Virus record (IMG/VR): IMGVR_UViG_3300030372_004604
Coordinates: 1-60,299 of that record
DNA: 60,299 bases
Source of the DNA: a virus
Lineage: Duplodnaviria; Caudoviricetes
Strand: one strand, 5' to 3'
Part shown: in pieces, positions 1 to 60,299 of the stretch
Layout: every line of letters begins with the position of its first letter
Position numbering within the stretch: the stretch's first letter is position 1
The notes under the pieces: generated by a model
Seen by the model: the letters and a program-made list of their open reading frames with translations, nothing else
Database searches by the model: none
What the model was told of the DNA's origin: nothing
Position numbers and translations under genes: made by a program

Positions 1-105
1 GTAGCTTGCAAATATCTTTGTGTCATTACCTTCTGTATCTACCTTTAAAATATTTACGTTGGTTATGTCATTTTCTACTAAAAGGGTTTGCAATGTTTTT
101 AAGGG
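1..105. repeat. Terminal direct repeat / circular assembly overlap (copy 1)
   Basis: 1-105 equals 60195-60299 except g85 vs a60279, which is synonymous (Thr ACC/ACT) in the minus-strand gene crossing the junction. Confidence 0.95.
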
Positions 106-438
106 GACTGTTTGGTATTCCTCTGTTAAATGCTGGGATACAAACCCTTCCTCTTTTAAAAGGGAAGATCGCATACACTTTTCTTTTTGTGCAGGAGACC
201 GCCTGTTAAAAAACCCATATTTACCCATCCACAATTTACCTGTGCCATTTTCATCACTGATAGCGCAGTGTACATATTTAAAATTAGTTCCCTCTAAACT
301 TTTGTGTATGTCCTCTTTCAAATACACATTAGGTTCAACCATAAGCCCAAACCAGTTTTCTCTTTTACGGTGCAGAAGTTTATTTGCTAATGACAATGTT
401 CTTCCATTAAAGCACCCTATGTCTACAATTACGTTCAT
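1..438 (-). CDS. FkbM-family SAM-dependent methyltransferase, 5' part (continues at 60194-60009; about 207 aa in total)
   Basis: Manual translation from ATG 438: MNVIVDIGCFNG...MVEPN...HCAISD...ILKVDTEGND, matching FkbM motifs; ATGA overlap with the upstream gene; not in the ORF track because the window edge splits it. Confidence 0.8.
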   Translation of the reverse strand, partial: MNVIVDIGCFNGRTLSLANKLLHRKRENWFGLMVEPNVYLKEDIHKSLEGTNFKYVHCAISDENGTGKLWMGKYGFFNRRSPAQKEKCMRSSLLKEEGFVSQHLTEEYQTVPLKTLQTLLVENDITNVNILKVDTEGNDTKIFASY

Positions 439-1439
439 CCTAAACTCCTAAAAAAGGTTAAGTATTGTTCACCAATTATTTCAGGCTCATGCTGTTTTAA
501 ACTGTCAAAACCATTTTGTCTAAAATCTTGTAGCACGGTATCGCTCATAGGCATTTGCAGAACTTCAGCAAGTTGTTTTGCTGTTTCTATAACGATGCAG
601 TTATAGTTTTCTCGCATGTCATCAGGTGTGTCTAAAAGCCACTCCCTATGAATAATCGGAATACACCCTGCATTCCATGCTTCTAACCAAGTATATTGAG
701 TGCCACCCCCATCGCCTTTTATAAGCGTCATATCTACATTAAATATGTAGTCACACATTAGATTAAACGCATAGTCATTTTCTCTTGGGTAATGTGCTTT
801 AGACTGTACCCACTCTGGGTACTTAGGCACTATTTTAAATTTAGTATAGAGCCTGTTTTCAAAACCCCTTATTACGATCTTTTTGTTTTCAGGTAACAGC
901 CTATTTGCGTCTAACAAAATTTCCGTATGCTTGTCAAAATCAATACGAGAAGTGCTTATAGCTAAGTGTTTTCTAGATGCAAAAGGCAACTCTTTTTGTA
1001 CATAGGGGTGTCTTATAAACGTAGGTCTGTAAGGTAACAGTATAGAGTTGTTTGCCAAGGGTAAAGTTTCTACCCCTCTTTGTCTAATAACAACACACCT
1101 GTTCATATCCAACGGCTCTGGTAAGTTTTTTAATTCAGTAGGGTCGTGAACAACTATAAAAGCATTGCCGTCATGGTACAGGGTGTCTGTGGTTTTTTTA
1201 AAGTTTTTAGCTCCTGCTACGATTAACTTAACATTTGATCGGGCAAGAGCTTCTTCCATAGATATGTTTCTGTACCGTTTGTCATAACCAAAGTTTCTTG
1301 TTCTTTTTTCACTTCTAGGTCTAATTTTAAATAGGCTTACCTCTGCTCCTACTGCTTGCAATGTATCTATCAAATGAGAGGTGTAAGTAACCCACCCTCC
1401 ATAAGTATTAGGGCTGTTATAAAAAAGGTCTACTTTCAT
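435..1439 (-). CDS. GT-B fold (GT4-like) glycosyltransferase, candidate DNA-modifying enzyme
   Basis: N-terminal YGGW loop, STSRIDFDKH, and DGGGTQYTWLEAWNAGCIPII resembling the GT-B sugar-nucleotide binding motif; ATGA-coupled to both neighbours. Confidence 0.7.
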   Translation of the reverse strand: MKVDLFYNSPNTYGGWVTYTSHLIDTLQAVGAEVSLFKIRPRSEKRTRNFGYDKRYRNISMEEALARSNVKLIVAGAKNFKKTTDTLYHDGNAFIVVHDPTELKNLPEPLDMNRCVVIRQRGVETLPLANNSILLPYRPTFIRHPYVQKELPFASRKHLAISTSRIDFDKHTEILLDANRLLPENKKIVIRGFENRLYTKFKIVPKYPEWVQSKAHYPRENDYAFNLMCDYIFNVDMTLIKGDGGGTQYTWLEAWNAGCIPIIHREWLLDTPDDMRENYNCIVIETAKQLAEVLQMPMSDTVLQDFRQNGFDSLKQHEPEIIGEQYLTFFRSLG

Positions 1440-2377
1440 TGCACAACCCCTTGGGGCAATGGCTCACTGCTCTGTGTAAACTTACTGCGAGGTTTGCCTT
1501 GGCCTAATCGTACTCGTTCATACTTATCCCATTCACACAAGCTATGCTCTATAGTACGCATATCTATTTGGTCGGCAGGAACATGGTCACCCACAAGGTA
1601 TCCGTTACAAGGGTAATCTTTTGCAACCATTTGCAATAACTCTTGCATACCTTCGTTGGCTACCTCTTGAGTCATGCTTTTTGTTAAGGGCTTATCCCAA
1701 ATTCTATTCAACCCACGTTTTGCTCCAGGACCTGCATTGGCCCATGAGAACTTATCTACGGCATTTTTCAAAACAGGCGTGTAGTTTAAATCAGTTACAA
1801 CTTCGTAAGACATAAACCCACCACCTCCCCAACCCCTGTACTGTGATAATTTTTTATGGGTAGCTTGTAAGGATTGTGAAGACTGTGCAGAAGCAACAAT
1901 GTCTTCTGCATATTTATGTATTGGTTTAAGAAAATGGTCAACAACAACATCTGCTTTAGGTAATTTCAACCCTTGGTTTGTAATGATATACGCACCAGTG
2001 AAAGTACGCTTACCATCAGCTATCCTGTTTTTAATAAGCTGTTTAGTATATTCACCATCCCATGCAGATGTGCCAAGACTACTAACAAGCCTGACCCAAC
2101 CATGCTCTTCTGCAAATTCAATTGTGCCTACCATCCTAAACAAACAGCAATTGAAAATTATTTCATCGTGTGGCCTGTTATCGTTAGGTTTAGTCCAGTT
2201 GTTACGCATCCAAAGGGTAACCCTATCGTTTTCACGGAAGGGGTTTGTAAACTTATACTCTTGGAGTATGGGGTCTTCTGTCCATTCAGACCTTGGTACA
2301 CCCATGTTTCTCCGTTGGTATATGGCGTGTCTTTCATTTATCCAATAGAAAAACCTTTCTACGTTTTCCCTGTTCAT
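1436..2377 (-). CDS. aGPT-Pplase1-like (alpha-glutamyl/putrescinyl-thymine pyrophosphorylase clade 1) DNA base-hypermodification protein
   Basis: FFYWINERHAIY...WTEDPILQEYKFTNPFRENDR, FTGAYII, GFMSYEVVTDL, NAGPGAKRGL, IEHSLCEWDKY are characteristic of this family. Confidence 0.8.
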   Translation of the reverse strand: MNRENVERFFYWINERHAIYQRRNMGVPRSEWTEDPILQEYKFTNPFRENDRVTLWMRNNWTKPNDNRPHDEIIFNCCLFRMVGTIEFAEEHGWVRLVSSLGTSAWDGEYTKQLIKNRIADGKRTFTGAYIITNQGLKLPKADVVVDHFLKPIHKYAEDIVASAQSSQSLQATHKKLSQYRGWGGGGFMSYEVVTDLNYTPVLKNAVDKFSWANAGPGAKRGLNRIWDKPLTKSMTQEVANEGMQELLQMVAKDYPCNGYLVGDHVPADQIDMRTIEHSLCEWDKYERVRLGQGKPRSKFTQSSEPLPQGVVQ

Positions 2378-3049
2378 TTACTTTTCTCCTAACGGCTGGA
2401 AGTGTGGGTTATCAATTTTTATAGCACCTGCTTTCACTGCTATGCGTAAATCCATCCTGCCTCCAGGAGAAGGGTCTAGCTTACGCAATGCGGAAATTGC
2501 TTCACCTACTGTTTGGGAAGCTAGAACAACTTGCATATTACGATAACGGTTTGTGCCTTGTTTAATAGGAGGCTCATCCATTAACTTAATAATTTGGCAT
2601 TCATTACTCCACCCTTTTTTTACATCTGGTGTTTTTTTAATAGCATCAAAAGAACCACCCTCTTTTTCCATTTCATCTAGCTCTAATGTTATTCTAGTAT
2701 GTGGGTCTACATCTGGTTGCTCTGTAACTACTTCAACACTTGAAGTATCGCCTTTAACAAACCTATTCATTTTTGTTTCCTCTTCTGGTTTCCAGTATTT
2801 AGCTTTGCTTGCGGTAAGAACCCAAAAATTTTCTGCAGAACTGGGTTTACCAAATGGCTCACAAACAGAAGTTATTTCCTCTTTTGTAAATAAATGGTTT
2901 AACCGATCTACTGTTTCCTTACCATCAAACACATAAGAATGTTCATTAACAGCCTTACATGTTTTGACTGCTTTTAGTGTTTTAAATTTATAAAACAAAA
3001 ATGGAGGCCCATCACTTCCAGGAACTCCATCACATATTGCATAAAACAT
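2378..3049 (-). CDS. Hypothetical protein, first gene of the modification operon
   Basis: 223-aa ORF with AGAAAGGAAG RBS; abuts the next gene. Confidence 0.65.
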   Translation of the reverse strand: MFYAICDGVPGSDGPPFLFYKFKTLKAVKTCKAVNEHSYVFDGKETVDRLNHLFTKEEITSVCEPFGKPSSAENFWVLTASKAKYWKPEEETKMNRFVKGDTSSVEVVTEQPDVDPHTRITLELDEMEKEGGSFDAIKKTPDVKKGWSNECQIIKLMDEPPIKQGTNRYRNMQVVLASQTVGEAISALRKLDPSPGGRMDLRIAVKAGAIKIDNPHFQPLGEK

Positions 3050-3123
3050 TTTTCTTCCTTTCTTAGAAGAAGTACCAGTGTGTACATTAACTTATACACA
3101 CTGGTTAGACAACGGCTAGTTTA

Positions 3124-4149
3124 TCAACTTCCTGCGTATTCCAACGCTTTGGTCAGAGCTTTGCGCTTGGTTTGCGCTCCTGAACCAAACCATGCCGAGT
3201 GCAAAGCATTACCCTCTATTTGGGAACGCTTTTGGTGGTCAACAACATGGGTAACCGCATTCAATGCTCCCCACCATGTACCCTTGGCAGAAGACATATC
3301 GTGTCCAGGACTCGTTTCTACTGCTTGGTACACTAGGTCTGCGGTATTGCTAAACTCTTGGTGCAGAGGAGGTAGCGTATCAAGGTCATCTGCTTTAGCC
3401 CTTTCTATTAACAGGTTAGGCTGGAACAGTTCGGCAATCCAGTTATCTAGGTCAAACGACTTAGCAGGTTTGCTTGCCAAAAATTCAGCTTGCTCCTTAA
3501 ACAGTTTCATTTGGTTACCACTCAGCCCTAGCGCAAGCTCTGCGGCCTTGTGTATTTCTTCATCAAACATTTGTAGGTGCAACACTCTAAACCTGTTGTG
3601 TGCATCATTTAAGGCCATTGTAAGGGTGTTGTTACAAACAACTCGTATAGGCGTAAACATAATTGTCATTGCCTTGCCTACCTGATGGCTGTTGTTCAGT
3701 AACAAGTAACCTTTAATATGGTCACCACCAGTGAGGCTAAACTCATCGGTAAGTTTTGCTAACCCCCAAATGTCTTTACCCTCTTTTAAACTACCTGCGG
3801 TTTCCATGGTCATTTTACCTGCGTCGGTAAACTTTTTAAAGAAGTGCATTACCTCTGAGTTTTGGAAGGGTACATAACTATCCCCACACTTGCCCATTAC
3901 CTTGTTGTCACTGTCGCGTACAAGGTGGTAATCACCTTCGCACCGTATAAAAGATGCTTCGCCTGTGGGGTCGATAATGTTCCAAACATCTGGTTTATCT
4001 ACCGTGTAATCAGGCCGTTTGCTAACCGTCCAATCTAACTTGGCGGCTTGTAACATTTGTTCAGGAGACATGTTGTTGTCTACCTGTACGCCCAACCCAT
4101 GCCAAGGAACTTGTCCTGCATAAGCCATTGTTTCTACTTGGTGTGCCAT
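3124..4149 (-). CDS. DUF932 / TIGR03299-like phage-plasmid protein
   Basis: MAHQVETMAY..VPWHGLG, ETAGSLKEG, TPIRVVCNNTL, GTWWGALNAVT. Confidence 0.85.
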   Translation of the reverse strand: MAHQVETMAYAGQVPWHGLGVQVDNNMSPEQMLQAAKLDWTVSKRPDYTVDKPDVWNIIDPTGEASFIRCEGDYHLVRDSDNKVMGKCGDSYVPFQNSEVMHFFKKFTDAGKMTMETAGSLKEGKDIWGLAKLTDEFSLTGGDHIKGYLLLNNSHQVGKAMTIMFTPIRVVCNNTLTMALNDAHNRFRVLHLQMFDEEIHKAAELALGLSGNQMKLFKEQAEFLASKPAKSFDLDNWIAELFQPNLLIERAKADDLDTLPPLHQEFSNTADLVYQAVETSPGHDMSSAKGTWWGALNAVTHVVDHQKRSQIEGNALHSAWFGSGAQTKRKALTKALEYAGS

Positions 4150-4169
4150 AATTTTACCCTTTCTATGGT

Positions 4170-4469
4170 TTAATGTAATTGAGGTTCAGAAGGAACCTCA
4201 CTGTCTGGTATTTCTTGGCTAGGCAAAGCATTAAACTCATCAAAGCTAATGTCTACCCAACCTACATGTAGTGGACTAAATGCCACTTGTACACGCATCT
4301 CTACGTCATTGTGTGGCATATTAAAACAAACAGGTAGCATTGCTTCGTCTGGTATTGTGTTCAACGCATCCTGCAACATGTCACGGTTCAGTGACCTGTT
4401 CCTGTTAGCTTGTATTGCGTTTTCATTGCTCGCAATAAGCTGTTCTTTGGTGAAGTACTTTACTATCAT
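4170..4469 (-). CDS. Hypothetical protein (start trimmed to MIVKYF)
   Basis: AGAAAGGT RBS upstream of ATG 4469. Confidence 0.6.
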   Translation of the reverse strand: MIVKYFTKEQLIASNENAIQANRNRSLNRDMLQDALNTIPDEAMLPVCFNMPHNDVEMRVQVAFSPLHVGWVDISFDEFNALPSQEIPDSEVPSEPQLH

Positions 4470-4556
4470 ATAGCTTACCTTTCTATTTAAGCTGTTAATA
4501 CAATAACTATATGGTAACCTTTTATCTTGAGAAAGCATTAGTTTATCTTTTGTGTT

Positions 4557-6074
4557 CTAGTAAGGCAAAGCATATCCTTGACTAAACATTGGGTGTACTA
4601 GATGCAATTTTTCTTTAGCTCTTGTCAACCCTACATAAAACACTCTTGCTTCATCTTCTTCATAGGTGTTTATTTTTCGCCACATAGAATATGGCCTACG
4701 CATTACATCAGTTAAAAGCATAACATTAGTTGCTTCCGCACCTTTAGCAGAGTGTATAGTAGAGATCCTTAGCCTTGGTGTTTGGTTCAACTTTTCACCC
4801 TTCCGCAAACAGGCTTTTAGATATACTTTGTCGCGTTCAGCTATTTTTCCCAACCCTTGATCCCAAGGTTGTGTATGTAATAACCCATGTGACTGTAGCA
4901 AATCTTCAATGCTGTACAATATGCCATCTTTACCATCGGGCATTGTTTTACACCCATATGCAATCTGTTTGTTCAACAGCATGTATTTGTATATTAATCT
5001 TACCTGATCGGCAGTTATGCGTTCTCCTGTTCTAATTGATTCCCAAAACCGTACCGCATCTATTACCTTACTGTCAATACTTCTTGAACCATTATAAATA
5101 TATAGGTGTCCTCTTTTCCTTACCTCTTCTTCTATTTGCTCTGCCCCTCTTGTTGTTCTGCTTAACAGCAACCAATCGCCTTGTGAAAGATTCACCTCCT
5201 CAGAGTGCCTATGCCAAAAAATATCCCCCTTTTCAGTCTTAGGCGTGAACGATTTTTTCCTACGCCCAACAATTTTATGTATCACCTGTTTACTGAGTTT
5301 ATGGTGTAATGATGGTATGCGGTAGCTTTTATCTAACAATGTTACTTCACCTTCTAACCCTACAAAGTGTTCCACATCTGCTCCTGCATACCTAAATATT
5401 GCTTGGTCATCATCTCCTGCAACATAACAAATTTTACTTCGTTGTTCTAACCTTCGCACCATTTCCCATTGTATAGGTGATAAGTCTTGTGCCTCATCTA
5501 TAAATACGACTTCTAATTTAGGGCATAGGTCTCTATCTAAAAACGACTCTAACATACCAGTATAATCAAACAGGCCGTATGCTTTTTTCCAATGCTCTAA
5601 ACCTCGCCCAACATAATCTACCCTAGCCCAATCTGTTTTAAGTGGTACGACGCTTTGGTTATATATTTTTTGTAATGGTTGCCGTAAAATCCTAGCTATG
5701 TTTATTATTTCTAAAAATTTATCCCCATAACCAAAATCTTTATACGGCCCCTGCTCTGTAACACCACTAATGAAAAACTTACCTATTTTCAACCACTCTG
5801 CTATCTCTTGGTACTTTTCTGGTGTGATCACTTGAGAATGTGTCAGCCCTGCCTGTTGGAAAGCTAAACTGTGTAGAGTGCGGAAGTAAGGCAGTTCCTT
5901 TTTGTTAAAGTTAAATTTGAAACAAGCCCTATCTATCGCCTCTTGTGCGGCTCTCCTTGTAAATGCAAAGTACCCTATACGATCAGGGGGTACACCGGAC
6001 TCAAGGTAAGACTCTACTAAGCTAAGTAACTTAGTTGTCTTACCTGTTCCAGGAGGCCCTAGTACGATGTGCAT
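4557..6074 (-). CDS. UvrD/Rep-like superfamily 1 DNA helicase
   Basis: GPPGTGKT Walker A, FRTLHS, IDEAQD, GDDDQAIF, STIHSAKGAE, YVGLTRAK. Confidence 0.9.
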   Translation of the reverse strand: MHIVLGPPGTGKTTKLLSLVESYLESGVPPDRIGYFAFTRRAAQEAIDRACFKFNFNKKELPYFRTLHSLAFQQAGLTHSQVITPEKYQEIAEWLKIGKFFISGVTEQGPYKDFGYGDKFLEIINIARILRQPLQKIYNQSVVPLKTDWARVDYVGRGLEHWKKAYGLFDYTGMLESFLDRDLCPKLEVVFIDEAQDLSPIQWEMVRRLEQRSKICYVAGDDDQAIFRYAGADVEHFVGLEGEVTLLDKSYRIPSLHHKLSKQVIHKIVGRRKKSFTPKTEKGDIFWHRHSEEVNLSQGDWLLLSRTTRGAEQIEEEVRKRGHLYIYNGSRSIDSKVIDAVRFWESIRTGERITADQVRLIYKYMLLNKQIAYGCKTMPDGKDGILYSIEDLLQSHGLLHTQPWDQGLGKIAERDKVYLKACLRKGEKLNQTPRLRISTIHSAKGAEATNVMLLTDVMRRPYSMWRKINTYEEDEARVFYVGLTRAKEKLHLVHPMFSQGYALPY

Positions 6075-7597
6075 TACAAAATTTCTTGTGATGCAGGTAA
6101 AGGAGGAAGATCAATTTCTGACTCATCTGTTTCAAAGTAATCCTGTTCTAAAGACCACACATGAACACCCTTACCCCTAACTCGCCAAAACATTTTTTCT
6201 GCATTTAAATCGCGCAATCGCAACGTAACACGGTTGGAAGTGTAATGGTTGAAATCATTTACAGACAAGTGCTTTTTTAAATCTTTTACTTGGAAGTAAA
6301 CCCTATCATCTAACCAAACAGCAACCCCTTGTAGTATGTCTTCGCGTTCTTCGCCTTTAGCCCTTTCACAAGCAAACGCATGTAACAGGTCTTCAAACTC
6401 ACCCTTAAAGGTAGCATCAGGTGGTACTTCTACAATGGTGACATTATCCAACAATGTTTGTATTCTCGTTTGCCAAGAGCGTTGATTAATAGCCACAGGA
6501 AACATATTAATCTGAGATACACATTCTTTTTGAAACTGTGCTTGGCTTGTTAACCCTGTCGTTGTTAACTCTAACCGTTTGTTATCTACATTCAATATCC
6601 ATATAGGTGGGTCACCATCTATTTTAGTGAGGCTAGACATATCGTTTGCAACGCCACTAGGCCCAACACCGAACTTCCTTGTTTTACATAATTCTTTATC
6701 ACAAAAAGGTTTTATGGGTTGGTCTTCGCATTTGTAAAAGTAATCTTTCTTTTTTAACTGGCGAATAGTATTACCTACTTCGCTATGGCTAAGAGGGGGT
6801 GACAGGTAATCTATATTGTACCTTTGCACTAACTGTTCCCAGTTGTCTTCATCAAACAACCGCGCATATACACCAAGGTTGAAAAGGGCATTGTTTCTAG
6901 AACCTTCACTAAATCCCTTACTGCATAGGTGTTGTAAACAAGGAGGTCCTTCCTCTATAACACCGTCTTCTGTGCCAAAGCTGAGGTTTAGCTTACGGAA
7001 CTTAGCAGGGGTCAGTATAAATGTTTTAGCGTACTCTATAAAAGCAATAGGGTTTAACGCTTCACCATTTTGATCAAACGCATACCGTGTTGTTTTGTTT
7101 CCTGCATGATACGGCATGTTTAAGAAGTTACCTGTATCACCTCTATCTTTTAAAATAGTTGTTTGTTTAGGAAATATTTCACTACCAGAAAACCCTAGAG
7201 CCGCGCTTAGTTCTGTGATCCTACGTTGCATTTCTTCTGCTTCTATCGGTTCAGATAAAAACATCCATACATGCGCTCCACCACTTTTAGTCCTACCAAC
7301 AACCGCAGGTATTTTATTTTCGTTCAGTACATCTATTAGTTTTTTATGGCTAACATCGTATTGGTCTATATCTATGGCCCCCCACTGACACATATTGTCA
7401 CTTTTTATAGGGATAATACCTAAACCTATGCCTCCATTTAAATGTTCTTCCCACATTTCTAACCGAGTAGGTTCTTTTATAACTTTGGCTATTCCTTGTT
7501 TCTTACCATCATTAGCTCTATTACCCTTTACCTCATACGTTCCGTGGGCAATATCACTACCTTTAAATAAACTGTAAAATTCTTGGGCTAAATCCAT
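6074..7597 (-). CDS. AEP-type primase-polymerase with PriCT-like domain
   Basis: WGAIDID, RTKSGGAH, EIFPKQ, GNFLNMPY, PPCL, GSRNNALF; start trimmed to MDLAQEF after GGAG. Confidence 0.8.
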   Translation of the reverse strand: MDLAQEFYSLFKGSDIAHGTYEVKGNRANDGKKQGIAKVIKEPTRLEMWEEHLNGGIGLGIIPIKSDNMCQWGAIDIDQYDVSHKKLIDVLNENKIPAVVGRTKSGGAHVWMFLSEPIEAEEMQRRITELSAALGFSGSEIFPKQTTILKDRGDTGNFLNMPYHAGNKTTRYAFDQNGEALNPIAFIEYAKTFILTPAKFRKLNLSFGTEDGVIEEGPPCLQHLCSKGFSEGSRNNALFNLGVYARLFDEDNWEQLVQRYNIDYLSPPLSHSEVGNTIRQLKKKDYFYKCEDQPIKPFCDKELCKTRKFGVGPSGVANDMSSLTKIDGDPPIWILNVDNKRLELTTTGLTSQAQFQKECVSQINMFPVAINQRSWQTRIQTLLDNVTIVEVPPDATFKGEFEDLLHAFACERAKGEEREDILQGVAVWLDDRVYFQVKDLKKHLSVNDFNHYTSNRVTLRLRDLNAEKMFWRVRGKGVHVWSLEQDYFETDESEIDLPPLPASQEIL

Positions 7598-7718
7598 AGC
7601 TTTCTCCAATAAAAAGGTGGAGGCTACGCATTCAAATAAAGGGTTAAGAAATTTAAATGGTAGCCTCCGCAGAACAAAGGAGATCAACCCCCTGTTCTGA
7701 ACTGGGTTAAGCTATGAG

Positions 7719-8516
7719 TTAAAACGGTACTTGGTCGTCAGGGTCTGACCCCATACTACTAGAGCCATCGTTTACTTGCACATCACCTGCTTTTACTGAT
7801 TTAGCAAAAGCAACTGCCATTTCAAAGAACCCCTTATCCATATCGTCAGATAGGTTTAAGGCACGTTCCCTAGCTATTTCCCAACCGTACCAACTACCTT
7901 TATCGTTCTGCTCTGGTACGCTTGTAATCTTGTATATCTGTGACATTAACGGCAATGTATACAATCCGTTTTTGCCTTGGGCAGTTAGCGATTGCGCTTG
8001 CGTCAACCACTTACGGCCTTTCTTTAATTGTGTAGAAGCCATCGTTACCAAGGCTTTTTGTGGGCCTAACTCAGGATGCAACATTAACACATAGAACTGT
8101 GCAGTGTTGGTCAACTGGTTGCCGTTTGGTAATAGGTCTTGCCCTTGGTCACTACGCACTACAGTTTTTACAATAGGGTCATCTGGGGTGTATGAACCTA
8201 CATATCCACCACCTTCTTCCCTACCGCGCCACTCTACGAACCGCCGATTATAATGGCAGGGTATTACATAAATACCTTCCTTTTCTGCTTCGTACACTTC
8301 GTTTAGCACAGTATTAAATATCATACCTGCTTCCGCACCTTCCACATACGCACCATCACGTTTTTTAACTTGTGGGCTAACATCGGCAAGCACCCTTAAA
8401 AATGGAATAGCTAGGTCTTCTGTTTTTACCTCGCTAAAACCTTCACCTTGGAACTGCTCAAAACCTTCGTACATTGCAACTTCATTGTTTGCTTTCTTAG
8501 CTACTTCTTGTGCCAT
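7719..8516 (-). CDS. Putative ssDNA-binding/annealing protein
   Basis: DLAIPFLRVL..SPQV, NDKGSWYGW and an acidic tail ending DDQVPF; located in the replication module. Confidence 0.55.
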   Translation of the reverse strand: MAQEVAKKANNEVAMYEGFEQFQGEGFSEVKTEDLAIPFLRVLADVSPQVKKRDGAYVEGAEAGMIFNTVLNEVYEAEKEGIYVIPCHYNRRFVEWRGREEGGGYVGSYTPDDPIVKTVVRSDQGQDLLPNGNQLTNTAQFYVLMLHPELGPQKALVTMASTQLKKGRKWLTQAQSLTAQGKNGLYTLPLMSQIYKITSVPEQNDKGSWYGWEIARERALNLSDDMDKGFFEMAVAFAKSVKAGDVQVNDGSSSMGSDPDDQVPF

Positions 8517-8520
8517 CTTT

Positions 8521-9075
8521 CTATCCTTTTTTCGGTTTAGTTATTTTGGTTTTTTCACCTACATACAACCCAAACAAATCAGCAGGGACATTGTTGCCTT
8601 GTTCAAATTGGTCTTTTACAAATGCCTTTAAGGTCATTGGCTCTACCCACTTTTTAGTGTTCACCGCCATACCCTTATGTATCAAGTCATCTGCAAACTG
8701 TTTAGCTTGTTCTTCTTGTCCGCGAACAAAGGTCGTTGCTACTTGGTTCTTTATTAAATCACCAAAATCATTTGCAACTAACCAACCAAATGCTTCATCT
8801 GATTTATCCTTACTTATTGAAGCACTGTAAAATTTACCAACGCTTACACGAGAACCATCTTCTAATACAAGCTCACTTATACTATGCTCTGCCATAGCTG
8901 AAGGTAACTGCTCTTCCGCTATTTCACGCAAACTTCGTTTAGCTTGTTTTAGCTCATCCTCTAGCTGTGCTACTCGTTGTTCTAATGTAAGTTGTACATT
9001 GGCAAGTTTACTCACTAAACTTAACCCTTGTTCATCCACTGTTTTAAGGTCAGTGGCAACATCTTCAAAGTCCAT
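8521..9075 (-). CDS. Conserved phage replication-module protein
   Basis: Coiled-coil N-terminus, AFGWL..DLIKN, VEPMTLKAFVK. Confidence 0.6.
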   Translation of the reverse strand: MDFEDVATDLKTVDEQGLSLVSKLANVQLTLEQRVAQLEDELKQAKRSLREIAEEQLPSAMAEHSISELVLEDGSRVSVGKFYSASISKDKSDEAFGWLVANDFGDLIKNQVATTFVRGQEEQAKQFADDLIHKGMAVNTKKWVEPMTLKAFVKDQFEQGNNVPADLFGLYVGEKTKITKPKKG

Positions 9076-9090
9076 TGTTAACCCTTTCTA

Positions 9091-9396
9091 TTAGTTAAAG
9101 TTTGCTTCAAGGGGATAGTACTTGTTTTCTAACCTATCCCATTTAAGCATTTTGTAACGGCCCATGTTCTGCCGTGATGCAACGCTCGCAGCTAATGCAA
9201 TAATTACAGGATCACCAGAAAGTAATAGGTAATCGTCATCTGTAAACTTGCTCAGCTTACGAGTTAGTTGTTTTATTAATGGCTGAGTAGAATAGCTTGC
9301 CTGTTCAGAAACAGGAACAAGCACTTCTATATCGCCGAAGGTAACGGCATCGCTCAGGTCGCGACCCCGCATTTCTTGAACTATGTACACTGTCAT
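9091..9396 (-). CDS. Conserved hypothetical phage protein
   Basis: VYIVQE...DDYLLLSGDP...LKWDR; GGAGAAAGG RBS before ATG 9396. Confidence 0.6.
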   Translation of the reverse strand: MTVYIVQEMRGRDLSDAVTFGDIEVLVPVSEQASYSTQPLIKQLTRKLSKFTDDDYLLLSGDPVIIALAASVASRQNMGRYKMLKWDRLENKYYPLEANFN

Positions 9397-9502
9397 GCCT
9401 TTCTCCACATGCAAAAGTTAATTATTTAGTATAGTAGCATATATTTAATATGTAACCAGTATTTTTATATCAAGAAAAAAATAAATATCTCTAGCTTACA
9501 CG

Positions 9503-9661
9503 AACTTTGCTATAATAGGGGCAAAACCCAAACGAACCCTAGAAAAAATAATTCAAAAAACGTCGCGCGTACCGAGAAAGTTGTATATCGATATCGTATA
9601 TCGGAAAATGTTAGAATTTAAATTCATCTTAATTCATTTTCCCCCCCTATATAGTAAAGTT
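9503..9661. other. Origin-like intergenic element, copy A
   Basis: Imperfect inverted repeats AACTTTGCTATAATAGGGG / CCCCTATATAGTAAAGTT flank CGTCGCGCGTACCGAGAAAGTT; same elements recur at 47581-47806. Confidence 0.55.
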
Positions 9662-9736
9662 GTTTGATAAACCTTTTATTGCTCGTTGTTTTGTTTAGGT
9701 TTAAAATACAAATATTCCCAATAGAAAGAGGGTAAA

Positions 9737-11176
9737 ATGCGTTACAAATTTAAATACAAACCATATAAGCATCAGCTAGATGCTTTAGAAAAGTCGTGGG
9801 ATAAAACCTTTTTTGCTCTGTTTATGGACATGGGTACAGGCAAATCTAAAGTATTAATAGATACGATTTCTATGCTTTACGATAAAGGTAAAATAGATTC
9901 TGCTCTGATTATCGCACCCAAAGGTGTGTACCGTAACTGGGAAAGAAAAGAACTGCCCACCCATTTACCCGATCATATACAGGCCAACATTGTTGTATGG
10001 TCGCCAGAAAAAACAAAAAAGAAACAAGCAGAGTTAGCTACGTTAAATGAACCGTCAGATAAACTGCAAATATTTTTAATGAATGTAGAAGCATTGTCCA
10101 GTAGCAGAGGGGTATGGTCTGCCTCACAATTTATACTGTGCCATAAAACAATGCTCGCTGTAGATGAAAGTACAACTATTAAATCTAAAACAGCGAACAG
10201 AACTAAAAGCCTTATAAAAATATCAAGAAACGCCCCTTACCGTAGGATACTTACAGGGTCACCTGTTACTAAATCACCGTTAGACCTATACACACAATGC
10301 GAGTTTTTAGAACATTATGTATTAGGGCATTCTTCGTTTTGGACATTCCAAAACCGTTATGCAAAATTGATACGCAAAACAATGGGAGCGCATTCATTTA
10401 ACCATATTGTAGGATACCAAAACCTAGAAGAGTTAAATGGTATAATAGAACCGTTTTCATTTAGAGTGCGTAAAGAAGATTGTTTAGACCTGCCTGACAA
10501 AGTGTATACAAAACGCAGTGTGGAACTCACTAAAGAACAACGTGTTCTGTACGATCAAATGAAACGCAATGCTGTATCCTTTATAGAAAACGAAGGCATT
10601 ATGTCTGCCTCTACAGTGCTAACTCAAATACTAAGGTTGCAACAAGTATGTTCTGGTTTTGCTAAACTGGAAGATGGGCGAATGATAAAAGTTCCCAACA
10701 ACAAGTTGCCTGAGTTACTATCTGTATTAGAGGAAACAGATGGTAAGGTAATCATTTGGGGTAACTTTACACATGACCTAGAACTGATACAGGAAGCCCT
10801 TATAAAAACATATGGGGCAGAAACAGTAGAGCTGTTCTATGGTAAAACTCCGGCAGAAGAACGGCAGTTAATTGTAGAGCGGTTCCAAGACCCTAACGAT
10901 CCATTGCGGTTTTTTGTGGGGCAACCCAGAACAGGGGGCTACGGACTTACTCTTACAGAAGCGCATACAGTTATATACTACAGCAACGGCTATGACCTTG
11001 AAATAAGGTTACAGAGCGAAGATAGAGCGCACCGTATAGGACAAACAAATAAAGTTACTTACATAGATATAACAGCAGAAAATACTGTAGACCAAAAGGT
11101 TATCCAAGCCCTGCGAAGCAAGATAGATATAAGTACAAAGGTACTAGCTGAAGGGTATAAAGAGTGGATAATTTAA
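9737..11176 (+). CDS. SNF2-family (SF2) helicase
   Basis: MDMGTGKS, VDESTTIK, LTGSP, GGYGLTLT, QSEDRAHRIGQ. Confidence 0.9.
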   Translation: MRYKFKYKPYKHQLDALEKSWDKTFFALFMDMGTGKSKVLIDTISMLYDKGKIDSALIIAPKGVYRNWERKELPTHLPDHIQANIVVWSPEKTKKKQAELATLNEPSDKLQIFLMNVEALSSSRGVWSASQFILCHKTMLAVDESTTIKSKTANRTKSLIKISRNAPYRRILTGSPVTKSPLDLYTQCEFLEHYVLGHSSFWTFQNRYAKLIRKTMGAHSFNHIVGYQNLEELNGIIEPFSFRVRKEDCLDLPDKVYTKRSVELTKEQRVLYDQMKRNAVSFIENEGIMSASTVLTQILRLQQVCSGFAKLEDGRMIKVPNNKLPELLSVLEETDGKVIIWGNFTHDLELIQEALIKTYGAETVELFYGKTPAEERQLIVERFQDPNDPLRFFVGQPRTGGYGLTLTEAHTVIYYSNGYDLEIRLQSEDRAHRIGQTNKVTYIDITAENTVDQKVIQALRSKIDISTKVLAEGYKEWII

Positions 11177-11835
11177 TACTTGGGGATAGCTCTGCTGTAA
11201 TTAAAACCTTTGCAGATGAGCAATTTGATACAGTGTTTACCTCACCCCCATACAATAGAAAAAGGAACGATAAGTATGAAGATTTTACTGATATTTCTGA
11301 CGATTATTTTAATTTTCTTGTGGAATCGATAAACCAGTGTTTACGAGTATGTAAGGGTAATGTTTATTACAACATACAAAAGAACTTTTATAATCGGGTA
11401 GAAATATACAAATTGTTTGGTCATTTTGCCGAACAAATAATAGAAACAATCGTTTGGAACAAAGCTAACCCAACTCCAGCAGGTGGTGATGCGGTTACTA
11501 ATTCTTACGAGTATATATTAGTATTGAGCAATAATAATACGGCATTAAAAGCAAACAATACATACACCAAAAATCATTTTTGTACGCCTGTGTATTCAGA
11601 AAACCCATACAAAAAACAACATAGGGCAGTCATGCACCCTAGAGCAGTAGAGTATATACTGCGATCTTTTTGTAAACCAAACGAAACTGTGCTTGACCCT
11701 TTTATGGGGACAGGAACAACAGGGGTTGTGTGTAAACAGTTTGGTATGACATTTACAGGTATTGAGTTAGTAGAAGAGTATTACAATATATCTAAACAAC
11801 AAATGAGTAGTTATACACAACCGTTCCTACTTTAA
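11164..11835 (+). CDS. DNA amino-methyltransferase (N4-C/N6-A, beta class)
   Basis: TSPPY catalytic motif precedes the DPFMGTGTT SAM-binding motif. Confidence 0.9.
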   Translation: MDNLILGDSSAVIKTFADEQFDTVFTSPPYNRKRNDKYEDFTDISDDYFNFLVESINQCLRVCKGNVYYNIQKNFYNRVEIYKLFGHFAEQIIETIVWNKANPTPAGGDAVTNSYEYILVLSNNNTALKANNTYTKNHFCTPVYSENPYKKQHRAVMHPRAVEYILRSFCKPNETVLDPFMGTGTTGVVCKQFGMTFTGIELVEEYYNISKQQMSSYTQPFLL

Positions 11836-14800
11836 CCCATTAACGAACCGATACCTTGTCCTTGCTTTTGTTGTCGTTCTTGTATGGCGGCAGACAAAGG
11901 ATCAAATGGAAACAACGACGAAACTTTTACTTGCCCCCCACCTGTAGATGCAGGGTTAGGAAGAGGAGCTACTTGTGTAAAATCCATTGATGGTGGTGGT
12001 GGAGCAGGAACATTTTGTGGTGTCGTTTCTATTGTTGCCCCACTGTTGGGCTCTACATCAAACCGTTGTTCAGGCAATGTAATAAGAGGACGACCTCTGT
12101 TCATTTCTTCTTTTATTTCCTCACCTGCTTCTACGCCTGACCCTACTAAATAGTTATTTACTTTACGCAATATCGGTCCTGGAATACGCCCTACTTCACC
12201 TTCTGGTAGCTCTGTTACAAGCATTTTAGCCAAACTTGGATCTTGAATAGCTTCGCGCATTAAAGCATCCATCCTTATTTGGTTTTGCGCTCCTATGGCT
12301 CTACTTGCTAAATAGATAAACGCTGTTCTAGGAGAAATCCTGTTTTCTTTAACAGCAAGCACCCTTGTAGAAACAGCCGCAGGTGATGTGCCGAGAGCAT
12401 TGGCTAACCGTTCTATGATTCCTGACCTACTTAACCCCTTCATTTCTAAAATAGGTATTGTAGATATTCTTTCTGAAGCATCGGCTAACAAATAAATATC
12501 TTTCATATGTGATTCAGTAAACCCTGCATCTTTTAATACTTGAGTGTTTTTATCTTTTTGTAACCATTCTTTGAACTTAGCAGGGTCACCCATAATTCCT
12601 TGCTCTTCATCTAACTTTTCAAAAATAGTTCTTCTAAAAACATTTTCTGCATCTGTTTTGCCCATTGCTTTTGCTTCTTCAGAAGCAAGGAAATCGTTTC
12701 TAACTCTTAACATAGTATTTTGAGCATTTCTGCCTTTACCTTCTCTAGTAGGCTTATTAATTAATCTACTCAAAAAATCTTGTTCAGGATCTTGTAACCC
12801 TCGTTGCTCTTGGCTTTTGAAAAACCTACCCAACAAACTTTTTTCAATTTTTTCTTTTCGGTCAGTAGCTGCTTTTCTGCGTTGTAAAGATTTGTTTAAC
12901 GCTTTTTGTGTCACCTTCATTTCATCTAAGAAAGAACCGCCCCCTTGTCCAGGAAGAATTTCTAATCGATCCCTATTGTTTTTCATCCAGAGGTTTAACT
13001 TATCTGCATCCCAAACACCTTTATTTTTCAAATATGCAGATTCATACATATTGTCTAACAAAACAGCCTTTATTTCATCTACCTCTGTAGATTCACGCTT
13101 TACTGTGTTCACAAAAGCTTCTAATACTTCTGGGTCTTTGTTTATGAGAGTTTTAGCCGCATTTTCACTTTGCGTTAAATAACCTTTGCCTCCATCTTTA
13201 GCTGTAATTTGTGTTATTAAAGATTTTTCAAACGGGTCATATAAATCTCTTTTAAGAATACCTAAAAATTCCACATAGTTTTTACCTACTTTTTCAAAAG
13301 CTCCTACAGCCCAATCATCAAATAATGTTCTAAGCCTACCTAAAGGTATTTGTTGACCACTTCCTTGTTTAATTGCTTTATTTATTTCATTGCTTACGGC
13401 TTTTCTTGCATTGAGATAATCATCAAATGAAAATGTTTTACTAGAATCCCACCTAACTAACTTTTGTATAGGTTGTGGTAACTCGTCAAAAGTATATGCT
13501 TCTTCCCCTTGTCTTGGTACTAACTCTTCGTTTACTCTTTTTTGCAAACGTAAAACATCTTCGGTTGATGCGTTAGCCTCAGCTACTCTTTGTATTGTTT
13601 CTGTCTTAAAACCTTTACCTGATTCTGTTTCTTCTTTACTTAGTTTTTGTCTTCGGCTTGTTTCTACAATACCTAATTCTATTTTTTTCTTTTCTATTTC
13701 TTTTTCAGCTTGCCTTTTTCTAGCTTCTAAACTTTTTTGGAACGCTAACCCTTTTTCTCTTTTTTCAGTGTCATCCCGTGTTCTAACAAGGCTCTCTTGT
13801 TCTATGTCTTCTGCACCTATTTTATCTATTTCTTTTTGTGCTTTTAAATTAACAGACCCTTCAGCTGTTTGTAAAATTAAAGGGGCATCTGTAGCAACAT
13901 CTCCTGAACCTGAATCGATACCTATTGTTTCTTTATATTTAGTGATTCCTGACACCATGTCTTCTAACATTCTGTTCAACATAGGGATCTGTTTGTTGGG
14001 AGCTCCTGCTATTGCATCTTGAAAAGTTGCTATTAACGATTCATTATTATATACCTGTGCGATAGGAAGATTTGCTAACTCAGGTATCACAGCTCGCATT
14101 TCTTCAAACCTAGCTAACGCTGCCGCTGAGTCTTCTGGGGTAAGGTTTAATTGTTCTTGAATCATTTTTTGGGCTTTATTTAAAGCAAGTTGCCCTTCTC
14201 TTCCTTCAGTAGCTCCTCTTGTTCCTAGGGCAACATCTTTGAGATCACCACCTTGAAAAAACTTTTTAGTCCATCGTACAGCAGTAGCTGAAGGCATATA
14301 TTGAACAATTTGAGGAATGAATGCAGGAGAAACAACAGCTAACATCCCTGCGGTGGGACTATCTGTTGCTCCTTCAACGCCTCCTGCAAAAGCACTAACT
14401 CCTGTTTCTAACCCTGCTGTTGTTACAGGTTTCTGAGCCGCAAATTTCAACATGTCGTCTCCAATATTAGCCATCACACCACCCTCTATAGGGGCAACTT
14501 TAGTGCCATATATGTTAGACATTGTTTTAGTTGCCAGTGGGTCACTGGCAAAAGCTAGTTTGGGTGATTGCTCAGCTGCTTGCACACCATAAAGTGGATT
14601 TACTGCTCCTGTAGCTGTTAGCCCTTTAGCAGCTTGACCTGCTAAATAACTGGTTGCTCCTGTAAGAGGAACACCTTCTCCCATAAATTTACCTGCTCCG
14701 TAAGCCGCTTGTTTTAATAAACCTTGTTCATCTGTAACCCCTATGTCTTCTCCTTTTCCATATTGAATAGGAATACCTAATACATTAGCCATCGTTTCTT

Positions 14801-15188
14801 GAGTTTCAAAATCACCACTTGCAAATACTCTTGAAAACATATTTTTGTCTGGTTTAATATTCGCTAAATCTTCTCCACCTATCCCTGTTGTTTTTGCAAT
14901 ATTTCTTAAAAGAATAGCTGCGTTATAAAGAATAGGGTCTGCTACAATAAGTCCTAACCCTCTGTTAAACCCTGCTACAGCCGTTTCAAGTATATTATCT
15001 CCACCAACTCCACCACCTAACCCTGTGAACCTAGCAGGTTGTGACTGACCTTCAAACTCTAACTCTGCTCCCTCTACAGCATCTGGTATTAAAGAAGCAT
15101 CTGCACCCATTTCCTGTAACTCTACTACACCAATAGGTTTTTGAGGTGCTGCTTCAGTTAGGTTTTTATTAAGTTCATAAATATCCAT
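11832..15188 (-). CDS. Large internal virion / DNA ejection protein
   Basis: 1118 aa, helical, last gene of the structural operon (positional inference). Confidence 0.5.
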   Translation of the reverse strand: MDIYELNKNLTEAAPQKPIGVVELQEMGADASLIPDAVEGAELEFEGQSQPARFTGLGGGVGGDNILETAVAGFNRGLGLIVADPILYNAAILLRNIAKTTGIGGEDLANIKPDKNMFSRVFASGDFETQETMANVLGIPIQYGKGEDIGVTDEQGLLKQAAYGAGKFMGEGVPLTGATSYLAGQAAKGLTATGAVNPLYGVQAAEQSPKLAFASDPLATKTMSNIYGTKVAPIEGGVMANIGDDMLKFAAQKPVTTAGLETGVSAFAGGVEGATDSPTAGMLAVVSPAFIPQIVQYMPSATAVRWTKKFFQGGDLKDVALGTRGATEGREGQLALNKAQKMIQEQLNLTPEDSAAALARFEEMRAVIPELANLPIAQVYNNESLIATFQDAIAGAPNKQIPMLNRMLEDMVSGITKYKETIGIDSGSGDVATDAPLILQTAEGSVNLKAQKEIDKIGAEDIEQESLVRTRDDTEKREKGLAFQKSLEARKRQAEKEIEKKKIELGIVETSRRQKLSKEETESGKGFKTETIQRVAEANASTEDVLRLQKRVNEELVPRQGEEAYTFDELPQPIQKLVRWDSSKTFSFDDYLNARKAVSNEINKAIKQGSGQQIPLGRLRTLFDDWAVGAFEKVGKNYVEFLGILKRDLYDPFEKSLITQITAKDGGKGYLTQSENAAKTLINKDPEVLEAFVNTVKRESTEVDEIKAVLLDNMYESAYLKNKGVWDADKLNLWMKNNRDRLEILPGQGGGSFLDEMKVTQKALNKSLQRRKAATDRKEKIEKSLLGRFFKSQEQRGLQDPEQDFLSRLINKPTREGKGRNAQNTMLRVRNDFLASEEAKAMGKTDAENVFRRTIFEKLDEEQGIMGDPAKFKEWLQKDKNTQVLKDAGFTESHMKDIYLLADASERISTIPILEMKGLSRSGIIERLANALGTSPAAVSTRVLAVKENRISPRTAFIYLASRAIGAQNQIRMDALMREAIQDPSLAKMLVTELPEGEVGRIPGPILRKVNNYLVGSGVEAGEEIKEEMNRGRPLITLPEQRFDVEPNSGATIETTPQNVPAPPPPSMDFTQVAPLPNPASTGGGQVKVSSLFPFDPLSAAIQERQQKQGQGIGSLMG

Positions 15189-15190
15189 AA

Positions 15191-17965
15191 TTAATTTCCT
15201 CCTTTCCTTGCCTCTGAAAGGGTCTTAACACTTGTATCAGCACCAATAGATGTATTCCCCTCTTGGTTTCTAATAGTTTTTAACTTAACAGTGATAAGAC
15301 TATCGTAATTACCTTCTTTTGTTTCCCACACTTTCGGTGGAAGACCAAGTGCTCTAGCTTGGCTTCTAGACATTTTCATAAATAATCCTTTTAACGGCCT
15401 ACCGGAAGAAGCAATTCTAAATGCTGTTATCAAATCAGGGCTAATAGTTTCACCTTCTTTAGTTTTGATTGTAGCAGTGGCATCCAACGGATCACCTTTG
15501 TTGCCCATTGGTTGCGATCTTACCGTAACATAAGGGTTGTTTTTTCTATCTAAAACATGAGCAGCGTTTAAATAATCTCTTTGAACAGCATGATAAAAAG
15601 TTTGCAGTTTTTTCATGACGATTATAGGATCAGTAGTAAATCCTCCTGCATCATCAACCAAACCATTCAATTGTTCCATTTCTGTAACAGGGTATCGTTT
15701 AGACAAAGCAAGAGCTTGTTTAATATTTCTTGCTAATTGTTCTCTCATTTGTCGAGCTTCCGCTCCTTTAGGGTTCCTTAACGCACTGGCAATAGCTTCA
15801 GGCATTAACCCTGCAACATTTTCAGAAAGGAATTGTTGTGTACCTCCTGAAATACCAAATGTTTCAAAAAAACCAGAGTTATTAAGCTCTTTTAAATTAG
15901 CTAATAGTTCACCAGTGGCTTTGAGAGTTTGTTGATAATCTGCTTTTTGGTCTTTGTCAAGAACATAGCCACCCTCAACATATCCACCTTTGCCATCAGG
16001 AATCATTTGTATTTCAAACCCTAATGGAGGTCTATCAATTTGTGTGGTGTTAGGGTTACCTAACACCATTTTTTGGCCGATAGAACCACTTAAATCCGTA
16101 CCATATTTTTTAGATAATGCTTCTTGGTTTTCTGCAGTTATTTGTCCAGAAAAAGCAGGACCATTTTTGCCAGTAGCTGCTCCCATTATATCAAGTTTTC
16201 CTACAATAGGATTAAATACTTTTATGGGTTTGCCCTGTGAGTCTTTAAAAGTTATAACACCACTTTTATCTGTTTCTACTTGAGTTTTCGGGTCTTTCAC
16301 AGTGAAAAATGTTCCTGGCTCTAACGCTTTGTACCGACCTCCACCTAAATCGACATACGTTTGTAATCCTAAGTTGAGTGCTTCTGTAGAAACAAAAGGA
16401 GCACTATCACCATTAGGGTCATAGTTAGGGTTACGAACCATTGCATAAGTTCGCTTACCTTTATCAATTATTTGTTTTTGTATACCAGACAAGTTACCCG
16501 TATTTAACAAATCATCAAGATCACCTTTTTTTACTTTTGTCCAATCTTTTGGAGGAACACCTTTAACAAAACCTTTATCGATATCCATGTAAAATGGATC
16601 AGCTCCTGGATAAAACATTATTGTTTCAGTTTTCCCTGTTTTTGGGTTTACTCTTCCGTAAACTTCGCTATACCGACCAAGGGTAGCTTTATTCTGTAAT
16701 TGTTGAGTGTAGTTTATAGTAACTGCTTTATTTTTAAGAGCTTGATCTGCAATAGCTTCAGATATTCCTTTAGATGCTAACTGTGTTGTTATATCATTTT
16801 CAGCTTTTCTATAATCTTTTTCATTAGCCATTGTTTCGTCTAGAGCACTTACCGCGAGACTTGCGTTAAATTGCCTTAATTTTTCTTCTTGCTCTAGAGA
16901 TGAATCAAAAGCCGCGCCTTTTGCTTTAAACTCTCTTTCAGTTTTAGCTGATGCAATTTTACTTAGATTCGCAGCTAAAGGCCCTGCGGCTTTAGTCAAT
17001 CCTTGTAACAAAGATCCAGGACTAGACGCCAGTTCTGACCCTGCTTGTGCTAATGCTAAGTACCCTTGTATTTCAGAAGAATCTGCACCTGTATCCCCCA
17101 TAAACTCTTTACGCCTAGCAAGAAGTTCTTCTGCGGTTTCTGCTTTAGGTGCAAATTGTGATAATAATTTTTGACGATTTGCAAGAGCAACTGCAGGATC
17201 AGTTTCTCCTTTTTTAAGAGAAATATCTTTTTGAAGATCTTGAAACAACTTCATCTTATCTTGTAATGCTTTAAAATCTATTGATTCATAAACAGGGGGA
17301 GCAAGCTGACTAGGCATATACGGAAGAAGTCCTGCTTTGTTATTTGGCTGAGGTACGTTACCCCCCATAACAGTTTGAGCATTGTTCATAGAATTAATAG
17401 AAGGAAACCTTGTTCCATATTGAGTAGGAGGGTTCCCCATAAAATTCATATCACCTGCATAAAACCCATTAGCCGCTTTCACTGGCATTTCCCCACGAGA
17501 CATCGCTAGGACAGCCTCTGCCTGATCAGAAGGTTCTGTGGCAGAGGGCTGACTAAAATTTCCCTCGGATCCTTCCACACCCCCCATCGGGGCTTCTGCA
17601 ATACCACCATCAGGAACAGTTTCTAATGTTTGGAATACAGGTTGCAATACTGTTAAAACTGACTCAGGTGTTTTCTTTGCATCAGCAGGGCCAACTAACT
17701 CAGCCAACTCACTATATCGCTCTGACAATGGTAAGTCGTTCCCTCGCATTGCATTAATAACATCTTCTATATCTTCCGCGCTATCTAAACCACGATACAC
17801 TTGTTCCATTTGCCCTGCCATTTGTTGCATCATTTGCATCCCTTCAGGTGCAGGGGCAGGGGCAGGGGCAGGAGCTTGAGGCATCATACCTGAAGCAATA
17901 CCTGAATTTTCAGAAGCAGGGGTCATTGGTTGCATCATATTCTGAGGCATCATTTTATCTATCAT
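15191..17965 (-). CDS. Putative internal virion protein
   Basis: 924 aa, low-complexity M/Q/P N-terminus; position in operon. Confidence 0.5.
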   Translation of the reverse strand: MIDKMMPQNMMQPMTPASENSGIASGMMPQAPAPAPAPAPEGMQMMQQMAGQMEQVYRGLDSAEDIEDVINAMRGNDLPLSERYSELAELVGPADAKKTPESVLTVLQPVFQTLETVPDGGIAEAPMGGVEGSEGNFSQPSATEPSDQAEAVLAMSRGEMPVKAANGFYAGDMNFMGNPPTQYGTRFPSINSMNNAQTVMGGNVPQPNNKAGLLPYMPSQLAPPVYESIDFKALQDKMKLFQDLQKDISLKKGETDPAVALANRQKLLSQFAPKAETAEELLARRKEFMGDTGADSSEIQGYLALAQAGSELASSPGSLLQGLTKAAGPLAANLSKIASAKTEREFKAKGAAFDSSLEQEEKLRQFNASLAVSALDETMANEKDYRKAENDITTQLASKGISEAIADQALKNKAVTINYTQQLQNKATLGRYSEVYGRVNPKTGKTETIMFYPGADPFYMDIDKGFVKGVPPKDWTKVKKGDLDDLLNTGNLSGIQKQIIDKGKRTYAMVRNPNYDPNGDSAPFVSTEALNLGLQTYVDLGGGRYKALEPGTFFTVKDPKTQVETDKSGVITFKDSQGKPIKVFNPIVGKLDIMGAATGKNGPAFSGQITAENQEALSKKYGTDLSGSIGQKMVLGNPNTTQIDRPPLGFEIQMIPDGKGGYVEGGYVLDKDQKADYQQTLKATGELLANLKELNNSGFFETFGISGGTQQFLSENVAGLMPEAIASALRNPKGAEARQMREQLARNIKQALALSKRYPVTEMEQLNGLVDDAGGFTTDPIIVMKKLQTFYHAVQRDYLNAAHVLDRKNNPYVTVRSQPMGNKGDPLDATATIKTKEGETISPDLITAFRIASSGRPLKGLFMKMSRSQARALGLPPKVWETKEGNYDSLITVKLKTIRNQEGNTSIGADTSVKTLSEARKGGN

Positions 17966-19587
17966 TATACTCCTCCATAACCAGATCCGTCTCCACCTAG
18001 CCCCACACCACCAAAAGCACCTAACCCTTGGCCTCCAGCTAATCCAGGATATCCTGGAGAATTAAACTGCAACTGATCCATAGCCTGTAACTGTTCTCTC
18101 GAAGGTGGGGCATTTCCTATTGCTCCCCCTCCAAAATCCATTGGAGAAGGTACACTTCTGTCTTTAGGAGTGCCTGTTGCATCACTTGTATCATATGGGT
18201 TTTTCATAATGTTTCCTGTATACATTTGGTATATTTGGTTTGCTATCCCTAAAGGATTAACAGTAGGTACAGCCGCTATTTGTTGTAACATATTAGGAAC
18301 ATCTGCCATAAAAGCACCAAAACTATCATACCCTGTACCAGTAGGGCCTCCATCTCCTATAGCGGAGGCACCACCTGTACCATCTGCTCCTATAGAAGAA
18401 CGGCCTTGATTAACTGCATTCATAATACCTGTTAGCTCCTGCCCTGCTAAACTCAAAGGTGTCCCCCCTATAGTATCATACATCACAGCTTGCCCATACT
18501 GTTGAGTTCCACGTTGCCCAGAAACATCAGGAGGTTCTATACCTAATTGTGCATAGGCCCTTAACAATTCAGGTTGTCCTCCTGCACCTTGAAATAAAGA
18601 TTCGTTTCTTAAACCACGCTTTTGGAACAACCCTTTTAAAACAGGGTTCATATCTCTTGCAACCATATCTTCATCGCTTTGTCCTGGACTATTACCAGTT
18701 ACTATACGTTGACGCAAACTAGGGCTGATCTTAGTAAGTAAGTTATCTATTTGTCGTGTTGTTTGTTGGCTGTAAGGGTCGTAAAAACCACCTTGTGGGT
18801 TTGTTCCAAAAAACGCTGTTCCTTCCATGTTTTCTGGGTCGTCAAAAACATTTCTTGTACCTTGCAACAATTGAGCAATAGCTAACATGCGTTCATTTAC
18901 AGGGTTTGCAAAGATACCTTGGTTAGTGGCAATCTGTTCTTGTGACATTAAAGAAGCACCATCATCACCATACCCTGCTATACTTCGGCCTTCGTTTTTG
19001 CCATAGGTATTCCAATGTTCTCTAGCAACATTTTCTACTATTCTTTGAAAACTTTTTCCAGGAGGCACTCCTTGACCTTGTGCAACACGAACAGCATGGT
19101 TTAAAACATCTGCGTTTGCTTGCAAATATCCTTGGACAACAGGGCTTGTTTCATAAACTTCACCACCTTCTGCGAAATTTGGTCCTCCTGCTTCAATTTC
19201 ATCAATAGGAACAAGACTTACTAACCCTTCCGCAGGAGGTGTGAGAGATGTTGCTGGTGGACTAGCCACTGCATCGCGTTCGTCTTCTAACTCTTTTTTA
19301 CGCTCTGGGCTTAAACCAAACGTATCACCTAACCTTGGCTCTAACAAACCACCAAGGAATGTTCGCCCACCATACTCTCTGCCTTCACCTTGCCCATGGA
19401 AAGCATAATGTAAAGCAGCATCACGTTCAATTTGCCCTTGCATATTTTGCCCTGAAAGCCCTCTTGCCCTTGCATTTGCAACAGAAGCATTAAACACATC
19501 AGGGTTTTGTGCCATGTATCGCAAGGCAGGAGGTATATATACCGAACCACCGTTAGCGAACATTGGTCTGTTTAAAGGGTTGTTCAT
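17965..19587 (-). CDS. Putative internal virion protein with two Y..NxDV...H..xGxxEGR repeats
   Basis: Internal duplication visible in the translation; Gly-rich C-terminus. Confidence 0.5.
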   Translation of the reverse strand: MNNPLNRPMFANGGSVYIPPALRYMAQNPDVFNASVANARARGLSGQNMQGQIERDAALHYAFHGQGEGREYGGRTFLGGLLEPRLGDTFGLSPERKKELEDERDAVASPPATSLTPPAEGLVSLVPIDEIEAGGPNFAEGGEVYETSPVVQGYLQANADVLNHAVRVAQGQGVPPGKSFQRIVENVAREHWNTYGKNEGRSIAGYGDDGASLMSQEQIATNQGIFANPVNERMLAIAQLLQGTRNVFDDPENMEGTAFFGTNPQGGFYDPYSQQTTRQIDNLLTKISPSLRQRIVTGNSPGQSDEDMVARDMNPVLKGLFQKRGLRNESLFQGAGGQPELLRAYAQLGIEPPDVSGQRGTQQYGQAVMYDTIGGTPLSLAGQELTGIMNAVNQGRSSIGADGTGGASAIGDGGPTGTGYDSFGAFMADVPNMLQQIAAVPTVNPLGIANQIYQMYTGNIMKNPYDTSDATGTPKDRSVPSPMDFGGGAIGNAPPSREQLQAMDQLQFNSPGYPGLAGGQGLGAFGGVGLGGDGSGYGGV

Positions 19588-19595
19588 AAACGCTC

Positions 19596-21221
19596 CTAAA
19601 ATATTTTGCTTGCTGCACCTGCGATACCTAACCCACTTGCCGCACCACCGACAACTTGGTTAAGTAAAGAAGGATTAGGGGAAGAAGCTTGAGATATACT
19701 CATCTGTGTAGTAGGTGCGCCTCGTAATATATCACTGTAAAAACCTAATCGTTGGTACGGCTCGTATACTTCGGCTAATTGGTCTTGTTGTTGGGCATCT
19801 AATTGTGCTTGATCTGTTTGGAACCGTTGTCCACCTAACTGGTTTATCATATCTATATCTTGCCTTTGTAACCCAGATTGCAACTCAGCCATAGCAGCAC
19901 GTTGCGCGGCTTGCGCTCCTATATCATTAGCAACACTTTGTAACCCCTGCGCTCCCTGTAAACCAAGTTGCGCTCCTTGCAAGCCAACATTTGCTCGTAA
20001 CTCAGCTTCACTTAAACCTAACCTAGCTGCCTCACTAGCAAGTGAGCCTTGTTGCGCTGCTTCTCGCAATGCTAATTCTTCTGCACTTAACCCTAACTGT
20101 CCTCCTCTAAGAGCAAGATCTGCGGCTGCTTGTGATGCACTTAACCCTAACTGCCCAGAACCCAATGCTCCCTGTTGCGCTAACTGTTCTGCACTTAATT
20201 GTGTTCCTGCTCCTGCTTGCCCTAACTGTCCTGTTAACTGTGCTAAGTTTTGTTGTCTACCTTGCCCTGCTTCAAATGCTTGTTGCGCTTGTCCTAGAGC
20301 TTGCCCATAACCTTGTTGCCTGAGTTGTGCAGCAATCCTTGCTTGGGCATCTAACAAGTTCCTACCGCGTTCTGCTTGTACAATACCTGCTCGAGAACCA
20401 CCAAATGCTCCTGCCTGTGCTGCTTGTGCATCTTCTTGCAACGCCGCAATATCACTTGCCCTTTGTAAATCAGCTAAACTTCTATCTACAACATTTGTTT
20501 CGTATGGGTTAAAAAACTTAGAAACTGTTGCACTAGGGTCAAAAACCCCACCTATACCTTCAGCAGTTGGGCTAAAACCTGTTCCTGCTAATGCGGCTAT
20601 TGCGTCTGCTGCTCTATCTTTACCATATTTTCCTGCTTCACGAGCTTTTTTAACAGCCTCTACTTGAGCTAACCTTGCTCGCTCTGCATCAGCAGTATTA
20701 GCACGAGTGATTCCTTGGTCTATACCTATCCGTTGTGCATCTATTGCACTTAAAGCACCTGTTCCAGCTTGTTCTGGAAGACCAAATATGTTTTCACGAA
20801 CATTCCCTCTAGCGATATTTCCCAAACCAATAGCACCAAGTATTCCTGTTGCATCCGCTTCGCTTCCTATGCCCGATGTAATCCTATTAGCCATCGTATT
20901 TAATAGGGCAGTTCTATCTGCATCTGTGTAATCTGCAAGCGCATCATTATACGCTTGAGTTACTGTAGTTTTTAATCTATTTGCTGCTTCTTGGTTTCCT
21001 GCAAAAGCATCTGTTAAAAACGGAGCAAAAGAACCAATAGCGGAAGTAGCCATTGTCCTTGCTCGGTCTTGTAATGGGTCATACCCTGCGAACTGTGTTT
21101 GAGGTAACCCACCAACAGGAGCTGTTTCAGAAAGTCCTTTAGCAGCTCTTATTAAACCTAGTTTAAGGGCTTCTACCTCAGGGGCTTCCCTTTGGATAAT
21201 GGTTTGTTCTTCTACCGCCAT
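19596..21221 (-). CDS. Putative DNA pilot/ejection protein (Ala/Gln/Gly-rich)
   Basis: FFNPYE..VV, AGAFGGSR, QLG repeats, hydrophobic Gly-rich C-terminus. Confidence 0.6.
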   Translation of the reverse strand: MAVEEQTIIQREAPEVEALKLGLIRAAKGLSETAPVGGLPQTQFAGYDPLQDRARTMATSAIGSFAPFLTDAFAGNQEAANRLKTTVTQAYNDALADYTDADRTALLNTMANRITSGIGSEADATGILGAIGLGNIARGNVRENIFGLPEQAGTGALSAIDAQRIGIDQGITRANTADAERARLAQVEAVKKAREAGKYGKDRAADAIAALAGTGFSPTAEGIGGVFDPSATVSKFFNPYETNVVDRSLADLQRASDIAALQEDAQAAQAGAFGGSRAGIVQAERGRNLLDAQARIAAQLRQQGYGQALGQAQQAFEAGQGRQQNLAQLTGQLGQAGAGTQLSAEQLAQQGALGSGQLGLSASQAAADLALRGGQLGLSAEELALREAAQQGSLASEAARLGLSEAELRANVGLQGAQLGLQGAQGLQSVANDIGAQAAQRAAMAELQSGLQRQDIDMINQLGGQRFQTDQAQLDAQQQDQLAEVYEPYQRLGFYSDILRGAPTTQMSISQASSPNPSLLNQVVGGAASGLGIAGAASKIF

Positions 21222-21223
21222 GA

Positions 21224-22993
21224 TTATGCTACCGCTTCGTTTTCAAATTTTCGCATCATTGCATACATTTTCTTAGCACCTTCTTTACGGTCATTCCCAC
21301 CTGCTCCTCGTACAGCTTTTGCTGTCATAACAAATTCACCATCACTTAACATAGCAGGTATTGAATCACTTGTCCCTGTTCCAGGACCATCTATTTCCCC
21401 ACCCTGCCTAGCTCGTGTAAACTGCCCTCGTTGGTAGTAAGGGTTGTTACCGTAAAACATCCTAGGATTAAACCCATATTGGAATGTACCAGAGCGGATA
21501 TCCTCATCTAACAGATCTTGCCCTGTTCTTCCATCACCTAATTGCAACCGTTCTTGCTCTTCGGGCGGGAATAACGCATCAGCAGCTAATATTCCTGCTC
21601 CACCAACCGCTAATAATGGGCCATACCTCGTTAATACTCCTGCCTTTGGATCTAATCCAGGACGGTTTGGCGATAAGTAGGTACTAAACAAATCACCACC
21701 TTTATCAATTATATCGCTAATATACGAAGAATCCCCTGTAGGTATATCAGGACCTAGACCAGTTACCGCTGCTTGTCTAGCAGTTGCTGAAGGGGCAACA
21801 TTTGGAGAAAACGCACCACTTGACATTTCTGCACCTACCCCTGTAACAGTTGGATCAAGAGACACTGGAGCTTGGAAATTAGGATTAAACAACTCAGGAG
21901 GAGCTCCTGCTAACTGTCCACTTGGCATCGTTTGGTTAAGGGTTACTCCAGCAGAACGAGGAGAAGCAATATTAAGTCCTAATCTATCTATCATTGGGTT
22001 TTGACTAGAAGCAAATCTGTCTGTTAAAATGTCTCCAGAAACAGTTCCTCTTGGAGCAACCTGAGAAGGTAGAACTTCCATACCTAACCCTGAAAAGTTC
22101 GGATCTATACTAACTAATTGGTCAGTAGGAATTAGATTACTTCCTGTACTTGTAACAGTATTTAAATTAATATTAGGTATACCACCTGAACCAAAAGCCT
22201 CTGCAAAAAATGAATCTGTTATAGGCTGGCTACCAGAAGCTACGTTAGACACCCCTTCTCCAAACACATCAAACCCAGAAACTGGATTAGAAGCAGTAGC
22301 CGTTGATAGAGGAGCAGAAGAAGAAGCTGTTAATGATTCTGCTAATGTAGATGGAGATGGTCCTGTTAAACTTTCAATACCAGAACTCACACTATCTTTT
22401 ATGTTCTGAAAAGCCTCACTGCCAGTACCAAAACCAGATCCACCTCCTAATTTATCTATAGTTCCTGCGGTAACTGCTGCAATAGCAGCAGATTTTAACG
22501 AATCTTTAAAACTATTCCCTGCAATTAAATTACCTGCTAAACTACCTATCCCTGTAGAAAGAAACAAAGGTGCTCCAAGAGGGCCAAGCACAAAGGGCAA
22601 AACAAGAGGCAAAACAATAGGAGCAACTTTTTTAGCTAAACGAATAACTTTTTTGCCGACCTTTTTAATTTTCTTAAATAACTTTTTGAAAAAGAACTCT
22701 GGTTGTCCTGTTACAGGGTTCAAAGAGTTTAACTCATTACCAATAACATAACGCTCTGGCTGTAAACCAAGCTCTTCCATCTGAGCGTAAATCATTTTTT
22801 TAAGTTTAGGGCTACTTTCCAATACTTCCATTGGAATTACTGTTTCACCTTCAGCGGCATGAACAACGTAAGTATCGCCATTCCTACCAAACTCAGCAAG
22901 TAAATCAGCCGCACCCTTTAGCTGTTGCATACCACCATCAGGAACTAATGGCTGGTCTCTTACCTCGTATTCTAAAGATTCAATTCCTTGCAT
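21224..22993 (-). CDS. Putative internal/ejection protein
   Basis: NPVTGQPEFF followed by a basic amphipathic and hydrophobic segment; C-terminal GPGTGTSDSIPAMLSDGEFV. Confidence 0.6.
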   Translation of the reverse strand: MQGIESLEYEVRDQPLVPDGGMQQLKGAADLLAEFGRNGDTYVVHAAEGETVIPMEVLESSPKLKKMIYAQMEELGLQPERYVIGNELNSLNPVTGQPEFFFKKLFKKIKKVGKKVIRLAKKVAPIVLPLVLPFVLGPLGAPLFLSTGIGSLAGNLIAGNSFKDSLKSAAIAAVTAGTIDKLGGGSGFGTGSEAFQNIKDSVSSGIESLTGPSPSTLAESLTASSSAPLSTATASNPVSGFDVFGEGVSNVASGSQPITDSFFAEAFGSGGIPNINLNTVTSTGSNLIPTDQLVSIDPNFSGLGMEVLPSQVAPRGTVSGDILTDRFASSQNPMIDRLGLNIASPRSAGVTLNQTMPSGQLAGAPPELFNPNFQAPVSLDPTVTGVGAEMSSGAFSPNVAPSATARQAAVTGLGPDIPTGDSSYISDIIDKGGDLFSTYLSPNRPGLDPKAGVLTRYGPLLAVGGAGILAADALFPPEEQERLQLGDGRTGQDLLDEDIRSGTFQYGFNPRMFYGNNPYYQRGQFTRARQGGEIDGPGTGTSDSIPAMLSDGEFVMTAKAVRGAGGNDRKEGAKKMYAMMRKFENEAVA

Positions 22994-23093
22994 ATTGCGA
23001 TACCCTAAATCGTTTATATCTATGCAGGGAGCGATTCCTGACTACGCTAAAAGAAGCATACAATCAAGATAAATTTTTCGCAACCTACTTTCA

Positions 23094-23387
23094 TCATACC
23101 GTTACCGTTACTGAGCCTACACTTCCTGTTGCACTAACCCCTCTAGGGTGAGAGTGTTCAATTGTTACTATTTTAACAAACCCATTCTGTTGAAAAAGAG
23201 CTCCTGTTTCTAAACCAAACGCATCTTGTTGCAATGTAGTCAATGTTAAATTCGTGTTTCTACCTTCTCCAGGACTTAAAAACTGTTGTATAAAAATACT
23301 AAATGTTCTTACAACAGAGTTTGCATACTCCTGAGTATACTCCCTTGGAGCTACGGGAAATTGTGGGGGAGGTAGTAACCTAGCCAT
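23094..23387 (-). CDS. Small structural-module protein
   Basis: 97-aa ORF coupled to the upstream tail gene. Confidence 0.55.
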   Translation of the reverse strand: MARLLPPPQFPVAPREYTQEYANSVVRTFSIFIQQFLSPGEGRNTNLTLTTLQQDAFGLETGALFQQNGFVKIVTIEHSHPRGVSATGSVGSVTVTV

Positions 23388-25312
23388 TACCTACGACCAT
23401 CTGGCCTTACATCTACCCTTGGTGACCCTAATCTCCAACCTGATGCTACATCAGAAGACGAAACTTTTAACGCAAACGACCTGCCTCGTAAACGAACATG
23501 CACTAAATCTGTAAACTGTTCTACTGTAGTTGTAGTTTCTGCTGCTGTTCGTGTGATAGTGCTTGGGTCATTTTGTGCATAGGGGCTTCCAGGACCTGCT
23601 CTCGTTTGCAAAGTAAACGAAGCAGAAGGCGATGTGTTTGTAGAGTTTCTAAAAGTAATATCAGGAATAAGACGATGAACAAATGTAAATTGATCACCAT
23701 CCCCTATATCAAACTGGCTTGACTCTATGTGTGCAGGGAGGGCAGAGGGAGGTTCTGTGCTACCGTCATCAAAACCATTTTCATGGTCATACACATAATG
23801 ATCTGTACCCACGCTTACAGGGTATTGTTCTATACCCCTATCTAACCATGCTGTTCTAGCTAACGAACCTGTATACCAGATTTGTTGTTCATAATTATAA
23901 ACAACATATTTATCATTTTCTGTACTGGTTTCAGAAGGGTAAAACCACCAAATTTCTGCAAAAGAAGAATTTAACCCAGAAGCTATTTTCCTCCCTTGTG
24001 ACCAGTTTAAATCAGAAAACACATGATCTCTTACCGAACATGGCATCCTTTGAACAGTACCCGTATACATGTAGAATTCATTTTTACCCATCCAGTACAC
24101 TGTGTCTTGTACAGAGGTTACTGCTAATGGCCCTGCAATAGTTGTATTATCTGCTATTGTACTTAGTCCAAAAGTAAAAGGAGGCCCAATAAACTGCATA
24201 GAATGTATACTGGTTTCTGTAAAAACAAGAATTTGTTGGCGTGTTTCTACTGCTTTGATGATTTCAGAACCAACACCAAGTTTTAAATCACCTGCTGTAT
24301 TTGTAGCTGTAGAAGCCCAATCTGTTAAACTTCCTTGGTCTGCAAAACGAATAAGCAAAGGGTCTTGCGTACCAATATCATCAGCAGGATCACAACCAAA
24401 AGCAATAACATGTCTATCAACATCTGAAACAATTACTTGTTTAGCAATAGTAGGGGCAGAACTAGAACCAGTTAAACTATTTAACAATACTGCTCTATTG
24501 CTTGTGCCTCCTGATCGATCCCAATAAGCAATTTGTCCATCTCTTACATTTATTAACAAGTCTTCCCCAAAATTATCATGTGTCCATATACGCAAATTTT
24601 GAGTACTAACTGCGGTATCTGCATCAGAGTTCCATGTACCTCTACCCCATGATCCTGCTCCCCAACCAACTCCAGGCATTGACACATCTATACCCACATT
24701 AAGTTGGTAAGCAGCAACAGTAGATCCTCCACCATTGCCCGAATCACTCCCACTAGCCGTTACAAGAGTAGGGTTTAAACCACTTGTAGTTGTAATAGAA
24801 GCTATCGTTGTACCTGCTGTTCTTGCTTGTATCGTGTATGTATTGTTATCAGGCACAGAAGCTATTTGGTATTCTTGGTTCAATACAGCAGCCGTAATGT
24901 TACCTCCTAAAGAAGAAGCAGAAGTAAAAGTAACAAAATCATTTAATACTGCTCCATGACCAGTATCTGTAACAGTAATAGTAGAAGAACCATTAGTTGC
25001 TGCAAACGTAGCCTCACCTGTAACTGTTGTGCGAATAGGGGTGATATCAAAAAAAGTTTGTCCAATTAAAAGATAATATTTAAGATGCGTACCTATTCCA
25101 ATTAAGGTGTTGTTATCTAATGCACTCCAATTATGTAAAGCCCTAGCTGAACCTAAAATCGCTGAAGAGGCTTTTTTTAGCCATCCTCCAATTTTTTCTG
25201 GATATCCTGCTCTAAAACGTACTTTATCAGAATCAAACCAACCACCCTCATTACTATAAGAGGTCGTTTCTTTATTGATTCCAGGACGAAAAGTTAACTT
25301 GGTCAGAGGCAA
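23387..25312 (-). CDS. Tail tubular/nozzle (stabilisation) protein
   Basis: MPLTKLTFRPGINK, beta-propeller-like composition, C-terminal WRLG..RVD..PDGRR. Confidence 0.65.
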   Translation of the reverse strand: MPLTKLTFRPGINKETTSYSNEGGWFDSDKVRFRAGYPEKIGGWLKKASSAILGSARALHNWSALDNNTLIGIGTHLKYYLLIGQTFFDITPIRTTVTGEATFAATNGSSTITVTDTGHGAVLNDFVTFTSASSLGGNITAAVLNQEYQIASVPDNNTYTIQARTAGTTIASITTTSGLNPTLVTASGSDSGNGGGSTVAAYQLNVGIDVSMPGVGWGAGSWGRGTWNSDADTAVSTQNLRIWTHDNFGEDLLINVRDGQIAYWDRSGGTSNRAVLLNSLTGSSSAPTIAKQVIVSDVDRHVIAFGCDPADDIGTQDPLLIRFADQGSLTDWASTATNTAGDLKLGVGSEIIKAVETRQQILVFTETSIHSMQFIGPPFTFGLSTIADNTTIAGPLAVTSVQDTVYWMGKNEFYMYTGTVQRMPCSVRDHVFSDLNWSQGRKIASGLNSSFAEIWWFYPSETSTENDKYVVYNYEQQIWYTGSLARTAWLDRGIEQYPVSVGTDHYVYDHENGFDDGSTEPPSALPAHIESSQFDIGDGDQFTFVHRLIPDITFRNSTNTSPSASFTLQTRAGPGSPYAQNDPSTITRTAAETTTTVEQFTDLVHVRLRGRSFALKVSSSDVASGWRLGSPRVDVRPDGRR

Positions 25313-25322
25313 TATTTTATTC

Positions 25323-25817
25323 CTATGGTTTGGTCGGAAAATCTACATAAGGCCAATCGCTGTGAGAAGGTAAATCTCTAAGTGCCTGTCTATACGTTTT
25401 CATTTCATCAGACATTGCAGGTGAATCATCTAAAGCATGGAAATCTGTTTCAGCTAGTAACTCATTTCTTCTAGTCCTAGCTCCATCTGCTTCTACTGCA
25501 TCTAATTTTGCTTGGTATGTTTTTTCCTGCTCTTCTTTAGTTTCGACTACCTTTCCATCTTCATCTTTAGCATCAGCAAACATATCTACAACATGCCATG
25601 CTTCAATCCAATTATCACTAGAATCTTGTACAACACCATTTCGTTCAACACGTTCATATTTACCTGCCTCTGGTTGCGCTCCAGATAAAACAGGGTCTAC
25701 ACCAAGAAACTCAAGAACACTGTCGTTCCAAACATTCGGAAAACTCGTGTTAGGATTTTCTGATTTCAGCTCACTTTGCGTTTTTAACTCTCCAGAGCTT
25801 TTTACCCTATATTCCAT
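25323..25817 (-). CDS. Tail fibre assembly chaperone-like protein
   Basis: RNELLAETD...YRQALRDLP...FPTKP C-terminal motif. Confidence 0.75.
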   Translation of the reverse strand: MEYRVKSSGELKTQSELKSENPNTSFPNVWNDSVLEFLGVDPVLSGAQPEAGKYERVERNGVVQDSSDNWIEAWHVVDMFADAKDEDGKVVETKEEQEKTYQAKLDAVEADGARTRRNELLAETDFHALDDSPAMSDEMKTYRQALRDLPSHSDWPYVDFPTKP

Positions 25818-25826
25818 GTTAACTCC

Positions 25827-27920
25827 TTATGCAATCGCGTAAAAAAAGTAAGTGTCGCCAGATACGTTATGCGCTTGTCCACCAACAACCGTAAAACCAG
25901 AACTATGGGGATCAATAGCATCTGATTCTGTTTCTGCGGCTGTTGTGTCAAATTTAATTATTTTATCATTACCTGCGGCAATGCCTCTAGTAGTGTCGTA
26001 AACGTACCACGGTTGCCCTGAGTTCCCAGAAGTTGCATCTCTAATCATTACCCACCTAGCTGCAAAACCACAATCTATGTTTAAATCGCTTCCTGTTCCA
26101 GAGTATGTGCCAATTTTTGTAATGCCTGTTTGCTCACCAAATATGTACAGAATATATTCTGCTCCTGATGTATTTAATGATTTATCAGCGTTTCCCCCAG
26201 AATATACAGCAACACCAAACTGTGTACTTGACGATAGTGGTTGATAATCATGGGGGATATTTTGAAAAGGGCTTATCCCTGTGAAATTTGTCGTTGAGTT
26301 CAAAAAGAGAGTATAAAGTGTGCTACCATAATAAACCATCCAATTTGAAGTATCATCTCTTCTTTTCCCCCAAATCATTTTTGGGATTCCTTGTAAATTA
26401 TGAGTAATTGTTTGTGCCGTTGAACCATCCCCCACATAACCTACTACATCAAAATATTTCGGAGATCTTCTCCACCAATAACTAATTCCTGGAGCTAAGT
26501 TCGTAGCCAATATGTTTGTTGAAGAAGCATTTCCACCACCGTTACCTGTTGTTCCAGGATATTTCCCTGCTCTATTACCGGATAAACTTTCTGCAGCAGT
26601 GCTATGAGTAAAAAGTGTTGGTGTGGCTGTAGTAGTAGATGTAGTCCAACTTGTAAAAGGTTCGATACCTCGCATTCTATCAGTAACACACCACTGTTGG
26701 TCTGCTGGAGTAGTAGAATCTCGTCTTTTTACAATGACCAAATCGTCTGGACTTACACCCATATAATTAATCGATCCGTCAGTAAAATAGTTTGTACTTC
26801 CACCTGCGTTTATACCAAAAACTTCAGGGCCAGATTCCGCTTCTTTTGTTGGAGCGCGACGAATTGCCATATAGACAAATGTTTGTCCTGGAGCAAAAGC
26901 ATTACTTGGCATTGAAAAGCCAGTAGAGTTTAGGTTTAATGTGCTTGGACCTATGAACACACCTTCCGCAGTAGGGTTGTTTGCTGTGAAATAATGAGTT
27001 CTACCTGTGTCACTACCATAGCCAACGCAAGAAAACCCCCTATGTGTATCGGCAATCCACCAACTGCCACTTCCTGTACTTGTAGCATTTTTAACCATGA
27101 CCCATTGTGGTTCCCACCCTAAATTTCCACCCACTAAAGCATCGCCACTAGAATCAGTAGTAAAAGAACCACATTTGATTATGTCTAAATCTCCGTTTGG
27201 GCCATACCCACCATCATCATCATTGTGGGCAAATAGGTATGCTATATAACTTCCTCCGTTTTGGTTTACGGCATTATAATGAGCAATTTTAAATTCAGTG
27301 CTTGTAATGCCAGATTTGAAAAAAGTTTGGTTTCCAACCTGCGCGGCATCGGTATTTAATTGCAAAATATATGGATAATCACCAGTTTCAATCGATAAAC
27401 TACGATGATAAACTTCCCAGTTTCTTGTTGCGTCAAGCTGTTTAATAATGATCATCCCTGGAACACTTCCAAGGTTGTGAGAAATAGAACGAGCAGTAGC
27501 ATTACCAGTGTAAGTTACTATATCAAAAAATTTTTCTGCTTTTCTGAATGCCCATCCTACATATGTGTCACCACTAGTATTAATATTTTGGTTGAAATTT
27601 GTTCCTACAGTATATCCGTTGCTTGTGAATGCGGTCAAATCCCCTGACGCAGATGTTGTTTGAACGGCGGCGGTACTTGTCTCTAAACCTTTTCCGACAC
27701 CCCTTACTGTGTCAAATAATGCGTGGTTCGCTGATGAACTTCTATTTTTTATCCAAACCATACCACCTTCATTAAGAAGATCAAAATCAGCTCCACCCGA
27801 GGGATATTTCTGTGAAGAACTACCTGAACCAAGATACATATGCGTACTGAAAACGTCTTCAACATTTATTCTATCTGCTGACGCACCTGATCCAGAAAGA
27901 AGTTTTTTTGCTGTACTCAT
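25827..27920 (-). CDS. Tail fibre / receptor-binding protein with internal repeats
   Basis: Repeated units FDIVTYTG..HNL..P.M, VWIK.R, YIAYLFA. Confidence 0.65.
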   Translation of the reverse strand: MSTAKKLLSGSGASADRINVEDVFSTHMYLGSGSSSQKYPSGGADFDLLNEGGMVWIKNRSSSANHALFDTVRGVGKGLETSTAAVQTTSASGDLTAFTSNGYTVGTNFNQNINTSGDTYVGWAFRKAEKFFDIVTYTGNATARSISHNLGSVPGMIIIKQLDATRNWEVYHRSLSIETGDYPYILQLNTDAAQVGNQTFFKSGITSTEFKIAHYNAVNQNGGSYIAYLFAHNDDDGGYGPNGDLDIIKCGSFTTDSSGDALVGGNLGWEPQWVMVKNATSTGSGSWWIADTHRGFSCVGYGSDTGRTHYFTANNPTAEGVFIGPSTLNLNSTGFSMPSNAFAPGQTFVYMAIRRAPTKEAESGPEVFGINAGGSTNYFTDGSINYMGVSPDDLVIVKRRDSTTPADQQWCVTDRMRGIEPFTSWTTSTTTATPTLFTHSTAAESLSGNRAGKYPGTTGNGGGNASSTNILATNLAPGISYWWRRSPKYFDVVGYVGDGSTAQTITHNLQGIPKMIWGKRRDDTSNWMVYYGSTLYTLFLNSTTNFTGISPFQNIPHDYQPLSSSTQFGVAVYSGGNADKSLNTSGAEYILYIFGEQTGITKIGTYSGTGSDLNIDCGFAARWVMIRDATSGNSGQPWYVYDTTRGIAAGNDKIIKFDTTAAETESDAIDPHSSGFTVVGGQAHNVSGDTYFFYAIA

Positions 27921-29257
27921 TACGCCATCGCCTGTCCTGCAGTGAACCCATAATATATTGTACCACCATCATATGTAGCAAAAACAAAAACATCAACAGC
28001 ACCACTTCCTGTAGATATAGTAGGGGCTGTTGCAGCTCCCCAATCAACAGTATTGGGCCATGTGATTGTTCTTGCACTACTATCTTGTATTATTTTTAAT
28101 GTAAACGCAGAAACCTTACCAGAAGCTGCGGGGTTGGAAAAAGTATATGTTACATTTTCTGACAATGTATGTGTAAAGTTATCGCCATCCCTTAGGTTAA
28201 GCGTTGCTGCATTACTAGAAGAAGTGATTGCAGTGCTTTCTTCAATCTTACCATTATCAAATGTAACAACACCATTTGCATCTGCGGTAACTACTTTACT
28301 TGCCTGTGATGTTCCAAGTGTAGTTATTTTATTATAATTTAATTCTGATGCACTGGAAGTAACAACTGTTCCTGCTAATGCTAAACCGTTTGTACCATCA
28401 TGCGATGCGATGTTTAAATCATTAGTACCATCTGCAATAGTAACATCACCTGAAATTAGTAATGTGTCTGTGCCATCTTCATCGTATTCCATAGTAACAT
28501 CTTGATCACTACCAAATTTGATTTGTTTATCATCAGCTATATAGACATCGCCAAACTCTAAAGAAGTAGTACCGAGATCTGCTCCCCCTGAAGCATCTGG
28601 CACAAAAGCAGTAGAAGCTGTGACTGTAGTTCCTAGCAAGGTGGTAAATGCCCCTGTTCCTGCCGTAGTTCCTCCGATAGCTGTTACTTTAGCCATCGTA
28701 ACTAAACCACCGTCTGCTATAGCTATTGCATCATCACCATCTGTGAATTCAATTAAAGGGGTTTGCAAACTTGTTGAAGTTTTAAGTATGGCAGCAGTTG
28801 TTGTACCTGCTAAATTTAGATCAGTAAGTGCATCGTAAACAATAGCACCAGAACCACCGCCATCTGTTACAACTATTTTTACATCACCATTTGGAATCGT
28901 AACTGAAGCACCGCCGCCACTTCCTTGTTTAATAATAGTAGAGTAAGGCCCACTAGAACCAGAATCGGTAGTAGCGTTTTCTATAATCCATATCTTAGAA
29001 ACAGTATCAGGAGCTAAAGTAACCGTACAGTTTTGCCCAAGAGCTCCTGTAAGTTTAAGGTAAAAAGAACGTACACCATCTGAAGAGGCATCTGCCATTG
29101 TTATCGTAGCAGTAGAAGCATTGCTTAACGCCTCTGTGCCATAACCAAAAGCCTCACCTATAAGCTCTAAATTAGTGTTAGTTGCATCACCCCATGTTCC
29201 TGCACGTTCACCAGAACCAATTTCTTCTAACCGCAAATTATTTACATATGTACTCAT
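27920..29257 (-). CDS. Tail fibre protein
   Basis: GTWGDATNTNL N-terminal motif; Thr/Ser/Gly-rich. Confidence 0.6.
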   Translation of the reverse strand: MSTYVNNLRLEEIGSGERAGTWGDATNTNLELIGEAFGYGTEALSNASTATITMADASSDGVRSFYLKLTGALGQNCTVTLAPDTVSKIWIIENATTDSGSSGPYSTIIKQGSGGGASVTIPNGDVKIVVTDGGGSGAIVYDALTDLNLAGTTTAAILKTSTSLQTPLIEFTDGDDAIAIADGGLVTMAKVTAIGGTTAGTGAFTTLLGTTVTASTAFVPDASGGADLGTTSLEFGDVYIADDKQIKFGSDQDVTMEYDEDGTDTLLISGDVTIADGTNDLNIASHDGTNGLALAGTVVTSSASELNYNKITTLGTSQASKVVTADANGVVTFDNGKIEESTAITSSSNAATLNLRDGDNFTHTLSENVTYTFSNPAASGKVSAFTLKIIQDSSARTITWPNTVDWGAATAPTISTGSGAVDVFVFATYDGGTIYYGFTAGQAMA

Positions 29258-29266
29258 ATCAACTCC

Positions 29267-29998
29267 TTATGCCGCTATTTCTCGCCAATTAGGATCTTGG
29301 TCTGGAACATTGAGTCCCCAAACAAATCCAAAACCTACAACACCAACTGCACCAGAACCTGTAACATTGATAGGGATATTTGCATCTCCTATAACTGTTA
29401 CATTCCCAACTGCGGTTGTTCCAATAATATCTGTAGTTGTAATAGTAATAGAAGTATCTGCACCAGTAATCGTAACTGAACCAAAAGCACTCGTACCTGC
29501 AAGACCTGTTATTGTAACGGCTGTTCCACCCGAAGATGCAACGGCTGTTGTTGCTGTTCTTGCTCCAGGAACAATAGCTATATTATAGACAGTAGCCCCA
29601 CCCCCCATACCACTGTGATTAGTGCAATAGTAATACAGTTGGTCAGGTGCATCTAAAGGAACAGCAAAAGTAACAGTAGCCCCAGAAGATCCTGCAGAAC
29701 CCGAAGTTGTTATCCCTGAAGTATATTGGGAACCGCCCCCATGTGTTCCGTCAGAAGTAGTAGAAAACCTAAACGGATGTCCTGAAACAGAAGAATCAGA
29801 TACATTAAATATATAAGTAGTTTCTCTTGCTAAAAAAAGAGTAGGTTGTTGAACGCCATCTATAAAATATTTATTACCCCCACCAGTAGAAACTACTGTG
29901 ACAGTTTTGCTTGTAATAATTGCATCGTTCCATCCACGGGAGTTCCAAGCCTGTCCTAGACTACCCCAACCCCCAAATGGAACAACTACACTAGTCAT
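29267..29998 (-). CDS. Structural protein with a cupredoxin-like insert
   Basis: GHPFRF ... LYYYCTNHSGMG. Confidence 0.55.
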   Translation of the reverse strand: MTSVVVPFGGWGSLGQAWNSRGWNDAIITSKTVTVVSTGGGNKYFIDGVQQPTLFLARETTYIFNVSDSSVSGHPFRFSTTSDGTHGGGSQYTSGITTSGSAGSSGATVTFAVPLDAPDQLYYYCTNHSGMGGGATVYNIAIVPGARTATTAVASSGGTAVTITGLAGTSAFGSVTITGADTSITITTTDIIGTTAVGNVTVIGDANIPINVTGSGAVGVVGFGFVWGLNVPDQDPNWREIAA

Positions 29999-30457
29999 TT
30001 ACGCAATCCGTATTATCGCATTAGAAGCATCTGCTGTAGGAAACACGATGGTAAAATCTCCTCCACTAGCTGCTTTATCTGAACTAAAGTCTAAAACCAA
30101 CACTGTAGGGTTACTAACAGTAATAGAAGTTGTATCTGGCGTAGTGTTATAAACTAATGCTCCTCTTACTGCAGATATGGTAACATTTGAAAACACCAAA
30201 TCATCAAAATCTACTAATGCTGTTGTACTAGAAGTAGTAGGATCTACTGTATTTAACGTCCCTCCTCCTGCTGAATAGTTTGCTCCTGAAACTTCATTGC
30301 CCGTAGTATAAGCAGTCGTTGCCGCAGTAAACGAAGCACTGTTTGTATACAAGGCTAACTTAAAAGTATCACCTGAAGCAGAGGTGTCAAAATCATGTAC
30401 GCCAAAGAGTAGCTCTTTTTTAAAAGAGGTACACATAAAATTCCCACTAAACGCCAT
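29999..30457 (-). CDS. Conserved structural protein
   Basis: MCTSFKKELL..HDF..FKLALYT...VLDF...FTIVFP. Confidence 0.6.
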   Translation of the reverse strand: MAFSGNFMCTSFKKELLFGVHDFDTSASGDTFKLALYTNSASFTAATTAYTTGNEVSGANYSAGGGTLNTVDPTTSSTTALVDFDDLVFSNVTISAVRGALVYNTTPDTTSITVSNPTVLVLDFSSDKAASGGDFTIVFPTADASNAIIRIA

Positions 30458-30458
30458 A

Positions 30459-30752
30459 TTAGATTCTCCTTATCAGTTCAGCTAGTTCTGGGTGTCCTGC
30501 GTCTACTAAAGCGTTAAAAACTGTTGTTCTATCACTTTGTACAGCTTGTTTCATATATGAGGCAATCACTTTTTCAATATGTGCAGCAAAGGCATGGGCT
30601 TGATCTCTTATCGCAGGTTCCGCTTTATCAGAAACAAAAACAAGTTTTTTTACACATCGAGAAGCTATTTCTTCAGGAGTAGCTCCTCTATTATTTGTAG
30701 TATGCACCTCTACTTGAAAATCATTTGGTATATTTAAACTATCTGTAAACAT
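30459..30752 (-). CDS. Conserved hypothetical phage protein
   Basis: VHTTNNRG.TPEE...IRDQAHAF; coupled ORF. Confidence 0.6.
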   Translation of the reverse strand: MFTDSLNIPNDFQVEVHTTNNRGATPEEIASRCVKKLVFVSDKAEPAIRDQAHAFAAHIEKVIASYMKQAVQSDRTTVFNALVDAGHPELAELIRRI

Positions 30753-31606
30753 TATGTCCTAGCTTTCTTTATATAACCTGCAGAGTAATCATCTGTTACT
30801 TCTAATGCTTCCCCTAAATTTTTCAAACGGTTGATAGCTTCACCGTATCTTTGGTTATACATGTTCATTACATCTTGCTCACCTTTCATAAAAAGGTAAC
30901 ACTCAGCAAGAGAAGCATACAATAAAGCAACCTCAGCGTTTTCACTTAACCAACTGTTTGTCGTATCTGCACCAACTGCTGTAATTACTCCTGTTGCTCC
31001 ACTTGTCGCACCTGTTATCGTTTCTCCAACAGTGTAGTTTTGGCTTGGTATGCCAACAGTCAAACTCGTTGCACTTTCAACAACAGATATAGTAGAGCTT
31101 TGTCCGCTTGTTCCTCCTGTTATCGTTTCTGTTACAACAAAAGTACCAGAAACATTATTCATAGTAACAAGATATTGGCTAGAAGTTAAACTCGAAGGAC
31201 GATAAAAATAACTCAAATCTACTGTGTAAGTAGAATCTGGAGTTGGGGCTATAACAAAGTAGTTTACATCAAATTGTCCATAGTATTTGGGTGTGCCTGT
31301 TGTAGCTGAGTTAGGGTTATAAGATTGTACAAACTCTAACTCTTTTAATTGTAAATATTCATACAAACTGTTGTTTGTTACACTTAACGAATGTGGCGAT
31401 AAAAAATCGCTAGGAACAGCTAAGTAAGGACTTCCTGTTAACAAAGTACCTGTTACATTTTTTTGAAATACATTAAGTTGTGTAGATTTTAAAATACGTT
31501 CTTCCGCTAACCGAATAAACATATCCATAGAATTTAAGAAAAGTTCTTCCGTGTTTTGCGTATAGTTTTTCAAAGCATCTTTGAGAGTAGTGTATGTAAA
31601 ACTCAT
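30752..31606 (-). CDS. Putative head-tail adaptor protein with an inserted ETITGGTSG repeat domain
   Basis: FIRLAEERI, GTPKYY, APTPD, WLSENAEVALLY. Confidence 0.6.
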   Translation of the reverse strand: MSFTYTTLKDALKNYTQNTEELFLNSMDMFIRLAEERILKSTQLNVFQKNVTGTLLTGSPYLAVPSDFLSPHSLSVTNNSLYEYLQLKELEFVQSYNPNSATTGTPKYYGQFDVNYFVIAPTPDSTYTVDLSYFYRPSSLTSSQYLVTMNNVSGTFVVTETITGGTSGQSSTISVVESATSLTVGIPSQNYTVGETITGATSGATGVITAVGADTTNSWLSENAEVALLYASLAECYLFMKGEQDVMNMYNQRYGEAINRLKNLGEALEVTDDYSAGYIKKART

Positions 31607-31902
31607 GAGACAACCTCCACTTTACCGATAGAAGTGATTGCATGTGTGGAAGCAATTTTCAAAGGTGGAAATATTTCCTGCCCAACAAAAACATCTAACC
31701 CTTCAGCCCTATCTGGTCTAGGGTCATACAATGCCTCTGGTTCAAAAGGGGGTGGGGGTGGTTCTAATTGTGGGTGTTTAGGTTCAAAACACTCAGGACA
31801 TACTTTCAAATTGTTCCACTCTTTTTGCAAAGAAGTATATGGGTACTCAAACCCACAACGGTCACAAATGCCTTTTGCGTATTTTCCAGAAGCATATTTC
31901 AT
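31603..31902 (-). CDS. Small Zn-finger-like phage protein
   Basis: CDRC ... CPEC. Confidence 0.65.
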   Translation of the reverse strand: MKYASGKYAKGICDRCGFEYPYTSLQKEWNNLKVCPECFEPKHPQLEPPPPPFEPEALYDPRPDRAEGLDVFVGQEIFPPLKIASTHAITSIGKVEVVS

Positions 31903-32801
31903 CTTATAAACGTATAGTAGTCACGACTAGGGGTTAAACTTAGGCTTGCTCTATCTCTATCTTCAGCGGCTGCCCTTTCAAACTCTTCTTCATATACTGC
32001 TTTTAAAATTTGAGTCCTTTGTGGAGCGCGTTTAAGAGAAATATAATAAGCTAATCCTGCAGACAAACATGGGTAAAACCTGAAAGGTACATCTACCGTG
32101 TTTTGTGGGTTATCTACATCATCTATTCTAGTTAATTTATCATATACTAATGTGTAAGTATTATTATCTGGAGTAGGCCACAGTTTTATAGAAGGCGTAA
32201 TTAACCTATCTACATAAAACTGTGTAGGTCTAGAAGAGCTGTTTTTAGTAGCAATGTTGATGTAAGCATCTCTACTAATTCTACTTATAGCAACATCTGT
32301 TTGCCCTGAACCTGTTCCTGTTCTAATAACAGCAGACAATACATCAATAGTTGATTGTATTGGTGTTAAAGAAATAGCAGCGGAAACGGTGGTGGTTGCC
32401 CCACTTGTTCCACCTGTTACCGTTTCCGTTGCAACAAATGTTCCTTCAGGTATAGTAATATCTATAGCAGTAGAAGAGCGGATACTCGTAATACTTGCTG
32501 TAGCTCCGCTAGTGCCTCCTGTTATTGTTTCTGCTACTGAAAAAGAACCACTAGCCGCAACGGTCATAGTAAGTGTTCCGGCAGGGTAAATAGCAATACC
32601 TGATGCAAGAGGCAAAGTAGCTTGCTCTATTGTCCACCTGTTCAGGCCTCTGTTAGCCCAATCAGCAAACAATAAATTTAAAGATCTACGCGCACTCGTA
32701 AGGTCGTATCCTGTACGCACTTCGAGGCCGCATCTTTCAAATGCTTCCTCGACGTACTCAGCTACATCAAGCTCAAAATCATTAGAACCAGAAACTGCCA
32801 T
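31899..32801 (-). CDS. Putative adaptor / tail tubular protein with an inserted ETITGGTSG repeat domain
   Basis: EEAFERCG..RTGYDL..ARRSLNLL..WANRG, RPTQFY, LWPTP, PFRFYPCL. Confidence 0.6.
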   Translation of the reverse strand: MAVSGSNDFELDVAEYVEEAFERCGLEVRTGYDLTSARRSLNLLFADWANRGLNRWTIEQATLPLASGIAIYPAGTLTMTVAASGSFSVAETITGGTSGATASITSIRSSTAIDITIPEGTFVATETVTGGTSGATTTVSAAISLTPIQSTIDVLSAVIRTGTGSGQTDVAISRISRDAYINIATKNSSSRPTQFYVDRLITPSIKLWPTPDNNTYTLVYDKLTRIDDVDNPQNTVDVPFRFYPCLSAGLAYYISLKRAPQRTQILKAVYEEEFERAAAEDRDRASLSLTPSRDYYTFIR

Positions 32802-32811
32802 AAGTTACACC

Positions 32812-33105
32812 TTAACTGTAAGGCCCTTTGACTATACCGCCACGAGCCATTTTCTTAACTTTACCGCCACGGGCCATTTTCTTAACCTTGCCTCCGCGAG
32901 CCATTTTCTTAACGCTACCGCCATATCGTTTTTTCATTGGTTCCTCCTTTTTATTTTTCTTTTTATTTTTAGGCATTTTGCCTGTTTTAGGATCTCTTAG
33001 ATCATCTGCATTGTCTTGAGACATTTGATCCATCTTTTTTTGTTTTAAAGCATCTGCTCTTGATTTAGGTACTGGTGGGTTTTTCTTTTTAGTTTTAGCA
33101 GCCAT
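32812..33105 (-). CDS. Small basic protein with three tandem KKMARGG repeats
   Basis: Imperfect 27-bp tandem repeat at about 32835-32925. Confidence 0.65.
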   Translation of the reverse strand: MAAKTKKKNPPVPKSRADALKQKKMDQMSQDNADDLRDPKTGKMPKNKKKNKKEEPMKKRYGGSVKKMARGGKVKKMARGGKVKKMARGGIVKGPYS

Positions 33106-33299
33106 TATACTCTCCTTGTTCTAATGCGTTTAAATGCTCCTTTTTTAGGAGCACCTCTTTGTCCAACTTTCCGCATTTTTTCACCGCTACCTGCAGCTAT
33201 CCTTTTCTTTTTTGCATTGATATTAGCATAAAGTCCAGGAGGTTTTTTGCGTCCAGATTTCTTAATTTGTTGTGCCATTTGGTTTCTCGATATAGTCAT
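33105..33299 (-). CDS. Small basic protein
   Basis: GLYANINAKKKRI..GSGEKMRK. Confidence 0.6.
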   Translation of the reverse strand: MTISRNQMAQQIKKSGRKKPPGLYANINAKKKRIAAGSGEKMRKVGQRGAPKKGAFKRIRTRRV

Positions 33300-33457
33300 T
33301 AAACTAATTTATCTAAAGCAGCCGCACCGATAATTAAAATAACGATACCCCACATTCTTAAATCTAATTTATCTAAAACTTTTTCTATATGAGAGTATCT
33401 TCTGTTGCATTCTGCTTCATGCTTTTCTAGCAACTTCAACACTTCTTTTGCATCCAT
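33299..33457 (-). CDS. 52-aa coiled-coil protein with a C-terminal TM segment (not in ORF track)
   Basis: MDAKEVLKLLEKHEAECNRRY...MWGIVILIIGAAAL; fills the gap with a TAATG overlap. Confidence 0.55.
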   Translation of the reverse strand: MDAKEVLKLLEKHEAECNRRYSHIEKVLDKLDLRMWGIVILIIGAAALDKLV

Positions 33458-33459
33458 AG

Positions 33460-33744
33460 CTACCATGCCTTACACGACCAATATCGCGCACTGAACTTAT
33501 CTTTTGCAGTAGCGCAATTATGCCTTGCTCTAAAGGATTTTCTTCTAGCAGGTTGGTCTTTTTTAATAGACATATTAGGGTCTCCAAACCGCACTAACTT
33601 TATCTTGTCGCCTTTTTTAGCTAGAACAGCGGACTTTTTTGGCCCATCTGGTGTTCTTTTCGGTTTATTAAAACCTGAAAAAGACATCCCACGGTAAGTA
33701 ATCCTACCAGACGGGCTTCTTTTGACATCTTTCGTAGTAGCCAT
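33460..33744 (-). CDS. Conserved small basic phage protein
   Basis: NKPKRTP..KK.AVLAK...VRFGD...RKSFRARHNC...YWSCKAW. Confidence 0.7.
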   Translation of the reverse strand: MATTKDVKRSPSGRITYRGMSFSGFNKPKRTPDGPKKSAVLAKKGDKIKLVRFGDPNMSIKKDQPARRKSFRARHNCATAKDKFSARYWSCKAW

Positions 33745-33752
33745 AGGGTTCC

Positions 33753-34028
33753 TTACGCATAAAATATAGTCATAGCAGTAATGTTTGTCGCCGTAGCAAC
33801 ATGCACATCTGAGGTAAACAACACCCCTTCATCTGGAATATTTACAGAGTGCGTTTGACTTGCTGTGAAATCTAAATCTAAAAGAGTTGAACCTCCATTG
33901 CCATCAGAAAAAGTTAACCGACCTGCTCCTGCTGCTACCAAAACTTGAACCTGACGCAACCGAGCACGACCAGTAGAGGCCGCGCCTGTTCCTGTCAAGC
34001 GTTTGGCTTGTACGTCTGAGTTTGACAT
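33753..34028 (-). CDS. Small structural protein
   Basis: 91 aa, GGAG RBS. Confidence 0.6.
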   Translation of the reverse strand: MSNSDVQAKRLTGTGAASTGRARLRQVQVLVAAGAGRLTFSDGNGGSTLLDLDFTASQTHSVNIPDEGVLFTSDVHVATATNITAMTIFYA

Positions 34029-34040
34029 ATAAGGCTCTCC

Positions 34041-34523
34041 TTACGATGCGTCGGAAGAACTAGAAATACCGAAAAACTTCAAAACAATTACTGTATCACT
34101 TCCAGGATCACCAGAAACAACTAACTCAACTTCATCTGCTGTAGCACCACTGGCTGCAGTAGTATAACCAGACATGCCAAGAACACCATTACACCCAAAA
34201 AATCCTTTAAACCCAACCGAATTAACAGCGGCAGAAATACCATCTACATAACCGTCTGTATCAGCATCTGTACCAATATCATTTAGGTTAACAGCGTTTG
34301 TTGCTGCAGTAGTCACTGCTACAGTAACGCCCATCGGTATAAAGTTAGAAGGAATACCAATAGCAGACTCTTTACCAGTAGTAGCACCATCAGCAACGGT
34401 AATTGTTGCCTCGTACGTTTGTAGAGTCATAGTGCTTGTGACAGCACCTGTTGTTGTATTTTTGGTTATATCTGAAAAACCGTTTTCAGAACGCACTGGT
34501 CCTGAGAAAGTAGTATTAGCCAT
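34041..34523 (-). CDS. Putative capsid-associated protein
   Basis: MANTTFSGPVRS N-terminus; immediately downstream of the capsid gene. Confidence 0.55.
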   Translation of the reverse strand: MANTTFSGPVRSENGFSDITKNTTTGAVTSTMTLQTYEATITVADGATTGKESAIGIPSNFIPMGVTVAVTTAATNAVNLNDIGTDADTDGYVDGISAAVNSVGFKGFFGCNGVLGMSGYTTAASGATADEVELVVSGDPGSDTVIVLKFFGISSSSDAS

Positions 34524-34591
34524 ATGTATTTCTCCTGTCTTGGCTAGTGTCAGTTACACGATGTAACTGTCAGGGATAAATTAACGTACAC

Positions 34592-34655
34592 AAAAAAACC
34601 CCCTTGCACAAGGGGGTTGATATTTAAATAAAAAAGGGGGGAATAATCCCCCCTT
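34592..34655 (-). terminator. Two tandem intrinsic terminators after the major capsid gene
   Basis: Hairpins GGGGGG-ATTATT-CCCCCC and CCCCCTTG-TG-CAAGGGGG, each followed by a T-run on the minus strand. Confidence 0.7.
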
Positions 34656-34659
34656 AATA

Positions 34660-35571
34660 TTAAGCGGCTCCAGGAGAACCAAACACACATCTAGGGTCTG
34701 AAACCCCAAAGCTGTATCTTTCACGAGCTTTATAACGAGCGTTACCTGTATCGAAATCACCTTCCATAGAAGTTTTGATTGCGCTACGCTCAAAATGTTT
34801 AAAGCCGTTAGGAGCATCTGTTTTAATGAAAAACGCATCCGTATCGGTTAGGAAGTGGTTTACCACATAACCTTCTGGGAGCATTCCCATATTACGAACA
34901 GCGTTTATATCATTGTCTGCTGTTGCAGTACGAAGATTAGAAGCCATCAACCTTTCAGCTACAAACTGAAGTGCAGGTGGAATAATCATCTTACGGCCTT
35001 GCAGAGCAATTTTCAACCCACGCTCATCAATAAAAGCAGAGATATCTATTAGAGACTGCTCGAGTGATGTTTCGTTAAGGTCAGCTGCTGTTGACAACTC
35101 ATTAGCAAAGTTACCACCACCTACAGTTGGGTGGTCTGTAGCACAAAGCTCTTTTCCATCACCATAAGTAACACCACTATCAAACGCATTGTTTAGAATA
35201 GCAGCGGCTTTAACTTGCTTCGTGTTTGCCATGGAACGAGCTAATGCCTTTGTGTAACGAGAGCTGAGTCGGTCATAGAGGTTGTCCTCTACAGCTTCTT
35301 CAGTTATCGCAAACGCAAGGGAAATTGTTTCATGGGTGTAACGAGCAGTGTAGGCTTCGTTGGCAGTATCAAAAGAAACTGCTTGTCCTTCACCTTTCAC
35401 TGGTGCGCTACCAAACCCTGATAACATTACCTCTTCTTCAAACGCTCTGTCTGAAGATTCCGTTTCAAAAATTTCAGCATGTTCATTATCATACCGATCG
35501 TATTCCAATCCAAAAAGCGCATGAAGTCCGGGTTCAAGCTCTTTAAGGAGTTGAGATCTTGCTATAGCCAT
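34660..35571 (-). CDS. Major capsid protein (HK97 fold, Mu gpT-like)
   Basis: MAIARSQLLKELEPGL.ALFGLEY, ITEEAVEDNLY, GDFDTGN.RYKARERYSFG. Confidence 0.9.
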   Translation of the reverse strand: MAIARSQLLKELEPGLHALFGLEYDRYDNEHAEIFETESSDRAFEEEVMLSGFGSAPVKGEGQAVSFDTANEAYTARYTHETISLAFAITEEAVEDNLYDRLSSRYTKALARSMANTKQVKAAAILNNAFDSGVTYGDGKELCATDHPTVGGGNFANELSTAADLNETSLEQSLIDISAFIDERGLKIALQGRKMIIPPALQFVAERLMASNLRTATADNDINAVRNMGMLPEGYVVNHFLTDTDAFFIKTDAPNGFKHFERSAIKTSMEGDFDTGNARYKARERYSFGVSDPRCVFGSPGAA

Positions 35572-35583
35572 ATCATATCCTCC

Positions 35584-36198
35584 TTAGATTCCGGTTGTAG
35601 CTACATGGAAGGGAAGGTTCAATTTAACTAAAGCAACTACACCTGCTGCCGCATAATCAATAGCCTCGACGTCTTTAAACCCGACGATTCTAAAGTTATC
35701 TGTTGCAGTAGTAGCTCCTGCCGTAGCCACAGAAAGCTCGCCAATTGAAATATTAGCACTTCCTGTTGTAGAACCAAAATTAACACCCTCGGCATTTGAA
35801 TGAATTAGTGCGGTAGCTGTTGCTAAATTAGTTAGCGAAGCATCACACTGAACTTCAAACACTTGCATAGGATCATCATAAACAAACACAGTTGCTTCTG
35901 TGCCAGATTTAAGAGATGCCGTTCCAGGATAGTAGTTATTAAAAGTAGGCGTTCCGTCCAAAGCAGTATACTGACAACCGCCCATAACACCAAGAATCGC
36001 TACCGAACCACCGTCTGCCGCACTTACATCTACAAGACCGTTTGTAAGAGGGATCACCATATCGCCTTGATATATTGCGCTTGATGAACCTGCTACTCCA
36101 GGAATTTGTACTTTATAAGGCGTCAATCCATTGCCGTTCGGTGTAGACCCTATCTTGTTATGTGGACGAAGACCAAATGGGGAATCAACGTTCGCCAT
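35584..36198 (-). CDS. Putative capsid decoration/cement protein
   Basis: MAN.D.PFGLRP, IYQGD, VYDDP; directly upstream of the capsid gene. Confidence 0.55.
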   Translation of the reverse strand: MANVDSPFGLRPHNKIGSTPNGNGLTPYKVQIPGVAGSSSAIYQGDMVIPLTNGLVDVSAADGGSVAILGVMGGCQYTALDGTPTFNNYYPGTASLKSGTEATVFVYDDPMQVFEVQCDASLTNLATATALIHSNAEGVNFGSTTGSANISIGELSVATAGATTATDNFRIVGFKDVEAIDYAAAGVVALVKLNLPFHVATTGI

Positions 36199-36219
36199 GA
36201 GTTTTTCTCCTATTAAAGA

Positions 36220-36684
36220 TTAAGAATCGGATCCATTATCGGATCCACCAAAGGTTACACGAGACTGCCTATCAGGTTTACTAATAGGCATTGATGGATG
36301 TTGTTCCCTTAACAAATCATTATCAACGGCTTTCATTTGATCATCTGTTTTATTTTTGAAATAATCGTTCCGTTGTTTATTTGTTTCAACAGGAAACCTT
36401 GCAAGTATCAGACCGCCAACCCCTATTACTCCGGCATGTTTGCCATCTTGTACTGTAGGGGCTTCAAAATCTGGATACTCATCAGCGCGAACAAGTTCAA
36501 AGCCTTCGCGAAGGCGGGCAGAAAGGTTTTTTCTATCGTCGTAACCCATAACCGTTTCACGGATCCAACGATGATGATAACCTTCTGGGGGTGGTGGTGC
36601 GTCTAATTGAGACGGGGGTCGCCAAGGTTTAACTCGGCTTTCTTTTTCCCTTGATTGGGAAGAGCGTGGGCTTCTTTCAGACAT
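36220..36684 (-). CDS. Conserved head-module protein
   Basis: W.PPS.LDAP.PP.GY.HRWIR, REG.ELVR, VGGLILAR. Confidence 0.65.
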   Translation of the reverse strand: MSERSPRSSQSREKESRVKPWRPPSQLDAPPPPEGYHHRWIRETVMGYDDRKNLSARLREGFELVRADEYPDFEAPTVQDGKHAGVIGVGGLILARFPVETNKQRNDYFKNKTDDQMKAVDNDLLREQHPSMPISKPDRQSRVTFGGSDNGSDS

Positions 36685-36692
36685 AGTTATCC

Positions 36693-37601
36693 TCACGATG
36701 TTTGGAGGCGTTGTTTTTGCCTCGCATATTGTTCATAACTTACACCGAGTTTGTCAGCAATAGCAACCTCAGATTTTGTAAGTTTGATTTTTTGTTGTTT
36801 TGATCTGGTAGAACCACGGTTTGCACTAGCAACCGCAGGGCCAGAATTACGACTACGAGCAGGGGTGTTCCCAAACTTATGTGGGAACTCTGTTCGCATT
36901 CTTCTATCAACCTCATTATAGTATTCATCACTTTGTGGATCATATCCTTCAGTATCAACTAACGCTTTATGAATACTAAATGCAGTTAATGTCATCGGCT
37001 CATCCGTGCCAAACCATTCGTTTTTAGAAGCCCACTCAGAGGCTTTAGGGTCTGGTGGGGGAGGCGTTTTTGCTAACTGTTGTTGTTGGTACGGAGTAAG
37101 TTGTTGGGGCTGTTGTGGCTGTTGTGCCTGTTGCTCTCTCTGTGTTTTTACTTGAGCTAATCGTTCGGTATGTACGCCAAGCTCGCCAAGTTTACCTTGC
37201 GCTTCAACCTGTGCATCAATATCTCCACGATCTATAGCTTCTTTCAGAGTACTTTTCCAAAGCTCTTTTTCAGCGGTTACTCTGTTTTCAAACTCTGCTA
37301 CATAAGAATTATCTAATGTACTTGTTTTCTTGCGAACATCCTCAAGTTCTTGTTTCGTTGCTTGAGCAAAATCTAAAGCAGCTTTTTCACGGCGTTCTGC
37401 TTCTCGCATTTTTGCCGTTAGCTTGCTTATACGTTTCTGTACCCCTTCACTATATTGCTCTAGTTCAGAGGCGTCTTTTTCTTCAGGAGCCTCATCAACA
37501 ACTTCAACATCAGGTTGGTCTTGTTTTTCAGAAAGATCTACCTCGATATTTTCTTCGTTTTCAGATTCTTCAAACTCTATTTCTTGTTGTGCTTCAGCCA
37601 T
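36693..37601 (-). CDS. Putative scaffolding protein
   Basis: Acidic N-terminus, coiled coil, DPKA..WA..N.WFG, C-terminal IA.KLGV..E.YA. Confidence 0.65.
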   Translation of the reverse strand: MAEAQQEIEFEESENEENIEVDLSEKQDQPDVEVVDEAPEEKDASELEQYSEGVQKRISKLTAKMREAERREKAALDFAQATKQELEDVRKKTSTLDNSYVAEFENRVTAEKELWKSTLKEAIDRGDIDAQVEAQGKLGELGVHTERLAQVKTQREQQAQQPQQPQQLTPYQQQQLAKTPPPPDPKASEWASKNEWFGTDEPMTLTAFSIHKALVDTEGYDPQSDEYYNEVDRRMRTEFPHKFGNTPARSRNSGPAVASANRGSTRSKQQKIKLTKSEVAIADKLGVSYEQYARQKQRLQTS

Positions 37602-37614
37602 TTTCTACTCCGTC

Positions 37615-38106
37615 CTAAAAATGCAGTATGTCATCAGGGTCAGTTATACGAGCAATGATTTCATCATCGTTAAGAAGACGAACTTCACCACCTTCTATTT
37701 TAAACCGACTTCCTGCATACCTTCCAAAAATAACCCAATCACCTTCTTTGCACCAAGGCTCTGAGTTTTCACCAAACTTATCTGTATCTAAGTAAGCTAG
37801 AGGGCCAACTTTAAGTACATATCCACAAACAGTACCTAATGCTTCCCTTTCTCTTACCTCTGTTGGTACAATAATGCCTCCATCAGTTTGCTTTTTACCT
37901 TGATAAGGAAGCAATAGTACTCGCCACCCTGTAGGTTGAGGCAATCTTTCCAATGCACTATCAGATATTTTTGAAGGGTCTAAAAAACGGTCTTCAGCGC
38001 GAACATACGCTTGTTCTAAGGCTCCAACTTTTTTCTTTTCTTTCGGGGGGGTTTTTGGTTTTTTGTCCACATAATGGTCAGGAACAAGTAGTGTCTTAGT
38101 CATCAT
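37615..38106 (-). CDS. GroES-like co-chaperonin
   Basis: PTGWRVLL...TDGGII...VLKVGP...EGDWVIF.RYAG...LLNDDEIIA. Confidence 0.85.
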   Translation of the reverse strand: MMTKTLLVPDHYVDKKPKTPPKEKKKVGALEQAYVRAEDRFLDPSKISDSALERLPQPTGWRVLLLPYQGKKQTDGGIIVPTEVREREALGTVCGYVLKVGPLAYLDTDKFGENSEPWCKEGDWVIFGRYAGSRFKIEGGEVRLLNDDEIIARITDPDDILHF

Positions 38107-38290
38107 CAGTTACCTTTTCTAGCAGGTCTTTAAGATCCTGTTCAGTTATAGCAAGTTCTCCAAGCCTCGCTCGGAGTTCCTTGAATGCAGTAAAATCTGG
38201 TACAGGCCCAAAACAAAGAGCATCTTTTACCACATTTTGCCGTTCACGGACATTCTTCAACATTTTTTCGTACATGTAAAGGTCCGACAT
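38096..38290 (-). CDS. Small hypothetical protein
   Basis: 64-aa ORF overlapping both neighbours. Confidence 0.55.
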   Translation of the reverse strand: MSDLYMYEKMLKNVRERQNVVKDALCFGPVPDFTAFKELRARLGELAITEQDLKDLLEKVTDDD

Positions 38291-38739
38291 TACATTAACT
38301 CAAAATGAGGGCCATCTATAAACGGCCTTTTACCTTCTCCCCTACGAATGTCTACATAATTCATCATAGCTTCTTCCATTGTACCTTCCCATGCAGCAAT
38401 ATTTGCTGTAGTCCATGCACCGCCCCAACGGACGACGACGTTAAGTTCACGAGAAGCTTCTGCCATAGCATCAGCAATTTCATCGTAAACATTTAATTCC
38501 CAAGAAGCACGTCCATCAATATAAGCCATAAGGTCTACTGCTCTGCCATCCAAATGTTTGGATTTCATCGTTTTAGTTGCACCTTTAGCAAATAAAGACT
38601 CTTGCTCTTCTATCGTTCGTTTGCCACAAATGACACCAAAATCAATCGTAGACACAGTAATCGCTTTTTTTACAACTTTGACTAAAGTACTATTTACGCC
38701 CTCTAATCGTTCATTGCTTCTTGTTGATAGCATAAACAT
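38290..38739 (-). CDS. Endolysin, M15-family L-Ala-D-Glu peptidase-like
   Basis: RT.EEQ..L, SKHLDGRAVD, WGGAW, DGPHFEL. Confidence 0.85.
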   Translation of the reverse strand: MFMLSTRSNERLEGVNSTLVKVVKKAITVSTIDFGVICGKRTIEEQESLFAKGATKTMKSKHLDGRAVDLMAYIDGRASWELNVYDEIADAMAEASRELNVVVRWGGAWTTANIAAWEGTMEEAMMNYVDIRRGEGKRPFIDGPHFELM

Positions 38740-39140
38740 TATTTAGAAATCCCCTTGTATTTCTCAAAACTTCTCAAACCACCTAACCCTAACATTCCCA
38801 TCAATACAGGCATCATTTCACTTAGGTCTAACGCAGGGATAGCAACGAGATAATTAAATTGTGCTAATGTAAACATCAGTATGGGGTGGATTACATAGTT
38901 GTATGCCATTGCAACACCACATGTCCAACCAATAAATGGACGCCATCCTGCTATAAAAACATTCCTGCTTTGTGCTTCGGCCTTGTTTATTTCTAACTGA
39001 CCTTTGGCAAGCTCTTGGGCATGGCGTTCTGCCATTGTAGATATTTCATGGGCAAGTTGGTTCTTTTGGTCTTTATCTTCTATAAATTTATCAAGCAGTC
39101 CCGTAACAGGTTGGACTAAAGAGCCTAATAAATTTATCAT
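38739..39140 (-). CDS. Holin (3TM / GTA-type)
   Basis: WRPFIGW.CG, LMGMLGLGGLRSFEK. Confidence 0.75.
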   Translation of the reverse strand: MINLLGSLVQPVTGLLDKFIEDKDQKNQLAHEISTMAERHAQELAKGQLEINKAEAQSRNVFIAGWRPFIGWTCGVAMAYNYVIHPILMFTLAQFNYLVAIPALDLSEMMPVLMGMLGLGGLRSFEKYKGISK

Positions 39141-39415
39141 TTTTTATTCGCCCATGTGCTAAATCCCATATACGCCCCACAAAGACTAGCGAGTGCAAAG
39201 TACATAGAACTAATTAAACCGCTAAGTGCAGTGACTCGCTCATCACCAATTATAGGCGTACACAAAACAATAGTCATACAAACCATCAACGCAAAAGCAC
39301 AAATAGCCATATACCTCTGAGTTTCTTGTTTATCATGAGCATCGCTTGCCTCTTGCAGAACAATATCATCTGCATCGATAGTACCATCACCATCCATATC
39401 TTTTATAGGTGTCAT
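39137..39415 (-). CDS. Two-TM membrane protein
   Basis: Two hydrophobic segments; lysis-module context. Confidence 0.55.
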   Translation of the reverse strand: MTPIKDMDGDGTIDADDIVLQEASDAHDKQETQRYMAICAFALMVCMTIVLCTPIIGDERVTALSGLISSMYFALASLCGAYMGFSTWANKK

Positions 39416-39543
39416 GCTTTTTTCCTTACCTTTGTTTTTTTACCTCGCATTGCTAAAAAATCAGCACCTGTTATTTTGTTTTTTGGCGGTTTTTTAGATG
39501 CTATTGTTCTTTGTTTAGGGGTTAGTTTTTTAACAGTCATCAT
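39412..39543 (-). CDS. 43-aa basic protein (not in ORF track)
   Basis: MMTVKKLTPKQRTIA...KITGADF; AAGGA RBS; ATGA overlap. Confidence 0.5.
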   Translation of the reverse strand: MMTVKKLTPKQRTIASKKPPKNKITGADFLAMRGKKTKVRKKA

Positions 39544-39550
39544 ATTTTCC

Positions 39551-39817
39551 TTATGTTGTTTTCTTTTTACTTTTACCTTTACCTAACAAATCAGCATCTG
39601 CTTTACGAGCACCTCCTGATCCGGTAACAAAACTTTTGACTCTACCCATAGCCCACGCATGTTGCGATGTTTTTGGTCTACTGCCAGAAGAAAAGTATGC
39701 TCCCAAACCTCTCTTGTAAACTTTATCTAATGTGCTTTTAGCAAATCTACCTGCTCCAGGAATAGAACCATACTTACCAGAACTAGGTTTGGTAGAGGTC
39801 TTTTTTGTAGGGGCCAT
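39551..39817 (-). CDS. Small basic conserved protein
   Basis: KVYKRGLGAY.SSGSRP..SQHAWAMGRV. Confidence 0.6.
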   Translation of the reverse strand: MAPTKKTSTKPSSGKYGSIPGAGRFAKSTLDKVYKRGLGAYFSSGSRPKTSQHAWAMGRVKSFVTGSGGARKADADLLGKGKSKKKTT

Positions 39818-40011
39818 TATGATTTACTCCTTTGCTTATCAATTCGTTCCATCATAGCAGGTGTAAGTTTGCCTTGCCTATAAAGTTTCGCAGTTCTTTT
39901 TATTTCAGCTGCTCTTGCCGTAGGGTTTTTCGCACCTTGCAAATATTTCTTTGGCACACCTTTCGTCTTAACTACTTTTTTAAATTTTCTTTTTGCGGGA
40001 GCTTTTGCCAT
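39817..40011 (-). CDS. Small basic protein
   Basis: GVPKKYL; coupled ORF. Confidence 0.55.
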   Translation of the reverse strand: MAKAPAKRKFKKVVKTKGVPKKYLQGAKNPTARAAEIKRTAKLYRQGKLTPAMMERIDKQRSKS

Positions 40012-40699
40012 TCTTTTTCTTCCTATTATCTGAATATAAATTATTGAACGTAGTAATAGGGTCTAAATAAGAATCATGCCCTTCTGCAGAATGCACCCAT
40101 TGTGAAGGGGCAAAATCAGGAGCACCTTCACCTGTACGCCAAAGAGCAGGACTCGTAGCTCGCACTCTGTTATTAGGCAAAGCTACAAAATTACCTGTCC
40201 AACTACCTGCATCAGTAAGATAAATTACATGAGATTGTTTATGTTGAGCAGGGTCATCTGCTATATCGTTTCCTGTATAATCTACCGTAAACATATACTT
40301 ACCTGTGTAAAATTCACCATCTATTTTACAAAGCCAAGGCGAGGAGCTCACTCTATCCATAACAACGACACTATGATCTCTAGATTCGCAATCCCAAGGT
40401 TGGCACAAATGGTCTAACATAGGTTCAGGCCACTCTTCTACAGGTATATCGGCAACTAAACCCTCTATTGGCATTCTTGCCCACATAGCTCCACCATGTA
40501 AGTTTTGCCCCATATCATTACCTTCAAGCTCTTCACAACCTGTAAAAACAACCTGAAAACTTAACGACCTATCAGGTATTGTATTTACAGCAATAGCAAT
40601 AGCATGAAGAAACTCACCATGATAATCGGTATGGTTGCAAGTAAATTCTCTGCGTACCCAACAATTAAAGTGTGGGATATTACTAATAAGATAGGACAT
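39980..40699 (-). CDS. Conserved hypothetical protein
   Basis: HGGAMWARMP, QPWDC, YMFTVDY, QHKQSH, ALPNNR. Confidence 0.7.
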   Translation of the reverse strand: MSYLISNIPHFNCWVRREFTCNHTDYHGEFLHAIAIAVNTIPDRSLSFQVVFTGCEELEGNDMGQNLHGGAMWARMPIEGLVADIPVEEWPEPMLDHLCQPWDCESRDHSVVVMDRVSSSPWLCKIDGEFYTGKYMFTVDYTGNDIADDPAQHKQSHVIYLTDAGSWTGNFVALPNNRVRATSPALWRTGEGAPDFAPSQWVHSAEGHDSYLDPITTFNNLYSDNRKKKNGKSSRKKKI

Positions 40700-40705
40700 T
40701 ACCTA

Positions 40706-43081
40706 TCAACCTCTAGTATTTGCATTTTTCTGTTGTGCTATCCTCGCTCGCATTTGAGCAATATCTTCTGTACTGTTAATCCTATCTTGGCCTAACTGGA
40801 ACTGTTGCTGTTGCCTTTGTTGGTCAAGGGCTAATTTTCTTTGATCTATTTGTTGGTCTGCCATCATTTCCTGTTCACGCAACTGCAACTCTTGCTGTTT
40901 TATCTGCACCAATGGGTCTTGTTCTTGTGCAGGTGGTTGTGATTGTTGGAACTGAGCAAATAACTGTGCTTGCATCTGGGCAACCATAGCTTCCTGTTGC
41001 TCTGGCGGTACTTGTTGTCCCTGCATCTGTTGTTGAACAGCAACTTTAGCCTTTAACCCTAAATGCTCGTATATATGTTTTTCTAACAATATCGCAACAG
41101 GCGGTTGTATCTGCGCTACCTTACTATTCATATATGCTAGATGCACCGCAATATGGGCATCGTGGTCCTGTTCTGGAAACGCCTGTAATGTACCCTGTCC
41201 ATTCGCAACATTACTTGTTTCCATGTTTTCCATAGCAGGATCCATGGGACGTTGTTCAGGTTCAGGTTTTAGTATTTGATCTATATTATTCACACCCAAT
41301 GCTTCGTATACACGGTGGTATGCCTCATACAAATTGTGCATATCGGGGGCCGCTACCGCCAATTTTAACTGCTCTTGAGCTAAAACAACCCTTTGTGACA
41401 TACTAAAGATGTTTGGGTCGCTTACTGGTAGTATATCTATCCTACCATCAAAATCTTGGCTCTTTATCTGCCCATCTACTCCTACATCATAAGGGTAAGG
41501 CCGTGGATCTTGGGCAAATAACGCTCCCAACATTTTTAATTCATGTTTTAATGACGCATGTAACCGTTTATGCACCGCAGAAACTATACGGCTCCCTCGC
41601 TCAAGTAACGCAATAGTTGTACCAACTGGCATTTCTTGGTTACCCTGACCAACGCCCATATCCGTCGTACCAATAAAGCGTTGCGCGGCCTCAACAACAA
41701 AACCCATAAGCTGAAACAGGGTAGCACTCGGCTCTTTATACGGTAATGGCATCAAAGATGCCTTTAAATCACCTCCAGGAACATCAACATCTCTAAATTC
41801 TCCAGGATTTAACGGATTTTGCTCATCTGCAATCCGCAAACCACGAGCTTTAAATCCTGCTGGCATATTTGCCAACGTGCCTGAGTCAATTAACTGGCGT
41901 AAATTAGCCGTTGCCGTACGAGACAAGTTGCCAAGCAAATGTATCAACCCAAAACCATAAAAACCAAGTCCTGGAGTAAATTTATACTGCACGAAATGTT
42001 GAATTTTATCTTTATTTGGGTCATCTTGTAGGTAATTACGTCTAATTGACAATACTTCGCCTGTATCTTTACATACAGTTACGATATATGGCAGTTTTAA
42101 ACCAGTACTTTCGTCATTTTCTCCCTTATCTGCATACTCTTCTAAGTCTAAGAAACAATGACATTCAAACAAAGTAAACTGTTCATCATTATAGGTAGGG
42201 CTTATACCCTCTATATCATCATAAGCGGATTGAACCTCATCAGAAGAAGGCGAAGCACTGCTCTCGCTATCCATTTCCATGTAAAAACCAGAAAGTTGTA
42301 GCTTCTTCAACTCATTTTGTGAGATTTTTATAACATGTGTTATCCGTTCTGCCGACTGTAAATCCGTAGCAATGTATGGAACAATCACTTCTTCAGCGGG
42401 AACAAACTTACTTACTGGCCTATCTAGCATTTCATCGCGATAAACCTTTTTAAACGCACTTCCTGCCAAACCTAAGTAATAAAGCATCTGGTCAAACTCA
42501 GGCTCGTACTCTTCCATTTCATACATTATCTGGTAATTCATGTATTCCTGCACACGTTGAGCCTGTTGCTCTGTTTCGGGTGTTGGCATACCAATAATAT
42601 TCGCGCGGACAGGACCTCCACTTGGCAACATCTCCTTATAAGCAGATGCCTGAAACTGTGTAATAGCCTCGTTCAGTAATGGGTGGATAACACCAGTTGC
42701 ACCTTCAAACGGCTCCGTACGAGTTTCGTACCGCATACCTAGTAAATCCAAACCCTTTACATAAGTATCTTCCCAATCACTACGGCTATTTTTATCCTCC
42801 TCTACAGAAGACGTAACATAACTCGCAACCTCAGCAAGCGTAGACTCTTGTAAATTTTCCGCTAAATTATCGTAAAAGTTTTCTGGCTCCTCACCAAAAA
42901 CAACCTCTTCCATACCTGTAGTTATTTCTACACCACCATCATCATCTTCTACAATTTCAACCTCGCCATCAAAAAACATATCCTGTTGAGCTTGTAGATC
43001 TTCCTCTTCAAAACTCATATCCTCTACAGGAGCCTGTATCAACGCCCGATCTACATTATTTACCTTAGGAGACAATGCCAT
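40706..43081 (-). CDS. Portal protein
   Basis: 791 aa directly after TerL; SR.DWE..Y..GL.LLG, GSAFKKVY, GFYGFGL, GTTIALLE. Confidence 0.85.
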   Translation of the reverse strand: MALSPKVNNVDRALIQAPVEDMSFEEEDLQAQQDMFFDGEVEIVEDDDGGVEITTGMEEVVFGEEPENFYDNLAENLQESTLAEVASYVTSSVEEDKNSRSDWEDTYVKGLDLLGMRYETRTEPFEGATGVIHPLLNEAITQFQASAYKEMLPSGGPVRANIIGMPTPETEQQAQRVQEYMNYQIMYEMEEYEPEFDQMLYYLGLAGSAFKKVYRDEMLDRPVSKFVPAEEVIVPYIATDLQSAERITHVIKISQNELKKLQLSGFYMEMDSESSASPSSDEVQSAYDDIEGISPTYNDEQFTLFECHCFLDLEEYADKGENDESTGLKLPYIVTVCKDTGEVLSIRRNYLQDDPNKDKIQHFVQYKFTPGLGFYGFGLIHLLGNLSRTATANLRQLIDSGTLANMPAGFKARGLRIADEQNPLNPGEFRDVDVPGGDLKASLMPLPYKEPSATLFQLMGFVVEAAQRFIGTTDMGVGQGNQEMPVGTTIALLERGSRIVSAVHKRLHASLKHELKMLGALFAQDPRPYPYDVGVDGQIKSQDFDGRIDILPVSDPNIFSMSQRVVLAQEQLKLAVAAPDMHNLYEAYHRVYEALGVNNIDQILKPEPEQRPMDPAMENMETSNVANGQGTLQAFPEQDHDAHIAVHLAYMNSKVAQIQPPVAILLEKHIYEHLGLKAKVAVQQQMQGQQVPPEQQEAMVAQMQAQLFAQFQQSQPPAQEQDPLVQIKQQELQLREQEMMADQQIDQRKLALDQQRQQQQFQLGQDRINSTEDIAQMRARIAQQKNANTRG

Positions 43082-44547
43082 TAATAGTAACTCCTTATCC
43101 TAGGGGCAGACTCTTCATCCTCATAATCTTCCGGATGCTGAATAAAACCACCCTCTCTAAATCTTCGCAACGCCTGTGTCACCGTATCAACATAATCATC
43201 ATGCTCTCCGGCAGGAAACGCCGCACACTCCTCAATAACTTCTTCCGACCAACGTGTATCTGGAGCCCATACTAATCCTGATTCTAGTAAAGGTGCAATA
43301 GAATTCACTCTGGTATGTTTATCATTTCCTCTCGACGGGCTATAATTCTGTACCGGAATGCCCATGTTCCGTAACTCCTGAGTCAACGGCATACCCGAAG
43401 CTTTCGCCTCAATCAACACACACTCAGGGTCCCAATACTTATACTCCTCTAACGCCTTACGACGCAAGTCCGGAAAATCCCACCTGCCTCTCTGCGCATC
43501 AACCAAAAGTATATTCGCAGGAGCACCATCATAAGGATAAAAAACTCCCCACGTTGTTATAGCACTAAAATCCGCAGACTCCTTCTTACTATACGCTGTA
43601 TCATAAGACTGCATCACATAATCCAAATTAGGCAAATCTTCTTTTTTCCACTCCTGCCACCACTCACGTTTAAGTATCGCAGCTCCCTCACTCGTCGGGT
43701 TCTGCTGCCACTGCGCTTCCCACTTACCTACAGACAAACTTCCCTTAACAGCTAATAAATCTTCCTGCTTCCAATACTCAGGCCACAACGGTTTATTCGT
43801 CTCCGGCATCAAAGCAGGGAACTCCACCACCTCCCACTTATCAGCCAACACATCCCGCGCTTGCTGGCGCAACAACTTACCCGTCAAATCGTTTTCTGCC
43901 CAACGAGTCATTATAATTACTATACTCCCTCCGGGCTGTAACCTTTGACGAGGCCCAGAAGTATACCACTCATACGCATGCTCCAACGCTGTAGGGGACA
44001 AAGCATCTTGTTCGGAATGCGGGTCATCAATAATCAACAAATCCGCACCACGGCCCGTCACCGCTCCACCAACGCCAGCCGCAAAATATTCACCACCCTT
44101 AGACGTTTCCCATCTTCCAGCAGCTTGGCTATCCGCTCGCAACTCCACATCAAATATTCCACGGTACTCCTGAGAATTCATCAAGTTCCTAGTCTTACGT
44201 CCAAACCTAAACGCCAACTCCGCAGTATGCGTAGTCTGCATTATCTTCAACGTAGGCCGCTTACCCATCAACCACGAAGGCAACAAGTAACTTCCAAACT
44301 CACTCTTCGTATGTCGGGGGGGCATATTCACAATTAAACGCTTTAAATCACCACTAGCCAAACGATTAAACTTCTCAGCCATTATTCCATGGTGGCGACC
44401 ATTCACAAACTCAGGCCAAACCATTCTACAATACGTCATAAAATCATTCTGCGCAGCTTCAGCCTTACCCAAATAACTCGCACGATCCAATAACGTAGCA
44501 AACTTCTTCAAATGTTCCTCAGGAACATACTCTAAACCACTATCCAT
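43081..44547 (-). CDS. terL: Terminase large subunit
   Basis: MPPRHTKS Walker A, IIDDPH Walker B, MTRW, YDTA, IEAKASG, HDDYVD. Confidence 0.92.
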   Translation of the reverse strand: MDSGLEYVPEEHLKKFATLLDRASYLGKAEAAQNDFMTYCRMVWPEFVNGRHHGIMAEKFNRLASGDLKRLIVNMPPRHTKSEFGSYLLPSWLMGKRPTLKIMQTTHTAELAFRFGRKTRNLMNSQEYRGIFDVELRADSQAAGRWETSKGGEYFAAGVGGAVTGRGADLLIIDDPHSEQDALSPTALEHAYEWYTSGPRQRLQPGGSIVIIMTRWAENDLTGKLLRQQARDVLADKWEVVEFPALMPETNKPLWPEYWKQEDLLAVKGSLSVGKWEAQWQQNPTSEGAAILKREWWQEWKKEDLPNLDYVMQSYDTAYSKKESADFSAITTWGVFYPYDGAPANILLVDAQRGRWDFPDLRRKALEEYKYWDPECVLIEAKASGMPLTQELRNMGIPVQNYSPSRGNDKHTRVNSIAPLLESGLVWAPDTRWSEEVIEECAAFPAGEHDDYVDTVTQALRRFREGGFIQHPEDYEDEESAPRIRSYY

Positions 44548-44786
44548 AATTTCTTATATATCGATAATTTTTCAAACACAATGAACCTATAATCAATAAC
44601 AACCATAAAGGGGGGTAGGTCAACTGTTTAAGGATCCTCATAGTTGACTTTTTGTGAAATGTTTTTGGAACATATTGAAATGTTCAGAACAGGGTAAAGG
44701 GTGCTACTAATACCACCCTTTGTGCTCAGGGGGGGCCGGCAAAAACCGTGCCAGTTTTGCCGCACCAAAAATACGGGGTACCTTAT

Positions 44787-44815
44787 AAAAAAGGGGCCGG
44801 TAAAAAACCGGCCCC
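44787..44815 (-). terminator. Intrinsic terminator of the island gene
   Basis: GGGGCCGG-TTTTTTA-CCGGCCCC followed by TTTTTT. Confidence 0.8.
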
Positions 44816-44825
44816 AGTTAAAAAC

Positions 44826-45386
44826 CTACTTGGTTTTTGCGGTTGGCCCAACAACTTTAAGGGTAACAAAACTATTACCCCAAGTTGGGCTTTTAGGTGT
44901 AAACCCACCATTAAGCAAAGCCAATAAAACTACTGGGTTTTTATAACTTTGCCCGCCCGTTGGTATACCAAACTTGTTGGTATTGGCCCAAGCACTTGGC
45001 TTGTTGCCACAACTAACACTAGCATTAAGCCAGTTGTGCAAGTTAGTGGGCGCGTTAAGCGCGTGGTATAACATGGTAGCGCGTGGCCCATATACGCTTT
45101 TTAAACCCGTTGGGGTTTGGGCTGGCGTTGCGCCTACCATGTAACCGCCCATTTTTTTACAGGCTGGCCCACCACGCAAACCAAAGTTAATACTGTTATA
45201 CCCAATACCTTTATTTGGTATTATTTGCACATTGCTAGGTTTAGCCATTGCATTAGCCGTTAGCCAATTTTGGTAACTAATAAAGCATGGGCCGTTTTGG
45301 TAAATTAACGCCTTGCCCAAAGTTGCGCCAATGTTTAGTGCCGGTGCAGTGGTAAGCAACTGCGGTGCTGTTTTACTTAATGCCAT
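44826..45386 (-). CDS. 186-aa basic protein with no Asp or Glu; paralogue of 51936-52388
   Basis: TAAAGGGT RBS before ATG 45386; shares K.P.VLLALLNGG(F/Y).P.S..WG..(F/Y)V.L.V with its paralogue. Confidence 0.8.
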   Translation of the reverse strand: MALSKTAPQLLTTAPALNIGATLGKALIYQNGPCFISYQNWLTANAMAKPSNVQIIPNKGIGYNSINFGLRGGPACKKMGGYMVGATPAQTPTGLKSVYGPRATMLYHALNAPTNLHNWLNASVSCGNKPSAWANTNKFGIPTGGQSYKNPVVLLALLNGGFTPKSPTWGNSFVTLKVVGPTAKTK

Positions 45387-45453
45387 TTTGTATAACCCTT
45401 TAAAATGGTGGGGCCTTGGCCCCGTTGCGCTAGCCAATTGCTAACGTAACAAC

Positions 45454-45482
45454 ACGTTAGCACGTTGCTATATTAGTGTAAA
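45454..45482 (-). promoter_or_regulatory. Sigma70-type promoter of the island gene
   Basis: TTTACA-17 nt-TAACGT with TG extended -10; overlapped by the inverted repeat TGCTAACGT/ACGTTAGCA (45439-45462). Confidence 0.6.
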
Positions 45483-45820
45483 CCCCTATAGGCTATTTTT
45501 ATTTATGGGCATGTATGGCAGCATTTTAGTTGCCTAGGCAACTATTTTGGCCGTGACGCGACGCGACTTATGCACCCACAGAGGAGAACGCATGATCAAT
45601 CATTATCATATGTCCTCTCTCTTCGTAATCTCAATCTTGTACGTCTGTCCTCTCTCTTCGTAATCCTAATATGGGTCGCTGTACCACGCCAGTAGACACA
45701 CAACTACAAGACAAATAACAAATACCATTGGTCTATACCTTTGCTAGTTAACAATGGTTATTGTATACCCTAAACAAATAATCAAGGGTTGTCTTATGTT
45801 GTACTATTTGCTCTCATCAA

Positions 45821-45910
45821 TAACGATCAATAACGATCAATAACGATCAATAACGATCGCTAATGATCAATGCCGATCATCCATGATCAGTGCTGATCTA
45901 GATCAAGATC
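45821..45910. repeat. 10-bp-periodic GATC array
   Basis: GATC at 45825, 45835, 45845, 45855, 45865, 45875, 45885, 45895, then 45901 and 45907; first units are exact TAACGATCAA. Confidence 0.9.
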
Positions 45911-45983
45911 AATCATCATCTGTCATCGTCTCTCGGTCGTAATCTATAGTCCTCTCTCTATCGTAATCAATCATCGTCAATCA

Positions 45984-46451
45984 TCATCTCTCGGTCGTAA
46001 TCTCTCCGTCGTAATCATCCTTGTCATGACGATCCGAGGATGATAGAATATGATCAATCACTCCATGCCAGTCAAACGGTGACTCGCAACTCCAGTCCGG
46101 TATCAATGGTTCATGGACCTTGGCCTCTCCCATCTTAATCGCACGACCACCCCCAAATATATTCAGGGTAGAAGACGAAGGATGATGAACCAAGTTGTAG
46201 ACTTTGCCTTTATTCATGAAATATCTGGTTTGCCACGCAATTTGGTGAGGGCGTAGCGCGATATTTTTTAATGACTTTAACCTGTGGACTTTCAATTCTA
46301 GCCAAAAAGCCTGACCATTCAGTATGCCATGCAAGTCAGGGATTCCTGGAGTTGCCCAAGACTCTAAGCGTGTCCAAAACACGCCTAGGTCCTGAGTTCC
46401 TTCTCTTAGTTTATACCAAAGTTTACTTTCAGGTTTACTTGTCAAGCCCAC
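45984..46451 (-). CDS. PD-(D/E)XK nuclease, VRR-NUC/resolvase-like
   Basis: PE..LW, RLES...GIPDL, WLELKV, RPHQIAW. Confidence 0.75.
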   Translation of the reverse strand: MGLTSKPESKLWYKLREGTQDLGVFWTRLESWATPGIPDLHGILNGQAFWLELKVHRLKSLKNIALRPHQIAWQTRYFMNKGKVYNLVHHPSSSTLNIFGGGRAIKMGEAKVHEPLIPDWSCESPFDWHGVIDHILSSSDRHDKDDYDGEITTER

Positions 46452-46933
46452 CTCAACCCAAGCTCGGGCATGTATTGGTTAAAGCTGTCGCGGTCATACT
46501 CACTTATGCCACAAACCCTGTGGTATGTTTCGTCAATAGTAATAACGTACAGGTAATCAATGTCACCATGTATGCCATTGGTTATCTCATACTTGCCTGT
46601 CAACTGCATAGGCTCGTAATGTGTTTGCTTGTGCCTCGGGTTCAGTATTTTACGCACCCCGTCCCATGCTTCATGCTTAACTAACAGGTCAGCATAGAAC
46701 TCTAATAAACGGCTTGGCTCGGCAAACAACTTTTTTATACCCTCATTAGTGTGTGGGGCTAACTGTTCATCGCCCTGTTTTACAAACTCTTTGTAGTTGT
46801 CTGCATACCAACGTATAGCCTCAGCATATTTTTTTAACTCAGGTCTCACACTACTGGGGTAACCATCGTAATGTCTGTAAATGTACTTAACTTGGTCACC
46901 GCACTCTAAAACTATATTACATCTTGTACCCAT
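46442..46933 (-). CDS. Conserved hypothetical phage protein
   Basis: MGTR.NI...IYRHYDGYP; GAGAAAGGGT RBS. Confidence 0.7.
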   Translation of the reverse strand: MGTRCNIVLECGDQVKYIYRHYDGYPSSVRPELKKYAEAIRWYADNYKEFVKQGDEQLAPHTNEGIKKLFAEPSRLLEFYADLLVKHEAWDGVRKILNPRHKQTHYEPMQLTGKYEITNGIHGDIDYLYVITIDETYHRVCGISEYDRDSFNQYMPELGLRWA

Positions 46934-47013
46934 TTGTCTAACCCTTTCTCGGTTATTTATTAACTATAATTAGTATAGCAACAGCGTTTACACTGAGTAA
47001 CCCTTTTTATGTC

Positions 47014-47556
47014 TTATTTTGTCTTGTCATCCGCTTGGTTTTCTATAAGCACATTGCCGTCAGCAACAGCGGCAAGTGCAGGGAACTCCTTTTGGAGTTT
47101 CTGTATTTCTTTCATCACTTGCTCCCTGTCCATTTGGTCTATTTTTCCATGTAGTATTTCTTTACGATCAATGTAGAGACCTGCAGCTTGCCCTCGTGAT
47201 TTTTCGGCGGCGACAGCTGCGGCGAAGTTACCGCCTGTCATAGCTTCGTCTCTGATTTCAGCTAACTTTTTTACATGACTTTCAAAGCTGACCTCATACT
47301 TTTTGGCTAACTCGCCTTTTAGTTCACCTATTCTCGCAACTACATGTGGGTAGCGTTGACCATTTAATAATTGCGATGCAATGGCGTGTGCGGATTTTAC
47401 TGAGTACCCTGCCCTAACTGCGGCCTCTGTTTGGCTTATGTCCTCACATACATACAATCTTGCAAACTCTTCTTGCTTGGGTGTTATGTTCTTTTCTGTT
47501 CGTGGGTTGGCTACAATTTCAAGCGTTGGCTTGTGAGTAGCTTTTGCTAAAACCAT
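47014..47556 (-). CDS. terS: Terminase small subunit
   Basis: TPKQEEFA..Y...SQTEAA.RAGYS..SA...ASQLL HTH signature. Confidence 0.8.
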   Translation of the reverse strand: MVLAKATHKPTLEIVANPRTEKNITPKQEEFARLYVCEDISQTEAAVRAGYSVKSAHAIASQLLNGQRYPHVVARIGELKGELAKKYEVSFESHVKKLAEIRDEAMTGGNFAAAVAAEKSRGQAAGLYIDRKEILHGKIDQMDREQVMKEIQKLQKEFPALAAVADGNVLIENQADDKTK

Positions 47557-47580
47557 TGTGCTTATCCTCGTTGCGTTGCT

Positions 47581-47806
47581 ACTTTGCTATAATAGGAGTA
47601 ATTACGAAAAGTTACTAGTTCAAAAAAATTTTAAATTCGTCGCGCGTACCGAGAAAGTTACTGACTTATTGAACCATTGATCGTGTACGATATCTCAATA
47701 CCTCTGCTAAGTCGTTGTTTATATGTGTATAGTCATATATTGTATATTATGAAATCTTAAAAAACCATTTCATCATAATTCGTATTTACCCCTATTATAC
47801 AAAGTT
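47581..47806. other. Origin-like intergenic element, copy B
   Basis: ACTTTGCTATAATAGG ... CGTCGCGCGTACCGAGAAAGTT ... CCCCTATTATACAAAGTT. Confidence 0.55.
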
Positions 47807-47935
47807 GCGTTTGTTGATAGTTTTTATGGACTATTTTAAGGCCCTTGTGATGGGTTTAAATTAATTTGGTATAGTAGCATACCCTTATTAAGTACGAGTG
47901 TCGTATGGGTGCTTTTTTTGGTGATTGTTGGTGGT

Positions 47936-47963
47936 AAAAAAATGAGGGGCAATATGCCCCCCA
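47936..47963 (-). terminator. Intrinsic terminator ending the cassette array
   Basis: GGGGCA..GCCCC hairpin followed by a T7 run on the minus strand. Confidence 0.55.
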
Positions 47964-47973
47964 CTTTCAAGGG

Positions 47974-48357
47974 TTAACTGGGTATATGGTCAAGTTTAAT
48001 ATGGTCAGCTAAATGCTGTTTAATTTGAGCGCAAACTGTTTTGCACTGGTGGTCGGTGGTTATGGTGTGTACTTGGCTAATATAGTCCATGCTTGCTGTG
48101 TCCATGTACAACTGTGGGTCATCATAAATGTGGTATACCATCACGGTAACTAGGCCACGCACACTCGTAATAATTAGGCGTGTGGTACTGTCAACTTGGT
48201 GTATGTATGCCTCATTGTTATTGTTGCCTGTCGGTGTTATTTGGCTATAGCCTGTTGCGTCGCTGTTTGGGCCACCTAGTAAATGGTCGTGGTGTGCGTC
48301 AAGGTGCGCTAACTTTAACTCGGCAAGTACTTTATCAAACATTGTTGCTTGTGTCAT
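47974..48357 (-). CDS. Hypothetical early protein (paralogue of 48446-48814)
   Basis: GAGAAAGGGT RBS; shared TRL..TS ... DY...V..IT...QC...V..IK. Confidence 0.7.
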   Translation of the reverse strand: MTQATMFDKVLAELKLAHLDAHHDHLLGGPNSDATGYSQITPTGNNNNEAYIHQVDSTTRLIITSVRGLVTVMVYHIYDDPQLYMDTASMDYISQVHTITTDHQCKTVCAQIKQHLADHIKLDHIPS

Positions 48358-48361
48358 TTGT

Positions 48362-48446
48362 AAACCCTTTCTCGGTTTAATTGGTACTATATAAATGGTA
48401 GCCCAAGCCGTAATCAAGGGCTACCATTATTACCTCTTTTGTGCTC
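48362..48446 (-). promoter_or_regulatory. Cassette element (ACAAAAGA box, TAGCCC..GGGCTA stem, TAnnnT, CCGAGAAAGGGT)
   Basis: One of at least 7 similar intergenic copies. Confidence 0.7.
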
Positions 48447-48814
48447 TAGTTTACGGCACTTAGAGTTTCTGGCATACGTCCAAGTTTTGCAAACGTAGGG
48501 TTAGACAACATACTTTTAATGAGAACTACGGTGGCGTCACATTGGTCTGCATTAGTAATTACATACACATGCGTCACATAGTCACCATCACCGTCCATTG
48601 TATTGTAAAACGTCACAATTACGTTTTGGCTTTGATCTTGTTTATTAGTAATTGAGGTGACGAACAACCGTGTATTGTCATTTACAGTGTATGAAAAAGC
48701 ATTTTTTTCAATACTGTCATTTGGTACAGGTAGCCATGTTTGATCATAAAAGTCATTTTCACTAGGGTCAGCTAACCCTGTGTCTTTTAAAAATTTTTCA
48801 AACAAAGTATTCAT
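48446..48814 (-). CDS. Hypothetical early protein
   Basis: AAGAAAGGAAG RBS; paralogue of the adjacent gene. Confidence 0.7.
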   Translation of the reverse strand: MNTLFEKFLKDTGLADPSENDFYDQTWLPVPNDSIEKNAFSYTVNDNTRLFVTSITNKQDQSQNVIVTFYNTMDGDGDYVTHVYVITNADQCDATVVLIKSMLSNPTFAKLGRMPETLSAVN

Positions 48815-48819
48815 GGTAC

Positions 48820-48904
48820 TTCCTTTCTTGTTTAATTTTTACTACTATAAGCAGTATAGCCCCCAACATTGTCAGGGGCTACTACTGTTATTTCTTTTGT
48901 TTTC
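48820..48904 (-). promoter_or_regulatory. Cassette element
   Basis: ACAAAAGA ... TAGCCCCTGACAATGTTGGGGGCTATACT. Confidence 0.7.
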
Positions 48905-48912
48905 GCGTAGGT

Positions 48913-49004
48913 TGGCAGGGGTGGTAGGATTTGAACCTACTGGCTAGTGTCAACTAGCCTTGGTTTTGGAGACCAATGTGCCACGCCGTCTGCACCGCAC
49001 CCCC
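48913..49004 (-). tRNA. tRNA-Trp(CCA) with an atypical long variable arm
   Basis: Acceptor AGGGGTG/CACCCCT, G73, encoded CCA; D stem GTGC/GCAC; anticodon stem TTGGT/ACCAA with loop CTCCAAA; T arm GTAGG-TTCAAAT-CCTAC. Confidence 0.85.
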
Positions 49005-49011
49005 TCGTTGC

Positions 49012-49503
49012 TTAACCTAAAATAAAATCGTAATCCTCAAGTTCATCAACGTGTACCACTACCATCTTGTTAAAATAAGTATCAAGGGTAGGTGTCAGTA
49101 CATGTTTTACTGTGTCAGGTGGTAAAAAGTAAAACTCCAAGCGTACATCAATACCGTACAGTGCCGTGGTGTCACGGTCGGTAGGCGGTATGTGGTAGCT
49201 AATTTTCAAATCCTGTTCAAGTTTGGTACTTTTGTCACGCAACAAACTTAACTCATTAACAACTTTGTCAACGTTTTCCCTGTTAACTGCACCGCCCTCA
49301 GTAGGGTAATGCTTTATGGGGGTGTAGTGATCTGTAGCAATGTATTGCTTTATGGGTAGGACAGTGTGCATAAAATCTGTAATAGCTTTGTCAATTGCAG
49401 GAAAAGCAAGTTGATTTACCCTACGCTCATATGGGCAGGTTACCTCTTCAATGTAATTGCTATAAGGAACAAAATTTTCAAGATGTTTGTGTAACTGTGT
49501 CAT
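49012..49503 (-). CDS. Hypothetical early protein
   Basis: Preceded by a cassette element and RBS. Confidence 0.7.
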   Translation of the reverse strand: MTQLHKHLENFVPYSNYIEEVTCPYERRVNQLAFPAIDKAITDFMHTVLPIKQYIATDHYTPIKHYPTEGGAVNRENVDKVVNELSLLRDKSTKLEQDLKISYHIPPTDRDTTALYGIDVRLEFYFLPPDTVKHVLTPTLDTYFNKMVVVHVDELEDYDFILG

Positions 49504-49506
49504 GTG

Positions 49507-49592
49507 TAAACCCTTTCTCGGTTTGTTGTGTACTGTTTATATAGTAGCCCCCAAAATTATCAGGGGCTACCATTATTGTGTCTTTTGTGTTC
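49507..49592 (-). promoter_or_regulatory. Cassette element
   Basis: GAACACAAAAGA ... GTAGCCCCTGATAATTTTGGGGGCTACTAT ... CCGAGAAAGGGT. Confidence 0.7.
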
Positions 49593-50168
49593 TTAGTGCA
49601 GTGTTGTTTGATCACCGCCTTGTGATACCTGCGTCATAATGTGCAGGTCAGGTATAGGCATTTCATCAGTAGGTTTGTCCCACCATACTTTAGCATCATA
49701 CTTATTAAGTAGCCAATCATCAGGCATTTTTAAACAACTAAAGTCAGGGGTGTAATCAGGGCAAGCAGGTTTTTGCCATACAACTGCGAGGTTCCATATC
49801 TCAAGGTTGCCCTGTTTGTTTATAAAGTCCCACCTAGTAGCATGGCTAAAAACAGGTAAGTCTTGGGGTATTTTTACGATGGTTGTACCATTATCGTCAG
49901 CCGTAGCAAACTTACTTAAACTGAGAGGTTTTTTAGCATCAACCTCAATAAATATTTTACCATCATGTTTTTTAGCTAAATGAGCAACTGTATATGCTTG
50001 GGACAACATGAGAACAAATGATTCATCGTTAATGGTCCCTTCAAAATACCAAATGGCTATTTGTTTTAAGACATCAGGGTACAGTTCAGGTTTTACTACA
50101 TAATGTGGTTGCAGAACTCGGTTAGCTTCCGCATATGTAAAAATGTTACGGTCATATTTTACTGTCAT
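49593..50168 (-). CDS. Hypothetical early protein (paralogue of 50463-50930)
   Basis: Shared P..LKQ, LAKK..G.IF, NLAVVWQ. Confidence 0.7.
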   Translation of the reverse strand: MTVKYDRNIFTYAEANRVLQPHYVVKPELYPDVLKQIAIWYFEGTINDESFVLMLSQAYTVAHLAKKHDGKIFIEVDAKKPLSLSKFATADDNGTTIVKIPQDLPVFSHATRWDFINKQGNLEIWNLAVVWQKPACPDYTPDFSCLKMPDDWLLNKYDAKVWWDKPTDEMPIPDLHIMTQVSQGGDQTTLH

Positions 50169-50462
50169 ATATCAGCCCTTTCTTGGCTTGTTACTACTGT
50201 ATAAATACTACCCCACCGTTTTATCAACAACTACCTTTAATTTATCTTTTATGTTCTTATCATAGTTACCTGCCCCACGGCAAAATTGTATATACGATAA
50301 TTTTTACAGACGTTTTTAAAGGCCCTGTGACGTTATCAATACATTTATGTATAGGTATATACCCTTTATATATTGAGTACATCGTAGGGCATTTTTTTAT
50401 CCGATCAATAATGATTGCTCTGCGTAAAAAATAGGGGGACATGAAGCCCCCCTAATTATATG

Positions 50463-50930
50463 TTACTGCCACACGACAGCGAGGTTCATAAAAGTCCATG
50501 GTCCTCGGCCATCTGTTGCCCTTACCGTCACTACATAGGTATTGGTCGGTGTGCCTCGGTTGGCGTTACTTGCAATCACAACTCGTCTTTGTGGTTGGCT
50601 TAGTCCGCACCAGTTGGGCGTTTCCCATCGCACTATTTCGCTACCTTGCGTGTCAGGGTAAAACCCAGTGCTATGTATCGGGGCAGGGGCATCGTTGTGC
50701 CAAAATATGTCACCCTTGGTTTTTTTAGCCAAGGCAACAAGATCTCTAAACAACCCTGCATATATATAGTTTTCGTAGGTAGTATCACCTCCTGCAAGTG
50801 GGCTGTCTGCAAACATGTCCCACTCTTCGGGGTCCATGCTATTGTTTTCCGTTAACAACACATCAGCTTCTTCCTGCTTCAGTGCGTAGGGGCAGTATTT
50901 AGGTTGAACAAATTTTGGGTACTGTGTCAT
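50463..50930 (-). CDS. Hypothetical early protein
   Basis: RBS before ATG 50930; ends NLAVVWQ; terminator at about 50426-50453. Confidence 0.7.
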   Translation of the reverse strand: MTQYPKFVQPKYCPYALKQEEADVLLTENNSMDPEEWDMFADSPLAGGDTTYENYIYAGLFRDLVALAKKTKGDIFWHNDAPAPIHSTGFYPDTQGSEIVRWETPNWCGLSQPQRRVVIASNANRGTPTNTYVVTVRATDGRGPWTFMNLAVVWQ

Positions 50931-50934
50931 GTGT

Positions 50935-51019
50935 AAACCCTTTCTCGGTTTAGTTATTACTATAAATAGTATAGCCCCCAACATTGTCGGGGGCTATGGC
51001 TATTTAGTCTTTTGTGGTC
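50935..51019 (-). promoter_or_regulatory. Cassette element
   Basis: CACAAAAGA ... ATAGCCCCCGACAATGTTGGGGGCTATACT ... CCGAGAAAGGGT. Confidence 0.7.
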
Positions 51020-51447
51020 ATGTGTAATTGCACAAAGTATGCTGAACCTGCGCTTGACATAAAGCAGTTATTCCAGCTTAACTCAACGATTTTGTAATTG
51101 TAGGTGTGAAACACTTTAGCTTCGTGGTATACACCACCCTTTTCATCAAGGCGGTACTTATCATACTTGTTGCCCCTACCCATTTCACATAACAGGTAAT
51201 TGTTCATGCCCTGTATGTGGCCGTCTAGGTTATCGCGGTAAATGGCATGGTCATGTATTTCACGGTCATGGTAATACCATTCCTCATACTTGGGCAGTAC
51301 TGTCTGTATAAACGGCACAAGTAATTTTTCAACAGTGTTGCCTCTTGCTTTTTCTTCATCACTGCCGAACTCCCATGCAAACTGGTTGTTAACCCATGTT
51401 TCCGTGGTAGTTGCCTGAAATTGTTTGGTACTGGTTAAATCAAACAT
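51004..51447 (-). CDS. Hypothetical early protein
   Basis: RBS before ATG 51447. Confidence 0.7.
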   Translation of the reverse strand: MFDLTSTKQFQATTTETWVNNQFAWEFGSDEEKARGNTVEKLLVPFIQTVLPKYEEWYYHDREIHDHAIYRDNLDGHIQGMNNYLLCEMGRGNKYDKYRLDEKGGVYHEAKVFHTYNYKIVELSWNNCFMSSAGSAYFVQLHMTTKD

Positions 51448-51450
51448 ATG

Positions 51451-51536
51451 TAAACCCTTTCTCGGTTTAGTTAGTACTATATAAATAATAGCCCCTAACA
51501 ATGTCAGGGGCTATAGTTATTGTATCTTTTGTATCC
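51451..51536 (-). promoter_or_regulatory. Cassette element
   Basis: ACAAAAGA ... ATAGCCCCTGACATTGTTAGGGGCTATTAT; core identical to the copy at 51892-51930. Confidence 0.7.
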
Positions 51537-51557
51537 ATGCAAATCTGCAAAACCTTT

Positions 51558-51860
51558 TTATCGTATAAAACATATTTTGTCTAATGTTCCATTACCTTTA
51601 ACTTTGCGAGCACTTGCTGAACTATTCCCCATTGTAACAACCCATGTGTCAGCTAAATCGTGTGCGTGTTCAATACTTTCAGCGTCTAACTCTACAAAAC
51701 GATCAGGTACTTTCATGTCTCCATGCGTTTCTACATGAACTACATATTTAAAATGCTCTCCTAATAATTTATATTTAGCTTTACGAGCAACTCTTCCTTC
51801 AATTGCAATCTTAGAAGAAACTAAAAAATCAATTGTGTAACCATTTATAGCCATGACCAT
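51558..51860 (-). CDS. Hypothetical early protein
   Basis: Preceded by a cassette element. Confidence 0.65.
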   Translation of the reverse strand: MVMAINGYTIDFLVSSKIAIEGRVARKAKYKLLGEHFKYVVHVETHGDMKVPDRFVELDAESIEHAHDLADTWVVTMGNSSASARKVKGNGTLDKICFIR

Positions 51861-51930
51861 TAACCCTTTCTCGGTTTATTTGTTAATATAAAAATAATAG
51901 CCCCTAACAATGTCAGGGGCTATAGTTATT
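51861..51930 (-). promoter_or_regulatory. Cassette element
   Basis: ATAGCCCCTGACATTGTTAGGGGCTATTAT ... CCGAGAAAGGGT. Confidence 0.7.
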
Positions 51931-51935
51931 TAGTC

Positions 51936-52388
51936 CTATTTGCTCACAGTTAATTTAACGTATGGCGTCCCCCAGTACTTACTGCTAGGAGAGTAACCGC
52001 CATTTAACAGGGCGAGCAGGACATTGGGCTTTTTGCGTGAATGTCCTAGCTTGGCACATTGGTTAAGGATAAACCCTAACCGTTTATCACCATTTATGCC
52101 TGTTAGAAAAGCTGATTGAATGAAGTGCCGTACACCTCCTTTCTTACCACCCCATCCAAAAGGTACGTCCTCAGGGCTTTGTACAAGGCATTGTATTTCA
52201 ACATTGTTTTCGTTGCCCCCTGCTTCAACTCTCACAAAACTTATAATATCATCATAAGTAAGTTCTTCGCCGTTAAGCATTAACTCAGCAATAACTGGCT
52301 TTTTCTTGGCAACTGCTTTTACTATTTTTTTAGAGGATGCCTTGGCAGTGCTAGGAGCCTCATTTTTTAACGCTACTACTTTTGTCAT
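51936..52388 (-). CDS. Hypothetical protein, ordinary-composition paralogue of the island gene
   Basis: KKPNVLLALLNGGYSPSSKYWGTPYVKLTV. Confidence 0.75.
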   Translation of the reverse strand: MTKVVALKNEAPSTAKASSKKIVKAVAKKKPVIAELMLNGEELTYDDIISFVRVEAGGNENNVEIQCLVQSPEDVPFGWGGKKGGVRHFIQSAFLTGINGDKRLGFILNQCAKLGHSRKKPNVLLALLNGGYSPSSKYWGTPYVKLTVSK

Positions 52389-52448
52389 AATATCCACCTT
52401 TCTATGTGGGTTACAATTAAGTTATGGCTACACTATAAAAGTCAACTT

Positions 52449-52769
52449 TTAAGTACGCAACCCTTTTTTAGTCCTAATTGTTCGTGCTTCCCGAATATCT
52501 TTTAAAAGTTTTGTCAACACCGCACCTTGTTTGTACTTTTTTCTTGCGATTCTTTTTAATGCTTCTCGTATTGTATAGTTAGGAGGCAACCCATTGTGGA
52601 TCCAACCATGTACTGTGACAGGAGTTACTTTTGGTATTTCAATTAAATCGGCTATTGCTTTCACACCACCAAGCCTCCTGACGATTGAAAGTGCGATCGG
52701 GTCTCCGATTTCAACTGCTTTTTCTTCATTTTTTATTAATTCTTTTTTTAGTTGTTTTGGGGTCAACAT
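52449..52769 (-). CDS. Putative Cro-like HTH DNA-binding protein
   Basis: IVRRLGGVKAIADLI....TPVTVHGWIHNGLP. Confidence 0.55.
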   Translation of the reverse strand: MLTPKQLKKELIKNEEKAVEIGDPIALSIVRRLGGVKAIADLIEIPKVTPVTVHGWIHNGLPPNYTIREALKRIARKKYKQGAVLTKLLKDIREARTIRTKKGLRT

Positions 52770-52889
52770 GTGTACGCTCTCTCTCGTCGTAATCTCACAA
52801 AAAAGCCCCCGACAAGGGAAAAGGCAAACTTGTCGGGGGAGTTCCAGGGAGTGGTAGACTAAGGATGAGCTCAGCCTTGCCACACTTTA

Positions 52890-53021
52890 TCATTGATGAA
52901 TGATCATGCCAAGAACAATGATGGAAAAAATCCCTATGCAACAAATGACGAACTGCCAAAAGTATGGAAGTTCTGTGAATTGATCTTTTAAATGTAAAAA
53001 CATATTTTTTATCGTTTTCAT
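52890..53021 (-). CDS. 43-aa membrane peptide (not in ORF track)
   Basis: AAGGAG upstream; hydrophobic C-terminal half. Confidence 0.4.
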   Translation of the reverse strand: MKTIKNMFLHLKDQFTELPYFWQFVICCIGIFSIIVLGMIIHQ

Positions 53022-53057
53022 AGTAAGGGGATGCTCCTTTGCTTTAAGAGTTGTGAA

Positions 53058-53294
53058 CTAAATATCTATTTCATTTATTTTTGTATTTGGTAAATCATCT
53101 AATTCTTTTTTGATGTCAGCTTTTCTGTTTTTGATTTCCTGTTGCCTAAGTTTTTCGCTTTCAGACATTCTTTTCTTATGTGGCACAGAATCTACTACAC
53201 GATCAAACTGGTCTTGAATGCGCTGTAACCATTTATCGTTTAACTCTGACATCATTGGTCCTTTATTAATAAGATAAACCCATAACATCCTCAT
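53058..53294 (-). CDS. Hypothetical protein (true start possibly 53255)
   Basis: ORF in the operon. Confidence 0.5.
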   Translation of the reverse strand: MRMLWVYLINKGPMMSELNDKWLQRIQDQFDRVVDSVPHKKRMSESEKLRQQEIKNRKADIKKELDDLPNTKINEIDI

Positions 53295-53297
53295 ACA

Positions 53298-53543
53298 TTA
53301 CCGTTTTTTCTGCAATGTCGCAATGAACTGTTGTTTTTGATCAATCATTTTGTATAGCCTGTCCCTTGCTTGTGGTACATGTAAACAGATAGTTGCTAGA
53401 GCAAAAGCTAAAACGCCTGTTTTGTGGCTATCAGTAAATTTTAAGGGTTGGCCTAAGTTTTGTCTTTTTTCTAAATCATGTTCAGCTTCGGCTAAGTGTA
53501 AGAGATCATTTACACTTGCCCTGACGTTTGCGTAATTTACCAT
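53298..53543 (-). CDS. Hypothetical protein
   Basis: ATGGTAA overlap with the upstream gene. Confidence 0.55.
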   Translation of the reverse strand: MVNYANVRASVNDLLHLAEAEHDLEKRQNLGQPLKFTDSHKTGVLAFALATICLHVPQARDRLYKMIDQKQQFIATLQKKR

Positions 53544-53758
53544 GGATTGTAACCCTTTAACCTTTCCTCAAGTTCTTTTACACGCTTTTCAAGTTTTAAT
53601 ATAAGTCGTGTGTTGAACTGTATGTGTTGCGCTTGGGCCTCTACAAACTCCTTTATGTTAAAGGCGTTAAGGCTAGTGTCAGCAACCACAGTGCTGGAAG
53701 TATGCTTGTTATCACTAAGTAAGTTACCATTTCGTTTCATCCACTCCTCGGTTTGCAT
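53537..53758 (-). CDS. Hypothetical coiled-coil protein
   Basis: AGAAAGGT RBS. Confidence 0.55.
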   Translation of the reverse strand: MQTEEWMKRNGNLLSDNKHTSSTVVADTSLNAFNIKEFVEAQAQHIQFNTRLILKLEKRVKELEERLKGYNPW

Positions 53759-53762
53759 AAAA

Positions 53763-54176
53763 TTACCTTTCTACATAAAAAATGTGTTTACTGATTTTAA
53801 CGGTTGGCTTCATTTTTGTAGCCCATTGTGGGTAGACGTATACAGCATGATAGAACAATGCTCCTTTGCTGTAATCTGGTTTACCCATTACGAGTTCTCT
53901 CGCAAGAAATACTGCTTTCCTAAACGACGCATCGTTTTTAGGTTCATCACTTTTGCCATCACAGTAAAAGCTAAACTGACATTTGTGTTTTACTGGATAG
54001 GCTTGGTTCCATTTGTGTGTAGGCCCTTGAGTAATAACACTACACACATCGTTGGGGAACCGTGGATCTTTGGCCCTGTTGAGAATAACATTGCCAACGG
54101 CTATCTGCCCATCTACAGGTTCGCCCCTTGCTTCAAAGTAAATAGCTATTGCTAGACAAGTAATTGTTTCTAACAT
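53763..54176 (-). CDS. Cell-wall hydrolase (SleB / Hydrolase_2 family)
   Basis: CLA.AIYFEARGE, AV..VILNR, CQFSF, ALFYHA, HIFY. Confidence 0.85.
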   Translation of the reverse strand: MLETITCLAIAIYFEARGEPVDGQIAVGNVILNRAKDPRFPNDVCSVITQGPTHKWNQAYPVKHKCQFSFYCDGKSDEPKNDASFRKAVFLARELVMGKPDYSKGALFYHAVYVYPQWATKMKPTVKISKHIFYVER

Positions 54177-54178
54177 TA

Positions 54179-54334
54179 CTACTCCTCCTTTTTACGCCTC
54201 CACTGGTTACCCTGCTTTTCCCACGCATAAGGTCTAAGCAATGCTTCAAAGGGTATACCGTCTTCTGTACCCATATCATCAAGGAGCGTGTCATAAATAT
54301 CGCGCTCGGGTGTTTTACCATCTTTTTTTACCAT
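54179..54334 (-). CDS. 51-aa hypothetical protein (different frame from track ORF 54133-54321)
   Basis: MVKKDGKTPERDIYDTLLDD...; tight coupling to both neighbours. Confidence 0.5.
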   Translation of the reverse strand: MVKKDGKTPERDIYDTLLDDMGTEDGIPFEALLRPYAWEKQGNQWRRKKEE

Positions 54335-54555
54335 GTGCCGTCTCCGTTAAATATGCCGTACTTTTCAACATCATCATCAGTAGGCACATCAGCTTCTCTG
54401 CGGGTTAGCTCCTTAGCATAATCTTTAGCAATGCGTTCATTCATTTCTGCTTTGTTATGCCCTAATGCTTTGAAATATGTTCTGCGAGCATTGCAATAGC
54501 ACTGGAACAACTTAGCGTCGTCATGGTACTTGTATTCTCTTGCAGTAATAATCAT
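54328..54555 (-). CDS. Hypothetical protein
   Basis: AGAAAGAGGT RBS. Confidence 0.6.
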   Translation of the reverse strand: MIITAREYKYHDDAKLFQCYCNARRTYFKALGHNKAEMNERIAKDYAKELTRREADVPTDDDVEKYGIFNGDGTW

Positions 54556-54638
54556 GTGAAATACCTCTTTCTACAGGTTATGTTGTTATTAATTATATTG
54601 TACATATAAAAAAGTCAATGTTAAGCAAAAAGTGTTCG

Positions 54639-54818
54639 TTACTTATCGCGATCTTTATTTCTCATTTCATTGAAAAGAGAAAACAATGTTTCAACTTTTT
54701 TAGTGAGATGTTCTACATCTATTTTAGTTTTGATGATTGCATAAACAATACCAGAAAGAATCGCAAAAATTGCGATCCCAGTATTAATTAAATCAAATAC
54801 ATCAAACTCAGAGCCCAT
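54639..54818 (-). CDS. 59-aa TM plus coiled-coil protein (not in ORF track)
   Basis: MGSEFDVFDLINTGIAIFAILSGIVYAII... Confidence 0.45.
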   Translation of the reverse strand: MGSEFDVFDLINTGIAIFAILSGIVYAIIKTKIDVEHLTKKVETLFSLFNEMRNKDRDK

Positions 54819-55098
54819 CAGGAATAATCCAATGTGTTGACGTTAAGTACCCACAGTTAGAACACCCTACTGTACGTTTGTCATCGTTTACTAGGAAAAA
54901 TTTATTGCTTTCACATAGAGAGCATACGAGTACATCTACTTCTGTTTCTAAAAACGTACCTTTTTCTTGTTTTTTCTGTTTAAACGTAGCTTCTGCATAT
55001 TTTTCTGCATCACTAACAGTTCGTTTTGACGTAAATGGTATGACATTGTTACCTACAATGTCATGAACGGTGGAGTTTCCCTTTTTTTCCATGAACAT
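54808..55098 (-). CDS. Zn-ribbon-like protein
   Basis: CSLC ... CSNC. Confidence 0.5.
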   Translation of the reverse strand: MFMEKKGNSTVHDIVGNNVIPFTSKRTVSDAEKYAEATFKQKKQEKGTFLETEVDVLVCSLCESNKFFLVNDDKRTVGCSNCGYLTSTHWIIPDGL

Positions 55099-55517
55099 AT
55101 CCTTGCTTTTTCGTTTATGTAATAATCGTGATAAGCCTGTATAGGATCACTACATTTATACTCATCTGGCATCGCTTGCGGATGTTTTGTTACGCCCCTT
55201 GCTTTCAGCAATATAGGGGGACACCGTAAAATGGCAAGAACTGTTTCGCAAGCATGGACTTTTTCATACCTGTAAGTATACTCCTTGCATAATGCAATGC
55301 CTAGCCTCCATAGCCAAATGTAGTTTTCCACTGTTTGTCCTGCCCATAACGTACATGGGTGCTTCTCATGTACTGGCAGGTAAGGCCCTTCGTTTTCATA
55401 ACGCCAATGCACAGTAGAAAGCATCTGTGTGGTTTCTAATGGCATCTTTACAATATGCTTATCGCAATGGTACTTAGCGCATTGGGTAACGTCATAATCT
55501 AATAGAAAAATATTAAT
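55053..55517 (-). CDS. Pyrimidine-dimer DNA glycosylase (endonuclease V)-like protein
   Basis: NIFLLD..CAKYHCDKHIVKM.LE..QMLST, HPCTLWA, EYTYRY, QAMPDEYK; start uncertain. Confidence 0.7.
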   Translation of the reverse strand: MNIFLLDYDVTQCAKYHCDKHIVKMPLETTQMLSTVHWRYENEGPYLPVHEKHPCTLWAGQTVENYIWLWRLGIALCKEYTYRYEKVHACETVLAILRCPPILLKARGVTKHPQAMPDEYKCSDPIQAYHDYYINEKARICSWKKRETPPFMTL

Positions 55518-55518
55518 G

Positions 55519-55683
55519 TTACCATGCCTTTTTAGTTTTGCGGTACTCAGCAAGTAGATGGCCTACAACTTGTGTCAAAGTAATTTTAAACCCAAGGTTA
55601 GAGTCTAGTTCTTGTTGTAGTTCTTTTAAGTGTTCATATAACTCAAAACTAACGCCTACGTTTTTGTTTCTTGGCTTTGCCAT
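55519..55683 (-). CDS. 54-aa ribbon-helix-helix-like protein (not in ORF track)
   Basis: MAKPRNKNVGVSFELYEHLKEL...TLTQVVGHLL; AGAAAGGA RBS. Confidence 0.5.
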   Translation of the reverse strand: MAKPRNKNVGVSFELYEHLKELQQELDSNLGFKITLTQVVGHLLAEYRKTKKAW

Positions 55684-55751
55684 AGTAAATCCTTTCTAGG
55701 TTGTATTGTTTACTATGGTAAATATACCCTACAAAACACAAAGGACCATGT

Positions 55752-56297
55752 TTATTTACTCAAATTATGTAAGCGTATTATCATTTTTAATGCTCTGTTT
55801 ACTTGCTTTTCGTGTGGGTACTTTTCTTTTAAATACCGTATACCCCGATTCATTACATCTACAGCAGATTTGTTGCCTTGTGTGATCAATTCATAACAAT
55901 GTAGCACGAGTTCTAATTTATCTGCGGCATCACATGCTTTTGCCTCTTCTACAGTGATCGGTATAAATAATTCACCAATACCGATAGAACTTTCAAAATC
56001 ATTTTCTATGCGTTTAAGTATAGAGTGGACTTCTGAGTAATTCCATTTAGTTGTAGCAGGTAAATCACCTACCGCAATCTCAGCTACATCATGATACATC
56101 ATATGCAACAGGCAGTTTTTACTAGCCTCAGGCCAAAGCGTATGAAGTATCACCATTGCTCGCCAAGTGTGAGCAGCTACGTTTTGTCCGTTGGTTAATT
56201 CTGGTCTTGTATGGTATCGGGTTACATGCCCACCTCTAATTTTTGCATACAGGTGTTTCAGGTTGGCGTTTTTGTATTTTTTCCTTCTCGTTTCCAT
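55752..56297 (-). CDS. HD-domain 5'-deoxynucleotidase (YfbR-like)
   Basis: VTRYH, QNVAAHTW, YHDVAE..VGDLP, ADKLE. Confidence 0.8.
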   Translation of the reverse strand: METRRKKYKNANLKHLYAKIRGGHVTRYHTRPELTNGQNVAAHTWRAMVILHTLWPEASKNCLLHMMYHDVAEIAVGDLPATTKWNYSEVHSILKRIENDFESSIGIGELFIPITVEEAKACDAADKLELVLHCYELITQGNKSAVDVMNRGIRYLKEKYPHEKQVNRALKMIIRLHNLSK

Positions 56298-58168
56298 AAG
56301 TTCTCCGTTAAAGGTTGCTTTGCTTCCCCCCAATTAGGCCCAAACTCTGCATCAACTACGGAGGGAACTTCTAGCTTGACGCAGGTTTCCATTATCTCCG
56401 TAATTTTCTTAGCTTGGTCTTCACTTTCTACGGAGACATCTAATTCATCATGTACTTGTATCATAGGCAACATGCCCTCTTCTGCCAAAGCAACCATCGC
56501 GGCTTTAGTTTGATCTGCGGCACTGCCCTGAATTAACTTGTTCAATGCTTTGTATGTAAATGCCCTACGAATCGCAGGGCCATGTTCATTGTATGCTTCT
56601 TGGTAGTTCATCGGTTTCCAACTGCCATACTTAGTTGGTTCCCATTTATCAAAACGACATCGTCTACCTAACACAGTACGGATAACACCTTTACTACTTG
56701 CACGATTAACAGCGTAGTTACTTAGTTCTCGTACAAATGGCACTGAGTTATGGTACAGGGTAAACAGTTCGTTAGCATCGTCTATCTCTAACCCTAACCC
56801 TGCAGCCAATTTTTTAGACCCCATACCGTAGAACAACCCTAAGTTTATATCTTTAGCCTGTTTGCGTGGAACGCCCACAATATCTGCTGCCATTTGGTGA
56901 AAGTCGGTGCGTGGGTCTTCATTGTACTGTTCAGCAAACGTATCAGCCCCTTTAAAGCCCATTAGCTTACTGTAATGAACAACTATGCGTGGTTCTTGGC
57001 TAGAGTAATCAAATGCCCCCCACAAGGCCCCTTCTTCGGGTAAAAACAGGCTTCGTATTAACGGCCCTATTTCTGGGTGACGAGCAGGTATTTGTTGCAG
57101 GTTCGGGTTACTATAGCTAAATCGGCCTGTAACTGTACCACCATCATCACTGCGTAGTGGGTGTAGCTCTGCATGTATCCTACCGTTTTGTTGGTGCTTT
57201 AAAATAGTTTCAATAAAAGTGCCTCTTGCCTTTTGGTACTCTCTAGCTTCTACTATCATTTGTGGTACTTTGTGGGGGTGGTTAGTGAGAAACCCTTTAG
57301 TAAACGATGGAGCACTTGTCTTTTCTGTTTTAGTATAGGTAAGGTCTAAGGCATCAAATGCTTTAGCTACACTTTCTGCGGCCCATATTTCTACTTCAAC
57401 ACCTGTTTGCTTTTTTACTTCGGCAAGTAATTCTTGTTCTTTTTTAAGTAAATCGTTTTGTATTACTTCAGCTTTATTTAAATCTACCCTTACACCTTTT
57501 TGTCTCATGGGTATTATTGTTTTGAGAACCTTTAACTCTAGTTCTACGATGTCTTGTATATCTTCTTTTACTATTAACGATTTGAAAAATGTCCATAGTT
57601 TTAAAGTCAAAGCGGCATCTTGTTCTGCATATGATCCTACATAGGTTGCAGGTAGTTTATACATTTCGCTTTTAGCATTGATGCCAAAGGCATCAGCGGC
57701 TTCGCGTAGTTCTTTTTCTGACTTACGCTCTTGCAGGTAATCACGACCAATAGCATTTAACGCATAGCTAAATCTGTTTTCATCTAACAGGGGCGCAATA
57801 ACCATTGTGTCAATGATTCGCCCTGAAACAGGCACACCTTCTGCGAGCAACCACCCAACATCATAAGGAGCATTATGGAAAATATAATCCCTGTTAACCG
57901 AACATACATCTCGTAACCAATTCATTGTCATTTTAGGGTCTAAGTTAGAACCTATTTCGTGCCGTATGGGAAAGTACCATTGGTCGCCTTGTACAGCAAC
58001 GGCGATACCTATTATATGCCCATCTTTTCTAGGCCAACCCGAACCCATTGTTGTAAGGTTTGGGTCTCTTGTTTCTAAATCTATAGCAACTTCTTTTGCT
58101 TCACTTAAATCAGGATAACCATCTGGCACAACCCATTCTACAGGTGGTTTAAACAGAGGATATTGCAT
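56258..58168 (-). CDS. polA: Family A DNA polymerase with 3'-5' exonuclease
   Basis: IDLET, HNAPYD, TGRFS..NPNLQQIP, DYSSQEPR, KDINLGLFYG, IQGSAAD, QVHDEL. Confidence 0.92.
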   Translation of the reverse strand: MQYPLFKPPVEWVVPDGYPDLSEAKEVAIDLETRDPNLTTMGSGWPRKDGHIIGIAVAVQGDQWYFPIRHEIGSNLDPKMTMNWLRDVCSVNRDYIFHNAPYDVGWLLAEGVPVSGRIIDTMVIAPLLDENRFSYALNAIGRDYLQERKSEKELREAADAFGINAKSEMYKLPATYVGSYAEQDAALTLKLWTFFKSLIVKEDIQDIVELELKVLKTIIPMRQKGVRVDLNKAEVIQNDLLKKEQELLAEVKKQTGVEVEIWAAESVAKAFDALDLTYTKTEKTSAPSFTKGFLTNHPHKVPQMIVEAREYQKARGTFIETILKHQQNGRIHAELHPLRSDDGGTVTGRFSYSNPNLQQIPARHPEIGPLIRSLFLPEEGALWGAFDYSSQEPRIVVHYSKLMGFKGADTFAEQYNEDPRTDFHQMAADIVGVPRKQAKDINLGLFYGMGSKKLAAGLGLEIDDANELFTLYHNSVPFVRELSNYAVNRASSKGVIRTVLGRRCRFDKWEPTKYGSWKPMNYQEAYNEHGPAIRRAFTYKALNKLIQGSAADQTKAAMVALAEEGMLPMIQVHDELDVSVESEDQAKKITEIMETCVKLEVPSVVDAEFGPNWGEAKQPLTENLWKREGKNTKTPT

Positions 58169-58289
58169 TACTTTTCACTTTCATAGATAAGTTACATCTT
58201 TTACAACGAGGCCATCTGTTTTTTAAATTACGGAAAGTAATTATTTTTTTATAACCACATCCACAAACAGCCTCTACCTCTTTGTCCAT
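58149..58289 (-). CDS. 46-aa Cys-rich protein (not in ORF track)
   Basis: CGCG ... CKRC. Confidence 0.4.
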   Translation of the reverse strand: MDKEVEAVCGCGYKKIITFRNLKNRWPRCKRCNLSMKVKSNAISSV

Positions 58290-58299
58290 AGGATCAATG

Positions 58300-58617
58300 T
58301 TATTTGTCATGCCCTAACATTTCTGCCTCTACTAACAATAAGTACCTTCTTAAATCGCGTAGGTCATCTATGATACCTTCTTCCCTTGGGTCTTTACGAA
58401 TAGTTTCAAATATATCATAGTTTTCTTTTTTAGCTTGGTTTTCTATTCTATCCCATTTGCGGGCTAACATCATAAAAGCACCAGTGCCTCCACGCTGTTT
58501 CCAACTATTACCATAGCTCTGTTCTGCCACATGCAAACCTTCTACATCAGCATGTGCTAAATCGTTTACCTTTGTAAGAATGTTACTTAACTCGCGTTTC
58601 ACTTTATGCTCTCCCAT
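58300..58617 (-). CDS. Nucleotide-modification-associated (MazG-like, all-alpha NTP pyrophosphatase) protein
   Basis: YGNSW, RKWDRIEN, DDLRDLRRYLLL. Confidence 0.55.
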   Translation of the reverse strand: MGEHKVKRELSNILTKVNDLAHADVEGLHVAEQSYGNSWKQRGGTGAFMMLARKWDRIENQAKKENYDIFETIRKDPREEGIIDDLRDLRRYLLLVEAEMLGHDK

Positions 58618-58969
58618 ACTTATCTTCAAACCTTTGTATGTCGTCTTCGCCTAAATAAGAACCATGTTGCACTTCAATTACAACTAAAGGTTGAAGCCCA
58701 ATATTAACCAAACTATGTATCCACCTTTTTGGTATGGTTATACATTCTTGCACTGAAAGTTGTGTTGTTTTCAATTTAAAAAGTTTAGGACCTCTAACCA
58801 CGTTAGCTGTTCCATGAACAACCACCCAGTTTTCTGCCCTATGTTCGTGTGCCTGTAAAGACAACTGCTCTCCTGCATTCACCAAAATGTTTTTTACTTT
58901 GTAATGAAGCCCTTCCTCTAACACTTGGTAATGGCCCCAAGGTTTTTCTACCACCTTCTCATCAACCAT
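58604..58969 (-). CDS. Cupin, mannose-6-phosphate isomerase type II C-terminal-like
   Basis: KPWGHY.VL, LSLQ.H.HRAENWVVV.G, IEVQ.GSYLGEDDIQRFED.YGR. Confidence 0.85.
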   Translation of the reverse strand: MVDEKVVEKPWGHYQVLEEGLHYKVKNILVNAGEQLSLQAHEHRAENWVVVHGTANVVRGPKLFKLKTTQLSVQECITIPKRWIHSLVNIGLQPLVVIEVQHGSYLGEDDIQRFEDKYGRA

Positions 58970-59916
58970 TCTACACACGCCTTTCTCCATGCTAAGTCTT
59001 CAATGTTTTCTGCATGGCGTACTGCCTCATCTATATTTTTTGCCTTCCAAGCACCCCAAGATAAATCCATGGGCGTAAGCACTTGATCAAAGTAAGAGTT
59101 AGTATATGTATTGGTTTCATTGTTCATCCAGCGTTGTAACTCTTTATCAAAACAAGCAGGTTCATCAACCAATGGTTTAGGGTTGTAATTCCTATTATCA
59201 CCTAAATGCAGGTAAGGATCGTAATCAGGCTCAATGTTTTTTACTTTTTCTAAAGTATCTACATAAGCGTGTAAATTATTACTAAACTGATAATATGTAC
59301 CTACCGCGCAATCTATCCTTGCCGCCATGTATTCTAACAGTACAGACATATGAACAGCGTTTGCTCCATATGCCCCCCATATCATATCATTGCTCCTATT
59401 ACATACGGTCATGTTTAACGTGTTGTTACGAACCCAAAACATGATTTGCGTATTGCATGGGTGGTCTTTACCAGTGTTTTCTATAGAAAAATCTTTTATA
59501 GGATCCCACATAGAAACAACAGTGCGGCGATCGTTTTCATAATGAAGCAAGCGATGAACGGCTATTTCTAGTTGGTCTTTGCCAAACCAGTTTTTCCATC
59601 GGTAACCATATGCTCCATTAATAGTTACACCGTCATCGCTATAGCTACTCATCCTACCATTGTAGTTAGAAATCCACTCAACTTCATTTTTACCTGCTAA
59701 CATCCAAAACGATTCCATTAAATGGAAGTAAGGGTTAGCGTCACGCATAGGGTAAAACAATACTCTTTCCCTGCTATGGCTGTAAGAAGTCATAACGGGG
59801 CAAGGAAACTCTAATGCTTTACCATTGCGTGTGTCTACCTCAACACCTTTAGTTTCTAATGCCTGTACTGCTAGGTACAATGCTTCACTTACATTTCTTG
59901 CATTTATATGTTGCAT
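58948..59916 (-). CDS. Thymidylate-synthase homologue, likely dUMP hydroxymethylase
   Basis: RDANPYFHL.E..W.L.G, GAYG.RW, DHPCN (catalytic Cys), NRSND..WGAYGAN with Asn at the dUMP-specificity position. Confidence 0.8.
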   Translation of the reverse strand: MQHINARNVSEALYLAVQALETKGVEVDTRNGKALEFPCPVMTSYSHSRERVLFYPMRDANPYFHLMESFWMLAGKNEVEWISNYNGRMSSYSDDGVTINGAYGYRWKNWFGKDQLEIAVHRLLHYENDRRTVVSMWDPIKDFSIENTGKDHPCNTQIMFWVRNNTLNMTVCNRSNDMIWGAYGANAVHMSVLLEYMAARIDCAVGTYYQFSNNLHAYVDTLEKVKNIEPDYDPYLHLGDNRNYNPKPLVDEPACFDKELQRWMNNETNTYTNSYFDQVLTPMDLSWGAWKAKNIDEAVRHAENIEDLAWRKACVEWLMRRW

Positions 59917-60008
59917 TTAAAGCCTTTCTGAGCCTTCTAAAAGTTAAAGGGTACGTTAGCCCCACAAATAAGTTAAGACAACCGTATAGGGCCTTAAAAT
60001 AGGTTTAT

Positions 60009-60299
60009 TTAACTCTGTTTTACCCAAAAGCTATTACAATCTTCCTGCTTTGTAAGGGCGTAGCCTTTTGATTGAATGATTTCATACTTTTGTAGCCTTA
60101 GTTTATCTTGCTCCTCCCAGTAAGGTTTTGTTGTTTTACCACGAACAGCAACATAATCTTCGGTAATTATTTCATCTGGCATGACAGACCAATCGTAGCT
60201 TGCAAATATCTTTGTGTCATTACCTTCTGTATCTACCTTTAAAATATTTACGTTGGTTATGTCATTTTCTACTAAAAGAGTTTGCAATGTTTTTAAGGG
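60009..60299 (-). CDS. FkbM-family methyltransferase, 3' part
   Basis: In-frame continuation of 1-438 through the terminal overlap; KVDTEG motif. Confidence 0.8.
   Translation of the reverse strand, partial: PLKTLQTLLVENDITNVNILKVDTEGNDTKIFASYDWSVMPDEIITEDYVAVRGKTTKPYWEEQDKLRLQKYEIIQSKGYALTKQEDCNSFWVKQS
60195..60299. repeat. Terminal direct repeat / circular assembly overlap (copy 2)
   Basis: Matches 1-105 with one mismatch. Confidence 0.95.

Follow-up and report, generated by a model that had tools for sequence, protein, structure and literature searches.

A marine phage locus that pairs a PF18723 protein with a glycosyltransferase suggests a putative sugar-type branch of thymidine hypermodification without a DNA kinase

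We describe a locus of a marine phage that points to a sugar-type branch of thymidine hypermodification that needs no kinase, in which the DNA would carry O-glycosyl-5-hydroxymethyldeoxyuridine (O-glycosyl-5-hmdU), possibly O-methylated; we give this reading a probability of roughly 0.6. To our knowledge, every thymidine hypermodification elucidated to date depends on a DNA kinase together with a transferase for amino acids or amines. The present reading is carried by the identities of the genes, the folds of their products, the absence of both a kinase and an amino-acid:DNA transferase, and a neighbourhood that is conserved and yet swappable.

Results

The window, by which we mean the whole of IMG/VR record IMGVR_UViG_3300030372_004604 (60,299 nt), carries a 105-bp direct repeat at its ends (bases 60195–60299 repeat bases 1–105 with one mismatch) and is the complete genome of an uncultured HTVC023P-type marine phage; its DNA polymerase is 52–56% identical to those of HTVC023P-type phages. 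The cassette genes all lie on the minus strand. A gene for a PF18723 protein of 313 aa (1436–2377) is followed by that of a GT-B (GT4-like) glycosyltransferase of 334 aa (435–1439) and by the N-terminal 146 codons of an FkbM methyltransferase gene (1–438), which runs off the record start. The operon of these three genes claimed in an earlier note on this DNA was confirmed by Pfam, by the fold of an AF2 model and by direct reading of the ATGA overlaps at 1436–1439 (glycosyltransferase/PF18723) and 435–438 (FkbM/glycosyltransferase). The C-terminal part of the FkbM gene (60009–60299, PF05050) includes the terminal repeat, and when the two parts are joined once (438..1 continuing 60194..60009) they give 207 aa that equal the uninterrupted ORF of a relative, L004, at 206 of 208 positions. 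The gene order proposed across the circular junction holds. The window piece matches PF05050 with an E-value of 3.8e-8 (34.1 bits against a cut-off of 22.7), and the intact L004 ORF, 99% identical, scores 37.6 bits with PF05050 and 49 bits with TIGR01444 (cut-off 37.7).

Further along lie the genes of a thymidylate synthase (TS)-like enzyme (58948–59916; PF00303, and phrog_5131 with E 1e-106), a PMI-type cupin of the ManC C-terminal type (128 aa, 58604–58990; PF01050, E 4.4e-36), a conserved 109-aa protein (58300–58629), a family A DNA polymerase, PolA, with a 3'-5' exonuclease (56258–58168; PF00476, E 2e-60, and PF01612) and an HD-domain YfbR-like 5'-deoxynucleotidase (55752–56333; PF12917, E 1.7e-10, and PF13023). 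Pfam matches bear out the earlier calls of a TS-like hydroxymethylase, a mannose-6-phosphate-isomerase-like cupin, PolA and an HD nucleotidase. The 109-aa protein had been called MazG-like, a call that did not survive: it gave no match to Pfam, PHROGs, NCBIfam, a PDB profile, PhiJL001 gp16 or PF07659. It is present in 25 of 80 loci with a related glycosyltransferase at 60–74% identity, with 35 invariant columns, and the atlas assigned it at 0.95 to a cluster with 25% of members carrying DUF1599, a lead only, PF07659 itself giving no match. Directly upstream of the PF18723 gene, with a TAA then ATG junction, a 223-aa protein is encoded (2378–3049) that has no Pfam or PHROG match and nothing above 0.78 in the atlas; relatives with 25–36% identity occupy the same place in 12 of the 80 glycosyltransferase loci. 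Around 25 small ORFs of the genome share with this protein the lack of an assigned family.

The earlier note had seen no 5-hmdU DNA kinase, and every search agreed with it. PF18748 and PF13671 gave no match at E<=10 in six frames of the whole genome, where the only proteins with a Walker A motif are the UvrD and SNF2 helicases. [quoted passage not shown] PF18724 (ADDT) yielded in the whole genome only sub-threshold scores of 17.6–17.8 bits against 26.2, which fall on the PF18723 gene itself. The window and 12 further near-complete relatives thus contain neither a detectable 5-hmdU DNA kinase nor an amino-acid:DNA transferase (AADT), and the PLP, FAD and acetyl-transfer enzymes of hypermodification were not found in the genome either. 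Taken over all ORFs, the profile searches recovered PF18723 and FkbM (PF05050) and no kinase, and the glycosyltransferase was recognised by its fold only. A divergent kinase among the hypothetical ORFs had been named as the finding that would overturn the proposal, and neither the kinase profiles nor the Walker A scan detected one. It is highly improbable, in our judgement, that a divergent or non-P-loop kinase hidden among the family-less ORFs (for example the 223-aa protein at 2378–3049), or one supplied by the host, opens a route via 5-phosphomethyl-dU: the genome has ORFs enough without a family to house such an enzyme, but it has no amino-acid:DNA transferase to use the phosphate, Walker A is found nowhere outside the helicases, and three independent kinase profiles came up empty across 13 near-complete genomes.

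The match of the window protein to PF18723 lies far above threshold (E 2e-51; 175.5 bits against a gathering cut-off of 25; residues 6–292 on profile positions 4–277 of 281), and the domain fills the protein, which has no P-loop. Pfam, which formerly named the family aGPT-Pplase1, presently calls it 'HMUDK_hel, 5-hmdU DNA kinase helical domain'; despite this name, in the present genome it stands without a P-loop 5-hmdU DNA kinase, fused or adjacent, and its neighbour is the GT-B enzyme. The AF2 model (pLDDT 88.9) is all helical. In a wide VIA search its best match was PaMx11 gp46 (8z2m; Z 10.3), with DUF2419 at Z 9.9 and about 20 HhH DNA glycosylases next (Z 5.4–9.5); Foldseek gave no match at E<=0.001, its low-probability rows being chance, and neither the PF18723 protein nor the glycosyltransferase matched PDB chains by sequence. 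C281, E282, K285, Y286 and the GPG at 216–218 are invariant in kinase-type and glycosyltransferase-type phages alike. A short and weak local hhalign alignment of 35 columns places E277, H278 and C281 on E243, T244 and C247 of PaMx11 gp46, at a probability of 1.6% and E 0.031. The accessible account of gp46 gives E243 and T244 as metal-binding and C247 as the Cys proposed to attack C6. From its model, the PF18723 protein appears as an HhH-glycosylase-like paralogue of the amino-acid:DNA transferase with the Cys motif kept. A function as a pyrophosphorylase was considered and rejected on account of this relationship and of the fusion of the domain to a proven 5-HMUDK in SP10 gp186.

The associations of PF18723 elsewhere are instructive. 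In PaMx11 and YuA its gene overlaps the kinase gene, and among seven longer homologues four carry a thymidylate-kinase-like P-loop domain, one a PolA C-terminus and one a Dam methylase, and one has 775 aa; a fusion with a glycosyltransferase, looked for among the homologues, was not found, and the N-terminal part of the 775-aa protein gave no match to the glycosyltransferase. A complex prediction for the PF18723 protein with the glycosyltransferase scored 0.00, which counts neither for nor against binding. Whatever enzyme works on the hydroxymethyl group, PF18723 accompanies it: that enzyme is a P-loop kinase in SP10, M6 and PaMx11 and a glycosyltransferase here. We think it most likely that the PF18723 protein takes up the flipped-out, 5-substituted uracil base in a pocket resembling the one of the amino-acid:DNA transferase.

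We take M6 gp55 to be the PF18723 protein of M6, by elimination from Table 1 of the M6 paper and by synteny with YuA. The accessible text of PMC8989533 describes M6 gp55 as dispensable for the kinase and transferase chemistry in vitro, so a helper role of PF18723 would not be required for the kinase. The same result weighs against a different and quite unlikely scheme, in which PF18723 is itself the key catalyst: as in its paralogue, the amino-acid:DNA transferase, its invariant Cys would attack C6, the group on the 5-methylene carbon would be exchanged without a phosphate leaving group, the glycosyltransferase would extend or prepare the attached group, and the end product would differ from a simple O-glycoside of 5-hmU. 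Such catalysis would fit the many polar residues that are invariant in all contexts, C281, E282, K285 and Y286 among them, the alignment of the motif with Cys247 and the metal-binding residues of PaMx11 gp46, the amino-acid:DNA transferase as best fold match, and the co-occurrence of PF18723 with the TS-like gene whatever the partner enzyme. However, without a kinase there is no leaving group better than hydroxyl, the presumed M6 counterpart lies outside the set of proteins that suffices in vitro, and the alignment with gp46 is weak.

The 334-aa glycosyltransferase has no Pfam, PHROG or NCBIfam match, and no relative of it was found in 50,697 deposited phage genomes. Its AF2 model (pLDDT 90.2) consists of two Rossmann-like domains of the GT-B, GT4-like type (Foldseek E 6e-11, TM 0.65–0.72) and aligns with solved GT-B enzymes at VIA Z-scores of 22–26 over 290–321 residues, TarM scoring 25.9 and T4 alpha-glucosyltransferase 24.6 with 320 of 334 residues aligned. 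The fold is generic, as GT4 enzymes acting on teichoic acid, polysaccharides and small molecules score within about 1 Z of the T4 enzyme. There are 697 homologues, and of the 120 listed among them 2 carry PF13524; 44 columns are invariant in 43 sequences of the family. A BFVD search was set aside as too unspecific, its matches being generic viral GT1-type proteins that include two SP-15 glycosyltransferases and 'DNA alpha-GT' entries.

That the glycosyltransferase, FkbM enzyme and cupin act on something other than DNA (capsid or tail protein, host LPS, teichoic acid or capsule), the site being merely an accessory-gene spot of the lineage, is an unlikely alternative. TarM, HepE, PimA and a methylmannose-polysaccharide mannosyltransferase are among the closest solved folds of the glycosyltransferase, fusions of a glycosyltransferase with FkbM from uncultured phages appear among its viral fold matches, and half of the family occurs without PF18723 or the TS-like gene, some of it in giant-virus bins. 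Outside one clade, 37 of 39 rows of the glycosyltransferase tree have neither gene nearby, PF18723 is absent from 24 of the 24 searched records of the PF18723-less half, and five loci pair the glycosyltransferase with a radical-SAM protein without PF18723; the family is hence not confined to 5-hmU DNA. The clade that includes the enzyme of the window behaves differently, with PF18723 nearby in 39 of its 40 rows, the exception being a cut contig, and this among phages with GT and PF18723 whose PolA identity falls to 22–32%. In that same slot between PF18723 and TS, three unrelated glycosyltransferase families are found, and the genes of the glycosyltransferase and PF18723 often overlap, here by ATGA stop/start overlaps. 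Gene context predicts 5-hmdU in DNA as the probable acceptor of the 334-aa enzyme.

The pairing of glycosyltransferase and PF18723 is not due to chance. At least 225 marine viral contigs with a 334-aa-type glycosyltransferase and at least 558 with a PF18723 protein were listed. Among the 80 glycosyltransferase loci, 41 have PF18723 and 40 a TS-like gene; on the glycosyltransferase tree, 3 changes suffice for the PF18723 label, whereas shuffled labels need 26 on average and none of 500 shuffles came as low. The 42 sequences that have both genes form 23 clusters at 70% glycosyltransferase identity, and in 16 of these they touch or overlap, and either gene may come first. Viewed in reverse, from the 80 viral contigs nearest to the PF18723 protein of the window, the slot is occupied by a TAGT-type glycosyltransferase in 40, by a 334-type GT-B in 11 and by a second, 435-aa GT-B family of GT4 type, recognised by Pfam, in 12, so that one or another of three unrelated glycosyltransferase families stands beside PF18723 in 63 of 80. 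A 323–353-aa protein without assigned family fills the slot in a further nine, and eight loci lack a glycosyltransferase, two of these eight having a kinase and several being cut. With a kinase in 2 of the 80 and an AADT in none, the kinase-less state (78 of the 80 nearest viral contigs) is the rule and not an oddity.

A complete sibling genome is collinear with the window at about 89–94% DNA identity, except in the cassette, where the sibling has the 435-aa glycosyltransferase in place of the 334-aa glycosyltransferase and FkbM, and no cupin; neither FkbM nor PF01050 occurs anywhere in the sibling record. The FkbM and cupin genes thus co-vary with the 334-aa glycosyltransferase between the two genomes, and so clean a swap suggests ongoing diversification under host-defence pressure. 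The cupin matches PF01050 with 124 bits (cut-off 23.6) and the bifunctional GMP-PMI equivalog TIGR01479 with 121 bits against a cut-off of 373, at positions 357–467 only, and it has no guanylyltransferase domain. Four other loci (L008, L033, L035 and L038) encode the cupin as a fusion with a cytidylyltransferase-like nucleotidyltransferase, and the fused gene lies between PF18723 and the glycosyltransferase in L033, L035 and L038 and beyond PolA in L008; such a fusion fits a role of the cupin in the supply of the sugar donor. FkbM enzymes, for their part, could methylate a substrate other than the sugar.

The TS-like enzyme scores 80 bits with PF00303 and falls below all seven ThyA equivalog cut-offs of NCBIfam. 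It is 41–42% identical, end to end, to YuA gp17, PaMx11 gp51 and PhiJL001 gp24 and 30% identical to the SH-Ab 15599 dUMP hydroxymethylase, and it shares the PCN and NRSND...N motifs with dUMP hydroxymethylases. In TS-like enzymes Asn marks uracil and Asp marks cytosine; the Asn is kept here, and the protein is a putative dUMP hydroxymethylase with 5-hm-dUMP as its predicted product. Profile searches of the genome identified no dTTPase or dUTPase, so the replacement of T may be partial. The lack of these enzymes would also suit phage DNA with undecorated 5-hmdU, like that of SPO1, or with thymine for the most part, and with a cassette that is inactive or conditional. We consider this very unlikely, because the glycosyltransferase family is so strongly conserved in its invariant columns, some glycosyltransferase fills the slot in most of the contigs nearest to PF18723, and the genes are intact and translationally coupled.

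Discussion

We propose that the locus directs a glycosylation of 5-hmdU in DNA, a product chemistry predicted from the genes, each chemical step being our inference. The TS-like enzyme would convert dUMP to 5-hydroxymethyl-dUMP, host kinases would raise this to the triphosphate and the phage PolA would incorporate it into DNA, while the nucleotide pool would be biased by the HD nucleotidase and possibly also by the 109-aa protein. After replication, the 334-aa GT-B enzyme would use an NDP-sugar to glycosylate the 5-CH2OH of 5-hmdU in DNA, the FkbM enzyme would O-methylate the transferred sugar with SAM, and the PMI-type cupin would feed or adjust the donor, probably a manno-configured sugar. 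A glycosylated and possibly O-methylated 5-hmU, with the cupin adjusting the donor, had been put forward in the earlier note; this proposal has gained from the absence of a kinase and from the ties of the glycosyltransferase to PF18723 and TS, and its cupin part from the co-variation with the glycosyltransferase between siblings and from the nucleotidyltransferase fusions, and it stays a prediction.

A more far-reaching scheme, which we offer only tentatively, would make PF18723 a universal 5-hmU-in-DNA module with interchangeable transfer enzymes: soil and enteric phages would use a P-loop kinase, marine phages an enzyme from any of three or more glycosyltransferase families. The marine phages would exchange a glycosyltransferase/methyltransferase/sugar-donor cassette among nearly identical genomes and so diversify their DNA coat, and the DNA of the present phage would carry O-methylated (manno-type) glycosyl-5-hydroxymethyluracil. 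If true, this would be a DNA base not yet described. The locus, together with many similar marine viral contigs, points to a second, sugar-based branch of hypermodification that, if real, would be abundant in the ocean without a cultured or biochemically tested member. It also gives a concrete handle on the clade-1 'aGPT-Pplase' protein, which stays constant while its neighbour changes from kinase to glycosyltransferase, and the glycosyltransferase, FkbM enzyme and cupin make a small enzyme set that might serve for labelling 5-hmU.

How does this locus compare with known systems? According to the accessible texts, M6, PaMx11, ViI, SP10, PhiW-14 and SH-Ab 15599 hypermodify their DNA via 5-HMUDK and the amino-acid:DNA transferase (PMC5889632, PMC8989533, PMC11472151, PMC13458397). 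Our phage has in common with these kinase-type phages the TS-like enzyme (41–42% identity), PF18723 (33–37%), the HD protein and PolA (39%), in the same neighbourhood, and as in those phages the modification is expected on 5-hmdU after replication. In contrast, GT-B, FkbM and cupin here replace the P-loop kinase, the AADT and the PLP, FAD and acetyl-transfer enzymes, and the expected product would be a sugar ether instead of an amine or amino acid.

The locus has been partly foreshadowed in print, since pairs of TS and aG/PT-PPlase1 are presented as 'partner AMGs' of HTVC023P-type pelagiphages in the accessible part of PMC9599517, and those phages likewise have the TS and PF18723 pair near PolA and a 5'-deoxynucleotidase. 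The main text of that paper, whose supplements may already include some of the contigs, does not bring up the missing kinase and AADT, the Pfam-less GT-B family, FkbM, the cupin or the cassette swapping. Mining of metaviromes, as far as the accessible text goes, has produced about 25,000 contigs with glycosyltransferases, the GT-B enzymes mostly beside ThyS homologues, and a clade, C2, of T-dioxygenases that is often beside glycosyltransferases (bioRxiv 10.1101/2023.12.21.572611, PMC13229309). In those accessible texts the proven substrates of the ThyS- and 5mYOX-associated phage glycosyltransferases are 5hmC, the GT-B enzymes resemble T4 beta-glucosyltransferase, and pairing with PF18723 does not figure, although the supplements of the 2023 preprint and of PMC8989533 may list some of the contigs or glycosyltransferases.

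The 5-hmC glucosylation of the T-even phages resembles the proposed pathway in that a TS-like enzyme hydroxymethylates the base before replication and glycosylation follows on the DNA. T4 alpha-glucosyltransferase, a retaining GT-B enzyme, is among the best fold matches of the 334-aa protein, at a sequence identity of only 12–13% and in a tie with GT4 enzymes that do not act on DNA. Unlike that of T4, the TS-like enzyme of our phage has retained the Asn found in dUMP hydroxymethylases, and we know of no PF18723 partner in T4.

The earlier note had likened the product to base J of kinetoplastids, a glycosylated 5-hydroxymethyluracil made by the JBP thymine hydroxylase and JGT. The likeness extends to the end product, which here would also be a glycosylated 5-hydroxymethyluracil. 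The 5-hmU would come from the nucleotide pool and not from oxidation of T in DNA, and PF12851 (TET/JBP) and PF20691 (TAGT) gave no match at E<=1 in the window, where the glycosyltransferase is GT-B and not GT-A as in base J/TAGT (PF20691). Base J has a beta linkage and a GT4-like retaining fold speaks for an alpha one; on the modelled fold, an alpha linkage is likely here rather than beta. The TAGT type meets PF18723 elsewhere: phage PhiJL001 (TAGT gp22) combines a glycosyltransferase of that type with PF18723 and TS, as do 40 of 80 related contigs.

RESULTS

Gene module of the window

The 60,299-bp window corresponds to an entire IMG/VR virus record, which CheckV rates as 100% complete. It has a direct terminal repeat of 105 bp (1-105 and 60195-60299, a single mismatch at position 85), and its minus strand carries nearly all of its genes. 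In the direction of transcription, the module opens with a 223-aa protein without Pfam or PHROG match (2378-3049, -), followed by the PF18723 protein, of the family formerly named aGPT-Pplase1 (1436-2377, -; Pfam E = 2e-51), a 334-aa protein without a sequence-family match, here GT334 (435-1439, -), an FkbM methyltransferase (PF05050; 438..1, then 60194..60009, -), a TS-like enzyme (PF00303; 58948-59916, -), a cupin (PF01050, E = 4e-36; 58604-58990, -), a conserved 109-aa protein without family match (58300-58629, -), PolA (56258-58168, -; 52-56% identical to that of HTVC023P-type phages) and, last, an HD nucleotidase (55752-56333, -). The FkbM gene extends across the terminal repeat of this record, which IMG/VR lists as linear. 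The earlier note had read the module across a circular junction; joined across the record ends, the FkbM gene encodes 207 aa, identical at 206 of 208 positions to an intact ORF of the related viral locus L004, and the junction reading is therefore justified. Both ATGA overlaps that it claimed are also real.

Adjoining the HD nucleotidase is a T4 endonuclease V-like pyrimidine-dimer DNA glycosylase (PF03013; 55053-55553, -). At 6074-9414 (-), a primase combines a TOTE-type archaeo-eukaryotic primase domain with PriCT-1, and after it come three proteins belonging to the cyanophage Pam3 gp32, gp33 and gp34 families. On the plus strand, opposite to almost all other genes, an SNF2-family helicase and an N6/N4 DNA methylase make up an island of two genes (9737-11835). 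In the early region (about 48256-51532), stretches of 55-97 bases recur around 48350, 49496, 50923 and 51450. They showed up as several blastn hits to a single stretch of the viral locus L089 and are possibly promoters or terminators in repeated copies.

GT334 and its pairing with PF18723

The model of GT334 has a GT-B fold (pLDDT 90), and its neighbours by Foldseek and VIA-align are retaining GT4-like enzymes (TarM, Z 25.9; HepE, 25.5; PimA, 24.8), the longest alignment being that with T4 alpha-glucosyltransferase (Z 24.6; 320-321 of 334 residues). We found 697 homologues, none of the relatives lying in the 50,697 deposited phage genomes searched; the IMG/VR scan confirmed 225 of 259 candidate stretches, from which 80 loci were kept. 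PF18723 is present in 41 of these and a TS-like gene in 40.

In a quick maximum-likelihood tree of 79 GT rows (two ORFs shorter than 250 aa were dropped), PF18723 accompanies 39 rows of a 40-row clade, the sole exception (L019) being a contig cut 369 bases upstream, and is absent from 37 rows of the 39-row half. The PF18723 label changes three times on this tree, against a mean of 26 for shuffled labels, and none of 500 shuffles reached so low a count. Because relatives share labels, lineages were also counted: the 42 GT plus PF18723 sequences fall into 23 clusters at 70% GT identity, and in 16 of these the two genes directly adjoin or overlap each other, in one order or the other, with other pathway genes lying between them in the remaining 7. 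PolA identity among the phages concerned falls to 22-32%. The pairing of this glycosyltransferase with PF18723 is systematic.

Relatives of PF18723 turn up in at least 558 viral stretches, and a census of the slot beside this gene was made on the 80 contigs nearest the window's copy. The slot holds a GT-A of the TAGT type, as PhiJL001 gp22, in 40 loci, a 435-aa GT4-type GT-B (GT435) in 12 and the window-type GT-B in 11. That three unrelated glycosyltransferase families occupy one slot leads us to argue that it requires some glycosyltransferase. No occupant was detected in eight loci, two of them with a kinase and several cut. In the other nine, a 323-353-aa family without Pfam match takes up the GT position between PF18723 and the TS-like gene (for example L120:10899-11960, L122:10889-11905 and L129:10887-11858). 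In locus L164, a class I SAM methyltransferase (Methyltransf_23/11; 9159-9998) immediately precedes PF18723, which is followed by the TS-like gene with no GT between.

Search for a kinase and an amino-acid transferase

The earlier note saw no P-loop kinase in the window, and profile, Walker A and Pfam searches bear this out. A six-frame search with PF18748 (5-hmdU DNA kinase) and PF13671 gave no match at E <= 10, Walker A motifs were confined to the UvrD and SNF2 helicases, and no kinase emerged when 40 window ORFs were scanned with Pfam. PF18748 had no match in PhiJL001 or in 29 related virus records, of which 12 are at least 90% complete; the PaMx11 control was recovered, weakly. A profile of PaMx11 gp49, YuA gp13 and the SP10 gp186 N-terminus had no match in 13 near-complete records including the window, and the best non-control match of a two-kinase HMM to the window and the 80 loci had E = 0.85. 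PF18724, the amino-acid:DNA transferase (AADT) family, gave in the window only a sub-threshold match, on the PF18723 protein itself, and within the flanks of the 80 GT loci there was no PaMx11-type kinase or AADT.

Sibling genome and tailoring genes

A complete sibling genome (60,037 bp) aligns collinearly to the window at 89-94% DNA identity except at two places: a 1.3-kb GT435 gene takes the place of GT334 and FkbM (window 1430..1 and 60194..59952), and the cupin (window 58615-58948) is missing. Searches of the whole sibling record found neither FkbM nor PF01050. GT334, FkbM and the cupin, which the earlier note had singled out, therefore travel together.

Other loci carry further candidate genes. 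In four of them the cupin forms a fusion protein with a cytidylyltransferase-like nucleotidyltransferase, best matched in NCBIfam by RfaE domain II (heptose-1-phosphate adenylyltransferase); the fusion lies between PF18723 and the GT in L033 (9151-10020), L035 (8664-9527) and L038 (6428-7459), and beyond PolA in L008 (14411-15235). A radical-SAM/SPASM enzyme of about 330 aa, absent from the window, adjoins the GT in 22 of the 80 GT loci (L021:9006-10004, L033:11023-12024, L050:3315-4304 and 19 further loci), five of which lack PF18723 (L052-L054, L081 and L083), and a second FkbM type occurs in 4 of the 80. We regard all three as predicted tailoring enzymes of a variable sugar pathway.

The PF18723 protein

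The Pfam name 'HMUDK_hel' comes from PF18723 fusions. SP10 gp186, a proven 5-hmdU DNA kinase (PMC8989533, Table 1), is listed as a kinase/PPlase fusion (PMC5889632, Table 3), and PF18723 matches its C-terminal half (E = 1.5e-46). The end of the kinase gene and the PF18723 gene overlap in both PaMx11 and YuA, and four metagenomic proteins join a thymidylate-kinase-like P-loop domain to PF18723. In other long homologues the fusion partner of PF18723 is the C-terminus of a family A polymerase or a Dam-type methylase. M6 gp55 is presumably the PF18723 protein of that phage, by elimination from Table 1 of the kinase paper and by synteny with YuA. The lysate set reported as sufficient for the M6 kinase and transferase chemistry left out gp55 (PMC8989533).

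The window's PF18723 model is all-alpha (pLDDT 88.9), and its best structural match among 48,161 chains is the AADT PaMx11 gp46 (Z 10.3, 227 residues aligned), followed by the queuine-salvage enzyme DUF2419 (Z 9.9) and then about 20 HhH DNA glycosylases. In the gp46 structure as described, a flipped thymine is held by Cys247, the proposed C6 nucleophile, and Trp146, with a metal on Glu243 and Thr244 (PMC11472151); a short, weak profile alignment places window E277, H278 and C281 on Glu243, Thr244 and Cys247. Like C281, E282, K285 and Y286, about 17 further residues are invariant across both GT-type and kinase-type phages, and thus the PF18723 protein probably does the same thing in the two settings.

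DISCUSSION

We propose that the module would give rise to 5-hmdU in DNA, and that this base would then be glycosylated directly, with no phosphorylation first. The chemistry is what we infer throughout, and we put this reading at roughly 60%. The TS-like enzyme shows 41-42% full-length identity to the YuA, PaMx11 and PhiJL001 enzymes and 30% identity to that of SH-Ab 15599, described as used as a hydroxymethylase (PMC13458397); it falls below every ThyA cut-off and has motifs in common with these enzymes, and for these reasons it is taken as a putative dUMP hydroxymethylase. In the window phage the sugar would probably be O-methylated, with the cupin tuning the sugar donor. The weak points of the glycosylation reading are the generic GT fold and the half of the GT family that lies outside the PF18723 context.

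Among the papers listed on glycosylated 5-hmU, none dealt with phages, judging from titles and the opening lines of abstracts. The chemistry and the idea that PF18723 swaps partners are put forward here as proposals, and the existence of the module is partly foreshadowed in print. Kinase-less TS plus PPlase1 pairs are treated, among the papers found on aGPT-Pplase1/Pplase1, in PMC9599517 alone, which places a T-even-type glucosyltransferase and a 5'-deoxynucleotidase near such a pair; glycosyltransferases adjoining T-dioxygenases are described in PMC13229309, and a 2023 preprint reports about 25,000 GT contigs in which the GT-B types lie mostly beside ThyS (bioRxiv 10.1101/2023.12.21.572611).

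Follow-up and report, generated by a model that had tools for sequence, protein, structure and literature searches.

A hypervariable GA/TC-free gene cassette in a marine phage lineage with a predicted thymidine hypermodification set

INTRODUCTION

Context-specific hypermodification of thymidine by 5-hmdU DNA kinase pathways has been described for the phages M6, ViI, phiW-14, and SP10, and the passages cited here report no modification-free island or target-free gene in these phages (PMC5889632, PMC8989533, PMC6449724). The conversion is called "sequence-specific" in the excerpts concerned, with its motifs given as unknown (PMC8989533, PMC5889632). According to an inference published for M6, ViI, and phiW-14, the modified T is set by its 3' neighbor; the restriction-resistant sites of these phages share TG/TC, which the authors credit to the kinase in the section cited (PMC6449724). 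Podophages of the HTVC023P type, including TS plus aGPT-Pplase1 clades, are widespread pelagiphages in which the hypermodification gene pair adjoins PolA, as stated in the passages used here (PMC9599517).

The window, i.e., the whole stretch of DNA analyzed in this work, is a complete 60.3-kb phage genome (60299 bases). It shares the backbone of the HTVC023P-type phages, encodes a TerL 58-62% identical to those of HTVC027P, HTVC023P, and 023Pt_psg01, and on these sequence grounds its lineage is assigned to that group. It also carries the same enzyme families as the M6-, ViI-, phiW-14-, and SP10-type systems, i.e., PF18723, a thymidylate synthase (TS) homologue, PolA, and an HD nucleotidase. 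Whereas TG and TC are both implicated in the former, TC alone is excluded here, and the exclusion is confined to one transcription unit. A literature search of article texts found no prior description of such an island, and the passages used of PMC9599517 do not mention the cassette ("hypervariable" has 0 occurrences).

Two better-known phenomena offer partial parallels. The leading end of phage T7 is poor in restriction sites and carries the anti-restriction gene 0.3. There as here, words have been purged by DNA-level selection, but in our case the word is a dinucleotide, the purge is total, a single transcription unit is affected, and two amino acids are lost; the gene 0.3 product is an acidic DNA mimic, whereas the island product is basic. 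Vertebrate CpG islands are unmodified promoter islands in a modified genome, and the locus would resemble them in that a promoter stretch escapes genome-wide, dinucleotide-directed base modification. However, CpG islands are target-rich and shielded from the enzyme, whereas here the target is deleted, through the whole coding region.

RESULTS

Extent of the exclusion

A recount over the window found no GA or TC on either strand at 44728-45554, which agrees to within one base with the sequence-only reading (44728-45555). The edges are sharp, as also claimed: this longest GA/TC gap of the genome runs from a TC at 44726-44727 to a GA at 45555-45556, in a sequence that holds 5736 GA plus TC and whose second-longest gap is 66 bp. 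Per 828 bp, the dinucleotide frequencies of the genome predict 79.9 and the base composition of the island predicts 102.6, where about 90-100 had first been estimated. Once all dinucleotides were counted, the GA/TC gap stood alone, since the longest gaps of the remaining nine strand-symmetric classes are merely 53-322 bp; TG/CA occurs in the island at a normal level (60 and 51). The same island between the same flanks recurs in many independent contigs, which rules out an assembly chimera, and the stretch is present in runs from 10 studies. Metatranscriptome contigs (four runs, 43500-47000) cover chiefly the conserved flanks; one is ~92% alike on 44855-45182, and most of the island is uncovered.

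Protein composition does not account for this exclusion. Resampling the synonymous codons of the island gene according to genome codon usage (10,000 draws) gave 35.9 +/- 4.6 GA/TC with a minimum of 19, against 0 observed, and ~25 would be expected in the 267 noncoding bases of the island. As the earlier reading had held, the exclusion operates on DNA and not on protein: it affects both strands, all codon positions, and the noncoding flanks. In many alleles, the free zone starts at least ~30-45 bp before the -35 element and ends ~95-160 bp beyond the stop codon. Total and strand-symmetric exclusion in coding and noncoding sequence, reaching past promoter and stop, argues for a DNA-level rather than an RNA-level cause. 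A single transcript unit with sharp limits would suit an mRNA that lacks GA and UC and thereby escapes a ribonuclease, but this is extremely unlikely. As GA and TC are each other's reverse complement, their joint absence is the mark of a cause acting on the duplex, and every allele examined is likewise free of them upstream of the -35 and past the terminator. Moreover, we know of no nuclease with dual GA and UC specificity.

Cassette anatomy and neighborhood

The island edges are the ends of a variable cassette in alignable relatives, and the cassette sits between terS (PF03592) and terL (PF17289). Its parts and its upstream flank are as follows.

44728..45554, no strand: GA/TC-free island, the entire variable cassette between conserved backbone sequences (recount and alignment with relatives)
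44785..44815, minus strand: intrinsic terminator with 9-bp GC stem, 5-nt loop, and T-run (hairpin scan and sequence)
44826..45386, minus strand: gene of 186 codons for a basic protein without Asp/Glu (open reading frame; no Pfam/PHROG match)
45394..45401, minus strand: ribosome-binding site AAAGGGTT, a GA-free version of the early genes' GAGAAAGGGTT (sequence)
45439..45462, no strand: 9-bp inverted repeat with 6-nt spacer that overlaps the -10, possibly operator-like (sequence)
45454..45482, minus strand: putative sigma-70-like promoter with -35 TTTACA, 17-nt spacer, and -10 TAACGT, preceded by an A/T-rich stretch (read from sequence)
45527..45544, no strand: perfect 18-bp palindrome at the upstream edge of the island (sequence)
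45556..46000, no strand: flank with the top GA/TC density of the genome, GATC every 10 bp exactly, and GA-rich direct repeats (density count)

The promoter, ribosome-binding site, 186-codon gene, and terminator read from the letters alone thus hold, as do the GA-free signal variants, with TTTACA as the -35 and AAAGGGTT in place of CCGAGAAAGGGTTTACAnATG, which four early genes carry. Early genes outside the island, conserved leaders included, contain GA/TC. The promoter itself is a candidate read from the sequence; other alleles have the same -35 and spacing with TATATT or TATTCT as the -10, and a consensus promoter scan did not recover it in the island. The upstream flank holds 94 GA/TC per 500 bp versus a mean of 47.6 (sd 10), and it has GATC sites at 45825, 45835 ... 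45895 and a 10-bp tandem repeat of 6.4 copies.

Conservation, variability, and origins

The allele census covered 80 loci from viromes and metagenomes and yielded 60 distinct complete family genes. Half of these (30) have 0 GA/TC, 2 have 1-2, 1 has 4, and 27 have at least 25, with none between; the violations in the three near-free genes amount to 4 TC and 3 GA, too few for a strand-asymmetry test. The 24 distinct complete islands add up to 19,110 bp, and four further loci have GA/TC gaps of 539-846 bp. The exclusion is conserved under strong ongoing purifying selection. One-third of all possible single substitutions would generate GA/TC, and none of the 160 differences between the window and allele L029 does so; nor does any of the 57-234 differences in each of eight other pairs among the ten compared.

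Monophyly of the full set of GA/TC-free alleles is rejected by an AU test (p = 0.017, for a group named after the tree was seen). Of the two free clades, one is placed with ordinary early paralogues and one with ordinary locus alleles, so that the trait probably arose at least twice. Synonymous resampling gave z-scores of -2.5 to -3.0 for ordinary alleles, but no meaning can be read into these values, as the control gene orf163 gives -4.1.

The cassette protein is 34-99% identical inside near-identical backbones (TerL 94-100%), and such hypervariability suggests an arms race. The cassette might then be an anti-defense gene, with its own host-type promoter and terminator, kept intact and readable by escape from a host enzyme that damages TC/GA DNA. 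Candidates for such an enzyme are a TC-specific cytosine deaminase and a DarT-type thymidine ADP-ribosyltransferase, the latter already proposed in the sequence-only reading. This deaminase- or DarT-type explanation is a weaker rival that we regard as quite unlikely. The other 59.5 kb, with ordinary TC/GA density, would be equally exposed, DarT motifs are four bases long and would not demand the loss of each TC, no anti-defense family was matched in Pfam or PHROGs, and the lineage-wide link to the 5-hydroxymethyluracil (hmU) operon described below would be coincidental. The other proposal made at that time, GATC/GANTC restriction, falls away, as it cannot explain the loss of each GA.

Island protein and early paralogue

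The 186-aa island protein is basic and lacks Asp and Glu because neither GA nor TC occurs on either strand; the two acidic residues are absent in all 12 homologues. It has no family match in Pfam or PHROGs, tblastn against 50,697 phage records gave no match, and megablast with the island region gave none. An AF2 model predicts an alpha/beta fold (pLDDT 84, pTM 0.83; an earlier model from 13 sequences was poor, with pLDDT 61), for which Foldseek returned no match at E <= 0.001 in PDB and BFVD. The best Z in the wide VIA fold comparison was 3.6, and many winged-helix domains scored Z 2.3-2.6 over residues 60-182, weak values that lie below the meaningful threshold. Basic tails rich in Lys/Ala/Pro are visible in the alignments, with a C-terminal AKKAPAKK-type tail in several alleles; that of the window allele is short.

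Within its own genome, tblastn with the island protein matched the early paralogue alone:

51936..52397, minus strand: early-region paralogue P0013 of ordinary composition, with 36 GA/TC and a Lys-rich N-terminal tail (tblastn and alignment)

A diversity-generating retroelement target was rejected on the same tblastn result and because a Pfam scan of 55 ORFs turned up no reverse-transcriptase family. An ESM Atlas search with the paralogue returned unnamed viral clusters only. A library of 1.84 billion representatives yielded 76 family members, of which 36 have 0-3 Asp/Glu; no DNA of the more distant acid-free members P0035, P0049, and P0058 was found in IMG/VR. The hypervariability, the early-gene paralogy, the lineage-wide conservation, and the probable repeated evolution of the trait had all escaped the sequence-only reading.

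The replacement pattern bears on whether the island could be a mutational footprint, left in a strongly transcribed unit by recurrent deamination (TC to TT, GA to AA). Pooled islands do show an excess of AA (1.45 observed/expected) and TT (1.51), and the extent of the island matches the transcription unit. However, CC, GG, and GC are equally in excess (1.41-1.65), island G+C is above that of the genome (45.5% versus 40%), and the free zone covers DNA upstream of the promoter. Where ordinary relatives have an acidic residue, the alignment shows a wide range of substitutes that goes beyond Asn/Lys, and the protein core is conserved. We deem such a footprint very unlikely.

These protein features also invite a form of self-exemption, in which the basic product would coat or silence GA/TC-bearing DNA, modified or not, with its own unit site-free so that expression continues. 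SPO1, a phage with hmU-derived DNA, offers a precedent in TF1, an abundant, small, HU-like DNA-binding protein with a preference for hmU-DNA and an influence on transcription. No sequence or fold relation between TF1 and the island protein was found, and the TF1 gene is not known to us to lack any dinucleotide. Self-exemption would suit a constraint that tracks the protein family, in that two separately rooted clades are GA/TC-free and low-acid members are frequent in the library; the basic tails, the winged-helix-type matches, and the phased GATC array with the genome's densest GA/TC directly upstream of the cassette also speak for it. We nevertheless consider it rather unlikely. No fold match reaches a meaningful threshold and DNA binding is putative, two bases are too few for a protein to recognize directly unless they are read via a modification, and locus and family are confounded, since both free clades lie at the same locus. 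If the protein reads modified TC, self-exemption overlaps with the explanation by hypermodification that we favor below.

Hypermodification operon and co-occurrence with the island

The genes that could set such a modification are as follows.

435..1439, minus strand: 334-aa protein (orf334) adjoining the kinase, no family match, conserved in relatives (profile searches and comparison)
1436..2377, minus strand: 5-hmdU DNA kinase/aGPT-Pplase1-type protein, presumed source of the sequence context (PF18723, E 2e-51, 175 bits versus a cut-off of 25)
58948..59916, minus strand: thymidylate-synthase homologue, presumed dUMP hydroxymethylase (PF00303, 1.7e-22)

The kinase is 33-36% identical to homologues of YuA/PaMx11-type phages and PhiJL001; for metaviromes, PMC8989533 reports 352 contigs bearing this kind of kinase in IMG/VR2 and 713 in GOV2. 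The TS homologue is 42% identical to a PhiJL001 gene annotated as similar to the SPO1 deoxyuridylate hydroxymethylase, an assignment for which hydroxymethylase and methylase are not separable by sequence alone. A putative glucosyltransferase is mentioned for the region of orf334 in such phages, in the passages cited (PMC9599517). The phage also has its own PolA (PF00476, 2e-60) and an HD/YfbR-like nucleotidase domain (1.7e-10). Together, these matches support a predicted 5-hmdU-based thymidine hypermodification set.

Island and operon co-occur, a check that the sequence-only reading had suggested. Four island-bearing genomes, namely the window, G001, G005, and G016, reach a completeness of 90% or more, and PF18723 scores above cut-off in each. 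The three related complete genomes without the operon have neither island nor family gene, although the co-occurrence amounts to one phylogenetic contrast; two of these three, scanned whole, have longest GA/TC gaps of 80 and 74 bp. The island is thus linked to the operon-bearing lineage. It is not obligatory there, as one contig with the same operon (orf334 92% identical, kinase C terminus at the cut end) has 25 GA/TC and 7 Asp/Glu at the locus behind the same promoter; L018 and L019 are two further GA/TC-containing alleles of that kind. The proposed modification link therefore stands in part: the enzyme set is encoded and co-occurs with the island, but the same operon is also found with a GA/TC-containing allele. 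In other lineages with this kinase, no dinucleotide-free island was found in PhiJL001 (whole) or in the first 50 of the 58.7 kb of YuA.

The relevant base might instead be the G or A of GA, through adenine methylation or through a deazaguanine insertion of the kind that phage CAjan makes in GA and GGC contexts. That a phage modification with GA dinucleotide context exists lends this some support, within the passages cited (PMC7544227). A CcrM-like N6/N4 methyltransferase is encoded in the window, but it matches CcrM-type models far below their cut-offs; TGT/DpdA (PF01702) has 0 matches in the genome (the control matched 14 of 14 genomes), and neither preQ0 genes nor, bar this methyltransferase, other base-modifying enzymes were found among the 55 ORFs scanned with Pfam. 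CcrM-type enzymes recognize 4-5-bp sites, whose avoidance needs just a handful of changes, and a Markov expectation reveals no genome-wide avoidance of GATC or GANTC. We judge a role of G or A highly improbable.

Palindromes and site avoidance

The genome backbone shows classical palindrome avoidance, and TC/GA is missing from each of the 12 six-base palindromes under strong avoidance in the genome, which gives weak support to a TC context. The avoided palindromes number 76 in the 19.1 kb of pooled islands versus 10 in 59.5 kb of backbone, and the island of the window contains GGTACC and GCTAGC, found nowhere else in the genome. Restriction-site avoidance was rejected as the cause of the island on these grounds, as the dinucleotide is missing only locally and palindromes avoided by the backbone are present in islands. 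Unmodified DNA open to restriction would not be expected to keep sites that are avoided elsewhere. We also discarded the palindrome class test as independent proof of the TC context: it is confounded by GC/AT content, and its Mann-Whitney p = 0.0035 in the window is accompanied by a stronger effect of AT-containing words and by nearly null results in G001 and G005.

DISCUSSION

With moderate confidence, we favor the explanation that the unit has been purged of 5'-TC, the target of the phage's own thymidine hypermodification, and hence stays canonical DNA. The island is a self-contained hypervariable cassette comprising an UP-like region, a putative sigma-70-type promoter, a leader hairpin, a ribosome-binding site, the 186-codon gene, and a terminator. 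The phage polymerase would insert 5-hmdU, the 5-hmdU DNA kinase would activate it within the polymer, and substitution would follow, with 5'-TC-3' as the context of this postreplicative modification; TC contexts make up ~16% of all T in the genome. Selection has removed each 5'-TC-3' from both cassette strands, at the cost of a protein without Asp, Glu, TCN-Ser, or any NGA/NTC codon, and the target-free unit would remain chemically canonical within an otherwise modified chromosome. The T plus G/C specificity inferred for M6, ViI, and phiW-14, as given in the passages cited (PMC6449724), makes a TC-context modification plausible here.

Such a unit would be exempt from the effects of bulky major-groove adducts on DNA-reading proteins. 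Candidates include effects on initiation and elongation by unmodified host RNA polymerase, on binding by modification-reading proteins, possibly the cassette's own DNA-binding-like product among them, and on attack by modification-dependent host nucleases. Both TC as the modification context and the benefit that drives selection are our inference. Two findings count against parts of it: the published inference covers TG too, yet TG/CA is normal in the island, and the purpose proposed in the sequence-only reading, transcription of incoming virion DNA by host RNA polymerase, sits poorly with early genes and conserved leaders that contain GA/TC and must still be expressed.

More tentatively, this abundant marine phage lineage may use hypermodification both as a positional signal and as armor, with target deletion making a permanent canonical island, a hard-wired epigenetic exception that evolved at least twice. 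Expression of the island, or its immunity to modification readers and nucleases, would then differ from that of the rest of the chromosome, under a pressure so strong that the protein does without two amino acids. Should the modification link fail, a conserved, convergently evolved, GA/TC-intolerant unit of 0.7-0.9 kb would still call for an explanation.

If the favored explanation is true, this would be the first virus known to edit its own sequence to exempt a defined gene unit from its own hypermodification. Hypermodification contexts would become readable from genomes, with the TC specificity of the kinase revealed by sequence alone, whereas such motifs are called unknown in the cited passages of PMC5889632. 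The island would provide a handle on how transcription and protein read-out work on hypermodified templates, and an example of a DNA-level constraint that reshapes a protein into a functional fold without acidic residues. Dinucleotide-free windows could serve as a simple metavirome screen for modification contexts, and the phenomenon would concern very common ocean viruses.

RESULTS

GA and TC are excluded from the island at the DNA level

The window, a complete phage genome of 60,299 bp, contains 5736 GA and TC dinucleotides on recount. The sequence-only reading had described an 828-bp island with none of them and with sharp edges, and the computed gap is 829 bp, from a TC at 44726 to a GA at 45555, versus 66 bp for the second longest in the window. 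About 80 (genome frequencies) or 103 (island base composition) occurrences are expected (the sequence-only estimate was about 90-100), and no gap exceeds 322 bp in any of the remaining strand-symmetric dinucleotide classes. The promoter, ribosome binding site (RBS), 186-codon gene, and terminator claimed for the island were all read there.

Features of the island unit and its neighbors (palindrome to RBS in order on the minus strand; promoter, A/T-rich stretch, inverted repeat, hairpin, and RBS read from sequence)
47014-47556: terS, one neighbor of the unit
45544-45527, read on the minus strand: 18-bp palindrome, first element of the unit
between palindrome and -35, minus strand: A/T-rich stretch
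45482-45454, minus strand: promoter TTTACA, 17 nt, TAACGT
overlapping the promoter at 45482-45454: 9-bp inverted repeat
leader, between promoter and RBS, minus strand: GC hairpin
45401-45394, minus strand: RBS, AAAGGGTT
44826-45386, minus strand: 186-codon ORF, the sole ORF in the island
44815-44785, minus strand: strong intrinsic terminator, with ~57 further free bases beyond it
43081-44547: terL, the other neighbor

Four early genes of the window share the leader CCGAGAAAGGGTTTACAnATG; the island RBS is therefore a GA-less version, as had been proposed. In these small genes (48367, 49513, 50940, and 51457, minus strand), a conserved upstream element of ~50 nt ending in CCGAGAAAGGGTTTACAnATG marks a repeated early-gene cassette leader.

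The island protein has neither Asp nor Glu and is 9.7% Asn and 7.5% Lys. Missing acidic residues are insufficient to account for the DNA composition, because the same protein written with genome codon usage would carry 35.9 +/- 4.6 GA/TC (minimum of 19 in 10,000 draws) and another ~25 are expected in the 267 noncoding bases. Codons TCN, TTC, ATC, CTC, GTC, CGA, AGA, and GGA, several of them common genome-wide, have zero use in the island gene. The exclusion thus spans coding and noncoding DNA, as first claimed; an RNA-level cause is one rival explanation. Across 24 distinct islands recovered complete (19,110 bp pooled), GA/TC is the sole absent di- or trinucleotide. The original observation is confirmed and much extended.

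Directly upstream, 45556-46000 holds the genome's peak GA/TC density (94 per 500 bp; mean, 47.6; SD, 10). Eight GATC sites are spaced by exactly 10 bp (45825 ... 45895), with two more at 45901 and 45907; this array (45816-45907) lies within a 10-bp tandem repeat and adjoins ~19-nt GA-rich direct repeats. It resembles the P1 pac site, where an array of hexamers is under methylation control, and given its placement between terS and terL, it may serve as a signal for packaging or replication.

The island is a hypervariable cassette

Twelve metagenomic homologues of the island protein, down to 46% identity, all lack Asp and Glu. DNA was fetched for 24 viral and 45 metagenomic loci, and for further loci via searches with distant family members. 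TerL at these loci is mostly 94-100% identical to that of the window, with a second group at 77-81%, and the cassette protein ranges from 34 to 99%; a hypervariable cassette thus sits in a conserved backbone. The cassette ends where the GA/TC-free zone ends, and this zone comprises the gene, ~120-300 bp upstream, and ~95-160 bp downstream (32 bp in locus L076). A metatranscriptome contig (run X15) matches the backbone up to window position 45568 and continues as an L054-type allele, so that an independent sample also contains the cassette junction.

Window TerL is 58-62% identical to those of Pelagibacter phages HTVC027P and HTVC023P, of 023Pt_psg01, and of DSL-LC04. No such island occurs in 13-kb windows around TerL in three relatives or in two scanned as whole genomes (longest GA/TC gaps, 80 and 74 bp), and unrelated genes occupy the island position.

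Among 60 distinct complete family genes from 80 loci, GA/TC counts are bimodal: 0 in 30, 1-2 in two, 4 in one, and at least 25 in 27. The last group consists of 24 early-region paralogues (P0013 type; 51936-52397, minus strand, in the window) and three ordinary, i.e., GA/TC-containing, alleles at the TerL-proximal locus. These alleles (L054/L087, 9896-10426; L018; L019) hold 25-31 GA/TC and 7-10 acidic residues; they share the locus and promoter of the free alleles, with backbone TerL 94-99% identical; they are acid-poor and somewhat GA/TC-poor, on a null model too poorly calibrated to call them intermediates. In the lineage with TerL at ~77-81% (L022-L027, L076, L079, L083, L101-L104), both forms are adjacent: directly upstream of the free gene is an ordinary P0013-like paralogue.

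When 1.84 billion representatives were searched with a profile, 77 proteins passed E <= 0.001, so the family is small. Of 76 new members (P0014-P0089), 16 lack acidic residues and 20 have one to three; with 36/76 at 0-3, the trait is probably wider than the DNA examined here. DNA from relatives (77-98% identical) was available for only P0021, P0031, and P0040 among acid-poor proteins, relatives of P0014 and P0017 being already included among the fetched loci. Long Ala/Pro-rich C-terminal tails occur in P0035, P0047, P0077, and P0089.

Of the single substitutions possible in an island, one third would create GA/TC. The differences in ten aligned island pairs, e.g., 160 between the window and L029 or 234 between the window and L004, created none. 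Between island groups, DNA identity drops to about 65% or the sequences no longer align. A mutational footprint is a rival to selection here. In the family tree, 23 free alleles form one group that has the three ordinary locus alleles as its sister, and the free clade L022, L025, and L027 groups with ordinary early paralogues, also by BLASTP. Forcing all free alleles into a single clade cost 26 log-likelihood units (AU p = 0.017, for a group defined after the tree was seen and involving a long branch). Composition bias would draw free alleles together, not apart; with the AU result, this makes two origins, or one loss, of the GA/TC-free state likely, not proven.

An AlphaFold model of the island protein with a 35-sequence alignment is confident (pLDDT 84, pTM 0.83) and has no convincing match among solved or viral structures. 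Weak matches recurrently involve winged-helix DNA-binding domains (Z 2.3-2.6). Lys/Ala/Pro-rich tails, C-terminal in many alleles and at the start of early paralogues, resemble basic DNA-binding tails of the linker-histone type. DNA binding is thus a reasonable guess.

DISCUSSION

The genome carries candidate thymidine hypermodification genes.

Candidate modification genes and companions encoded in the window
1436-2377, minus strand: 5-hmdU DNA kinase (HMUDK)/aGPT-Pplase1-type protein (PF18723, 2e-51)
435-1439, minus strand: 334-aa protein without assigned family (orf334), adjoining the kinase gene
thymidylate-synthase homologue
cupin
HD nucleotidase
PolA
T4 endoV-like protein
CcrM-like methyltransferase

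The window also encodes an AEP primase ("TOTE" type, with PriCT; 6074-7687), a DUF932 protein (3124-4149), a Cpn10/GroES homologue (37615-38106), and a GTA-type 3-TM holin (38739-39140). Island and modification operon co-occur in the genomes compared: each of the four near-complete genomes with an island (the window, G001, G005, and G016) encodes PF18723, as do two fragments, and it was not found in three complete relatives without an island. HTVC023P-type clades V, VIII, and IX combine thymidylate synthase, aGPT-Pplase1, a deoxynucleotidase, and a putative glucosyltransferase (PMC9599517).

Conversion of 5-hmdU takes place "in sequence-specific contexts" whose motifs are given as not known in two reports (PMC8989533, PMC5889632). 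In another, restriction-resistant sites led the authors to infer that M6, ViI, and phiW-14 carry their modified T in TG or TC, a context attributed to the kinase (PMC6449724). The window island differs in that TC is excluded and TG/CA is not depleted. Strand-symmetric loss of TC would be expected if T followed by C is the phage's target. Counting both strands, 5736 of the 36,072 T positions (15.9%) are in TC context. Modification of G or A is a rival, including deazaguanine at GA as in CAjan, an alternative weakened because no TGT/DpdA family was found in the genome.

Several observations temper a link to modification. One 16-kb contig shares the backbone (PolA, 98%; TerL, 99%; orf334, 92%; end of the kinase gene at the cut edge), and its allele, behind the same promoter, has 25 GA/TC and 7 acidic residues. 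As this allele sits alongside the modification operon, the island state is advantageous at most, not indispensable. Leaders of other early genes contain GA/TC, and no island was found in HMUDK phages of other lineages (PhiJL001; YuA, first 50 kb). Rival explanations also include a TC-directed host enzyme and self-exemption without modification. Six-base palindromes that are avoided almost entirely by the backbone have 76 matches in 19.1 kb of islands versus 10 in 59.5 kb of backbone, and the window's only GGTACC and GCTAGC lie within the island (44777 and 45429). Twelve such palindromes are absent or nearly so genome-wide (e.g., ATGCAT, 0 versus 14.6 expected; GGTACC, 1 versus 13.8), none containing TC or GA; in related genomes that lack HMUDK, such words number 2 and 0. 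The island does not follow this genome-wide avoidance.

No prior description of such an island was found in the literature, supplements aside. The best explanation, which we consider about evenly balanced against the rest, is that TC is the context in which the phage hypermodifies its own thymidines and that selection has purged it from the cassette, which would thereby remain canonical DNA. Such a state might allow unmodified host polymerase to transcribe the cassette, exempt it from a protein that reads the modification (perhaps the one it encodes), or let it survive nucleases that depend on modification.

What the first reader, a model, noticed from the sequence alone, without database searches (positions are those of the whole stretch)
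44826..45386. Protein with no acidic residues, with a normal paralogue 7 kb away
Seen: the 186-aa product has no Asp or Glu, as forced by GAN codons being excluded, and Ser can only be AGY. It shares KxPxVLLALLNGG(F/Y)xPxSxxWGxx(F/Y)VxLxV and a weaker NV(Q/E)I...FGxxG segment with 51936-52388, which has ordinary D/E content. Inference: one copy was evolutionarily re-spelled in an 18-amino-acid alphabet to satisfy a DNA-level constraint. It is a candidate pioneer protein, such as a reader or remover of the modification, a transcription activator for modified DNA, or an anti-defence factor.
Basis: partly seen in the sequence, partly recalled or inferred. Interest (0 to 1): 0.85.

Follow-up and report, generated by a model that had tools for sequence, protein, structure and literature searches.

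The report
Phage gene rewritten without GA or TC
A marine phage that chemically decorates its own DNA keeps one complete small gene, promoter to terminator, free of every GA and TC dinucleotide, which forces its protein to do without aspartate and glutamate; dozens of related phages do the same, and nothing like it seems to have been described.

Summary
The window is a complete 60.3-kb phage genome. It has one 828-bp stretch (44727-45555) with no GA or TC on either strand; the next longest such stretch is 65 bp. The stretch matches one transcription unit: A-rich upstream DNA, promoter-like site, palindrome, RBS, a 186-aa ORF without D or E, and two terminator hairpins. The ORF is a real gene (dN/dS 0.19-0.35). 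It is a full-length paralogue of the acidic 51936-52388 gene. The purge acts on nucleic acid, not protein: the same protein in the genome's codon usage would carry about 36 GA/TC. Of 41 syntenic ORFs in relatives, 34 have no D/E, down to 34% identity. All 11 near-complete genomes carrying the family encode a 5-hmdU DNA kinase, the thymidine hypermodification pathway. My best reading (about 0.4) is a gene kept free of hypermodifiable TC sites, so it stays transcribable and intact whatever happens at modified bases, probably an early DNA-binding or anti-defence function. Against this, a near-identical phage with the same modification genes has a relaxed copy. Some lineages purge GA on the sense strand only, so an RNase-proof mRNA remains a live rival. 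The fold and function are unknown.

The parts
44727..45555 (.). Island with no GA or TC on either strand (828-829 bp)
   Evidence: One search gives a site-to-site distance of 829, against 66 for the next largest. Searches give a run-length x frequency score of 78.8, against 16 or less for every other dinucleotide pair.
44826..45386 (-). X-type gene: 186-aa basic protein with no Asp or Glu. It is the syntenic member, just upstream of terL, of a two-paralogue phage family.
   Evidence: dN/dS is 0.19-0.35 against six relatives. The AF2 model has pLDDT 78.2.
45396..45401 (-). Ribosome-binding site AAAGGG, 9 nt before the ATG. It is a version of the phage's usual start context re-spelled without GA.
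   Evidence: It is conserved in all 21 upstream regions printed. Four other genes use the same AAAGGGTTTACA-ATG context, preceded there by CGAGA.
45450..45490 (-). Promoter-like site, inferred: -35 TTTACA (45482 to 45477), 17-nt spacer, weak -10. Relatives have TTTACA-N17-TATATT.
   Evidence: Read from the sequences; the motif was located. The consensus scan did not list it. No transcription start is mapped.
45528..45543 (.). 16-bp perfect palindrome (18 bp with its flanking T and A), operator-like. It occurs once in this genome. Relatives carry 1-3 copies, upstream or downstream of the ORF but always inside the island.
   Evidence: One search finds 1 match in the window with up to 3 mismatches allowed. 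Copies in L005, L006, L014, L018, L027, L030 and L043 are seen.
44793..44815 (-). Intrinsic terminator (9-bp stem, 8 G-C pairs, T-run), starting 11 nt after the stop codon
   Evidence: The hairpin is kept, with compensating changes, in the relatives printed.
44738..44772 (-). Second hairpin, terminator-like in relatives. The island ends a few bases after it, at a conserved C-run followed by TGAG.
   Evidence: Read from the sequences; partly picked up as inverted repeat I3.
45596..46017 (.). Iteron-like repeat field directly upstream of the island: 7 copies phased at 10 bp that contain GATC, 4 copies of a 17-nt unit and 2 copies of a 35-nt unit. Its GA/TC density is twice the genome's. It is a candidate pac site or origin.
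   Evidence: One search gives the repeats. One search counts 11 GATC in 45556-46000 and a GA/TC density of 0.178.
51936..52388 (-). A-type paralogue: 150 aa, ordinary composition (D+E=12, pI 9.7)
   Evidence: The AF2 model has pLDDT 88.2.
1436..2377 (-). 5-hmdU DNA kinase, the marker enzyme of post-replicative thymidine hypermodification
   Evidence: Pfam PF18723, E 2e-51, 175.5 bits.
58948..59916 (-). Thymidylate-synthase-family enzyme, presumed dUMP hydroxymethylase. In a circular map it lies next to the kinase module.
   Evidence: Pfam PF00303, E 1.7e-22. The hydroxymethylase activity is an inference.

Best explanation
The island is a self-contained transcription unit: upstream A-rich DNA, promoter, operator-like palindrome, RBS, ORF and two terminators. 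Every 5'-TC-3' has been removed from both of its strands. I propose that in this phage group TC is the context in which thymine is hypermodified, through 5-hmdU and the phage's 5-hmdU DNA kinase. On this reading the unit is the one part of the genome that never carries the bulky modification. It can then be bound and transcribed by unmodified host RNA polymerase from the incoming DNA. It also cannot be damaged, above all on its template strand, by host enzymes that attack hypermodified bases. Its product is a small, very basic protein with a weakly winged-helix-like C-terminal half. I take it to be an early nucleic-acid-binding or anti-defence factor. The same phage carries an ordinary-alphabet paralogue elsewhere. 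What is shown: the purge, its nucleic-acid-level nature, its match to the transcription unit, purifying selection on the protein, conservation in many phages, and co-occurrence with the kinase. What is inferred: that TC is the modification context, that modification or attack on it blocks expression, the early timing, and the protein's activity.
For: Uniqueness and extent of the island. Nucleic-acid-level cause: 0 GA/TC against 35.9 expected for the same protein, and 22.6 expected at codon junctions alone; non-coding flanks are purged too. Between the window and L002, 233 differences in 800 aligned bases made no GA or TC, against a random mean of 62.9, a minimum of 41 and 0 of 5000 runs at zero. 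Only GA/TC is missing; TG/CA is normal, with rho 1.07-1.08. The boundaries match the unit: in 41 loci the island reaches about 120-200 bp before the ATG and 95-160 bp past the stop, running from the A-tract before the promoter-like site to just after the second hairpin. The gene is real: dN/dS 0.19-0.35, 34 of 41 syntenic ORFs have no D/E, and confident models were obtained. Link to hypermodification: the kinase, a ThyA-like enzyme and an HD nucleotidase are in the window. The kinase is in 16 of 20 records holding a family member and in 11 of 11 that are at least 90% complete. No TGT/DpdA is present, and the window's DNA methylase is absent from 5 of 5 related genomes. In print, sites resistant to restriction in M6, ViI and phiW-14 DNA point to modified T in TG or TC, which the authors ascribe to the kinase (PMC6449724, passages read). 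Plausible pressure: abstracts report host glycosylases active against phages with thymidine modifications (bioRxiv 10.1101/2025.10.29.685425), and END nucleases that target hypermodified genomes and are countered by phage inhibitors (PMC12191111). Arms-race signature: the cassette is 34-99% identical between phages whose TerL is 94-99% identical.
Against: No tool here showed that this DNA is modified, or that TC is the context. The published inference is TG or TC, yet TG is not avoided. Three complete genomes with the kinase and the family (G006, G011, G012) have no island of any dinucleotide pair. G025 has a relaxed, D/E-containing copy with about 30 GA/TC in the unit. Yet its kinase is 98.7% identical over the 75 residues seen, its neighbouring 334-aa ORF is 92% identical and its ThyA-like gene 95%. 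The island is therefore not an intrinsic need of this modification machinery. Four of 160 distinct family ORFs (L080, L088, L074, L075) lack GA on the sense strand only and have 6-23 TC. A further 23 show only partial GA depletion with normal TC. This asymmetry needs the extra assumption that the template strand matters most. All other early-looking genes contain template-strand TC at normal density. The first 50 kb of the cultured kinase phages PaMx11 and PhiJL001 show no island. No expression data could be obtained. The protein's fold gave no clear match.
Confidence: 0.4

Rival explanations
1. RNase-proof messenger. The constraint acts on the RNA. The transcript must contain no GA, and in most lineages no UC either. 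It then survives an endoribonuclease with dinucleotide preference, which could be a host abortive-infection or CRISPR-associated HEPN RNase or a phage host-shut-off RNase. Its protein can still be made when other mRNAs are destroyed.
For: Some lineages purge the sense strand only. The GA-free runs are 789 nt (to the contig end), 583, 516 and 502 nt, with normal TC. In L080 the run starts inside the promoter spacer and ends just after the terminator, which is roughly the transcript. GA depletion is graded across X-type copies: 23 ORFs have 6-12 GA, against more than 12 in 65 others, with the same TC count. This fits a per-site cost. Relaxed and strict states occur in near-identical phage backbones, as expected if the pressure comes from variable host defences. 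Cas13 orthologues differ in dinucleotide cleavage preference (PMC11417378, one passage read). That two Cas13b enzymes prefer GA and UC is my recollection and comes from no call.
Against: Of 160 distinct family ORFs, 42 lack both GA and TC and 16 more lack TC entirely. A second specificity (UC), or a role for an antisense RNA, would therefore be needed. In the window's clade the purge covers 70-115 nt upstream of the likely start site, including the palindrome, and continues past the first strong terminator. No RNase candidate was seen among the window's proteins scanned. In G005 the 5' leader carries a GGAG ribosome-binding site.
Confidence: 0.2
2. Self-exemption of a reader. The protein binds hypermodified TC sites along the phage genome, to compact, shield or silence it, as TF1 of the hmU phage SPO1 binds hmU DNA (recalled). 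Its own gene lacks such sites so that it is not shut off by its own product.
For: The whole family is strongly basic, including the relaxed copies and the A-type paralogue (K+R 16-26, pI 9.7-10.1). Weak winged-helix-like matches (Z 3.0-3.5) cover residues 70-150 of a confident model. The family is found only together with the kinase in the genomes that could be checked. Two paralogues per genome were seen in the loci that span both genes.
Against: No DNA binding was shown, and the fold matches lie below the aligner's stated noise level. A protein that binds duplex DNA does not explain the lineages purged on one strand. The A-type paralogue gene and the relaxed X copies carry many TC/GA sites.
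Confidence: 0.12
3. A cis-acting DNA element. The stretch would be part of the packaging (pac) or replication-origin region between terS and terL, which must stay unmodified or uncut, and the ORF would be incidental.
For: The island lies between terS and terL. It abuts a 420-bp field of iteron-like repeats phased at 10 bp, with 11 GATC. The position is conserved in all the loci that span it.
Against: The ORF is kept open, with dN/dS 0.19-0.35, family-wide invariant residues and in-frame indels. The boundaries follow the promoter-like site and the terminators. Relaxed phages keep the gene, promoter and terminator at the same place but not the purge. In other clades the purge covers little more than the ORF.
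Confidence: 0.05
4. Selection on the protein itself. An acid-free, highly basic protein would be the target of selection, and the missing GA would be a by-product.
For: D/E are absent in 49 of 160 distinct family ORFs, including the four that still use TC codons.
Against: An acid-free protein removes only GAN codons. GGA, AGA, CGA, every G|A codon junction, all TC codons and junctions, and both non-coding flanks are purged as well. The expectation for the same protein is 35.9 sites, with a minimum of 23 in 2000 draws.
Confidence: 0.03
5. Mutational erosion. A TC-specific DNA deaminase or similar local hypermutation would have converted TC to TT and GA to AA.
For: AA and TT are enriched in the islands (rho 1.43 and 1.51, against 1.04 and 1.18 outside).
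Against: GG, CC and GC are enriched just as much. The boundaries are sharp and match a transcription unit. The protein is under purifying selection, and 233 later substitutions never re-created a site. The same state holds over deep divergence.
Confidence: 0.03

Closest known systems
Post-replicative thymidine hypermodification in phages with a 5-hmdU DNA kinase (M6, ViI, phiW-14, PaMx11; PMC5889632 and PMC8989533, passages read; PMC6449724, passages read)
   Same: The window encodes the marker kinase (PF18723), a thymidylate-synthase-family enzyme and an HD nucleotidase. The published restriction data point to dinucleotide-level specificity, T followed by G or C.
   Different: The kinase is only 33-36% identical to those of cultured phages. 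No known amino-acid:DNA transferase family was found next to it. No modification-free island is reported in those papers (passages read). I found none in the first 50 kb of PaMx11 or PhiJL001. Here TG is not avoided.
Recognition-site avoidance by phages, and leading-region anti-restriction genes such as T7 ocr (recalled; PMC12455610 seen only as a search listing)
   Same: Sequence motifs are purged to escape an activity that reads DNA. There is a small, separately expressed gene with an arms-race pattern of variation.
   Different: Known avoidance concerns 4-8 bp sites, spread over genomes or entry regions. Here a 2-bp word is removed completely from a single transcription unit, at the price of two amino acids. 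Ocr is an acidic DNA mimic (34 acidic residues per monomer; PMC4872106 abstract), whereas this protein has none.
ACA-less messengers used with the MazF RNase for single-protein production (recalled; an engineered system)
   Same: A messenger is rewritten so that it lacks the cleavage word of an RNase and is alone translated.
   Different: That system is man-made, uses a 3-nt word and applies to one strand only. Here the purge is natural, covers both strands in most lineages and includes non-transcribed DNA.
Inhibitors of defences that target modified phage DNA: anti-END proteins (PMC12191111 abstract) and Ugi of uracil-DNA phage PBS2 (recalled)
   Same: Phages with non-canonical bases need an early product that neutralises host enzymes recognising those bases.
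   Different: No sequence or fold relation was found. The genes of those inhibitors are not known to be written around the modification.
TF1 of hmU phage SPO1, an HU-type protein that prefers hmU DNA (recalled)
   Same: A small, basic, presumably abundant protein of a phage whose thymine is replaced.
   Different: No HU-family Pfam match. The predicted fold differs from HU: an alpha/beta N-terminal part plus a helical C-terminal part ending in a strand.

Membership tests
Phages with 5-hmdU-derived thymidine hypermodification | Encodes a 5-hmdU DNA kinase | tested here: met
   PF18723, E 2e-51, 175.5 bits against a cut-off of 25. It is also present in 11 of 11 near-complete relatives.
Phages with 5-hmdU-derived thymidine hypermodification | Makes 5-hmdUTP through a dUMP hydroxymethylase of the thymidylate synthase family | tested here: inconclusive
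   PF00303 match, E 1.7e-22. Sequence alone does not separate a hydroxymethylase from a methylase.
Phages with 5-hmdU-derived thymidine hypermodification | A transferase of the aGPT-Pplase / amino-acid:DNA transferase family beside the kinase | tested here: not met
   The ORFs flanking the kinase (435-1439 and 2378-3049) gave 0 Pfam and 0 PHROG families at E<=0.001. A different, unknown enzyme may take this role.
Phages with 5-hmdU-derived thymidine hypermodification | Virion DNA contains a hypermodified thymidine in a defined sequence context | not testable with these tools
   This needs LC-MS or single-molecule sequencing. The read-laying tools could not be reached.
Winged-helix DNA-binding proteins | Three-helix bundle plus beta wing, with a clear structural match | tested here: inconclusive
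   Fur, PerR, BlaI, MecI, ORC and MCM winged-helix domains match at Z 2.4-3.5 over the C-terminal 80 residues. The best match overall is Z 5.1, below the tool's stated noise level of 7-8. Foldseek gave nothing at E<=0.001.
Any curated protein family (Pfam, PHROGs) or solved structure | Significant profile match | tested here: not met
   The X protein matched 0 Pfam and 0 PHROG families. The paralogue had one sub-threshold hit of 13.4 bits against a cut-off of 25.4. The family profile found 0 PDB sequences at E<=1. The Atlas neighbours are unnamed viral clusters.
Acidic DNA-mimic anti-restriction proteins (Ocr or Ugi type) | Strongly acidic surface that mimics DNA | tested here: not met
   D+E=0 and pI 10.1.

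The most novel reading that the evidence does not exclude
Phages with hypermodified DNA carry a 'modification-blind' pioneer gene. A whole transcription unit, and its protein in an 18-letter alphabet, has been rewritten so that it holds no target site (5'-TC-3') for the phage's own thymidine hypermodification. This makes it the only part of the incoming genome that host polymerase can read and that modification-targeting defences cannot break. Its product then opens the rest of the genome or disarms the defence. If so, the island also reveals from sequence alone the until now unmapped sequence specificity of a thymidine hypermodification. It would also show that a folded, functional protein family can repeatedly lose and regain both acidic amino acids.
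Probability: 0.3. Interest if true: 0.95.

Novelty: categorically new. Interest (0 to 1): 0.88.

Why it matters
Three things would follow if the reading holds.

- **Modification specificity from sequence.** The sequence contexts of thymidine hypermodifications were called 'not yet known' in 2018 (PMC5889632, passage read). In 2019 they were only inferred from restriction patterns (PMC6449724). A conserved hole in the genome would give the context directly and would mark which uncultured phages modify their DNA.
- **A new layer in the arms race over modified DNA.** A gene written so that neither the modification nor anything that reads it can touch it. Strict, one-strand and relaxed states swap between near-identical phages.
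- **A natural experiment in reduced amino-acid alphabets.** A confidently folding protein family (pLDDT 78-88) has 49 of 160 distinct members with no Asp or Glu and ordinary paralogues beside them. On the family tree, the state D+E of 0 or 1 changed at least three times.

Even if the cause turns out to be an RNase, a naturally cleavage-proof messenger would be new.

Tried and rejected
- **Search for near relatives among deposited phages.** DNA search of 44400-45900 found no match. Protein searches with the paralogue and with a distant acidic member (P0045) found no match.
- **Nearest cultured phages.** By TerL these are Pelagibacter phages HTVC027P and HTVC023P (58-62% identity). Their 13-kb terL regions have no island.
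- **7-deazaguanine at GA.** Rejected: no TGT/DpdA in the genome, while the control genomes all matched.
- **The window's N6/N4 DNA methylase as the cause.** Rejected: it is absent from 5 of 5 related genomes, two of which have islands.
- **The 334-aa ORF beside the kinase as a correlate of the island.** It looked promising with 3 genomes against 3. It failed when tested wider: it is absent from G001, which has a full island.
- **Fold searches.** Two models were searched in the PDB by two methods, and one of them also in BFVD. No clear match was found. The PDB sequence profile search and the Atlas search named nothing.
- **Rfam.** Nothing in 44300-46200 reached a gathering score.
- **The motif GGGGTTTACA as a shared promoter.** Its four other occurrences proved to be ribosome-binding site plus spacer directly before start codons. 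The promoter call for the island therefore rests on spacing and conservation only.
- **A distant acid-free alignment (A4).** It was too divergent for locus retrieval, so two narrower alignments were used.
- **Literature.** Seven searches found no description of a dinucleotide-free gene island or of an acid-free phage protein family: on the island, the modification context and acid-free proteins, and on Cas13 preferences and glycosylase defences, plus the failed term query. Supplementary files of the hypermodification papers were not seen and may hold motif data.
Full report
**What the window is.** The window is one complete virus record of 60,299 bp, linear, with a CheckV completeness of 100%. 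Nearly all genes lie on the minus strand. Read in the direction of transcription, the relevant stretch runs as follows:
- terS (47556-47014)
- a 163-aa ORF
- a VRR-NUC-like gene (46451-45984)
- a repeat field
- the finding (45386-44826)
- terL (44547-43081)
- portal

The closest cultured phages by TerL are Pelagibacter phages HTVC027P and HTVC023P, at 58-62% identity.

**The observation.** GA or TC occurs 5736 times in the window, 0.095 per position. The largest distance between neighbouring sites is 829 (44726 to 45555); the next largest is 66. No other dinucleotide, on one strand or both, gives a comparable run. Of 65 ORFs scanned, 64 have 4.6-10.5 GA per 100 nt on the sense strand, and this one has none.

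The 186-aa product has no D or E, K+R=16 and pI 10.1. In 20 island ORFs pooled, all GAN, TCN, ATC, TTC, CTC, GTC, GGA, AGA and CGA codons are at zero.

The cause is not the protein's composition. The same protein written in the genome's codon usage would hold 35.9 GA/TC (minimum 23 in 2000 draws). Even with only site-free codons, the junctions would give 22.6 (minimum 10). The observed number is 0. The non-coding flanks are purged too.

**Anatomy.** On the minus strand the island holds, in order:
- a perfect 16-bp palindrome (it occurs once in this genome)
- a promoter-like TTTACA with a 17-nt spacer
- an RBS (AAAGGG)
- the ORF
- a strong terminator 11 nt after the stop
- a second hairpin

The island ends a few bases after that hairpin, at a conserved C-run followed by TGAG. 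In relatives the 5' edge lies at the A-tract just before the promoter-like site. The palindrome occurs in 1-3 copies, on either side of the ORF but always inside the island.

The phage's usual start context is seen before four small genes, where it is preceded by CGAGA. The island has a version without it. The island is therefore one full transcription unit. The promoter is inferred only, and one search's consensus scan did not list it.

Directly upstream lies a 420-bp field of iteron-like repeats, including seven 10-bp-phased units that contain GATC. Its GA/TC density (0.178) is twice the genome's. It is a candidate pac site or origin.

**It is a gene and has a paralogue.** Against six relatives dN/dS is 0.19-0.35. 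A 28-sequence alignment shows invariant G, R, L, P and W positions and in-frame indels.

BLASTP against 51936-52388 finds only the last 34 residues (59% identity, E 5e-10). The paralogue nevertheless aligns with intermediate members over residues 12-148 at 28-35%, and the joint alignment covers the full length. No D or E column is invariant. Where the paralogue has D/E, the island copies have A, N, Q, P or S.

**Conservation.** One profile scan of viral contigs gave 24 loci. Of these, 21 have a GA/TC-free run of at least 400 bp at the match, one is cut by the contig end (310 bp), and two (L016, L017) have none. In metagenome contigs, 21 of the 22 loci that match most of the protein have such a run. 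The other 23 loci carry the acidic paralogue or, in L052, a relaxed copy. Several loci in the two collections are duplicates of each other.

Of 41 complete syntenic ORFs, 34 have no D/E, 4 have a single D and 3 have 7-10. The island reaches 120-200 bp before the ATG and 95-160 bp past the stop.

Between the window and L002, TerL is 98% identical, yet the islands differ at 233 of 800 aligned bases. None of these differences creates GA or TC. Random substitution would create 62.9 sites on average, at least 41, and gave zero in 0 of 5000 runs. The cassette is thus both hypervariable (34-99% identity beside a 94-99% identical TerL) and strictly policed.

**The wider family.** A profile search of 1.84 billion representatives found 90 proteins at E<=1e-3. 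Many distant ones also have D+E of 0 or 1. On a tree of 87 rows, 45 are acid-free in this sense. The state needs at least 13 changes, of which at least 3 are forced by starred branches. The acidic syntenic copies L016, L017, L052 and P0014 are nested in the window's acid-free clade.

More loci and an hmmsearch over all fetched loci gave 221 family ORFs, 160 of them distinct:

| State of the ORF | Distinct ORFs |
|---|---|
| GA = 0 and TC = 0 | 42 |
| GA 1-5 and TC = 0 | 16 |
| GA = 0 with 6-23 TC | 4 |
| GA 6-12, mean TC 22 | 23 |
| GA above 12 | 65 |

In the 16 ORFs with GA 1-5 and no TC, most of the remaining GA fall in D/E codons. The loci that span both genes carry two paralogues, an always-acidic A-type and the X-type just upstream of terL.

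In L080, L088 and L074/L075 the sense strand has GA-free runs of 583, 789 (to the contig end) and 516/502 nt, with normal TC. In L080 the run spans about the transcript. In G005 the leader keeps a GGAG ribosome-binding site.

**Link to DNA modification.** The window encodes:
- a 5-hmdU DNA kinase (PF18723, E 2e-51)
- a thymidylate-synthase-family enzyme
- an HD 5'-nucleotidase
- a cupin
- a T4-endoV-like glycosylase

No TGT/DpdA is present. The kinase is present in 16 of 20 records holding a family member, and in 11 of 11 that are at least 90% complete. The four without it are 22-48% complete. These genomes are related to each other, so the counts are not independent.

Flodman et al. inferred from restriction-resistant sites that hypermodified T in M6, ViI and phiW-14 sits in TG or TC, and ascribed this to the kinase (PMC6449724, passages read). 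Lee et al. 2018 state that the motifs were not yet known (PMC5889632, passage read). In the islands only GA/TC is missing and TG/CA is normal.

**Results against a simple reading.**
- Complete genomes G006, G011 and G012 have the kinase and two acidic paralogues, but no island of any dinucleotide pair.
- G025, the contig of L052, has a relaxed X copy with the same promoter and RBS. Its kinase is 98.7% identical over the 75 residues on the contig, the neighbouring 334-aa ORF is 92% identical and the ThyA-like gene 95%.
- The 334-aa ORF does not track the island, and the methylase is not shared.
- The first 50 kb of PaMx11 and PhiJL001 have no island.

The purge is therefore conditional. It is not an intrinsic requirement of the modification machinery. 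Its swapping between near-identical backbones suggests a pressure that varies between hosts.

**The protein.** AF2 gives pLDDT 78.2 for the X protein (28 sequences) and 88.2 for the paralogue (67 sequences, core above 94). The order of elements is the same in both: helix, strand, then three or four helices and a final strand.

No library gave a clear match. Foldseek against the PDB gave best E-values of 2.3 and 1.5. BFVD gave 3.5. VIA-align gave best Z scores of 3.9 and 5.1. Winged-helix domains recur at Z 2.4-3.5 over the C-terminal 80 residues, which is a lead and not a finding. Pfam, PHROGs, PDB sequences and the Atlas name nothing.

**Interpretation.** I commit to the following reading. 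TC is the context of thymidine hypermodification in this group. The X cassette is kept free of it so that it stays readable and undamaged, first of all on the template strand, whatever acts at modified bases. Its basic product acts early on nucleic acid or against a defence.

Abstracts report host glycosylases against phages with thymidine modifications, and END nucleases against hypermodified genomes that are countered by phage inhibitors. A lesion at a modified base blocks RNA polymerase only on the template strand. That would explain the one-strand lineages and the host-dependent relaxation.

My confidence is 0.4, because the modification, its context, the timing and the activity are all inferred. 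The main rival (0.2) is an RNA-level purge against a dinucleotide-specific RNase. It explains the one-strand and graded states well. It explains poorly the two-strand purge that includes untranscribed DNA.

**What could not be done.** No expression or read-depth test was made, because the look-up of sequencing runs was unreachable. Earlier notes were closed. Supplementary files of the hypermodification papers were not seen.

Noticed in passing
window 45596-46017: A dense field of direct repeats between the VRR-NUC-like gene and the island: 7 units phased at 10 bp that contain GATC, 4 copies of a 17-nt unit and 2 copies of a 35-nt unit. It holds 11 GATC in 445 bp, against 2.3 per kb genome-wide. 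It looks like a pac site or a replication origin. Related repeats (GTCAA or GTCGC runs) precede the island in relatives.
   Followed up: partly
window 48270-48400, 49420-49550, 50845-50975, 51360-51490 (minus strand): A conserved element of about 45 nt, ending in RBS, TTTACA and ATG, precedes four small ORFs of unknown function. The mechanical ORF list therefore starts these genes about 18 codons too early.
   Followed up: partly
window 435-1439 and 2378-3049 (minus strand): The two ORFs flanking the 5-hmdU DNA kinase match no Pfam or PHROG family. The 334-aa one is present in G005, G008, G013, G014 and G025 but absent in 12 other related records. They are candidates for unknown steps of a thymidine hypermodification pathway.
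   Followed up: partly
whole window, sense strand of genes: TC is under-represented on the coding strand genome-wide (rho 0.65, against 0.95 for GA). Several small genes have almost none: 46442-46933 has about 1 TC in 492 nt, and 47974-48417 about 1 in 444 nt.
   Followed up: no
window 9737-11835 (plus strand): A SNF2-family helicase and an N6/N4 DNA methylase are the only sizeable genes on the opposite strand. The helicase is shared with all five compared genomes and the methylase with none.
   Followed up: partly
window 44548-44726: The stretch between the island and terL is almost identical in relatives whose islands are highly diverged. It contains a conserved hairpin. It may be the control region of the structural operon and one of the recombination anchors for cassette exchange.
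   Followed up: no
L100 3803-4285 and L135 3836-4316: In these relatives the first 480 nt or so of terL have no TC on the sense strand, where the TC frequency is 0.04-0.05. This is a milder one-strand depletion outside the family gene.
   Followed up: no
L020-L025, L132-L134, L142-L148: In more distant clades the acidic A-type paralogue lies directly upstream of the X-type copy, in tandem. In the window's clade it lies 7 kb away. This suggests an old tandem duplication.
   Followed up: partly
L088 4326-4388: A 20-codon hydrophobic mini-ORF with its own RBS lies inside the GA-free run upstream of the family gene.
   Followed up: no
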